From Desulfocapsa sulfexigens DSM 10523 (lineage in GTDB: Bacteria > Desulfobacterota > Desulfobulbia > Desulfobulbales > Desulfocapsaceae): a DNA stretch of 32,000 bases. The stretch lies in assembly GCF_000341395.1 (NCBI RefSeq), contig NC_020304.1, positions 2,730,001 through 2,762,000 of the forward strand. Direction: 5' to 3'. A program made the translations under genes and the position numbers. How positions within the stretch are numbered: position 1 is the first letter of the stretch; each line of letters starts with the position of its first letter. Below are positions 1 through 32,000 of this stretch, piece by piece. A model generated the notes under the pieces. That model searched no databases, was not told where the DNA came from, and saw only the letters and a program-made list of their open reading frames with translations.

Positions 1-569
1 ATCTTCCCGCTCCTCAGGCAGAGATAGATGATGCTAATATTGAAGTACATAATCTTGGTTATTATGTGAAGTGGCATCCGCAGCATTGTTACTATTATTC
101 GGTTGAAAATGCTGGTTTTAAGGCATCTCCTGAAAGAACGCCCGGTACTTATAGTAAATACAATAGTATTGATGATCGTATGGATGATTTTCATTATTTC
201 ACAACCAGAATAAAATTTGGAATTGGACGTGCGACTTATGATGCTGCCCAGGAAATTCGTTCAGGTGACATAACCCGTGAAGAGGGCATCGCTCTAATTC
301 AAAGATATGATCATGAGTTTCCAGAACGGTTTGCGGAGGAAGTGTATCAATATCTTAGCATACCAGAGAAAGATTTTCCGACGGCTCATAAGATGTTTGA
401 ACAACCCATTATGGATCGTGAGTATTTTTTACAATTAGCAGATAATTTTCGATCACCTCATCTATGGGAGTATCATAATAATACTTGGAAGTTGAGAGTA
501 CCTATAGAAAACCAGCCCACTGATCAACAAGAAAATGCAATCCTGTGGAAAGGCAATATTGCTCAATAA
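1..569 (+). CDS. N-acetyl sugar amidotransferase (WbuX/WbpG/PseA-like PP-loop family), C-terminal portion; 5' end lies outside the window
   Basis: The frame is open from nt 3 (LPAPQAEIDDANIEVHNLGYYVKWHPQ...) to TAA 567-569, so the tracked start at 66 is an internal GTG. Sequence character (GYYVKWHPQ, FTTRIKFGIGRATYDAAQEIRSGDITREEG, FPERF) fits this family. It sits directly upstream of a HisF-like/HisH-like pair, the classic wbuX-wbuZ-wbuY type arrangement. Confidence 0.75.
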   Translation, partial: LPAPQAEIDDANIEVHNLGYYVKWHPQHCYYYSVENAGFKASPERTPGTYSKYNSIDDRMDDFHYFTTRIKFGIGRATYDAAQEIRSGDITREEGIALIQRYDHEFPERFAEEVYQYLSIPEKDFPTAHKMFEQPIMDREYFLQLADNFRSPHLWEYHNNTWKLRVPIENQPTDQQENAILWKGNIAQ

Positions 570-586
570 ATATTTCTCCAAATAAA

Positions 587-1353
587 ATGAAGAATAAAAG
601 ACTTATAGCCAGGATGGATATTAAAGGTCCTAACCTGATTAAAGGCATACAGTTGGAGGGACTAAGAGTTGTTGGTGATCCCAGGGAAGCAGCAATTGAG
701 TATTATAAGAGTGGTATTGATGAAATAATATTTATTGATGCAGTTGCCAGTTTGTTTAAAAGAAATAATTTAGTCGAGATAGTCAAGCGAGTCTCAAACG
801 ATGTGTTTATTCCTTTATCTGTTGGTGGTGGAATTCGGTCAGTTGAAGATGTGAAAACTCTACTTCATTCCGGGGCTGATAAAGTTGCAGTTAATACTGC
901 TGCGCATAGTGATCCACAATTGTTGAGACAAATTGCCAATACCTTTGGGTCTCAATGCCTTGTATTATCAGTTGAGGCCAAAAAAAAAAAGGTGGTGGAT
1001 GGGAAGCTTATACCGATAACGGTCGAGAACATACCGGGAAAGATGTTATTGAATGGGTGAAAAATGGTATTGAGTGTGGTGTGGGTGAAATACTAATAAC
1101 ATCTGTTGATCAAGACGGCACGATGAATGGTTTTGATATTGAGTTGATCGATAAAGTCACCTCTGTTGTAAATGTTCCCGTTATAGCCAGCGGAGGAATG
1201 GGCTCCATTCCTGATTTCTTAGATGCTGTATTAGAAGGTCATGCGGATGCTGTTGCAATGGCGAGTATCCTTCATTATAAACGGATTGCAATTCAGGATA
1301 TCAGGGATGAAGCTCTTAGGCAAAATATTATGGTGAGGACGTATGAGAACTAG
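587..1353 (+). pseudogene. hisF: HisF-like cyclase subunit (WbuZ / AglZ-HisF2 type acetamidino-modification protein), frame broken inside an A11 tract
   Basis: Two tracked ORFs (545..1060 and 1057..1353) together make one ~255-aa HisF-like protein. The N-part reads MKNKRLIARMDIKGPNLIKGIQLEGLRVVGDP...SVGGGIRSVEDV...GADKVAVNTAA. The C-part, in the other frame, reads GGGWEAYTDNGREHTGKDVIEWVKNGIECGVGEILITSVDQDGT...IASGGMG. The second frame only opens after TGA 973-975, so the shift must lie within 976-990. The likely start is ATG 587. Confidence 0.85.
980..990 (+). repeat. A11 homopolymer at the frameshift point of the HisF-like gene
   Basis: Direct count: a at 980 plus aaaaaaaaaa at 981-990. 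A9 or A12 would restore a single reading frame. Confidence 0.95.
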
Positions 1354-1990
1354 TGTTGCCATTATTGATGTTGGTATCAATAATCTCTTAAGTGTTACTT
1401 CTGCTTTTGAGTTCTGTGGTGCCAAGGTCTCATTAGTTAAGAATGAAAATGATTTGCTGCAAGCCGAGCGTCTCGTTCTTCCAGGTGTTGGCGCCTTTAA
1501 GGATGGCATGAAGAAATTAGAAGGAGAACAATTAATCAGTGGAATCAAGAAAATTTCTGAGGAAGGTAAGCCTTTGCTTGGTATTTGCCTTGGAATGCAG
1601 ATGCTGTTTGATAGTAGTCTTGAGTTTGGGTTGTCACCTGGATTAGGCTTGATCCCAGGAAAAGTTGTTCCTATCCCTCCAAAAGACAAAAGTGAGAACA
1701 ATATCAGGATTCCACATATCGGCTGGAGTAGCTTGTATCCTTGTGGAGACGCTGGCATGTGGGAAGAGACAGTATTTAAGAAAGTGAAAGTAGGCTCATT
1801 TGTATACTTCGTCCACTCCTTTATGGCCGTTCCAGAGCAAGGGAAACATATTCTTGCTGAGACACAGTATTGTGGGCACAGAATTGTCGCCGCAGTTAAA
1901 AAAGATAATATCTTCGGTTGCCAATTCCATCCAGAGAAAAGTGGTGAGGTAGGATTAAGCATAATTGATGCTTTTTTACAAGAAACTTGA
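1343..1990 (+). CDS. hisH: HisH-like glutamine amidotransferase subunit (WbuY type)
   Basis: Class-I GATase motifs are present: LVLPGVGAF, GKPLLGICLGMQML (catalytic Cys), HIGWSS, YFVHSF and FGCQFHPEKSG (His/Glu). The ATG overlaps the 3' end of the HisF-like gene by 11 nt. Confidence 0.9.
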   Translation: MRTSVAIIDVGINNLLSVTSAFEFCGAKVSLVKNENDLLQAERLVLPGVGAFKDGMKKLEGEQLISGIKKISEEGKPLLGICLGMQMLFDSSLEFGLSPGLGLIPGKVVPIPPKDKSENNIRIPHIGWSSLYPCGDAGMWEETVFKKVKVGSFVYFVHSFMAVPEQGKHILAETQYCGHRIVAAVKKDNIFGCQFHPEKSGEVGLSIIDAFLQET

Positions 1991-2099
1991 GGAAAGAGAA
2001 CCAGTAATGGTCTTGAAAGAAGCATGGGGCGTTATCTGAAAATAGTAGTTCCTTGGCAGTATGTGTTTTTATTCTGATTAGTTTTAGGAGGATTTGTTA

Positions 2100-3329
2100 G
2101 TGAGTTCAAAATGGTTAAGCTGGGAAGAAGTTAATACAATGTTAAGGAACAAAGAATTAGTCTTTTATGGTCGTTCAGATGACTGGATCCCTAAGGCATT
2201 AAAGAAAATGCTAAAACGCCCTGAGGTCATTATTGATAGCAACCCCGACTTTTCAGGAACCTTGTATGAAGATATTCCTGTTGAGAGTAAGGAATACTTA
2301 CTTGAACAAATTCGTCAAAAAAATATTTTTGTTGTAATTACAACTGCTAATTATCATGGTGTAGAAGCCTTTCTTGCTGATAACGGTATGGTTGCTGGAG
2401 TAGACTTCGCCTGTTGTCCCGAATATCGAAGTTTTTCATTGCGTGAGGAAATTATTAACTATAAGCAAGAAGTTATTGTTTGTTCATCTGATTATAATGA
2501 CCAATCAAAAGCACGATCCAGTGTAACTGGTGGGGGGGTTTTTAAGTACTATATTGGCCCAAATGAATTAGAAAGGATGGCTGAGGGTAGTTTTAGACAA
2601 ATAACCCAAGCAAAAGATTTGTTTTACGCTGTTGATCACGTGGATAGGAGAGTCTGTGTTTTTGATAGGGATTTTAAATTACTTGAAACATTTTATTCGG
2701 AATCACCGAAAAATTGTGGAATTACCTATAACGAAAAAAGAAATCTTATTATTATTTCCAATCCTGAATATGATACGATTTCTATTTATGATGCATCTAA
2801 TTTTGAAAAAATAGAATGTATTCCATATTCGACTCGAATGGAGGGGAACCTCACAAGTCAGCATCATATTAATGATATTTGTTCAACTGATGACCATTTA
2901 TACATTTCTTATTTCAGTCACTCTGGAAATTGGAAGAAAGGAGCATATGATGGAGGAATTAGTGAGATAGGCCTTGAGAATTTAACTGCCCCTCCAGTTC
3001 AAGTCGTAAGTAATCTATGGCAACCCCATAGTCCAGAAATCATCAATGGCGAGTTATGCTATCTAGATTCAATGCGTGGGCGTTTACACCTGACAACGCA
3101 TATTATAGCAGGTGAATTTCCCGGTTTTACAAGGGGATTGGCATATGACGGTAGGTTTTATTATATTGGCCAAACAGAAAATATGTATATCAGTCGACTT
3201 ATAGGGGAAAGAAAAAACATAATGCTTAATGCTGGATTCTATTTGTTTGATGTTACCACCAAAGCTAGCAGGTTTTTCCCAATGTTTGGCAATATGAACG
3301 TTCATGATTTACTAATTGAGATAGATTGA
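2100..3329 (+). CDS. Hypothetical protein: short Rossmann-like N-terminal region plus a long repeat-rich (possibly beta-propeller-like) C-terminal region
   Basis: Long ORF on the operon strand. AGGAGG at 2086-2091 lies 8 nt before GTG 2100; the tracked TTG 2094 is too close to the RBS. The N-terminus (KELVFYGRSDDW...VIIDSNPDFSG...IPV...IFVVITTANY) resembles NeuD/PglD-type N-domains. I do not recognise a family for the C-terminal part. Confidence 0.6.
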   Translation: MSSKWLSWEEVNTMLRNKELVFYGRSDDWIPKALKKMLKRPEVIIDSNPDFSGTLYEDIPVESKEYLLEQIRQKNIFVVITTANYHGVEAFLADNGMVAGVDFACCPEYRSFSLREEIINYKQEVIVCSSDYNDQSKARSSVTGGGVFKYYIGPNELERMAEGSFRQITQAKDLFYAVDHVDRRVCVFDRDFKLLETFYSESPKNCGITYNEKRNLIIISNPEYDTISIYDASNFEKIECIPYSTRMEGNLTSQHHINDICSTDDHLYISYFSHSGNWKKGAYDGGISEIGLENLTAPPVQVVSNLWQPHSPEIINGELCYLDSMRGRLHLTTHIIAGEFPGFTRGLAYDGRFYYIGQTENMYISRLIGERKNIMLNAGFYLFDVTTKASRFFPMFGNMNVHDLLIEID

Positions 3330-3417
3330 TTGAATTGCTTTGGTTAAGTTCGCTCCACTGAATCACATTGAGTGATGTAATATTTAGCTAACTGCAATTG
3401 GAGACAAGTGAATTTTT

Positions 3418-4728
3418 ATGAGCAAAGATAAATCAAGTAGTAAAATAATTTCATTTTTTAATGAAAAGAAGCTATTTGTTATTCAGAAGTGTTTTTGCTT
3501 CACCGTTGATTATGGATTTCCTCGTGCTTCAGCAATAATTTTAGCTTTGCTTACAAAAAATATTAATGTCAAAAAAGGTGCAAAAAGAATTTTTTGTATC
3601 GGAAGTCTTGCTTCTTTATATGATATCAATGCTCTAATAAAAAAAAGTCACTCACATCAATATTTATATCTGCCACGATTTAATTTTGGGTATATTTTAA
3701 GGAAGTTTGTAGATGTTTCTGATCTTAATGCCGATAATTATTATGTGGATAAGAAGTATGTGGATGGACGGGAAAAGGCTTACAATTATATTTCCTTAAT
3801 GCTTCCTGTGTTAAGGGGAATTCTTAAATTTGATTGTTTAATGACAAGTAATTTTGGATATGTAGAGCAACAGGAATTTGTGCGGATCACAAGAGAATTG
3901 GGGATTCCTGTCGTCATATTATATAAAGAAGGTTTGGTGAATCCTAGATTCGTTGATAAAATTTCAAGGCGCTACAGTACTCGTAAAACGCAATGCGATT
4001 TGTTTTTATGCTATAATGAAACTATTAAAGAAGCCCTAATTAAAAGTAATGTCGATGGGTTAACGGATGAGAATGTTCGTGCAACTGGGGTACCGAGACT
4101 TGATTTTTATTCAAATGAGAAAACTTCAGAAGCATTAAATCAGATAACCCTTTTTTCTTTTAAAGCTGAGGATAAATTTAGCAATATTGTTGAAGATGAA
4201 AAAACAATGGCGCAACTTAGGAAAACAATCGAAGATTTCCATATGTATGTGATTCAATATGCTTGTGAACATCCAGACAGTAAAGTTGTAATTAAGACAA
4301 AATTATCAAAGCGCAACCTGAACTTCGTGAATGAAATAGTACGGAAGTATACAGGAAAATGTGCCCCCCCTGCTAATCTAATTGTTACCGACACAGGAGA
4401 TGCATTTGCTTATATCGTTGAATCAAGTTGCGTTTTAGGTTGTAACTCTACGGTATTACTGGAAGCGCTTCTTGCAGGGAAAACAGTTGTGTCTCCAGAT
4501 TTCAGGTTTTTTTTCAGTCACCCTTCATGGAGTCTTTTTGAAGGCTATGAACAGTTATTAACATATGTCGCTTCATATAGTGATTTTGTGCAACTAGTTG
4601 GTAAATCAAGACAATATACACAAGATGAAGAAAAGGCGTTGAGTGATTTATTCAAGCAATATATTTATAGTGCAGATGGAAAGTCTTCAATACGTGTAGA
4701 AGAAAGTATTTCACAACTCCTACAGTGA
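3418..4728 (+). CDS. Hypothetical protein, possibly a GT-B-like (capsule-synthesis/KpsS-like or glycerophosphotransferase-like) transferase
   Basis: 436-aa ORF on the operon strand. The C-terminal stretch AFAYIVESSCVLGCNSTVLLEALLAGKTVVSPDF resembles the nucleotide-sugar binding half of GT-B-type capsule enzymes. The assignment is weak. Confidence 0.5.
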   Translation: MSKDKSSSKIISFFNEKKLFVIQKCFCFTVDYGFPRASAIILALLTKNINVKKGAKRIFCIGSLASLYDINALIKKSHSHQYLYLPRFNFGYILRKFVDVSDLNADNYYVDKKYVDGREKAYNYISLMLPVLRGILKFDCLMTSNFGYVEQQEFVRITRELGIPVVILYKEGLVNPRFVDKISRRYSTRKTQCDLFLCYNETIKEALIKSNVDGLTDENVRATGVPRLDFYSNEKTSEALNQITLFSFKAEDKFSNIVEDEKTMAQLRKTIEDFHMYVIQYACEHPDSKVVIKTKLSKRNLNFVNEIVRKYTGKCAPPANLIVTDTGDAFAYIVESSCVLGCNSTVLLEALLAGKTVVSPDFRFFFSHPSWSLFEGYEQLLTYVASYSDFVQLVGKSRQYTQDEEKALSDLFKQYIYSADGKSSIRVEESISQLLQ

Positions 4729-4745
4729 AACAGTTTTAAAAAGTT

Positions 4746-4754
4746 AAACCAAAT
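4746..4754. repeat. Target-site duplication, left copy (aaaccaaat)
   Basis: Identical to 6006-6014 and directly abuts the left IR. Confidence 0.8.
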
Positions 4755-6005
4755 CAGTGCTGTCTCATAGTTTTCCCCACAGTAAAAGCTGTGGAGAAAC
4801 AGGTTGTTGTTTGTCTGGCGGCCTAAAAAGATCTGCCAAGGCACGCCGTTGAAACAGGTTCAGTTGTAAAACTCTGAGTATTTGCTGCATGGAGGCACCC
4901 AATTTAGCTTTAAAATTAAGATATGCAACCAGCAGATAAACACACAAAGCTATCCAGACTTGGGTGAGGACTGCGTTTTTTGATGTACCCAGAAATGTCT
5001 TGATTTTGAGGTTTTGCTTGATCCATTTGAAAAATTGTTCGATCTGCCATCGCTCTTTATAGATTGCCGCTATCTCTGCAGCTTTTAGATGGTGAGCATT
5101 AGTAACAAAACGGTATTCCTGGCCAGTTTCCAGATCTGTGTATGCAACAAGACGAAGTGGATCTTTAATATTTTTGAGTTTTATTGGCTGGTCATTGGTT
5201 ACGCCAGGACTTTTGCGACCAGCCCGTTTGAAAAGATATTCAGCATCAGCATTGCTTTTCAAACGGGTCACAAAGAAAATTCCGTCTTTCATGAGGGAGG
5301 AGTACCAGCCATAATCTGTAAAACCCCTATCAAAAACAGCAAATGATCCTTTGGGTAGCTTCAGTGTTTCTTTTGCCCAGTTGATTTCATGGACTTTACC
5401 ATCGGTCATGTCCATAAAAGTAGGAAGGTAACCGTCAGCATCTATACCCATGTGCAGTTTGACAGCGTCTTTTCTTTTACGGAATTCAGCCCATGGAAAT
5501 ACTGCTAAGCAAAGATCAATAGTTGTTGTATCAAGTAGGTACAGCTTGTTTTTAAAAGAGAATTTGTGGCCGGGTGTCACCAGTTGACACTTTTTCAACA
5601 GATCAGAAAACACAGTTTCGTAAAGAGATGCTGGCTGTTTTTTATTTACTCTTGCCAGTGTCGCCTTTGAAGTTGGTTTCATGCCGAGGTGATATAAACG
5701 TTTTTTTTGCGCCTTCAAATTATCAGTAATATCACGAAGGCTTTTTCTACTGGAAAGTTGTCCTATCAGCATTGCCATAAACTGGCTCCAGCGGTTATAG
5801 GATCTGAATTTTTGGCCCGAATGATGAGGTTTGGCATGATCATCAAAAACATGTCTGTTAATAAGTGAAGTAATTTGACTAAGGATTGTGTTATAATGCG
5901 CCATGGCTCGGATCTCCTTGTGTTAAATGGCTTTTTGGTCGAAATCATTATAACATAAAGAGCTCTCCGAGCCTCTTTTTATTGTTCAACTATGAGACAG
6001 CACTG
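4755..6005 (-). mobile_element. Complete IS4-family insertion sequence (1251 bp)
   Basis: Perfect 18-bp terminal inverted repeats (cagtgctgtctcatagtt at 4755-4772; aactatgagacagcactg at 5988-6005) enclose one DDE transposase ORF. The element is flanked by the identical 9-mer aaaccaaat at 4746-4754 and 6006-6014. Confidence 0.9.
4765..5904 (-). CDS. IS4-family DDE transposase (DUF4372-type N-terminus)
   Basis: 379 aa. The N-terminus (MAHYNTILSQITSLINRHVFD...FRSYNRWSQFMAMLIGQLSSRKSLRDI) is typical of DUF4372/IS4 transposases. The DDE_Tnp_1-like core includes LLDTTTIDL, FDRGFTDYGW and YKERWQIEQFFKWIKQ. Confidence 0.9.
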   Translation of the reverse strand: MAHYNTILSQITSLINRHVFDDHAKPHHSGQKFRSYNRWSQFMAMLIGQLSSRKSLRDITDNLKAQKKRLYHLGMKPTSKATLARVNKKQPASLYETVFSDLLKKCQLVTPGHKFSFKNKLYLLDTTTIDLCLAVFPWAEFRKRKDAVKLHMGIDADGYLPTFMDMTDGKVHEINWAKETLKLPKGSFAVFDRGFTDYGWYSSLMKDGIFFVTRLKSNADAEYLFKRAGRKSPGVTNDQPIKLKNIKDPLRLVAYTDLETGQEYRFVTNAHHLKAAEIAAIYKERWQIEQFFKWIKQNLKIKTFLGTSKNAVLTQVWIALCVYLLVAYLNFKAKLGASMQQILRVLQLNLFQRRALADLFRPPDKQQPVSPQLLLWGKL

Positions 6006-6014
6006 AAACCAAAT
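6006..6014. repeat. Target-site duplication, right copy (aaaccaaat)
   Basis: Identical to 4746-4754 and directly abuts the right IR. Confidence 0.8.
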
Positions 6015-6101
6015 AACTTGTTGTGTAGTATTTTACATTGAACAAGAAAATCCTTTAATTCATTTTTAAATCCCAAATTTCTCTGCGTTTGCCTGCACCA
6101 T

Positions 6102-7256
6102 ATGAAAGTATTGTATTTTTCTAAGACAAGCATTCCTTCGCGTACAGCAAACTCACTTCATGTGATGAAGATGTGTCAGGCTTTTTCTAAAAATGGTCAT
6201 GATGTCTGGTTTTGTGCATTAAGTGAAATTATTCAGAAGCAATTGCCTACCAAAGAAATATTTCGCTTTTATGGGGTTAAAGAATGTTTCCATATTTTAC
6301 GAATTCCAGTCTTTCGTGATAAAGGCAAAAAAAATCGATTCCTTTGGTCTCATTTTTTCATCATTCCTTACCTGTTAAATGTATTAAGAAAAGTCAAACC
6401 AGATATAGTATATGGGCGTGATATTTTTAGTTGCTATATCGCCGCCTGCTTTGGGTATCCTGTCGTTGCTGAATCGCATTTTCCGTTATGGTATGGAAAA
6501 ATAGCATCCTTTGCTTTTGAACGCCTGCATAAACACAAAAATTTCAAGAGACTGGTTGTCATTTCTGAGGCTCTGAAAAAGGAGTATTTGCTTCATTATT
6601 CCGATCTTACCACTAGTCAAGTTGTTGTCGCACACGACGGTGCAGACCCCGTTGAGAGCAACCAATTATGCAAACAGGAAATAGGAACTTCTGGAACTTT
6701 AAAAGTTGGATATATGGGCCATCTTTATGAAGGTAAAGGTCTGGAAGTTATTGCAGCCATAGCATCTAAAATACCAGATATTGAATTTCATATTATCGGG
6801 GGACTCGATGATGATATCCAGAAGTGGAAAAAACGAATTGATGCTGACAACGTAACGTTTCACGGGTTTGTACAGCAAGGAACTCTTCCAGGGTATCTGA
6901 AGGCACTCGATATCTGTCTCTTGCCCAATCAGTATAAGGTGTTGGCCCATGGGGCTGACCGTTCCAGCAATATTAAAAATATTTCTCTATACACCTCTCC
7001 CCTGAAAATGTTTGAATATATGGCACATGGAAAAGCAATTGTTGCATCTGATTTGCCTGTACTTAGAGAAGTATTGAATGAAGATATCGCAATATTAGTA
7101 AAACCCGATGATTATCCAGGATGGATTGCGGCCATTAATCTTTTACGTGACGAAGTGCTCAGGAACAATCTGGGGAGGCGAGCAAAGAGCCTATTTTTGA
7201 AAGAGTACACCTGGGGAAGAAGGGCTGTCTCTGTACTGGATGGTTTGGAAAGATAG
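6102..7256 (+). CDS. Glycosyltransferase, GT4 family (GT-B fold)
   Basis: MKVLYFSKTSIPSRTANSLHVMKMCQAF at the N-terminus. The C-terminal half has YEGKGLEVIAAIASKIPDIEFHIIGG and TSPLKMFEYMAHGKAIVASDLPVLREV, a Glycos_transf_1-type EX7E region. Confidence 0.85.
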   Translation: MKVLYFSKTSIPSRTANSLHVMKMCQAFSKNGHDVWFCALSEIIQKQLPTKEIFRFYGVKECFHILRIPVFRDKGKKNRFLWSHFFIIPYLLNVLRKVKPDIVYGRDIFSCYIAACFGYPVVAESHFPLWYGKIASFAFERLHKHKNFKRLVVISEALKKEYLLHYSDLTTSQVVVAHDGADPVESNQLCKQEIGTSGTLKVGYMGHLYEGKGLEVIAAIASKIPDIEFHIIGGLDDDIQKWKKRIDADNVTFHGFVQQGTLPGYLKALDICLLPNQYKVLAHGADRSSNIKNISLYTSPLKMFEYMAHGKAIVASDLPVLREVLNEDIAILVKPDDYPGWIAAINLLRDEVLRNNLGRRAKSLFLKEYTWGRRAVSVLDGLER

Positions 7257-7366
7257 ATTCCAGCTTAAGAAATTATACTAAAACATGTACTCCCAGCCAT
7301 TATGCCAGTAAATTGTATTAAATGGATTCATTCAAGTTTCTGGTGGGTGAACGTGAGGCTTCGGGA

Positions 7367-8476
7367 ATGAATGGTAAAATATCAATTCTTTTTGTTCTTG
7401 GAGGCCTTGGTACCGGTGGTAAAGAAAGGCAATTGATAGAATTGATTCATGGCCTTCCCCGTGATCGGTTTGTTTGTCACCTCTTTGTGAAGAAGCACGA
7501 TGCTTCTTATCTTGAAAAGGTTAAGGAAGCTCTGGGTTCATTCTACTCTCTTGACCAAGAAAAGTTCCATGTTTTAGACTTTCTGACTCTAGGGAGGCAT
7601 ATTGATAAAATCCAACCAGATATCGTCTGCAGTTGGACCAATATCACAAGTCATTTCTGTCTATTGGCTCGTATCTTTACAAAACATCCCTATCGGATAG
7701 TTAACTGCTGTATACGGAATGCACCTATCCAATTGTCCGTAGTCCTTAAGTTAGAACGTTTGCTGTATTCATTGTATAGTTGTGTTGTTGCCAACTCACA
7801 GGCAGGGTTGATAGCCTATGGTCAAGAAGGGAAGAAGGGGCGGTATGTGTTGTATAACGGTTTTGACCTAAGCCGGGTGCCTGCATACTCTCAAAAGAGA
7901 GCCAGGGAAATACTAGGTTTTGAGGCGAATACATTTATTGTCGTCATGGTTGCTAGTCTCACCCTGTTGAAGGATCACAAGACACTTTTGAGAACAGCTC
8001 GCGAATTCCGGAACAAACCAGCCGATATTCAATTTCTCATTGTTGGTGACGGAAGAGAACGAAATGGTCTTGAAAAATGGACCCATGATAATGGAATTGA
8101 ATCCATGGTTTCTTTTTTAGGGAAGAGGGATGACGTCGAATTACTTTTCAGAGCTGCGGACATATCCGTTCTTACCTCCACCGCATGGTTTGGTGAAGGG
8201 ATATCCAACTCTATAATTGAATCCATGGCCTGTGGTACCCCGGTAATTGCAACTGATTCTCCAGGTACCAGAGAGGTGATCGTAAACAATGAAAATGGAT
8301 ATATAGTAAACTGTGGTGATTATAAGAGTGTCGCTGATAAGATTATCGAGTTACAAGGTCAGCCTCAGCTTGTACACGATATAGCTAAAAAGGCTCAGGA
8401 ACACATTGCTGAAAAATTCAGTATCAGGCAATTGATCGAAACTTTTGAGCATATTGTTGAGAGATGTTCCCGGTAA
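7367..8476 (+). CDS. Glycosyltransferase, GT4 family
   Basis: MNGKISILFVLGGLGTGGKERQ at the N-terminus. The C-terminal half has KDHKTLL, FLIVGDGRER and GEGISNSIIESMACGTPVIATDSPGTREVI (EX7E). The tracked start at 7322 is possible, but ATG 7367 gives the canonical N-terminus. Confidence 0.85.
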   Translation: MNGKISILFVLGGLGTGGKERQLIELIHGLPRDRFVCHLFVKKHDASYLEKVKEALGSFYSLDQEKFHVLDFLTLGRHIDKIQPDIVCSWTNITSHFCLLARIFTKHPYRIVNCCIRNAPIQLSVVLKLERLLYSLYSCVVANSQAGLIAYGQEGKKGRYVLYNGFDLSRVPAYSQKRAREILGFEANTFIVVMVASLTLLKDHKTLLRTAREFRNKPADIQFLIVGDGRERNGLEKWTHDNGIESMVSFLGKRDDVELLFRAADISVLTSTAWFGEGISNSIIESMACGTPVIATDSPGTREVIVNNENGYIVNCGDYKSVADKIIELQGQPQLVHDIAKKAQEHIAEKFSIRQLIETFEHIVERCSR

Positions 8477-9122
8477 TGGTGTTGTAGAGCAGGATAGTGT
8501 GGATACATTAAAATCAAAACTCAAGAGATATCTGTCTAAAAACTCTCCAGTATACCGGAAGATACAACGAAGTGGGCTCTTTGATTGTGCTTATTACTTA
8601 AAGGAAAATCAAGATGTTAAGCAGAGTGGCCAGGATGGTCTTGCTCATTTCATAGCCATAGGTGCTCTTGAAGGCCGTAATCCCCATCCACTTTTCGAGA
8701 CCCGTTATTTTCTTGGACAAATTTCCTCTTACAATCCAGATGCCGGGAATATACTTCTTCAATATTTGGAGTCTCCGATGCTTTGGCCCGTAGACCCTCA
8801 TCCACTGTTTAATGCCAGTTACTATAGTGCCATGGAGCCGGCTGTTGCTGCCGCCGATATTCCTCCATTGCTTTACTATATTCTGAATCATGGAAAGAGT
8901 CAGGCTGATCCTCACCCACTGTTTGATGGACAGTTTTACCAACTACAAGTTCCTGAGGTACTGGAAAACGGTGCGAATCCATTGATCCACTATCTCCAGG
9001 AAGGGCGATTTAACGGGAAGGAACCTTTTGCTCACAAAGCAAGTGGCAGTACTCATATTGACTTGTCCAAATATATGAAAAAAAGACGTGAGCAGATCTG
9101 TCCAGTGGCACAGGGGACCTGA
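8445..9122 (+). CDS. Repeat protein made of four tandem 38-aa LFDxxYY...PLxHY...G...P units; no catalytic domain
   Basis: Residues 45-196 divide into exactly four 38-aa units. Each starts LF[DEN]xx[YF][YF], has a central [PG]L[LI][HYQ][YF][IL], and ends [DN]PHP. The start is uncertain: TTG 8445 overlaps the upstream gene, and GTG 8499 is an alternative. Confidence 0.65.
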   Translation: MSILLRDVPGNGVVEQDSVDTLKSKLKRYLSKNSPVYRKIQRSGLFDCAYYLKENQDVKQSGQDGLAHFIAIGALEGRNPHPLFETRYFLGQISSYNPDAGNILLQYLESPMLWPVDPHPLFNASYYSAMEPAVAAADIPPLLYYILNHGKSQADPHPLFDGQFYQLQVPEVLENGANPLIHYLQEGRFNGKEPFAHKASGSTHIDLSKYMKKRREQICPVAQGT

Positions 9123-9132
9123 GGGGAGAAAT

Positions 9133-10302
9133 ATGAATATTCTATTTGTTCTCTATCACGATTTCAGTACTTCCAGTGCAATACATGTGCATAACTTCGC
9201 GAACCTTTTAGCGAAAAACGGTTGTAACTGTGCGGTGGCAGTACCTGCAAATAAAGAGTCTGTTACGGAGTATTTAGGTGGTGACGTACTTTACCAACCC
9301 TGTACTTTTGCCGAATCCCTTGAGCGATCGGTTGAGCTGTTTAGTGGGGAGGCGATGGATATCATTCATGCCTGGACACCACGGGAAAATGTCAGAAAAC
9401 AGTGTGATCTACTGAAAAAGCGATATCCTGGAAGTAAGCTGATTGTCCATCTTGAGGATAATGAAGAGATGATTGTAGAGTCCTTTGTCGGCCTGCCCTA
9501 CGATCAAATCCGTTCCTTATCCGAAGAGCGTTTACGGTTTCTGTTACCAGATTTGCTGGCATCCCCCTATCATTATCCTCTTTTTTTAGAGCAGGCAGAT
9601 GCGGTGTCAGTTATTACCGATGCATTACTGGATTTTGTTCCCTCCCATAAAGTCTATCACAGATTATGGCCAGCGATAGACTTGCGTCGTTTTAGTCCCG
9701 AGATTGATGGACGAGCCGTAAGAAATCGTCTGGGGTTTTCTGAAGATGATTTTCTCATCTGTTACGTCGGAAGTGTTCATGGGGTCAATGCTCAGGAAGT
9801 CCGAAGTCTGTATCAGGCTGGATTCATGGCAAACGATCTTGGTATACCGGTACGATTGATACGTGCCGGAAGGGATGTAGTGGATTTTCTGGGAGCAGAT
9901 AAAGATGAGTTGCAACGATATGTGACGAATGTAGGCTATGTTGATATGGATGATGTGCCTGGATTAATGGCAGCTGCAGATTTATTGGTGCAACCAGGGG
10001 AAAATGATCGTTTTAACAGGTATCGCCTGCCGTCAAAAATTCCAGAGTTTCTTGCCGTTGGCAAACCTGTTGCTGTTCCTCGCGTAAACATCGGGCTTCA
10101 TTTGCAAGACAGAGAGAACGCTTTTCTCATGGAAACAGGTGATGCCGCTTCAATTGTTGCTGTGATCCGTCTGATCTCTAATGACCGGGAGCTAGGTGAA
10201 AGGATTGGTGCTAACGGCAGGACGTTTGCCGAGCTCAATTTTTCCGAGGATACAGTGTATGGAAAGTTATCTGCCTTTTATGAGTCTGTTTTAGCATTAT
10301 GA
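9133..10302 (+). CDS. Glycosyltransferase, GT4-like (GT-B fold)
   Basis: A GAGGGGAG RBS precedes ATG 9133. The protein begins MNILFVLYHDFSTSSAIHVHNFA. The C-terminal half has FLICYVGSVHG and AADLLVQPGENDRFNRYRLPSKIPEFLAVGKPVAVP. Confidence 0.8.
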   Translation: MNILFVLYHDFSTSSAIHVHNFANLLAKNGCNCAVAVPANKESVTEYLGGDVLYQPCTFAESLERSVELFSGEAMDIIHAWTPRENVRKQCDLLKKRYPGSKLIVHLEDNEEMIVESFVGLPYDQIRSLSEERLRFLLPDLLASPYHYPLFLEQADAVSVITDALLDFVPSHKVYHRLWPAIDLRRFSPEIDGRAVRNRLGFSEDDFLICYVGSVHGVNAQEVRSLYQAGFMANDLGIPVRLIRAGRDVVDFLGADKDELQRYVTNVGYVDMDDVPGLMAAADLLVQPGENDRFNRYRLPSKIPEFLAVGKPVAVPRVNIGLHLQDRENAFLMETGDAASIVAVIRLISNDRELGERIGANGRTFAELNFSEDTVYGKLSAFYESVLAL

Positions 10303-12362
10303 TACAGAGACTGAAGAAAAATATTAAATCCATCTGGTATTATTTTTCCTGCAGCAACTACAGGAGAGTAAAAAACTCCCGGCTTTTTGATGCTGACTGG
10401 TATCGTGATAGAATTCCAGGGTTACAAACGAATTCCCAGGATCCACTTATTCATTATATAGACTTTGGTGTTCAGGAAGGAAAAAGCCCTTCACCTCTTT
10501 TTGATCCGATTTTTTATAAAAAAACCTATGGCCCAGACCCATCTCATGACCCTTTTGATCATTATCTCAGAGAGGGGATACGTATAAACCATAGCCCCTG
10601 CCCATGGTTTGATCCTGAATTTTATCAGCAGCACTATTCTCTTCCCGAAGGGAATAAGGTGTCACCGTTAAAACATTATCTGACTGAAGGACTGCGACGA
10701 AAGTTTTATCCCAATTCCGATGTGTATGAATTAGCTGAAAAGCCTGTCATCTCCATCATCGTCCCTGTGTATAATGTTTCTGCCCTTCATTTAAACAACT
10801 GCATACGATCCGTTTTGTATCAATCCTATCCACATTGGGAAATCTGTCTGGTTGACGATTGTAGCACCAATAAGGATGTCCGTCTGTTACTTGAAAAGTG
10901 GGCCACAAAGGATGGCAGGATAAAAATTGATTTTCTTGATAAAAACCAGGGAATCTCCGGGGCCACAAATGCTGCAGTGTTCCTTGCAAAGGGGAAGTAT
11001 CTCGGGTTTCTGGATAACGACGATGAACTTGCTGAGGAATGCCTGTTTCGACTTGTTGAGACAATAAACAGTGAAGCGGCGGAATTGTATTACAGTGATG
11101 AAGATCTCATTGGTGAGGATGGGAGTCAGTTCAGTGTTTTTAATAAACCTGACTTTAATGAGGAATTGCTTCTCTCCCATAATTATGTGACCCACTTCGT
11201 TGTAACTGAAAAGAAACTGTATGAAAGGGTGGGTGGGCTTGACAATAAATTTGACGGGGCCCAGGACTTTGACCTTTTCCTGAAACTTTCTGAAAAGGCA
11301 GAGAAGGTCGTCCATATCCCTGAAATTCTCTATCACTGGAGGGCTTCTGATTCATCCACGTCTATTAATCATGATCAAAAACAGTATGCCAATGAAGCCG
11401 GAAGACGGGCCGTGGCCGGCGCTTTAGCCAGACGGCAAATCACTGCAGATGTTCTATTGACTGACTGGAAGTTTTTTTACCGCATAAAAAAAGAACGTTT
11501 GGAGTCACCTCCAGTCTCGGTCATTATCCTATATAATGGAAATGAGGATTTTACGACGTGGCTGTCTGAACTATTGTCCCTTACAACCTATTTGGATACA
11601 GAATTTATTGTTGTTGTTTACAGTGAAGAGGACCTTGGTCGTTTCAGTATGTTATATGGAAAGTCTTCCCATAATATCAAGTTCCTGCTGAGTACAGATA
11701 AAGATCCGGTTGCCACTCGTTATAACGAGGCTGTGCGTAAGAGTTCCGGGCAGTACCTCGTTTTTCTTAATCCCTGCATACAACTTCAAACGGTTGACTG
11801 GGTAGAGGCCATGCTTGAATACGCCATGGTGAAGAACAGTGGAGTTGTAGGAGGCAGAGTTTTGCCGTATCAGAATAATGACCTTGTTGCCACTATTCCT
11901 GATATTGGGGAGCAGTCTGATTTGTACTATTCACGGTTTCTACAGCGTTGTTCGCAGCATATGAATGGACTACAGTGTGTTCAGAATGTGATCATGCTCT
12001 CCTGGGATCTGGCCATGGTTAAGCGAACCAGCTTCCTTGAGTTGGATGGATTTGCTCAGGAGTCTCTTGGAAATCTCTTTGCAGACAGCGATCTCTGTCT
12101 TCGCATGCGATCTCATGGCTACGTCAACATCTACACCCCCTTTGCCCTTGGCCAATGGCTCAGGCCCGAGGAAAATCTCCCTCTTCCGGCAAAATCCGTA
12201 ACGAGTGCGGAAAAAAGATTCTTTCAAAGGCAGTGGCAGGAAACACTGGGAATGGGTGATCCCTATTATAACCAGGGAGTATTGGCTCAAAATGGCATTG
12301 AGCCGGATACATTTATGAAATGGTATACCGGCGGACACTCACTTACTAAGGAAACCTTGTAG
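10299..12362 (+). CDS. Multidomain glycosyltransferase: three N-terminal 36-38-aa LFDxxxY repeats plus two GT2 (GT-A fold) domains
   Basis: The first GT2 domain has PVISIIVPVYNVSALHLNNCIRSVLYQSYPHWEICLVDDCS and FLDNDDEL (DxD). The second GT2-like domain starts PPVSVIILYNGNED and includes YLVFLNP. ATGA start/stop overlap with the upstream gene. Confidence 0.85.
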   Translation: MIQRLKKNIKSIWYYFSCSNYRRVKNSRLFDADWYRDRIPGLQTNSQDPLIHYIDFGVQEGKSPSPLFDPIFYKKTYGPDPSHDPFDHYLREGIRINHSPCPWFDPEFYQQHYSLPEGNKVSPLKHYLTEGLRRKFYPNSDVYELAEKPVISIIVPVYNVSALHLNNCIRSVLYQSYPHWEICLVDDCSTNKDVRLLLEKWATKDGRIKIDFLDKNQGISGATNAAVFLAKGKYLGFLDNDDELAEECLFRLVETINSEAAELYYSDEDLIGEDGSQFSVFNKPDFNEELLLSHNYVTHFVVTEKKLYERVGGLDNKFDGAQDFDLFLKLSEKAEKVVHIPEILYHWRASDSSTSINHDQKQYANEAGRRAVAGALARRQITADVLLTDWKFFYRIKKERLESPPVSVIILYNGNEDFTTWLSELLSLTTYLDTEFIVVVYSEEDLGRFSMLYGKSSHNIKFLLSTDKDPVATRYNEAVRKSSGQYLVFLNPCIQLQTVDWVEAMLEYAMVKNSGVVGGRVLPYQNNDLVATIPDIGEQSDLYYSRFLQRCSQHMNGLQCVQNVIMLSWDLAMVKRTSFLELDGFAQESLGNLFADSDLCLRMRSHGYVNIYTPFALGQWLRPEENLPLPAKSVTSAEKRFFQRQWQETLGMGDPYYNQGVLAQNGIEPDTFMKWYTGGHSLTKETL

Positions 12363-12436
12363 ATTTACCTTCTGTGCAGTATGTTGTCTTGGGTCATTAT
12401 TCAGGCCCATTACTCATTTAACTCCATTGGTTTAGT

Positions 12437-15396
<2,960 letters not shown>

Positions 15397-15407
15397 GAGT
15401 AAGGATC

Positions 15408-15650
15408 ATGTCTAAGAAGATTATGAGTACCAGGTTTGATCTCAGCACCAGTTCAATGTTTCGAGTACTGCACCACTATACTCTTAGCCGGTTTGTCCCA
15501 ATGGGAGTTTATCGTGGTGGTCCCGGGTTGAAATGCATACTGGTTCTCATCGCCACAATTGTTGTAGGGAGACCCCTGTATTACTTGAGTCTCAGATTTG
15601 AACGGCCCACTGCCTTTTTACGCTATCTGAAAAACAAATTTCACCTGTAA
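15408..15650 (+). CDS. Small hypothetical protein (80 aa, one hydrophobic segment)
   Basis: A GGAGTAAGGA RBS lies just upstream of the ATG. The ORF is on the operon strand and fills an otherwise empty gap. It has one hydrophobic stretch, LKCILVLIATIVVG. No family recognised. Confidence 0.4.
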   Translation: MSKKIMSTRFDLSTSSMFRVLHHYTLSRFVPMGVYRGGPGLKCILVLIATIVVGRPLYYLSLRFERPTAFLRYLKNKFHL

Positions 15651-15725
15651 ACCGTATTCTTGGTGAATATTGCATGCAGTTAATCGGCAACCTGCCTCCA
15701 TGGTTTTAAACAGAGAGTGATAAAC

Positions 15726-17585
15726 ATGAATACTATATTGAAGAAATGGAAGTTTCCAATTTTTCTAGGGGTATTGCTTTCTGTTTTGTACGTTCAGTTG
15801 TTTGAGAACAGAGCCTTTGTGGAACTGGATATTACGGTAACGGAACCCACACTGTTTAAGATCTACTGGGCAGAAAAAGGACAGTTTTACAGTGAAGATA
15901 ATATGGTTCGGGTAAAGGTGAACCCGGAACAACACCAGTATGGTTTTTATCTGACCGATATTGGCAAAGAGGCGATAAGACTCCGTATAGATCCCCAGCA
16001 GTATGTGGGACTCTCCACCATAAAGAAGATTGATTTTCAACAGACGGGCTATGCTCTTTTATCTGTTTCCTCCAGGGAGGATTTCGCCGGGCTGCAGCCA
16101 ATCTTTGATATTCAGGCAGCAAACATAACAGAGGATGGGTTGGAAACTGATTCAACTGGTGTGGATCCACAATTTGAATATTTTCCGGTACTGGAGTCGG
16201 CTGAATATTTCTCTGTTCTGTTAGTGCTTCGAATTGCTTCCATCTTTCTTCTACTGTTTTTGTTTTTTTCCTTAACTGAATCCTATCGGGAAGAAGATAG
16301 GTTTTTTCCGCTTCTGTTTGCCATAGTCCTTGCCCTCGTCGTTGCCATGGCAATGTTGACAAGACGAAACATTCATCCCGACGAATATGTACACCTGGAT
16401 GCGGCCAAGTACTACAGCAGCAATTGGATTCCACCCGATGTGACAGATCCGCAGATTGCCCATACCTACAGTGTTTACGGGGTATCCCGTCTGAATGGCC
16501 CGGAAGTTGCCTATTTCCTGAATGGGAAATTTTCAGAACTTATTTCTGTGTTTCCTCTGCCCGACTATTTGACTTTACGAATATTTAACCTGCTCCTCTT
16601 TACTTTGCTGTTGCTATATATTCTGAAAATTAAAGGAAAGAGGTATGTCGCAGCACCGCTGCTGATATCTCCGCAAATCTGGTATGTCTTCAGTTATTGC
16701 AACTCCGATGCCTTTGCATTGCTCCTTACTTTTTTTATAGCATGCCAGCTGGCGATTCCTGCCTCAATGCTCAACCTGTATCTTTTGGACAGGGAAAAGA
16801 AGAAAAAATTTGTCACTGCTCTTTTTCTGGTATTCGTTTTTGCGGCAATGTTTTTGTTAAAGAAGAACTATTGGTTCTTTATCGCCTTTGCAGCCGCGTA
16901 CTTTCTCTGGCGACTTGTCTTTATAGTCAGTGCAGAAGACCGAAAACAGGTTGTCAGGAAAATGACCATACTCATCCTGTTTGCTTTGAGTGTGACGGGA
17001 CTGAGAGTAGCAGGAGACTATGCAGTGAACGGATGGGATCGGAGTGAAAAACTGTCACAGATCCGTGAGCAGCTGGCTCATCCGTTTTATAAACCGTCCA
17101 CTCCACTTGAAGAAAAACATCCCTTTTTATACAGGAAGGCACGTGGTGCTTCTTTGAAAGAGATTGTAGTTGTTGATAGATGGTTTGAAAGAAGTTATCA
17201 AAGTGCTTTTGGTATTTATGGATATTTTACCGCCACTGCAGATGACACCTATTATGATCTGATGAGGCCTCTTGCTGTGGTATTTTTTATGGCGCTTCTT
17301 CTTTCGGTTCTTTTTCGTGGAGGCCTGAGTGGAAATATTCTGATGTTCCTCTTTCTTGGTTGTTCCGGAGCAGTTATAGCGGCTTCCCTCTACCACTCGT
17401 GGACTGCAGACTTTCAACCACAGGGAAGGTATCTCTTACCGATGATACCGGCACTTTGTATTGTTCTGTATCATTCGAGAAATCTTATGCAGAACGTATT
17501 GTTCAGAATATGTCTAATGGGTATGTTTTTGTTATCCACCTACTCTTTTCTTTTTGTTGGAATGATGCAACTCACTAAAATGTAG
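15726..17585 (+). CDS. Polytopic membrane protein, GT-C-fold glycosyltransferase-like (PMT/ArnT-like DE motif), with an N-terminal extracytoplasmic RIDP module
   Basis: An N-terminal TM is followed by a ~135-aa soluble module and then at least 10 hydrophobic segments. HPDEYVHLDAAKYY sits in the loop after TM3, resembling the acidic first-loop motif of GT-C enzymes. The start is ATG 15726 or GTG 15717. Confidence 0.6.
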   Translation: MNTILKKWKFPIFLGVLLSVLYVQLFENRAFVELDITVTEPTLFKIYWAEKGQFYSEDNMVRVKVNPEQHQYGFYLTDIGKEAIRLRIDPQQYVGLSTIKKIDFQQTGYALLSVSSREDFAGLQPIFDIQAANITEDGLETDSTGVDPQFEYFPVLESAEYFSVLLVLRIASIFLLLFLFFSLTESYREEDRFFPLLFAIVLALVVAMAMLTRRNIHPDEYVHLDAAKYYSSNWIPPDVTDPQIAHTYSVYGVSRLNGPEVAYFLNGKFSELISVFPLPDYLTLRIFNLLLFTLLLLYILKIKGKRYVAAPLLISPQIWYVFSYCNSDAFALLLTFFIACQLAIPASMLNLYLLDREKKKKFVTALFLVFVFAAMFLLKKNYWFFIAFAAAYFLWRLVFIVSAEDRKQVVRKMTILILFALSVTGLRVAGDYAVNGWDRSEKLSQIREQLAHPFYKPSTPLEEKHPFLYRKARGASLKEIVVVDRWFERSYQSAFGIYGYFTATADDTYYDLMRPLAVVFFMALLLSVLFRGGLSGNILMFLFLGCSGAVIAASLYHSWTADFQPQGRYLLPMIPALCIVLYHSRNLMQNVLFRICLMGMFLLSTYSFLFVGMMQLTKM

Positions 17586-17654
17586 GATGTATAGAATGAT
17601 CTTTCCAGGGAAAAACGCATCTTTTTGCAGCAGGAATACATGGGGTTATAGCCT

Positions 17655-19274
17655 GTGAAACTGATTCCACTGCTAATGGCATTATCAGTTGCTCTGCTTG
17701 CCTGCTTTGTTCTTCCCAGTGGTATGGCGAAGGTTTCTGCTATCTCTTTAATCGTTTCGTCTGACAGTCAGGATTCGGTACAAATATTTCTTGATGGTTC
17801 CTATAGGAAGCCCTCTTTTATAGAGAGTAACGCCTCAGAGTTGCAGAAGATGCCGGTGAAAGATGCAGGGAAGGTTCTTTTTCGGTTTTCTGCCACGCCT
17901 TCAACTACCTGGATTCGTATTGATCCTGGAGAAAATCCCGGCGTCACTCGTATCTACGGAATGGTTGTTCAGCAGGCACTTGGACGAAAAGTACAGTATA
18001 GCAGTGATGATATATTCAAGGGCTTTCAGCCAGGCAGAAATGGGGTCACCATAAGTCCTGGAAAGGATTATGTTGAGATTGTCTCCACCGTGGCAGATCC
18101 ATCCATTGTCTCAGTCCCGGGGTTCATTACTGCACCCAGACCTGTTTTTTTCTATCTGCCCGTTATAATCCTCTCATTTTTTCTCTATGTTTTTCTGGCA
18201 CAGTTGAAACCAGAAACTATTCGTACCATTTTCCTTCCTCAGAGAGAACTTCGTCCCGGAGTTGCCATGATTTCACCTCTTGATGGTTTGCGCGGTATTG
18301 CCGCCATGCTGGTTGTCGCAGATCACACCTGGTCATGGTTTCTTGGTGCCGGTGCAAGTGGAGTCTTGATTTTTTTTGTTTTAAGCGGATTTCTGCTGAG
18401 CAGGCCTTTTGTTGTAAATCCGGGAAAATATCAAAATCCGGGGAGTCTGCTTGTCTATGGAGTAAGACGGTTGCAGCGAATTGTACCCATGTACTATTTG
18501 TACCTCTTTCTTACCTTTGGGATGACCTTACGTCTGCATGAATTGTTCATGCATCTCTTTTTTATTGAAGCTGCGGGCCATTTATGGGCAATTCCTCAGG
18601 AGATGGCCTTTTATATCGTATTTCCTCTTCTCGCCCTGTTTAACTTTTTTGTCCTGCGAAGCCGGCTGGTCCTGATCATTCCCGGTTTATTACTGATGAT
18701 TTTTCTCTGGCATTCGTTTGCGACCATTAAATATATTTATTTATTCGGGATGATGAATGCAAAAATTCCATTTCGTCTCGATGCTTTTTTGATAGGTGTG
18801 TTGTGTGCATACCTCTATTTCGGTCTCTGGCAAAAAAACGAACTGACAATGCCATCTGTGCTGAAAAAAGGTTTTATTGTGGTCGGTTGTATTTTACTGG
18901 CAGTCTTTATCGCATTGTCAAATGGATATTTGCTGCATAATGGTCTCATTTATGCTCAAATCTATTATTTATACTACGCAATCTGCGCCGGTTTTTTGAT
19001 CCTCATACTCTGTAGTTCCGGAGAGAATTTTCTTACTAAAATCCTGTCCAGTCGCCTGCTCTCATCTCTGGGAGTTGTGAGTTACAGCCTCTATCTCTTC
19101 CATCCACTGGTTATTCCTTTAGTGAAGCGGGCCGGGGGAGGGACTTTGAACTCAATTCCGGGCGTGCGATTTGTACTGGTGCTGTTTATAGGCTATATTG
19201 TGGCCTGCCTTTTGTATCATTTTATAGAACGCCCTATTTTGGGCTATGGAATAAAGAAAAACATTCGTGAGTAG
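17655..19274 (+). CDS. Acyltransferase family 3 (OafA/YrhL-type membrane O-acyltransferase) with an N-terminal extracytoplasmic RIDP module
   Basis: The AT3 signature ISPLDGLRGIAAMLVVADHT...GVLIFFVLSGFLLSRPF is followed by multiple TM segments and a C-terminal YSLYLFHPLV. It is preceded by a signal/TM segment and a ~130-aa module. Confidence 0.85.
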   Translation: MKLIPLLMALSVALLACFVLPSGMAKVSAISLIVSSDSQDSVQIFLDGSYRKPSFIESNASELQKMPVKDAGKVLFRFSATPSTTWIRIDPGENPGVTRIYGMVVQQALGRKVQYSSDDIFKGFQPGRNGVTISPGKDYVEIVSTVADPSIVSVPGFITAPRPVFFYLPVIILSFFLYVFLAQLKPETIRTIFLPQRELRPGVAMISPLDGLRGIAAMLVVADHTWSWFLGAGASGVLIFFVLSGFLLSRPFVVNPGKYQNPGSLLVYGVRRLQRIVPMYYLYLFLTFGMTLRLHELFMHLFFIEAAGHLWAIPQEMAFYIVFPLLALFNFFVLRSRLVLIIPGLLLMIFLWHSFATIKYIYLFGMMNAKIPFRLDAFLIGVLCAYLYFGLWQKNELTMPSVLKKGFIVVGCILLAVFIALSNGYLLHNGLIYAQIYYLYYAICAGFLILILCSSGENFLTKILSSRLLSSLGVVSYSLYLFHPLVIPLVKRAGGGTLNSIPGVRFVLVLFIGYIVACLLYHFIERPILGYGIKKNIRE

Positions 19275-19339
19275 TTTCGGGCAGGAATTTTTTTGCCACG
19301 ATGTTTGATAAATAAATGAGTCGAATTCGGGAGTGATGA

Positions 19340-20413
19340 ATGAGTTTTAGTAAAGGTCCGGAAAGAGGAATACTCTTTAAGGTCACAGTAATAATAGTGT
19401 TTTTGTTTTTGTTTTTGCTTTGTCTTTTGTTCGGTGCTGAACTTTTTGTTCGTTTTTTTTATCGTGACGTGCTCTCCACTGCAGATGGAACTTCCTATTT
19501 TTCCCTGAAAAACCAGAGATTGTTTGAAAAAGAAAAGAACGGTTTTAATTTACGGGGAAAACAGTTCAGGCAAACTCCTGACGATCGCTACAGACTTGTG
19601 ATTCTAGGAGATTCCTTTACATGGGGCCAGGGTGTTTATCCGGTAGAGAAACGCTATACCGAACAGATTGATGTAGCACTCAATAAACAACAGAAAGAAA
19701 ACGAAATTGAAGTTGTCAATGTCGGCATCTGCGGATTTAACCTTCCTAATCATTATAAGTTTCTTCATTTTATTGATGCAATTCAGCCCGATTATGTGTT
19801 GTACCAATGGTATATTAATGATATGTCAATCCGACCCGACGCCGGTCAGTACAAATCATCCCATCTGATCACAAATCGAAAAGTGCATACCTGGCTATGG
19901 AAGCATTCAGCCCTCTATTATCTTTTGCAGAGAGGGTATGGAAGCCTGCAAAGGAAACAGGGGGAAAAGAAGACTTATGAGCAGTACATGTTTGATACTC
20001 AAAAGGATCCAACAGGTGAATCTGTAGTAGCTGCACGGAAATTGCTTGAGAAATATATAGATCATTATAAAAGTACCGATACTGATTTTGGTATGGTTCT
20101 GTTTCCAAGTTTTGCCGGGCCTATGAATAATTATAACTTAGATTTTCTTCACGAACAGGTACTCGATGTTTGTAAGGAAAAGAAAATAGAATGCCTGGAC
20201 TTACGTGATGCCTATCGTGATGTCGAGGATAATACGGCATTATGGGCAAATGTTTTTGATCCCCATCCTGGAGTGTTGGCACATAAGATAGCTGCAGAGG
20301 CAATCTATGATTTTTTTGGTGCCGACTGGGAAGAGGCGGCACAGAAAGTTAGCGTTCACAGGGATCTTCATAGTCAAAAAAATAATGATAAAGCTCAAGC
20401 GGAGATGAAGTAA
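19340..20413 (+). CDS. Membrane-anchored SGNH/GDSL hydrolase-type esterase/acyltransferase
   Basis: N-terminal TM: VTVIIVFLFLFLLCLLFGAELFV. Block I is RLVILGDSFTWGQG, block II is VNVGICGFN, and block V is FDPHPGVLAHKIAAEAI (DxxH). Confidence 0.85.
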   Translation: MSFSKGPERGILFKVTVIIVFLFLFLLCLLFGAELFVRFFYRDVLSTADGTSYFSLKNQRLFEKEKNGFNLRGKQFRQTPDDRYRLVILGDSFTWGQGVYPVEKRYTEQIDVALNKQQKENEIEVVNVGICGFNLPNHYKFLHFIDAIQPDYVLYQWYINDMSIRPDAGQYKSSHLITNRKVHTWLWKHSALYYLLQRGYGSLQRKQGEKKTYEQYMFDTQKDPTGESVVAARKLLEKYIDHYKSTDTDFGMVLFPSFAGPMNNYNLDFLHEQVLDVCKEKKIECLDLRDAYRDVEDNTALWANVFDPHPGVLAHKIAAEAIYDFFGADWEEAAQKVSVHRDLHSQKNNDKAQAEMK

Positions 20414-20871
20414 TGAGTGTTCCCTATACACAAAATAAGGTGTCTCAAGCAATCTGGTCATGGCAGTCTGATCGATCTGGAAAACAACAAGCAAAAGCTT
20501 CCCTCGGCATTGCCATTGGAGCTCTGTTGGTAGGATGCACTGTCGCTTCATTGTTGTTCTTCTACAACCATTTGATAATGGCTTCAATTGTCTTTAGCGT
20601 TTCCGCTTTGGTATTTCTTTCTTCTCAATTTTTTCCGGCTGTTTATTCCGTAATTGAAAAGATTTTTCAAAAGTTTGCTCTTATTATCGGTACAGGCCTG
20701 ACGTGGGTTTTTCTCCTGCCTTTTTTCTTTATCTGTTTTCCAATGGGTAGAATAGTGCAAAAAATTAAAGGAAAGGATCCCATGCAGCGAGATTTTAAAA
20801 GAGACGCTACGTCCTATTGGCAGACATCCAGGAAAACACCCTCGGTTGATGAGTATAAGAGGCAATTTTGA
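20413..20871 (+). CDS. SxtJ-like small membrane protein (carbamoyltransferase-associated)
   Basis: 152 aa with 3-4 TM segments and a C-terminal GKDPMQRDFKRDATSYWQ, typical of SxtJ-family proteins. TAATG overlap upstream and TGATG overlap with the carbamoyltransferase gene downstream. Confidence 0.65.
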   Translation: MSVPYTQNKVSQAIWSWQSDRSGKQQAKASLGIAIGALLVGCTVASLLFFYNHLIMASIVFSVSALVFLSSQFFPAVYSVIEKIFQKFALIIGTGLTWVFLLPFFFICFPMGRIVQKIKGKDPMQRDFKRDATSYWQTSRKTPSVDEYKRQF

Positions 20872-22697
20872 TGAATATTTTAGGTATCAGTGCATATTAC
20901 CATGATTCGGCTGCTGTCTTGATTCGCGATGGTCAAATCATTGCTGCAGCTCAAGAGGAGCGGTTTACCAGGATTAAACATGATCATGATTTTCCCCATA
21001 ATGCAATACGCTATTGTCTTGCAGAGGCAGGTATTGAAGGTGAGCAGCTTGATGCTGTGACTTTTTACGACAAGCCGATCCTGAAGTTTGTAAGGATTAT
21101 GGAGACCTATTTTAGTGTAGCTCCCAGGGGACTGGCTTCTTTTATGAAGGCAATGCCACTCTGGACCAGGCAGAAATTATGGATCCCCTATTATATAGAA
21201 AAAGGCTTGGCAGGCTGTGGAGTCAGCACTAAAAATATTTACTTTACTCAACATCATGAATCACATGCTGCCTCTTCTTTTTATCCATCACCCTTTGATG
21301 AGGCTGCTGTTCTCACCATGGATGGAGTGGGGGAATGGGCCACGGCAACCATTGCCGTAGGTCGTGGTAATAAGATTGAGATGGTCAAGGAGCTCTGTTT
21401 TCCACATTCTCTGGGCTTGCTCTATTCAGCAATTACCTATTTCTGTGGATTTCGGGTCAACTCTGGAGAATATAAACTAATGGGATTAGCTCCCTATGGT
21501 TCTCCAAAATATGTGGATCGTATTCTTGAGAACCTTTTAGATCTCAAGGAGGATGGCTCCTTTCGCCTGGATATGAAATATTTTGGCTATATGGATGGAT
21601 TACGGATGACTGGTCCATTGATGGATGTGCTTCTCGATGGTTCTCCCCGCGAACCTGAAAGTCCTATCACGACTCGAGAAATGGATATAGCGGCCTCTAT
21701 CCAGGTGGTAACTGAGATGATAGTCCTGAAGATGGCTCGTTATACCCGTGAAATAACCGGTATGAAAAATCTGTGTCTTTCAGGAGGGGTTGCTTTGAAC
21801 TGTGTTGCCAACGGGCGATTGCTTCGAGAGGGAATCTTTGATGATATCTATATTCAGCCAGCATCAGGTGACGCCGGTGGTGCTCTTGGAGCAGCATTGT
21901 TGACCTGGTATCAAATTAATGATCAGCCTCGTAGCAGTAATAATAAAGATGATTCGATGCAGGGATCCTATCTTGGACCCTCCTTTGAGGACGATGAAAT
22001 CGAAGCCTACCTTAGGGCAAATAACTATGTGGCAAGAAAGGTTGAAGGAAAGGACTGGGCCCGTGAGATTGCCGGCTATATTGCAAATGAAAAAGTGGTA
22101 GGACTGTTTCAGGGAAGGATGGAATTTGGTCCACGCGCCCTTGGTTGCCGCTCTATTATAGGTGATGCCAGATCGACAAATATGCAGTCGACGATGAACC
22201 TCAAGATTAAATACAGGGAATCGTTCAGGCCGTTTGCTCCTTCATGTCTTGAGGAAAAGGTTGGAGAGTATTTCGATATTGACAGGCCATCTCCCTATAT
22301 GCTTATTGTTGCCGATGTCAGAAAAGAACGCTGTCTGGAGGTTGAGGGTGACAATACGGTAGTGTTTGAGGAACAGATCAACCAGTTGCGATCCGATATC
22401 CCGGCTATAACGCATGTTGATTACTCTGCTCGTATTCAGACGGTTTCTCCAAAAACGAATAAGCCCTACTATGATATTATCAAGGCTTTCGATGAATTGA
22501 CCGGCTATGGTGTGATAATTAATACATCCTTTAATGTCCGTGGTGAGCCCATTGTTTGTACTCCTGAGGATGCCTACCGATGCTTTATGCGGACTGAGAT
22601 GGATTGCCTGGTTCTTGGATCTTTTCTGCTTGAAAAGTCCGAACAGCCTGAATTTGTAGATAATGCCAATTGGCGCAATGAGTATCAGCTTGATTAG
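20871..22697 (+). CDS. Carbamoyltransferase (NodU/CmcH family)
   Basis: MNILGISAYYHDSAAVLIRDGQIIAAAQEERFTRIKHDHDFP, then HHESHAASSFYPSPF, LTMDGVGEW, CLSGGVALNCVANG, IQPASGDAGGALGAA, and the C-terminal NTSFNVRGEPIVCTPEDA. Confidence 0.92.
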   Translation: MNILGISAYYHDSAAVLIRDGQIIAAAQEERFTRIKHDHDFPHNAIRYCLAEAGIEGEQLDAVTFYDKPILKFVRIMETYFSVAPRGLASFMKAMPLWTRQKLWIPYYIEKGLAGCGVSTKNIYFTQHHESHAASSFYPSPFDEAAVLTMDGVGEWATATIAVGRGNKIEMVKELCFPHSLGLLYSAITYFCGFRVNSGEYKLMGLAPYGSPKYVDRILENLLDLKEDGSFRLDMKYFGYMDGLRMTGPLMDVLLDGSPREPESPITTREMDIAASIQVVTEMIVLKMARYTREITGMKNLCLSGGVALNCVANGRLLREGIFDDIYIQPASGDAGGALGAALLTWYQINDQPRSSNNKDDSMQGSYLGPSFEDDEIEAYLRANNYVARKVEGKDWAREIAGYIANEKVVGLFQGRMEFGPRALGCRSIIGDARSTNMQSTMNLKIKYRESFRPFAPSCLEEKVGEYFDIDRPSPYMLIVADVRKERCLEVEGDNTVVFEEQINQLRSDIPAITHVDYSARIQTVSPKTNKPYYDIIKAFDELTGYGVIINTSFNVRGEPIVCTPEDAYRCFMRTEMDCLVLGSFLLEKSEQPEFVDNANWRNEYQLD

Positions 22698-22872
22698 CAG
22701 TGAAGTAGCTGCCTGATTGCATTTGCCGTAATTCTGTGTAATATAGCTGCGTTCCTGGATATGGTGTTCAGGCTTGGTTGTCGACGGAAGAGGTTGTTCA
22801 GGCAGAAAATGAACAATTTAGACAGCTCTCGGTTGTCGAATGTTTTTAAGAAAAAAAAGAGAGAAGTAATTT

Positions 22873-23037
22873 ATGCATTTTATAAAACATTTGTTTTCCT
22901 TATTGGGTGAAGTATTTCAGTTTGCCTGGAAGAATAAGGTATGGTGGATAGTACCTGTAGTTCTGGTTTTTCTCGGTATTGGCCTCTTAATAGTTGTTGG
23001 TGAAACGGCTGCTCCGTTTATCTATACTCTGTTTTAA
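22873..23037 (+). CDS. DUF5989/SxtK-like small membrane protein (54 aa); below the ORF-track size cutoff
   Basis: Hand translation: MHFIKHLFSLLGEVFQFAWKNKVWWIVPVVLVFLGIGLLIVVGETAAPFIYTLF*. A single TM and the C-terminal APFIYTLF are characteristic of the DUF5989 family usually found beside carbamoyltransferase and SxtJ genes. Confidence 0.75.
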   Translation: MHFIKHLFSLLGEVFQFAWKNKVWWIVPVVLVFLGIGLLIVVGETAAPFIYTLF

Positions 23038-23052
23038 GCGTTTGTTGTATGT

Positions 23053-23095
23053 GCAGCACTGTTTTCCTGATACCCCGTTAGGGAAACAGTGTTGC
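23053..23095 (+). terminator. Strong stem-loop 16 nt after the DUF5989-like stop codon (candidate terminator or RNA-processing hairpin; no U-tract)
   Basis: gcagcactgttttcc (23053-23067) pairs with gggaaacagtgttgc (23081-23095). That is 15 bp including two G-U pairs, with a 13-nt loop. It is followed by agagagtaaat rather than a T-run. Confidence 0.35.
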
Positions 23096-23264
23096 AGAGA
23101 GTAAATACCGGGTGTTCCATGTGAGCCCAACGGTGAACCCCGTCAGGGTAGCTCTCTTGTATTCCTAAAAAGGAACTTTTTGCTTCCTCTTCCTACAATG
23201 GAAAAAATTCAATTTCCGCAGAAGCTGTATATTCTACTATTACTGATATCCAGAGGCCAGTGAA

Positions 23265-25874
23265 GTGCAATATCGTCCTGACATCGATGGCTTACGGTCA
23301 GTTGCGGTACTCAGTGTAATACTCTTTCATATAAATAATAGTCTGGTGCCAGGCGGCTTTGTCGGGGTCGATATCTTTTTTGTTATCTCCGGGTACCTGA
23401 TTACCACAATTATTGTTGGCGGCATTTCTAATAACAGTTTTTCCCTGGTCAGGTTTTATTCACGAAGGGTAAAACGCATTTTTCCTGCATTATTTTTGGT
23501 TTTGTTCTTTTCGTTACTCTTTGCCGTAGTGACCTTTGAACCAACAACCTATGATAAATTCTTTAAGGAATTGCGTTACGCAGCCCTGCAAATTTCAAAT
23601 TTTGTTTTTTCCCGGGAGATTGGCTATTTTGATGCCGCCAACGAAACATCTCCATTACTGCATACCTGGTCCCTTGGTGTAGAAGAACAATTTTATCTGA
23701 TTTGGCCAATATTCCTCCTCTTCCTGCACAGGTTCTGTAAGAACCGGATAGCACAGTCGCTATCAGTAGTTTCTATTATTTCATTTATCTACAGTGACCA
23801 TCTGGCTTCCTCGGCACCGCAAATTGCCTTTTATATGCTGCCATCACGGGCATGGGAACTCGGGATTGGTGGTTTGCTGGCTGTGTCGATGACGTCAATT
23901 AGCAAATCCAGATGGCTTAATAATTTGATCTCATTGCTGGGAGTGCTGCTGGTTCTGACCTCTGTCTGTGTAATTAACGACAGCTACACCTTTCCTGGGA
24001 AATGGGCTCTTCCACCGGTTATTGGGGCAGTACTTCTGATCTTCAGTGGGGCTTCCCGTAATACGGTTGCATATCATGTTCTGTCGTGGAAACCATTTGT
24101 CTTTATAGGAAAAATATCTTACTCACTCTACCTCTGGCATTGGCCAATAATTGTTTTTTACAAAGAGTTGATTGCCCCAGATATCAGTTTGACAGCAGGC
24201 ATAGCGATTCTGCTCCTAACTGTGATAATGTCCCTGTTGTCATTCTTTCTGGTTGAAAAGCCCTGTCGTTATGGGGTTTATCCTCAGGTTCCGCAAAAAA
24301 TATATACATATATATCAGAGACCACATTGCTTCGAAAAGTTGCATATGTACTGATTCCGGTGCTTCTATTACCCTTGGCTGCCACATCATTACTGTCCGG
24401 TTTTAATACAATTGAAGAAAATAATGAACTTACTTCCCTTGAAATAGAGGTCGAACTGATAAAAAGTAATGACCCATCAAAAAAGGAGGCCATTACTCTC
24501 TACTGGACTAACAGTGACGGTCATTTCGAGAAGAAGGCCTGGTCGAGACATTCTTATAGTCCTGAAAATGTAGTTAAAAACAATTTATATCGTTTTGTTT
24601 TTAAACTGCCGGACCTGAGTAAGGTTGGCACTGTCAGGCTTGACCCCTTGGATCACAAGGGAGTTGTACGTGTTATCAGTGTCACCTTGACAGAGGGGAT
24701 TTTCAATCTGCGTCGCAGTGTTGAAATGAGTGAGGTTGCGGCCAATATGTCTGGAGAATATCATCTACAGGCACGATATGAAAATGATGCTCTGTTGCTT
24801 GAAACCCTGGGGGAAGATCCTCAGATAATACTTTTCCAAAGTATTTCTAAAACCATTTTAGAAAATGCGCTCATATATTTGATCTTCTTAAGTATTTTTT
24901 CCTTAACCGTTCTTTCCATAATGCTTTTTGGTTCTGGGAATGAAGAGCTTGCTGCCATTCTCACGGGTAGCGTGATTATCATTCTACTCCTGTTGAGTTC
25001 TGCACGGTTACAATATTCCAGTCATGCAAAATGGCGTTTTCTTGATGATGAACAGGCCAGTTTTCTTCTGACAGAAACTCCCATGACAGAGCTGGCAACA
25101 TTTGCCAAGCCTGATAATCAGGACGTTATTTTGATAGGGGATTCCCATGTCGGGAGTTTTGCATGGCCAGTGGAAAGGTGGAGCAGAGAGGCAGGACTTT
25201 CTTTTGGCTTGTTCGGACTTCCAGCGTGTCCTCCTGTTTTTTATGACTATAAGTCTAATGTGAAAAGAAAAATTAGCAGCCAATATTCTGCCTGTGCCAA
25301 CTCTACCAATAAGATATTGAAGGATATAATAGACAATGACACTACACAATATGTTTTTATAGCTATCAGGCACGAGTTTTATATGGCAAATCCTGAGAAA
25401 CTTTTTCACCCAGATACCCTTAAAAATCTAAAGGGAGAAGATTCTGTCCTTGGGTTGTTTAAGGATTCCATTGTATACACAATTCAGGCATTGGTTGATA
25501 GCGGGAAGAATGTGGTTATTCTCGGTCAAGTTCCAGTTTTGGAGGAACTCCCGAAGACTTGCCTGAGTCGAAATGTCACATTGCTTGCAGCATTTTCCAA
25601 AACAAATAAATCCTCCTGTGACATGGATAAGGAGAAGAGTGACTTGAGATTGCAAGCGGGCAATGAGCTCTTTTTGGAAATTGCGGAGAAGAGTGAAAGT
25701 GTATGGTTTTTTGAATCAGGCAAATATCTGGAGACTATATTTGCCGATGACGGATCGATATTCTATTACGATGACAATCATCTGAGTCATAAGGGCTCCG
25801 TGTATATATATCCTTTTATTAAGGGCTCTTTAAAACAAGCAGATAATCATGGTTTTGGTAAAACTTCCTGGTAG
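23265..25874 (+). CDS. Fused AT3 acyltransferase - RLDP module - TM hairpin - SGNH domain protein (OafA/OafB-like O-acyltransferase with an inserted domain)
   Basis: AT3 signature: YRPDIDGLRSVAVLSVILFHI...GVDIFFVISGYLIT...HTWSLGVEEQFYLIWP...YSLYLWHWPI. The C-terminal SGNH-like domain has VILIGDSHVGSF and YYDDNHLSHKGS (DxxH). About 200 aa between them form the module plus two TM segments. Confidence 0.85.
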   Translation: MQYRPDIDGLRSVAVLSVILFHINNSLVPGGFVGVDIFFVISGYLITTIIVGGISNNSFSLVRFYSRRVKRIFPALFLVLFFSLLFAVVTFEPTTYDKFFKELRYAALQISNFVFSREIGYFDAANETSPLLHTWSLGVEEQFYLIWPIFLLFLHRFCKNRIAQSLSVVSIISFIYSDHLASSAPQIAFYMLPSRAWELGIGGLLAVSMTSISKSRWLNNLISLLGVLLVLTSVCVINDSYTFPGKWALPPVIGAVLLIFSGASRNTVAYHVLSWKPFVFIGKISYSLYLWHWPIIVFYKELIAPDISLTAGIAILLLTVIMSLLSFFLVEKPCRYGVYPQVPQKIYTYISETTLLRKVAYVLIPVLLLPLAATSLLSGFNTIEENNELTSLEIEVELIKSNDPSKKEAITLYWTNSDGHFEKKAWSRHSYSPENVVKNNLYRFVFKLPDLSKVGTVRLDPLDHKGVVRVISVTLTEGIFNLRRSVEMSEVAANMSGEYHLQARYENDALLLETLGEDPQIILFQSISKTILENALIYLIFLSIFSLTVLSIMLFGSGNEELAAILTGSVIIILLLLSSARLQYSSHAKWRFLDDEQASFLLTETPMTELATFAKPDNQDVILIGDSHVGSFAWPVERWSREAGLSFGLFGLPACPPVFYDYKSNVKRKISSQYSACANSTNKILKDIIDNDTTQYVFIAIRHEFYMANPEKLFHPDTLKNLKGEDSVLGLFKDSIVYTIQALVDSGKNVVILGQVPVLEELPKTCLSRNVTLLAAFSKTNKSSCDMDKEKSDLRLQAGNELFLEIAEKSESVWFFESGKYLETIFADDGSIFYYDDNHLSHKGSVYIYPFIKGSLKQADNHGFGKTSW

Positions 25875-25996
25875 GTTGTTCAGTGAAGTTTTTCAGTATT
25901 CCTGGGAGAAAAAAGTATGATTGGATTGTTTCCATTGTTTTAGTATCTTGGAATCTCTTTTGGATACTGGCGTCTGGTGTTTTTGGGGTAAATTAA
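25849..25996 (+). pseudogene. Second DUF5989-like mini-gene, frameshifted at an A6 run; overlaps the 3' end of the AT3-SGNH gene
   Basis: From ATG 25849 the frame reads MVLVKLPGRLFSEVFQYSWEKKV*. This aligns residue for residue with MHFIKHLFSLLGEVFQFAWKNKV of the 22873 ORF. The +1 frame continues YDWIVSIVLVSWNLFWILASGVFGVN*, compared with WWIVPVVLVFLGIGLLIVVG. The frames meet at aaaaaa 25909-25914. Confidence 0.55.
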
Positions 25997-26039
25997 AAGT
26001 ATCGGCATCACCGTATGTCGTTTGAACCATTGGGAAGAC

Positions 26040-29000
26040 ATGAATTTGGTCAATAGTAGGAAAAATTGGTATAGAGCTGGCGTCTTTTTGTTTTCTGCGA
26101 TTGTTCTTTTGCTGCTTTATTTCTTGTCGTTGCAGGGAGAAGTGACGATTGAAACAGATATTAATGATCGTTTTCAGATTTTCTGGTCCGATGGAACGGG
26201 CTACTATAGCGAAAATAACTCTGCAACAGAATATCCAGTTGAGTATCTCGAAAATAATACTGTAACCAGGTTCCGAACAGGTAACCTCTCTAAAATTGAT
26301 AACATCAGAATTGATCCATTGTTTGGCAGTGGAAAATTCAAGATTTTTTCTATTCAGATCTCTCAGCCGGGTTATAAAACGATGTCTTTTAGTACCCAGG
26401 GAGAACTGAAGCGCCTCATGCCAGTTAATCATTTGTCAGATTTCCAGGTAACTGAAAATGGCATATCGGCGATATCTAATGGTAATGATCCTCAGATCAT
26501 GCTGCCTTTTCAGGCAAGATTGTCCTGTTTTTGGGTACTATCCAGGCTTTCAGCTTCTCTTGCTATCGTTATAGTAGCTTTTTTTGTGGTGAAGAGTTGT
26601 TTCAAGCATAAGAACCTTTTTGCCGGCGCCATCTTTCTCGCGAATATCTTGATCGTTGGTTTGCTTATTCTTGGTTGGTGGACGAGCAAAGATAATACTC
26701 TTTTTCAGAATGGCCGATGGACTGTTGGTAAGGATGCAGGGAAGTTTGTTTTTCAGACCTATGAGTTTATGTCTGCACCAATGAGTGGTTCTGGGATTTC
26801 TCTTACTGCTAATATGGGGTTCCAGGAGATTACATATAAAAACCACGATAGTGATACTCGTCGTTTAGAAGAATTGTCCTGTCAGGTGTATATTGGTCCT
26901 CAAGCGTATGTCTGGGTTGAGCTGGAAAAAAAAGATCAACAGATGTTGGGTGTCAGAATATCACGAAATGGAGAGTATAAGAGCGGTTTTTACACCTATT
27001 CGTCTAAAGGAAAACTCGTCAGCAAACAGTTGCTGCAAATTCCCAAGGACATGCTTAATTCTTCGAGTCGTATTGTCCTTTCACGTCAAAATGGAACATG
27101 GACCCTGGCGGTTAATGACAGACAAATGGGATCGAGTTTAGCTATTGATAATAAAAACAGTACGTTCGGGTTTCGTGGCTGTACTACGGGACGAGAAATG
27201 TATTTACGAAATATTGAAATGAAGTTTGTTGATCCAGTCACAGAGAAAAGATGGGTTGAAACCGAGGATTTTGGGCCTTCTGCTTCAAAGCAGCGCAGTA
27301 CTCCCTGGATATTTGTTTTTGTTAGTATTGTGTTGCTCGTAAAAGCAGTTCGGGATGAGGTGTTGATGAATTATTTGCCATCAGATAAACACCATCGTTT
27401 CAGGCTGTTAAGTCAATTGTCCCTTTTCGTTCCAGCATCCGCGGCCTTGTTGTTCTTTTTTAGGGACTCCATTTATGCGACGCCATTCTCGTTTTTAGTT
27501 GCAGAGTTGGTGGTTGTTGTGGGGTTTGCTTTGTTTTTTGAACAGGAAAAGGTGCACCTGGGTACCAAAAAATGGTTGTCAGTGCTGTATGTCATTGGCA
27601 TCTTGCTGGTATCGGGATGTTCTTTTTTGGTGAACGATACGATATTACAATCTTCACAGAGAGTTTCCAATAAGAATTTGAGTCGTATTGATCCGGGAAT
27701 TTACATTACTACCCCTCAGGCTCCTCCAACAAAAGTGCCCTATGTAGCCACTGCGCCAATAGTGATTAAGGCCGGACAGCCATTTTTTGTTCCTGGTGTA
27801 TTCAGGGAGCAGGTGATTGACCTTGTTTTTTCCCTTCCTGAACAGACTACACTTGATATTGTTTTTGAACAGCAGGGTTTTGTCACGCGTGGAGATTCTG
27901 ATGGTGAAGCTATACCACTTCAACGTCGATTGCTTCGCTTGTCAACCAAGTCAGGTGTCGTTTCAGGCTTAAGTACAAAAACTGGAGTACGTTCAGCTCC
28001 CTTTATGAAGATTAATGGTGAGTTGTTGGTTCATGCGAACAATAAGGTATCTATTACTGTCACAAATAAAAGGGTTAAGCTGAATTTGAATGGTGTTCTT
28101 ACTACCTTTGATCAGTTTGGGTTGCTTGGTTTTGGGGAGACTGGGTTTTTGACTTATGAAAATTCAGTGAATTTGAAAGCTGTATCGGTCACCCCAACTG
28201 AGCTGAAAGCAGGTCCGGGTAACAAAATGTATTTATTTATGTTTTTTGTTCCTTTTGTCTTTGCATTCCTCCTGTTCTTTCTCTTTCGTCTGGCTGGTCC
28301 TGTTGCTTTATTCCCTACTGCGATTCTTGCTCTTTGTTCCTATTATCCAATAGTTGTGTTGTTAACTGCTGGTATGTTTCTTCCTTCTGGTAGTCTCCAT
28401 TTTCTGAGCGATGGAAGACTCGGGTGGTTATTTATAATGGCGGCGGCCGTTGCGGTAAATTTGTTTTGTATTCTGATCTACGCTAAGAGGCAGATAAAAA
28501 TTCCTGCCTTATATGCTAATCTCCTCTCTCTTATAGTCATTGTGGCAGTTGCTGGTTACGTCTATGTGATATTGCCAGATGATAATCCTATAAAATTGAG
28601 ATTTTCTCAAAATACAATTGCCCCAGGAGATATTGCTCATGCTGAGGAGAAGAAACATGTGCCCTGGTATGCTGACAATTCGTTAATCGGCACGAATATC
28701 TGGGTTTGGAGTCAACTTTTTGGTGGAGAGAAGGCAGTGCCGGGTTCAGGAAATACTAAAGATGCAGTACGAATATTTGTTATCGGCGGTAGTCAGGCCT
28801 GGGGCTCCGGTGCTGCAAATAGTGATAGTACTTTTTCAAAATTGCTTGAGAAAAAATTACTGGATAAGAAATTACCCGTTCAAGTGTTAAATGCTGGAAC
28901 AAATGCTGTGGGCCTCCAGACTATCACCCGGTCCAATAAACAGCTTTTACCAATTTATGAGCCTGATATTATAATTATTGATGTTGGGACCAATGACTCT

Positions 29001-29390
29001 GGAGCACGTAAAATGGTCCCGGGAGTTAAGAATCAACAAAGGTTTGTGCATGACAGGCTAATGGATTTTCGGACATTTGTTGAGTTTTTTCAGGGACAAG
29101 GTGTACGAATTATCTTAAATTTAGAGGCTATGTGTGCGGAGAGCTATGATAACTTTTCTCCAGATCCTGAACTGTATGACGGCTTGAAAAAAATTGCGGA
29201 AGACACAGGGGTTTCTGTGATAGTTCCGTCAAGTGTAACTGAACAGATTGAAAAAGAGTATCCGCTATGGTGGGACATTGCCCATTTGACGCCATATGGA
29301 CAGCAGGTGATGGCTGAAATACTCTTACCGACAACTGAGAAATTGGTTAATGAAGTGTTAAAGAGCAGCATGTCAGGGAGAGCTTTGTAA
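26040..29390 (+). CDS. Giant (~1116 aa) polytopic membrane protein: N-terminal RIDP module, two jelly-roll-like extracytoplasmic domains separated by TM bundles, C-terminal SGNH hydrolase domain
   Basis: A single uninterrupted ORF; the start is ATG 26040 or TTG 26022. There are about 11-12 hydrophobic segments. The C-terminal SGNH blocks are VRIFVIGGSQAWGSGA, LNAGTNAVG, IIDVGTNDS and WWDIAHLTPYGQ. No AT3 signature is present. Confidence 0.8.
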   Translation: MNLVNSRKNWYRAGVFLFSAIVLLLLYFLSLQGEVTIETDINDRFQIFWSDGTGYYSENNSATEYPVEYLENNTVTRFRTGNLSKIDNIRIDPLFGSGKFKIFSIQISQPGYKTMSFSTQGELKRLMPVNHLSDFQVTENGISAISNGNDPQIMLPFQARLSCFWVLSRLSASLAIVIVAFFVVKSCFKHKNLFAGAIFLANILIVGLLILGWWTSKDNTLFQNGRWTVGKDAGKFVFQTYEFMSAPMSGSGISLTANMGFQEITYKNHDSDTRRLEELSCQVYIGPQAYVWVELEKKDQQMLGVRISRNGEYKSGFYTYSSKGKLVSKQLLQIPKDMLNSSSRIVLSRQNGTWTLAVNDRQMGSSLAIDNKNSTFGFRGCTTGREMYLRNIEMKFVDPVTEKRWVETEDFGPSASKQRSTPWIFVFVSIVLLVKAVRDEVLMNYLPSDKHHRFRLLSQLSLFVPASAALLFFFRDSIYATPFSFLVAELVVVVGFALFFEQEKVHLGTKKWLSVLYVIGILLVSGCSFLVNDTILQSSQRVSNKNLSRIDPGIYITTPQAPPTKVPYVATAPIVIKAGQPFFVPGVFREQVIDLVFSLPEQTTLDIVFEQQGFVTRGDSDGEAIPLQRRLLRLSTKSGVVSGLSTKTGVRSAPFMKINGELLVHANNKVSITVTNKRVKLNLNGVLTTFDQFGLLGFGETGFLTYENSVNLKAVSVTPTELKAGPGNKMYLFMFFVPFVFAFLLFFLFRLAGPVALFPTAILALCSYYPIVVLLTAGMFLPSGSLHFLSDGRLGWLFIMAAAVAVNLFCILIYAKRQIKIPALYANLLSLIVIVAVAGYVYVILPDDNPIKLRFSQNTIAPGDIAHAEEKKHVPWYADNSLIGTNIWVWSQLFGGEKAVPGSGNTKDAVRIFVIGGSQAWGSGAANSDSTFSKLLEKKLLDKKLPVQVLNAGTNAVGLQTITRSNKQLLPIYEPDIIIIDVGTNDSGARKMVPGVKNQQRFVHDRLMDFRTFVEFFQGQGVRIILNLEAMCAESYDNFSPDPELYDGLKKIAEDTGVSVIVPSSVTEQIEKEYPLWWDIAHLTPYGQQVMAEILLPTTEKLVNEVLKSSMSGRAL

Positions 29391-29742
29391 TACGATTCGA
29401 GCATAATAGTGCTGTAACTGTGTAACGGTCCCCCCCGATTCCAGTCATTGTGACCTCTCCACATTGCAATAGTCTGCTTCGAATGGCTAAAAACAATTGG
29501 ACACTTATGGAGGTTTCAAGTATTTTTACTGCAAAATAATGCAGATAGAAAGCATCTCAGCCGCTAAAAAAAATGACCAATGAAATAAGCGGAGCGGCGT
29601 AAGGGGTCGTAACGAAATTGATATAAAAGGCCATGTTATTTCGTAACGGCTCCTAAACAGTTTGTTTAGGAAATTTTCTGTTGCATGGAGTCCTTCGTTC
29701 TGGTCTCTCATTTAGTTTTTTTACTGGGAAAAGGGTACCGTT

Positions 29743-30873
29743 GTGGCAGTGAGTAGCAAGAAGAAAAAAATTGCCTTAAAAGCTGTTTTCAGCCTGGCTT
29801 TTATCTATGTTTTGTTTTCATTTGTACAGGGCAATCAGCTGCTCTTGATGTTTCAGCGGATTAACTGGTTTTACCTGTCCTTGTCTTTGCTGTTAACTCC
29901 GGTCATGATTGCAGTGAGTTGCTGTAAATGGATGATGATTCTGAACGCAGGACAGAATAATGTTCCGTTTTTGACACTGTTTCGCATCTATCTGATTGGG
30001 TATTTCTTTTCCAATATGCTGCCGTCAACGGTTGGCGGCGATGTTGTTAGATCCTATTATACCGGCAAGATTATTCAGGATCAGTCCTATTCGGCAATTG
30101 CCATTTTCATAGAGCGTTTCTCCGGTATTTTCTTTCTTTTTCTTCTCGTTCTCTTTGCACCACTTGTAAAGCCGTCACTCTACTTGAGTCCCTTTGTCTT
30201 TGTTCCAGTTATCGCCTCCCTTATTCTCACTCTCAGTACTCTCTGGATGGCAAAGGTCAAAAAACCGTTTGTTTTTGCCGATGTGATTGTTGCCTCTGGT
30301 TTAAAGGTTTTCAGAAAAACAATGGTACTGTTTGGTAGAAAAGACCCCCAGGTATTCATCGGAACAATTGAAGATCACTATAAAGCATTTATACAGCGGC
30401 TAGAAAAGTTGCATCTCAAGGTGGTCCAGGCATTTGAGACAATCTTTAAAGATAAAATATTATTTTTGAAGTTGACATTTGTTACGGCTCTTTTTTATCT
30501 GCTTACCTGGGTTAATGTGTCTCTTGCGTTACTGGCGTTTGGTGTTAACCATCAGTTTTCCGATATTTGCGCCCTGGTGCCAACTATCCTCTTTGTTGCC
30601 CATTTTCCAGTTACCATTCTCGGGAACCTGGGGTTTTTTGAGTCAGTTTTTGTTTTTTATCTTCTGCTGGTCGATATCCCAGGCAACGGTTCTCTGGCCA
30701 TGGGATTACTTTTACGAATGAAAATGTTGCTTATCGGTATTGTCGGTTTTTATGTTTATCTTGTATATAAACACGCTACGGGGGATGATGCGAAGCAGTT
30801 AGGGGCGGTGGATGAAAAAAAGCACCTAAGCAGTGATGTGAAAAAGGAGTCTCCTGAAAATGATAGTTGTTGA
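29743..30873 (+). CDS. Flippase-like membrane protein (lysylphosphatidylglycerol-synthase TM-region / UPF0104 family)
   Basis: About 8 TM segments and the family motif LIGYFFSNMLPSTVGGDVVRSYY. GTG start at 29743, with 29749 as an alternative. Confidence 0.75.
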   Translation: MAVSSKKKKIALKAVFSLAFIYVLFSFVQGNQLLLMFQRINWFYLSLSLLLTPVMIAVSCCKWMMILNAGQNNVPFLTLFRIYLIGYFFSNMLPSTVGGDVVRSYYTGKIIQDQSYSAIAIFIERFSGIFFLFLLVLFAPLVKPSLYLSPFVFVPVIASLILTLSTLWMAKVKKPFVFADVIVASGLKVFRKTMVLFGRKDPQVFIGTIEDHYKAFIQRLEKLHLKVVQAFETIFKDKILFLKLTFVTALFYLLTWVNVSLALLAFGVNHQFSDICALVPTILFVAHFPVTILGNLGFFESVFVFYLLLVDIPGNGSLAMGLLLRMKMLLIGIVGFYVYLVYKHATGDDAKQLGAVDEKKHLSSDVKKESPENDSC

Positions 30874-31612
30874 AAAAAAATCTATCCAGGAAAAGGTCTC
30901 TGGCAACTCCGGAATGTTTGCTAAATACAGAGTGGCAATGGTTGGTGACGGTGGGAACCTGACTCTTTTCCTGTATGAACTGATTAACTTTTTTTGTACA
31001 CCCGTGCCGGGGATATCGGGTGTTTTGTTTAGGAGATTGTTTTTTCCTCTGCTGCTTGGGAAAATCGGTACAGCTGTTCGTATTTACGAAAACTGCACGA
31101 TACGCAATGGTCGTAATATTGTGCTAGGTGATAATGTTTGTATTGAAAAGGAAGTCACGCTGGACGTGAAACCCGGGGAAAATAAAATTGTACTCGGTGA
31201 TAATGTTATCATAGGAAACCGTGTAATCTTCAATTGCTCTGGTGGTGTGATTTCCATCGGTGACGGGACAGTGGTTGGATCGCATTGTCGACTCGGTTCT
31301 TTACTTGGTAACACGATAGGCTGTCATTGCAGAATAGGCAGAGATAGTTGTATTGTCGGGGCAGGTCATGCCACCGGTGATCTTGAGAAAGCCATCGTTC
31401 GCCAGCCGATAACCTGTAATGGCCCGAGCATTATCGGCGATTATGTGTCAATTGGGGAAAGAGTCACTCTGCTGGATGGGGTCAGGGTTGGTTCACATGT
31501 CACAATCTGTTCCGACTCCCTGGTGCTTCAGGATATCCCTGATAATTGTACTGTTTCAGGAGTCCCTGCAAAGATCATTTCCAAAGAGTCGGTTCAGGGG
31601 AGAAGACTGTAA
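30860..31612 (+). CDS. Hexapeptide-repeat (left-handed beta-helix) acyl/acetyltransferase
   Basis: Repeated [LIV]G-x4 hexapeptides: IVLGDNVCIEKEV, IVLGDNVIIGNRV, ISIGDGTVVGSHC, IGCHCRIGRDS, IIGDYVSIGERV and VRVGSHVTI. The start overlaps the upstream gene by 14 nt. Confidence 0.85.
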   Translation: MIVVEKKSIQEKVSGNSGMFAKYRVAMVGDGGNLTLFLYELINFFCTPVPGISGVLFRRLFFPLLLGKIGTAVRIYENCTIRNGRNIVLGDNVCIEKEVTLDVKPGENKIVLGDNVIIGNRVIFNCSGGVISIGDGTVVGSHCRLGSLLGNTIGCHCRIGRDSCIVGAGHATGDLEKAIVRQPITCNGPSIIGDYVSIGERVTLLDGVRVGSHVTICSDSLVLQDIPDNCTVSGVPAKIISKESVQGRRL

Positions 31613-31651
31613 ACATGGAATGCTTGCTAATATCTCAATTGCAGGTGTGTT

Positions 31652-32000
31652 TTGTTGTATAAATTCCTCCAATGGTGCCCTGGTGCAGTTGGCTTGTTGT
31701 TGAGGCAGAAACTCTATCCGAGGTATCTGAAGAATTGTGGACGCAATGTCCTTTTTGGCAGGTTTGTTGAGTTTGCCAATGCCAGGGAGAAAATCACCAT
31801 TGGCTCCGGAGTGGTACTTAATGATTTTGTGTGTCTCGATGGTGGTGATCCATCGGATTTTGATTCCCCTCTGATCATAGAGGACAACGTATTTATTGGT
31901 ACTGGGACCACGGTTAAAGTAACGGGTGGTAGTATACGTATTGGTGCCGGCACAAACATCGGAAGTGATTGCCTCGTACAGTCTGATCTACCAGTTGTGT
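31652..32000 (+). CDS. Second hexapeptide-repeat acyltransferase, 3' end outside window; start uncertain (no in-frame ATG)
   Basis: Hand translation of the frame containing 31700: ...LLYKFLQWCPGAVGLLLRQKLYPRYLKNCGRNVLFGRFVEFANAREKITIGSGVVLNDFV...IIEDNVFIGTGTTVKVTGGSIRIGAGTNIGSDCLV. It parallels FLYELINFFCTPVPGISGVLFRRLFFPLLLGKIG of the preceding gene. The frame opens after TAA 31628-31630, and only TTG codons (31652, 31655) are available as starts. Confidence 0.7.
   Translation, partial: MLYKFLQWCPGAVGLLLRQKLYPRYLKNCGRNVLFGRFVEFANAREKITIGSGVVLNDFVCLDGGDPSDFDSPLIIEDNVFIGTGTTVKVTGGSIRIGAGTNIGSDCLVQSDLPVV

Follow-up and report, generated by a model that had tools for sequence, protein, structure and literature searches.

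A TM-bracketed module shared by four membrane enzymes of a Desulfocapsa sulfexigens locus is predicted to be a circularly permuted carbohydrate-binding jelly roll

Four membrane proteins encoded at one locus of Desulfocapsa sulfexigens DSM 10523, referred to here as proteins A, B, C and D, each carry a homologous all-beta module of ~125 aa, which, as modelling and profile comparison indicate, has the fold of a carbohydrate-binding jelly roll (CBM6/35-like) in circularly permuted order. We consider it rather probable that this permuted jelly roll, an orphan at the sequence level, captures the polysaccharide of the locus for decoration at the membrane surface. The window analyzed was a stretch of 32,000 nt (NC_020304.1:2730001-2762000), and all coordinates are counted from its first base. 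The module-bearing proteins and their parts are as follows.

15717..17585, + strand, protein A (622 aa): N-terminal transmembrane (TM) segment, module, TM segment, multi-TM DUF2142-like (GT-C-type) core
15747..15803, + strand, TM helix before module A (aa 11-29; Kyte-Doolittle scan)
15801..16184, + strand, module copy A (~aa 29-156; A3 HMM 124 bits, independent profile 121.5 bits)
16209..16265, + strand, TM helix after module A (aa 165-183; Kyte-Doolittle scan)
17655..19274, + strand, protein B (539 aa): TM segment, module, TM segment, AT3 domain (PF01757, aa 209-521)
17661..17717, + strand, TM helix before module B (aa 3-21; Kyte-Doolittle scan)
17730..18134, + strand, module copy B (~aa 26-160; A3 84 bits, independent profile 64.5 bits)
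18144..18200, + strand, TM helix after module B (aa 164-182; Kyte-Doolittle scan)
23265..25874, + strand, protein C (869 aa): AT3 domain (aa 6-325), TM11, module, TM hairpin, SGNH domain (PF19040, aa 612-851)
24438..24845, + strand, module copy C (~aa 392-527; A3 85 bits, independent profile 61.5 bits)
26022..29390, + strand, protein D (1122 aa): TM segment, module, ~10 more TM segments, C-terminal GDSL/SGNH domain (aa 918-1100)
26139..26513, + strand, module copy D (~aa 40-164; A3 125 bits, independent profile 117.2 bits)

An earlier note on this DNA had proposed that one module recurs in these four open reading frames, and the peptides quoted in it were all located where it had placed them. 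Pairwise blastp gave 48 bits for A-D, 40 for C-D, 30 for A-C and 28.5 for A-B. When an HMM was built from three copies, the omitted copy was in each case the best match in the six-frame translation of the window (42.8, 17.3, 28.3 and 50.6 bits; none of 2000 shuffles exceeded 7.7 bits). A profile made from 123 module instances outside this genome, each with <35% identity to every window copy, scored 121.5 bits on A, 117.2 on D, 64.5 on B and 61.5 on C (shuffles, at most 6.7 bits), and the module searches found no fifth copy within the window. With single sequences, hhalign exceeded 50% probability only for A-D (96%), C-D (90%) and A-B (68%); with family-enriched profiles every pair reached 97.0-100% over 113-124 columns, none falling below the 50% that the note had set as its limit. 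Copy B is the most divergent of the four, with FL in place of the YW pair and ADPS as a variant of the distal motif, and the family of its type aligned to the other three types at 97% or above. The motifs in copy A are YW, R89-x-D91-P and G-x-D149-P. Recent duplication inside the locus was ruled out, the copies having 49-77% identity to same-enzyme orthologues and 20-30% to their neighbours.

The enzymes that share the module differ in their catalytic parts, as had been claimed. Protein A itself had no Pfam match and no PDB sequence match; PF09913 (DUF2142), which we take to be a member of Pfam's GT-C clan, was matched by 6 of the 16 members of its family (best E-value 3.8e-11), so the earlier description of A as GT-C-like is a reasonable one. 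The motif HPDE[YF]VH (H219, P220, D221, E222, H225) is invariant in the family alignment and lies in the loop following the third TM segment. Protein B, identical to WP_041916415.1 of D. sulfexigens, is an AT3 acyltransferase (PF01757, 84.7 bits, cut-off 31) with a Lys/Arg-rich loop between the post-module TM segment and the AT3 core. Protein C matches PF01757 at 113.2 bits (cut-off 31) and PF19040 at 112.4 bits (aa 612-851) and thus has an AT3 and then an SGNH part in one chain, with the module inserted after TM11 of the AT3 part and ahead of a two-helix hairpin and the SGNH domain. In protein D, two further, unassigned loops of ~200 aa lie among the TM segments and had neither similarity to each other nor a module match; its orthologue cluster is labelled "lysophospholipase L1-like esterase" by JGI.

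TM segments of A-D were located by a Kyte-Doolittle hydropathy scan, which placed hydrophobic TM stretches on both sides of all four copies and so bore out the description of a module set directly between TM segments. The N-terminal tail of protein A has three Lys residues, in keeping with an N-in orientation. In protein C, two TM segments (aa 536-554 and 562-580) separate the module from the SGNH domain, which puts the two on the same side; in C and D alike, the number of TM segments between module and SGNH domain is even. Published work on AT3-SGNH proteins puts their SGNH side in the periplasm, and the TM count together with the positive-inside pattern suggests that the SGNH domain of protein C is extracytoplasmic. 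The four window copies, which share the SGNH side by TM count, are accordingly placed as probably extracytoplasmic. To this extent the extracytoplasmic location proposed in the earlier note holds, but it does not extend to the family as a whole: the module is not intrinsically extracytoplasmic, since it also occurs on GT2 proteins, among them methyltransferase-GT2 proteins, that have no TM segments.

The earlier note could name no described domain that matches the module. As a sequence family it is indeed absent from Pfam-A 2025, NCBIfam and PDB sequences; its fold class, once the permutation is taken into account, is that of the CBM jelly rolls (galactose-binding-domain-like). Searches of A-D against Pfam (E <= 1) and NCBIfam gave no match on the module, Pfam searches at E <= 10 with 58 module segments and 31 canonical-order domains gave no recurrent family, and profiles A1, A3 and A4 met only chance matches among PDB sequences. 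Module copy D was modelled by AlphaFold2 with a pLDDT of 93.3 and a pTM of 0.86, as 11 strands and one short helix, and Foldseek returned no PDB match to this window-order model at E <= 1e-3. In AlgJ/AlgX-like proteins (PF16822) of ~525 aa the domain is found at the C-terminus with its halves in swapped order. Whole-profile hhalign of the window-order against the AlgJ-type domain gave 98.8%. When the profiles were split, the C-half aligned to the N-half at 95.4% (E 1.7e-8) and the N-half to the C-half at 99.2% (E 3.5e-19), with same-half controls at 0.2-0.3%, and the secondary-structure elements of the two AlphaFold2 models pair one-to-one under the half swap. The canonical-order model (P0169, aa 396-525, from natural AlgJ-type sequences; pLDDT 93.3) had 119 Foldseek matches in the PDB at E <= 1e-3. 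The top and the bulk of these were CBMs (BiXyn10A CBM1, CBM6, CBM35, CBM29, CBM15, CBM4 and the Ape1 CBM), with E-values of 5e-6 to 3e-4, probability 1.00 and TM-scores of 0.53-0.71 over ~120-145 columns.

From the CBM matches of the canonical order and the swapped halves it follows that the module is a circular permutant of the CBM jelly roll. The split-profile test shows that the window copies lack the canonical strand order of CBM jelly rolls; the two-sheet beta-sandwich superposable on CBM6/35 belongs to the canonical-order relative, which is tied to the window copies by hhalign probabilities of 95-99%. The CBM similarity is at the level of fold only, with no Pfam or PDB sequence match. 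The sequential structure search thus missed the permuted form and found its canonical-order relative, and other "orphan" domains may hide behind permutation likewise. The ASRAH beta-sandwich superfamily (PMC2739507) was considered and dropped, being a different family. PLAT/LH2 domains were weak matches of the window-order model (E 0.03-0.4, TM-score 0.33-0.49, rmsd 4-9 Å) and were superseded by the CBM matches.

PLAT/LH2 domains target lipids, and as the only PDB neighbours, weak as they are, of the window-order model they would suit a module that reads the membrane surface or the lipid carrier, binding a common moiety (an undecaprenyl-(pyro)phosphate head group or lipid) and not the variable glycan. 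We regard such a reader as improbable. A domain tied to TM helices at both ends is necessarily seated on the bilayer, its invariant Arg and acidic residues could bind phosphate or a metal, and copies of the module are found at the two faces of the membrane, in every case on enzymes whose substrates are membrane-anchored intermediates. Against this, the PLAT matches fall short of significance (E >= 0.03, TM-score 0.36-0.49), the significant neighbours once permutation is allowed for are CBMs, and the AlgJ-type copies are C-terminal and have no TM tether.

Beyond this locus, an exhaustive representative search (E <= 1e-3) placed the module family in 582 clusters at 50% identity. A word-indexed homologue search with the four-sequence profile had returned one fragment only, and the module alignment has no conserved stretch of 7-10 columns. 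The fusion partners comprise GT-C proteins (DUF2142, DUF6056, PMT_2), AT3, AT3-SGNH, GDSL, AlgX-like SGNH, CotH and GT2 enzymes; all partners that can be named by Pfam are glycan-pathway enzyme families, and several others have no Pfam match. A TM segment lies within 25 aa on both sides in 126 of 191 module instances. Tandem arrays reach seven copies (P0006); multivalency is typical of CBMs. The best-conserved module residues are R58, D60 and D118 (98% each across 174 instances), followed by E26 and an aromatic pair (~98% aromatic), and these residues are unchanged across the fused enzyme types. Such constancy would be more readily explained by a structural role, as a salt bridge or metal site, or by a ligand shared by all of them than by recognition of varied glycans. 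It is in our view a doubtful prospect that the module, instead of being a classical binder of sugar chains, is a unit for recognition at the membrane surface shared by many envelope-glycan enzymes, in which the near-invariant Arg/Asp/Asp/Glu cluster reads a shared feature, for example the polyprenyl-pyrophosphate end of a carrier-linked polymer, or docks the enzymes onto one another, the four enzymes being gathered as a decoration line on one carrier-linked chain; if so, the cassette would be a transferable targeting element, usable by membrane enzymes at either face. Conserved residues that could be purely structural would also suit an inert spacer or folding scaffold, a cassette kept for membrane insertion or spacing with no ligand. 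This we hold to be the least probable reading, given that the family persists in 582 or more clusters (50% identity) and many enzyme contexts, soluble proteins and tandem repeats included, and given the conserved aromatic pair and E26, which from their strand positions are probably exposed at the surface.

The earlier note had offered two roles, a glycan-binding unit and an assembly unit. The first gains support at the fold level from the predicted permuted CBM6/35-like jelly roll; such jelly rolls also serve in contacts between proteins, which counts against it. In the second, an assembly or docking unit, the sandwiches would pair mutually or with a common partner and so gather the GT-C, AT3 and SGNH enzymes, without sugar binding. 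The four copies in one locus are what such a unit would lead one to expect, a core motif near-invariant across enzymes would suit one common protein interface, and the jelly-roll PDN of EmbB packs on another domain via strand pairing (PMC7305291). Related loci were gathered via the protein A family; among the 37 Desulfobulbales loci with full flanks, two or more module-bearing proteins were present in 19, but a lone one in the other 18, and the window-order copy was single in 32 of the 37. GT2 proteins that are soluble and cytoplasmic carry the module too, tandem arrays of it occur within single chains, and the window copies are closest to same-enzyme orthologues elsewhere and not to their locus neighbours. 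Assembly thus found no specific support and appears to us unlikely.

The preferred reading, that of polysaccharide capture, also draws on the other genes of the locus, which are listed here.

6102..13342, + strand, three GT4 and two GT2 glycosyltransferase genes (Pfam)
19340..20413, + strand, stand-alone membrane-anchored GDSL/SGNH protein (PF13472), just downstream of protein B
20868..22697, + strand, NodU/CmcH-type carbamoyltransferase (PF02543, PF16861), another decoration enzyme

The GT4 and GT2 genes presumably build the polymer that the module-bearing enzymes decorate. The GDSL/SGNH protein, in which profile search found no module, may be a separately encoded partner of protein B, which has the AT3 part only. 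Scans for Rfam families, promoters and terminators gave nothing relevant.

The module most likely keeps the locus polysaccharide at the membrane surface, where it can be glycosylated and acylated. The N- and C-termini created by the permutation run straight into TM helices, and the sandwich would accordingly be seated against the outer side of the cytoplasmic membrane, with the GT-C, AT3 or SGNH catalytic part beside it. Each enzyme would use its own copy to take hold of the polysaccharide, exported or lipid-linked, that the GT4 and GT2 enzymes make, and the chain, so held, could be glycosylated or acylated by the GT-C site, at the AT3 pore exit or by the SGNH domain. A TM-module-TM cassette (in, out, in) would leave membrane topology unaltered and could therefore have been added before unrelated N-in enzymes (A, B and D); in C, the cassette and an extra TM hairpin would have been placed between the AT3 and SGNH parts. 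The analysis establishes that the four copies are homologous, their fold class, the permutation and the range of fusion partners; the membrane side, the glycan binding, the nature of the ligand and this cassette logic are inferred.

With this assignment, a large domain family absent from Pfam-A, NCBIfam and PDB sequences as searched here gains a predicted fold and a testable role. A predicted domain for substrate capture would be added to hundreds of membrane proteins that are labelled only "acyltransferase family protein", "hypothetical" or DUF2142/DUF6056. AT3, AT3-SGNH and GT-C side-chain enzymes shape the chemistry of O-antigen, capsule and cell-wall polysaccharide, and how they choose their acceptors is poorly understood; an acceptor-binding module would offer a way to swap specificities and to pull down the native substrate.

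Among known systems, CBM6, CBM35, CBM4, CBM15 and CBM29 (PDB 1uxz, 5fui, 4qb2, 4mgs) are of the same fold class and of similar size (~125-140 aa), and CBM6/35-type domains, like the module, are appended to glycan-active enzymes. Classical CBMs, however, are carried by secreted glycoside hydrolases and have no sequence similarity to the module, the window copies of which are half-swapped and inserted between TM helices. The pairing of AT3 and SGNH in protein C is that of the O-acetyltransferases of the OafA/OafB type, in which, as in C, an extra TM helix takes the chain out of the cytoplasm; in protein C, the module and a two-helix hairpin stand between that helix and the SGNH domain, an insertion so far unreported, to our knowledge, in OafA or OafB. 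AlgX (PDB 4KNC) and the canonical-order PF16822 proteins share one architecture, an SGNH-like domain with a beta-sandwich C-terminal to it, although the PDB sequence searches gave no match, 4KNC included, and 4KNC was absent among the best 50 structural matches. The C-terminal type-B CBM of AlgX has been reported to explain the alginate binding that AlgJ lacks (PMC9487903). Unlike AlgX, the window proteins carry the domain permuted and between TM segments, on AT3, GT-C and GDSL enzymes.

The nearest parallels in placement are the periplasmic jelly rolls of GT-C enzymes, namely PDN and PDC of EmbA/B/C, the CBMs of AftD and the CBM of ORF12, none of which has a detectable sequence relationship to the module; Emb chains were absent among the matches listed for both models. 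In EmbB, the jelly-roll PDN follows TMH1 and precedes TMH2, in front of the GT-C core (PMC7305291), the placement that the module has in protein A. The CBM of the GT136 enzyme ORF12 binds the unmodified O-polysaccharide backbone, and that of EmbC is needed for efficient activity (PMC11127046). In protein A, unlike Emb, an additional TM hairpin carries the module, and the TM helix leading into the HPDE-motif loop comes after this hairpin; the module differs from Emb-type domains in its use by AT3 and SGNH enzymes as well. The module is most likely a grip on the sugar chain, a familiar idea in an unfamiliar form: permuted, held by TM helices and uncatalogued.

The module, about 125 residues long, is carried by four forward-strand proteins in the window, and all peptides quoted for it in the earlier note were found there.

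15717-17585, + strand: protein A, module copy at 15801-16184
17655-19274, + strand: protein B, module copy at 17730-18134
23265-25874, + strand: protein C, module copy at 24438-24845
26022-29390, + strand: protein D, module copy at 26139-26513

Pfam identified AT3 in B, AT3 and SGNH in C and GDSL at the C-terminus of D; it gave no match on A or on any of the four module regions, and NCBIfam gave none on the module. Pairwise blastp of the ~130-aa segments yielded 28-48 bits in four of six pairs. In leave-one-out HMM searches of the six-frame window, the omitted copy was the top match every time (17-51 bits; best of 2000 shuffles, 7.7 bits), and no fifth copy was found in the window. A profile built from other genomes only (123 instances, each <35% identical to every window copy) scored the window copies at 61.5-121.5 bits and shuffles at ≤6.7 bits, and hhalign among orthologue-enriched profiles of the four types gave 97-100%, none falling below the 50% named in the earlier note as counting against a shared module. 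The recurrence of one module in four enzymes, as proposed there, is true homology. The most divergent copy is that of B.

Topology was assigned by a hydropathy script rather than a dedicated predictor, and this bore out the placement of the module between transmembrane (TM) segments in all four proteins. Proteins A, B and D have the module between an N-terminal TM helix and another TM helix; in C it is preceded by TM helix 11 of the AT3 part and followed by a two-helix hairpin, then by the SGNH domain. The helices that flank the module have Lys/Arg-rich stretches on their far side. An even count of TM segments separates module from SGNH domain (2 in C, 10 in D), and all four copies are thus predicted to share the side of the SGNH domains, which published work on AT3-SGNH enzymes places in the periplasm. 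Protein A has an invariant HPDE[YF]VH motif in the loop after its third TM segment, so that its first two helices and module look like an add-on before the core. The start codon of B differs between annotations (site 17655-17675; RefSeq, 539 aa, GTG at 17655; GenBank AGF79002.1, 532 aa), and a complete first TM helix requires the longer form. Protein D has two further hydrophilic loops of ~200 aa between TM segments, both predicted on the module's side.

26673-27293, + strand: first loop of D (aa 218-424)
27633-28229, + strand: second loop of D (aa 538-736)

Pfam matches neither loop, and the two resemble neither each other nor the module; strand-like motifs, FGFRGC and GFGETGF among them, suggest additional beta-sandwich domains.

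An AlphaFold2 model of module D (58-sequence alignment; pLDDT 93.3, pTM 0.86) contained 11 strands and one short helix. Foldseek against the PDB returned no match to it at E ≤ 1e-3; the best hits, PLAT/LH2 sandwiches, were weak and were rejected. Profile alignment related the module to the terminal domain of AlgJ/AlgX-like proteins (PF16822) of ~525 aa, a C-terminal extension missing from shorter relatives (~380 aa). The last ~80 residues of that domain align with the first ~80 of the module, and the ~45 residues before them with its last ~45. Whole-profile hhalign gave 98.8%; when the profiles were split, crossed halves gave 95.4% (E 1.7e-8) and 99.2% (E 3.5e-19) and same-order controls 0.2-0.3%. 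The two domains are related by circular permutation. The canonical-order domain of one such protein (P0169, aa 396-525; 31-sequence alignment) was modelled with pLDDT 93.3 and pTM 0.87, showing the same secondary-structure elements as module D in swapped order, and had 119 Foldseek matches at E ≤ 1e-3. Carbohydrate-binding jelly rolls led these (BiXyn10A CBM1, CBM6, CBM35, CBM29, CBM15, CBM4 and the CBM of Ape1, a peptidoglycan O-acetylesterase; TM 0.53-0.71). The models place the module in the CBM jelly-roll fold class, as a circularly permuted form that is an orphan in sequence; the permutation is why sequential structure search missed it. The earlier statement that no described domain matches thus stands for Pfam, which gave nothing for either strand order at E ≤ 10, and fails for the fold.

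The family counted 582 proteins at E ≤ 1e-3, and 161 at the stricter E ≤ 1e-10, when 1.84 billion cluster representatives were searched exhaustively with HMMER; sequences from Paenibacillus, Methylococcales and Desulfobacterales are among its members. Partner domains were AT3, AT3-SGNH, PMT_2, DUF6056, DUF2142, AlgX-type SGNH/DHHW, GDSL and CotH; every partner nameable by Pfam is a glycan-pathway enzyme family. A TM segment lay within 25 residues on both sides in 126 of 191 instances (155 proteins), and up to seven TM-bracketed copies occurred per protein (P0006, 1756 aa). P0006, a Methylococcales-related metagenomic protein, has a repeated TM-module-TM-TM-module array followed by a multi-TM C-terminal part. 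The family of A is DUF2142-like and, in the best 80 genome loci, nearly confined to Desulfobulbales. In 16 loci the module forms the C-terminus of a TM-less GT2 protein of ~410 aa (e.g. L011, 3227-4534; L044, 3028-4266), matching clearly over HMM positions 18-85 and divergent in the DP half; in many Desulfobulbales such a gene precedes the protein-A-type gene by 5-7 kb. No module is present in the GT2 genes of the window itself. Another TM-less protein combines a methyltransferase, three modules and two GT2 domains. The module was previously described as extracytoplasmic, which agrees with the predicted side of the four window copies; because TM-less GT2 proteins carry it, the family is not strictly so.

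Conservation in the module is strongest at R58, D60 and D118, at 98% each; P61, P119, G116, E26 and an aromatic pair come next, and all are alike whatever the fused enzyme. A cluster with a structural role, or a ligand shared by all the pathways, suits this pattern better than does recognition of diverse glycans; the glycan-binding unit envisaged earlier is supported by the modelled fold. Such enzyme-independent conservation is also why two other roles were retained: binding of a lipid carrier, which we consider improbable, and an assembly unit bringing enzymes together, the other earlier suggestion, to which we give similarly low odds. Assembly is weakened by the many loci with a single module-bearing protein: among 37 with full 10-kb flanks, 18 had one module-bearing ORF, 17 two and 2 three. 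Among the best 80 protein-A-type loci, 28 had at least two, and only one further locus (L016) had four. Soluble and tandem forms also count against it, as does the finding that each window copy is nearest to same-enzyme-type orthologues elsewhere, not to its locus neighbours, which indicates old fusions and no recent local spread.

The window encodes a locus for the biosynthesis and decoration of polysaccharide, with three GT4 and two GT2 glycosyltransferase genes, an LPG_synthase_TM protein, a hexapeptide transferase, protein B (identical to WP_041916415.1, 'acyltransferase family protein', Desulfocapsa sulfexigens DSM 10523) and the following.

4765-5904, - strand: IS4-type transposase (DUF4372 + DDE_Tnp_1), upstream, between two unassigned ORFs and the first GT4 gene
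10299-10700, + strand: N-terminus, with degenerate repeats, of a 687-aa double-GT2 protein
13339-15396, + strand: 685-aa protein, N-terminal HAD-like hydrolase domain (aa 23-220), remaining ~450 residues without Pfam match
19340-20413, + strand: stand-alone membrane-anchored GDSL/SGNH protein, directly downstream of AT3-only B
20413-22697, + strand: 152-aa ORF without Pfam match and, overlapping it downstream, NodU/CmcH-type carbamoyltransferase (609 aa)
22698-23264: 567-bp gap between the carbamoyltransferase and protein C genes

GC rises from ~0.35 to 0.44 across the transposase, so this locus boundary may be mobile. The motif F-D-[AP]-x-[WF]-Y occurs 3-4 times (FDADWY, LFDPIFY, WFDPEFY) in the ~130 residues before the first GT2 domain of the double-GT2 protein. 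Protein B and the adjacent GDSL/SGNH protein look like a split version of fused protein C. The carbamoyltransferase gene suggests glycan O-carbamoylation besides acylation. The gap, which has no ORF ≥100 aa, may be an operon boundary within the locus; two weak terminator-like hairpins (22754, 22821) and one promoter-like site (23000) were seen in it.

The best-supported role is that of a predicted acceptor-capture domain, given the modelled fold class, the glycan-pathway partners, the tandem arrays and parallels in AlgX and GT-C enzymes: each enzyme would keep polysaccharide next to its own catalytic part at the surface of the membrane. A TM-module-TM cassette would not alter topology, and this would account for how the module reached unrelated N-in membrane enzymes. 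That envelope-glycan enzymes can carry CBMs is an established idea; the novelty here lies in the sequence family, its permutation, its insertion between TM helices, the fact that AT3 and AT3-SGNH enzymes use it, and four copies in one locus. The parallel with AlgX is one of architecture: the C-terminal CBM of AlgX is reported to explain why it, unlike AlgJ, binds alginate (PMC9487903). Likewise, the module may be compared with the jelly-roll domain between TMH1 and TMH2 of the GT-C enzyme EmbB (PMC7305291) and with the CBM by which GT136 ORF12, also GT-C, binds the O-polysaccharide backbone (PMC11127046).

Follow-up and report, generated by a model that had tools for sequence, protein, structure and literature searches.

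A single gene in the window (the whole stretch of 32,000 nucleotides from Desulfocapsa sulfexigens DSM 10523 that was analysed) encodes a large protein in which a C-terminal SGNH domain and two beta-sandwich domains are carried on a polytopic membrane scaffold. We consider it somewhat probable that this protein is integral to the membrane, faces the periplasm and acts on glycans as an SGNH esterase or acyl-editing enzyme. Its architecture is rare and undescribed, while its component parts are familiar. No Pfam or NCBIfam model covers the whole, an NCBIfam search with the target protein gave no match, and no paper describing such an arrangement was found, in agreement with the initial annotation, in which no described family was recognised. 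Literature searches on SGNH with DUF1080, SGNH with LamG, carbamoyltransferase with DUF5989, and PF03706 likewise returned nothing.

The gene, its family and its layout

The open reading frame extends on the + strand from a TTG at 26022 to 29390 (1122 aa in the ORF list), and residue numbers throughout are counted from this TTG. Judged by sequence comparison, the true start is the ATG at 26040, because the near-identical metagenome protein P0001 (N-terminus MNLVNSR) and all orthologues start at MNL(V/I)NSR; GGGAAG is present immediately 5' of this ATG. Nine full-length orthologues and about 30 further, more distant representatives were found, and the family alignment and conservation counts refer to 40 sequences. 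Full-length orthologues from independent assemblies (JGI, NCBI, ENA and Logan) align with the frame colinearly. Fusion of several genes by assembly errors, considered in the initial annotation as a way in which it could fail, is ruled out by the nine colinear orthologues from these independent sources. So far the family has been met only in uncultured Desulfobacterota, PVC-group bacteria and Omnitrophota, and megablast of the gene against plasmids gave no match.

Family members form a size series of about 510, 930 and 1116 aa. Sequence relationships present the 1116-aa protein as an elaboration of the commoner ~510-aa family, whose members (TM, LamG-like domain, 2 TM, SGNH) have 3 TM helices only, with the same domain A and SGNH domain; the core of the long family has 9. 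An ancestor of the ~510-aa type would have acquired an insert of six TM helices plus domain B, and the N-terminal TM-RIDP-TM unit would be a gain of this clade. Proteins of the short type, such as MBN2483349.1 (Omnitrophota; annotated only as SGNH/GDSL hydrolase family protein), are likewise uncharacterised. In common with the target they have a homologous domain A, the pair of TM helices after it and an SGNH domain whose block I is S-Q-x-W-G-x-G-A. Missing from them are TM6-TM11 and domain B, as well as the conserved segment before SGNH and the RIDP unit at the N-terminus, all of which the target has.

Features of the gene and its neighbours (positions in the window)
Feature	Residues	Position	Strand	Basis or remark
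NodU/CmcH-type carbamoyltransferase		20868-22697	+	upstream; Pfam
DUF5989-like 54-aa ORF		22873-23037	+	upstream; ORF
Complete gene	1116 aa	26040..29390	+	ATG to stop
TM1	13-36	26058..26129	+	hydropathy; AF2 helix 13-36
'RIDP' all-beta module	40-162	26139..26507	+	accessory periplasmic domain (predicted); AF2 strands 40-162, pLDDT about 80
TM2-TM3 hairpin	169-224	26526..26693	+	hydropathy, AF2
Domain A	225-419	26694..27278	+	LamG/concanavalin-like beta-sandwich; AF2, PDB profile search, Foldseek
TM4-TM7	420-543	27279..27650	+	hydropathy, AF2, conservation
Domain B	562-727	27705..28202	+	divergent concanavalin-like beta-sandwich; AF2, Foldseek, hhalign
TM8-TM11	733-850	28218..28571	+	hydropathy, AF2, conservation
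Conserved pre-SGNH segment	851-915	28572..28766	+	conservation; AF2 short helices
SGNH/GDSL domain	916-1121	28767..29384	+	Pfam, conserved blocks, Foldseek, PDB sequence matches
LPG_synthase_TM / flippase-like membrane protein		29743-30873	+	downstream; Pfam, NCBIfam
Hexapeptide-repeat acetyltransferase		30860-31612	+	downstream; Pfam, NCBIfam

The layout proposed in the initial annotation (TM, RIDP module, 2 TM, domain A, 4 TM, domain B, 4 TM, SGNH) was reproduced by hydropathy and AlphaFold2 secondary structure, and the limits given there for A (26700-27235), B (27660-28195) and SGNH (28765-29330) were right within a few codons. Hydropathy and the AlphaFold model yield 11 TM helices in a 1/2/4/4 pattern; the full AlphaFold2 (AF2) model has a pLDDT of 87 and a pTM of 0.78. 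The protein is probably an N-in inner-membrane protein with 11 helices, the N-terminus being probably cytoplasmic because R13, K14 and R18 precede TM1. Hydropathy, the charged short loops and the AF2 model put the RIDP module, A, B and SGNH all on the same, probably periplasmic, side.

The N-terminal additions are of narrow distribution: TM1 is restricted to the ~1100-aa clade, and the RIDP module is missing from the ~930-aa members. In blastp, ORFs 15717, 17655 and 23265 proved to contain homologues of this module (1e-12 to 1e-5), and a profile of the four modules of the window found nothing in a 5.8-billion-protein collection. A relationship of the module to A or B was considered and rejected. 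The second RIDP that had been proposed to open domain B did not stand: NLSRIDPG does occur in this sequence, but at that place the family has the consensus ..HP.A. and B is not matched by a profile of the RIDP module, hence we read it as a chance resemblance.

The membrane part and known acyltransferases

The absence of the AT3 signature from the membrane part, claimed initially, was confirmed. None of the 40 members matched an AT3-clan or MBOAT family at E <= 0.1, and in the target neither PF01757 nor any other Acyl_transf_3-clan family matched at E <= 1; as a control, the same search detected AT3 in both neighbouring AT3 genes. Conserved motifs of the TmAT superfamily are DxxR (x10 H) in TMH1, FxxxxG in TMH2, RxxR in TMH3 and (S)xxxY in TMH9 (PMC12423673). 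They were not found among the conserved TM-region positions, and the helices do not form a contiguous 10-TMH core, being split 1/2/4/4 by soluble domains of 120-200 aa. A divergent AT3 or MBOAT is thus ruled out by sequence searches as well as by motifs and topology. As far as sequence can tell, the membrane part resembles no known acyl-transfer family.

It is possible to imagine a self-contained transmembrane acyltransferase of a new type, in which an acyl group from a donor in the cytoplasm would be handed through the 9-helix core to the SGNH domain in the periplasm, the AT3/MBOAT job being performed by an unrelated fold. Polar residues conserved within the TM helices are in line with such activity: E495 (27504-27506, in TM6) is kept in 36 of the 40 sequences and N833 (28518-28520) in 35, and they are accompanied by R444, which together with K/R441 marks the probably cytoplasmic end of TM4, and by R799; R799 and W802 are kept in 33-34/40. 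Moreover, six extra TM helices were gained together with domain B in the long family, and many loci have no known partner. Nevertheless, conservation across the protein is lowest in the TM helices. Only W219, R444, E495, R799, W802 and N833 exceed 80% conservation among the TM-region positions; W220 (31/40) forms with W219 the conserved WW at the C-terminal end of TM3, the first helix of the core family. The 40-sequence alignment contains no conserved His, Ser or Tyr within the membrane, three TM helices suffice for the short relatives, and no membrane protein is among the top 50 Foldseek matches of the full model, hence there is no comparator for the bundle. We therefore regard a self-contained acyltransferase as improbable, and give equally little credence to the related proposal that the core (Glu495, Asn833 and cytoplasmic-face Arg444) together with domain B forms a new relay of acyl or other groups feeding the SGNH domain. 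Between the last helix and this domain lies a segment specific to the long family, with the motif PWYADN..IGTN.WVW.Q.FGGE and an AF2 pLDDT <50 at residues 864-877.

Two related beta-sandwiches

Domain A is modelled as all-beta with pLDDT >90. Its conserved positions are W233, K237, G266, R312, S314 and G383-F384 (FGFRG motif), and Q268 and E269 (MGFQE motif) are near-invariant in a set of 35 domain-A sequences. Against PDB sequences its profile found neurexin LNS at E 2.8e-4, and nearly all of the 29 weak matches were LamG/ConA-like; about 20 of the 98 short relatives gave sub-threshold Pfam matches to DUF1080, Laminin_G_3, Laminin_G_2, DUF1583_N or DUF6250. Domain B, whose motif TLDxVFQQQ..RGD..GE..PLQRRLLRLST is the most conserved outside SGNH, reached pLDDT 90 when modelled alone. 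Its best Foldseek matches were 3u1x, 8v31 and 4jqt of the DUF1080/3-keto-disaccharide-hydrolase family (TMq 0.54-0.60), followed by galectins and CBM66; structures of these three kinds were matched with probability 1.0, and 222 matches had E <= 1e-3. With the full model, tandem galectins, neurexin LNS and laminin LG gave alignments of 470-830 columns that extend over both A and B. At the level of sequence, the domain B profile found only insignificant PDB matches, several of them beta-sandwich proteins (CBM66/levanase and putative glycosylhydrolases, E about 1-2), the core profile A2 found nothing among PDB sequences, and neither domain of the target matched a Pfam family, B not even at E <= 1. 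The LamG/DUF1080-type concanavalin-like folds suggested initially for both domains are thus supported, for B by Foldseek, and for A by the PDB profile search and the relatives' sub-threshold Pfam matches.

A and B are also related to one another, as had been proposed. With 40-sequence profiles, hhalign gave a probability of 89-93% (E 2e-6 to 2.5e-7) over 112 colinear columns. The score was 44.8; none of 40 column-shuffled controls exceeded 19.1, and the reversed profile reached 14.8. The similarity depends on profile depth, being clear with 40 sequences and not significant with 13 (probability 4%). Of the proposed internal duplication, the relatedness of A and B stands at the superfamily level only; the flanking TM helices show no similarity, and duplication is a plausible origin. 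Duplication of a whole TM-domain-TM unit was rejected, as the hhalign similarity ends at the beta-sandwich edges and TM4-7 against TM8-11 gave nothing.

It appears very improbable that A and/or B are themselves catalytic, in the manner of a DUF1080-type 3-keto-glycoside hydrolase or hydratase, which would make the protein a multi-enzyme glycan editor. The top structural neighbours of B are indeed DUF1080 enzymes, including the hydratase 8v31, and its charged residues D612, D625, E629, R635 and R639 are unusually conserved; however, the TM-scores do not exceed the values given above, and B has no sequence match to PF06439.

SGNH domain, gene neighbourhood and proposed function

All four SGNH blocks named initially are present: GGSQAWGSG (922-930), NAGTNA (957-962), GTND (989-992) and DIAH (1085-1088), block I being GGS, not GDS. 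Lipase_GDSL_2 matches residues 920-1096 with 36.3 bits (cut-off 32.9) and is matched in 40/40 family members. The catalytic positions are S924 (28791-28793), G964, N991, D1085 (29274-29276) and H1088 (29283-29285); S924, N957, D1085 and H1088 are invariant in the 40 sequences, and G964, N991 and D992 are kept in at least 90%. AF2 pLDDT is >90 across the region, and Foldseek TMt values of 0.65-0.81 to Axe2, AlAXEase and GDSL lipases indicate the alpha/beta/alpha SGNH fold. By these residues the domain is intact, with a complete Ser-Asp-His triad and oxyanion-hole residues, so that serine-esterase chemistry is predicted. To our knowledge, SGNH hydrolases and SGNH transferases are indistinguishable from sequence; the nearest solved relatives, in sequence and fold, are hydrolases, namely the TesA-like esterase 9otv, the acetylxylan esterases 7ddy and Axe2, and GDSL lipases.

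The best PDB sequence match is a lysophospholipase L1-like esterase, TesA matches too, and the active domain is tethered at the membrane surface, which would suit an esterase of the lysophospholipase L1/TesA kind directed at lipids, either those of the membrane or the lipid moiety of lipid-linked intermediates, with the beta-sandwiches in a structural or regulatory role. The source annotation also reads 'lysophospholipase L1-like esterase'. Such names are, however, generic family transfers and not experimental, and two lectin-fold domains in a polysaccharide-cluster context favour a glycan substrate; we find a lipid-directed enzyme doubtful at best.

Like several homologous loci, the window is a polysaccharide gene cluster. 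The carbamoyltransferase and DUF5989-like ORF stand in the same order in loci L001 and L002, as do the flippase-like and hexapeptide-repeat genes; L003 has a carbamoyltransferase upstream, and a PF03706 gene also adjoins the homologue in the Lentisphaerae locus L004. A true AT3-SGNH protein is encoded immediately upstream of the target (23265-25874), and the window holds two AT3 proteins, each with an SGNH partner, fused in 23265-25874 and adjacent at 19340-20413. One could thus envisage a periplasmic O-acyltransferase, whose SGNH domain would be charged with an acyl group by another membrane protein, the candidates being the two AT3 proteins and the conserved flippase-like PF03706 neighbour, and would pass it to a glycan bound by A and B. 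The two AT3 proteins carry the same RIDP module as the target, suggesting a common complex or substrate, the PF03706 gene adjoins in four loci from two phyla, and a few members have sub-threshold matches to transferase-type SGNH families (ALGX 2/40, DltD 1/40, PF19040 1/40). Nonetheless, we deem this unlikely: no AT3 gene lies near the orthologue in L001 or L002, distant members lack neighbours of the AT3, MBOAT and PF03706 types, the best SGNH matches are esterases, and the AT3 proteins of the window already have SGNH partners of their own. Most relatives are without a membrane acyl-donor partner; distant long and short members have no AT3 or MBOAT neighbour and stand alone, which fits an enzyme needing no acyl donor. 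Nor was an MBOAT gene beside an SGNH gene (PatA/PatB, AlgI/AlgJ/AlgX type) found among the scanned or pre-annotated neighbours in the window and loci L001-L013. An alternative route to periplasmic O-acylation is not supported over plain esterase activity.

For the glycan-directed esterase that we prefer, the beta-sandwiches between TM hairpins would serve as glycan-binding modules that present the substrate, a polysaccharide of the cell surface or the lipid-linked precursor of it, to the SGNH domain at the membrane surface. Anchoring would fall to the TM bundle, which might also bind the lipid carrier through the conserved E495, N833 and R444. Most likely, the enzyme would remove or edit O-acyl (acetyl-type) groups of the polysaccharide made by the surrounding cluster.

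Several observations run against this reading. For a passive lectin or anchor, the conservation of domain B, E495 and N833 is higher than required, eight additional TM helices are many if anchoring is their only task, and the two AT3 proteins of the window could donate acyl groups. Against a binding role of the beta-sandwiches, DUF1080-family domains can be enzymes, as 8v31, a hydratase, illustrates.

Bacterial extracytoplasmic glycan acylation and de-acylation are now explained by AT3-SGNH fusions, MBOAT-SGNH pairs and soluble CBM-SGNH esterases. The family described here adds a fourth layout, lectin-fold domains and SGNH on a polytopic scaffold unrelated to AT3/MBOAT. We know of no work on surface-glycan editing in uncultured Desulfobacterota, PVC-group bacteria or Omnitrophota, and domain B and the RIDP module represent two sequence families without any Pfam model. 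Were the membrane core catalytic, it would constitute a new acyl-transfer mechanism, so that glycans outside the cytoplasm could be acylated in a third way, next to AT3/TmAT and MBOAT; if it is not, a membrane-tethered carbohydrate esterase would be helpful for annotation and unsurprising.

Among known systems, OafA/OafB and OatA resemble the target in that a polytopic membrane region precedes an SGNH domain located C-terminally and outside the cytoplasm, and in being encoded in surface-polysaccharide clusters. Unlike these members of the TmAT superfamily, it has no PF01757 match, no contiguous 10-TMH core and no DxxR(x10)H, RxxR or SxxxY motif, and its SGNH domain is of the Lipase_GDSL_2 type, whereas AT3-SGNH fusions have PF19040. 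The DUF1080/3-keto-disaccharide hydrolase family (PF06439; 3u1x, 4jqt, 8v31) and CBM66 are the best structural neighbours of domain B, and sub-threshold PF06439 and Laminin_G_3 matches come from relatives of domain A; however, A and B of the target stay below all Pfam thresholds with TM-scores of only about 0.55-0.6, and known members of those families are soluble domains. Acetylxylan esterases Axe2 and AlAXEase have the SGNH fold closest to that of the target. The combination of SGNH with a jelly-roll CBM is a well-known carbohydrate-esterase design (reviewed in PMC9487903), and CE2 esterases, B. subtilis YxiM/CE12 and P. aeruginosa AlgX join an SGNH catalytic domain to a jelly-roll beta-sandwich responsible for binding the glycan (PMC9487903). 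Whereas those enzymes are soluble, secreted or periplasmic, the target is an 11-helix membrane protein with two LamG/DUF1080-type beta-sandwiches threaded between TM hairpins, plus a third, unrelated beta-module.

The SGNH membrane protein and its layout

The open reading frame of the SGNH membrane protein (26022..29390, + strand) is uninterrupted and comprises 1122 aa when counted from TTG, the numbering used here for its residues. Since P0001, a near-identical metagenome protein of 1117 aa, and all orthologues begin with MNL(V/I)NSR, the ATG at 26040, immediately preceded by GGGAAG, is taken as the true start, which gives a product of 1116 aa. Recovery of nine full-length relatives from JGI, NCBI, ENA and Logan assemblies identifies it as one gene, not a fusion created by misassembly. 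The domain order proposed in the initial annotation was reproduced both by hydropathy and by an AlphaFold2 model built on a 40-sequence family alignment (mean pLDDT 87, pTM 0.78), which agree with each other. Given 11 helices, the four soluble modules all share one face of the membrane. Because the short loops of the opposite side carry Lys/Arg clusters (N-terminal R13, K14 and R18; KSCFKHK; KVHLGTKK; AKRQIK), the positive-inside rule predicts a cytoplasmic N-terminus and periplasmic soluble domains.

Segments of the SGNH membrane protein (amino acids) and copies of the RIDP module, an all-beta accessory domain, in the window (nucleotides)
Feature	Position	Carrier	Basis
TM1	13-36	SGNH membrane protein	hydropathy and AlphaFold2
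RIDP module, all-beta	40-162	SGNH membrane protein	hydropathy and AlphaFold2
TM2-TM3	169-224	SGNH membrane protein	hydropathy and AlphaFold2
Domain A, all-beta	225-419	SGNH membrane protein	hydropathy and AlphaFold2
TM4-TM7	420-543	SGNH membrane protein	hydropathy and AlphaFold2
Domain B, all-beta	562-727	SGNH membrane protein	hydropathy and AlphaFold2
TM8-TM11	733-850	SGNH membrane protein	hydropathy and AlphaFold2
Conserved linker	851-915	SGNH membrane protein	hydropathy and AlphaFold2
SGNH domain	916-1121	SGNH membrane protein	hydropathy and AlphaFold2
RIDP module	15789-16226	622-aa polytopic protein without Pfam match	
RIDP module	17727-18149	539-aa AT3 protein	
RIDP module	24402-24869	869-aa AT3-SGNH protein	
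RIDP module	26133-26531	SGNH membrane protein	

The sole domain recognised by Pfam is the C-terminal Lipase_GDSL_2 (aa 920-1096, 36.3 bits against a cut-off of 32.9), in which all four previously quoted SGNH blocks were found. S924, N957, D1085 and H1088 are invariant in the 40-sequence alignment, and G964, N991 and D992 are kept in at least 90% of it; the catalytic machinery is intact.

The RIDP module, a segment of ~130 aa with the pattern 'R(I/L)DP ... DPQ(I/F)', is common to four different membrane proteins of the cluster and is matched by no Pfam model. Among six pairwise blastp comparisons, three gave E values of 1e-12 to 5e-6 and a fourth 1.5e-5, while the remaining two, both involving the module of the 539-aa AT3 protein, gave no match; all copies keep R, D, P, G and, further on, DP. 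The module may serve to dock the enzymes carrying it onto a shared substrate or complex. In the OafA/OatA-like carrier (23265-25874), a RIDP beta-module and additional hydrophobic segments are inserted between AT3 (aa 6-325) and the PF19040 SGNH domain (aa 612-851), which is unusual for the AT3-SGNH fusion family. The 539-aa AT3 protein (17655-19274), whose RIDP module is N-terminal, is directly followed by a separate 357-aa SGNH/GDSL protein (19340-20413), whose N-terminal hydrophobic segment looks like a TM helix; together the two resemble an AT3-SGNH acyltransferase divided over two genes. The polytopic carrier (15717-17585), with its module at the N-terminus, matches neither Pfam nor NCBIfam; its length and abundance of hydrophobic stretches would be compatible with a GT-C-like glycosyltransferase or a polymerase. 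A 619-aa gene without Pfam match, comparable to it in size and position, lies upstream of the carbamoyltransferase in the homologous loci L001 (4443-6302) and L002 (4000-5859).

Relationship of domains A and B

Similarity between A and B was weak with the first 13-sequence profiles. With 40-sequence profiles, hhalign aligned 112 colinear columns at a probability of 89-93% (E 2e-6 to 2.5e-7), and these columns include the strands that had been likened by eye; the alignment scored 44.8, against which the best of 40 column-shuffled controls reached 19.1 and the reversed profile 14.8. The separately modelled domain B (pLDDT 90) matched best the DUF1080/3-keto-disaccharide-hydrolase structures 3u1x, 8v31 and 4jqt (TMq 0.54-0.60), followed by galectins, CBM66 and the C-terminal sandwiches of GH32 enzymes; against Pfam it gave no match even at E <= 1. 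For domain A, a 35-sequence profile matched almost exclusively LamG/ConA-like chains among PDB sequences (neurexin LNS at 2.8e-4, then galectin, laminin LG, CBM66 and SHBG), through the classic 'W-H-x-V ... L-x-V-D-G' strands, and ~20 of 98 relatives of this domain have sub-threshold Pfam matches to DUF1080, Laminin_G_3, Laminin_G_2, DUF1583_N or DUF6250. The full-length model aligns over 470-830 columns, spanning both domains, to tandem concanavalin-like proteins (tandem galectins, neurexin LNS, laminin LG, BT3469). Thus, A and B are both concanavalin-like jelly rolls, related at least at the superfamily level.

The internal duplication suggested in the initial annotation is plausible, though not proven. 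The hhalign likeness ends at the edges of the beta-sandwich, with nothing detected in the flanking helices or between TM4-7 and TM8-11. The supposed second RIDP motif at the start of domain B (NLSRIDPG) did not hold up: it is not conserved, the family having HP.A as its consensus there, and the RIDP-module profile finds no counterpart in domain B.

Distribution and genomic context

Among 5.8 billion protein clusters searched, only 13 relatives were found, nine of them full length (1096-1119 aa, 53-100% identity) and four of ~940 aa (31-37% identity), missing only TM1, the RIDP module and TM2. Searching 1.84 billion representatives with a profile built from aa 196-862, the core without SGNH, gave 460 proteins at E <= 1e-3, of which ~35 are of a long type (~900-950 aa). 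More than 100 matches are proteins of ~510 aa aligned solely over TM3, domain A and TM4/5; they consist of one TM, a ~190-aa domain A, two TM and Lipase_GDSL_2, share SGNH block I (S-Q-x-W-G-x-G-A), and are annotated at source merely as 'SGNH/GDSL hydrolase family protein'. Since TM3, domain A, TM4/5 and SGNH are common to both, the large protein looks, by sequence comparison, like a stepwise elaboration of this simpler form: insertion of TM6-TM7, domain B and TM8-TM11 into the ~510-aa form would have produced the long form (~930 aa), and addition of TM1, RIDP and TM2 the Desulfobacterota form (~1116 aa). Variants with additional N-terminal helices also occur (P0064, P0114, P0138). At the homologous locus L009, a short-family SGNH/GDSL membrane protein (316-1866, 516 aa) and a 935-aa GDSL protein (6215-9022), comparable in size to the long form, are separated by a PMT/PMT_2 (GT-C) glycosyltransferase and a 789-aa protein without Pfam match.

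Genome matches came from MAGs of Desulfocapsaceae (the closest, 64% identity), Lentisphaerae, Kiritimatiellae, Verrucomicrobiota and Omnitrophota, and the modular family belongs to uncultured bacteria. The window itself is a surface-polysaccharide cluster, with glycosyltransferases, a HAD-like protein, two AT3, three SGNH, a carbamoyltransferase and hexapeptide acetyltransferases. Elsewhere in it, a 379-aa ORF on the - strand (4765-5904), amid glycan genes otherwise on the + strand, resembles by eye an IS4/DDE-type transposase, and a 225-aa ORF without Pfam match (8445-9122) and the N-terminus of a 687-aa ORF among glycosyltransferase-like genes (10299-10700) contain ~35-aa repeats characterised by (D/N/S)P(H/S/C)P(L/W)F(D/E/N)..(F/Y)Y.

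The order carbamoyltransferase, DUF5989, SGNH membrane protein, PF03706 flippase-like protein and hexapeptide acetyltransferase(s) is kept in L001 and L002, which lack the AT3-SGNH gene (23265-25874) inserted upstream in the window. Of this order, the Desulfocapsaceae MAG retains the carbamoyltransferase link alone; this gene is found upstream of the orthologue at each of the four Desulfobacterota-type loci examined (the window, L001, L002, L003). In the segment 20413-23037 of the window it is of the NodU/CmcH type and is followed by a DUF5989-like 54-aa ORF (22873-23037), a pairing for which our literature search found no paper. Immediately 5' of the carbamoyltransferase gene, the window, L001 and L002 have a small ORF of 152-188 aa, the window's copy (20413-20871) looking like a membrane protein. 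Pyruvyl transferase genes lie near the Omnitrophota homologue and beside the Lentisphaerae one, the latter having PF03706 as its second flanking gene. In two Omnitrophota/Verrucomicrobiota loci, genes for a PATR/Big_9/cadherin-like large surface protein and a CNNM/CorC transporter lie upstream of the long-family gene (L006, 74-2779 and 3374-4705; L007, 215-4201 and 4526-5875), which may reflect lineage synteny or a functional link. Homologues in Kiritimatiellia, Verrucomicrobiota and others, as well as the examined short-family genes, have unrelated neighbours, with no AT3, MBOAT or PF03706.

Proposed function and comparison with acyl-transfer systems

We somewhat favour a model in which the protein hydrolyses or edits esters on a glycan, the SGNH domain working in the periplasm on a chain that A and B would hold at the membrane surface. 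The nearest solved relatives of the SGNH domain are esterases (9otv, 7ddy, Axe2, TesA), and its combination with a jelly-roll CBM is the standard design of carbohydrate esterases (PMC9487903); both points argue for hydrolysis or editing. An esterase directed to lipids is improbable. It is very doubtful that the DUF1080-like domains, despite the structures matched by B, are themselves catalytic. Hydrolysis is also favoured by the lack of an acyl-delivering partner for most family members, and a transferase supplied by an AT3 of the cluster or by the PF03706 neighbour, whose place is kept in L001 and L002, seems unlikely.

The membrane part shows no AT3 signature, as had been claimed: none of the 40 long-family members matches the AT3 clan or MBOAT at E <= 0.1, with a Pfam library that readily detects AT3 in both neighbouring AT3 genes, and Foldseek placed no membrane protein among the best 50 matches of the full-length model. 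A recognisable acyl-CoA-conducting membrane domain is absent. The helices are the least conserved portion of the protein, and only W219, R444, E495, R799, W802 and N833 are TM positions kept in more than 80% of the 40 sequences (E495, inside TM6, in 36; N833, inside TM11, in 35; W220 in 31). A self-contained new acyl relay through the conserved E495, N833 and R444 is, in our estimate, a slim prospect. A simple 'anchor plus lectin' model accounts neither for the two conserved intramembrane polar residues nor for domain B keeping its motif TLDxVFQQQ..RGD..GE..PLQRRLLRLST so unusually well.

The superfamily of every part and the pairing of SGNH with a beta-sandwich are already known, while the architecture as a whole is covered neither by any Pfam or NCBIfam model nor by the literature found. 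Members of the TmAT superfamily possess a contiguous 10-TMH core with DxxR(x10H) in TMH1, FxxxxG in TMH2, RxxR in TMH3 and a Tyr in TMH9 (PMC12423673), whereas the helices of the present protein are split 1|2|4|4, with no such core. What is new in it is the arrangement, in which LamG-type domains are interposed between TM hairpins and the scaffold belongs to neither AT3 nor MBOAT.
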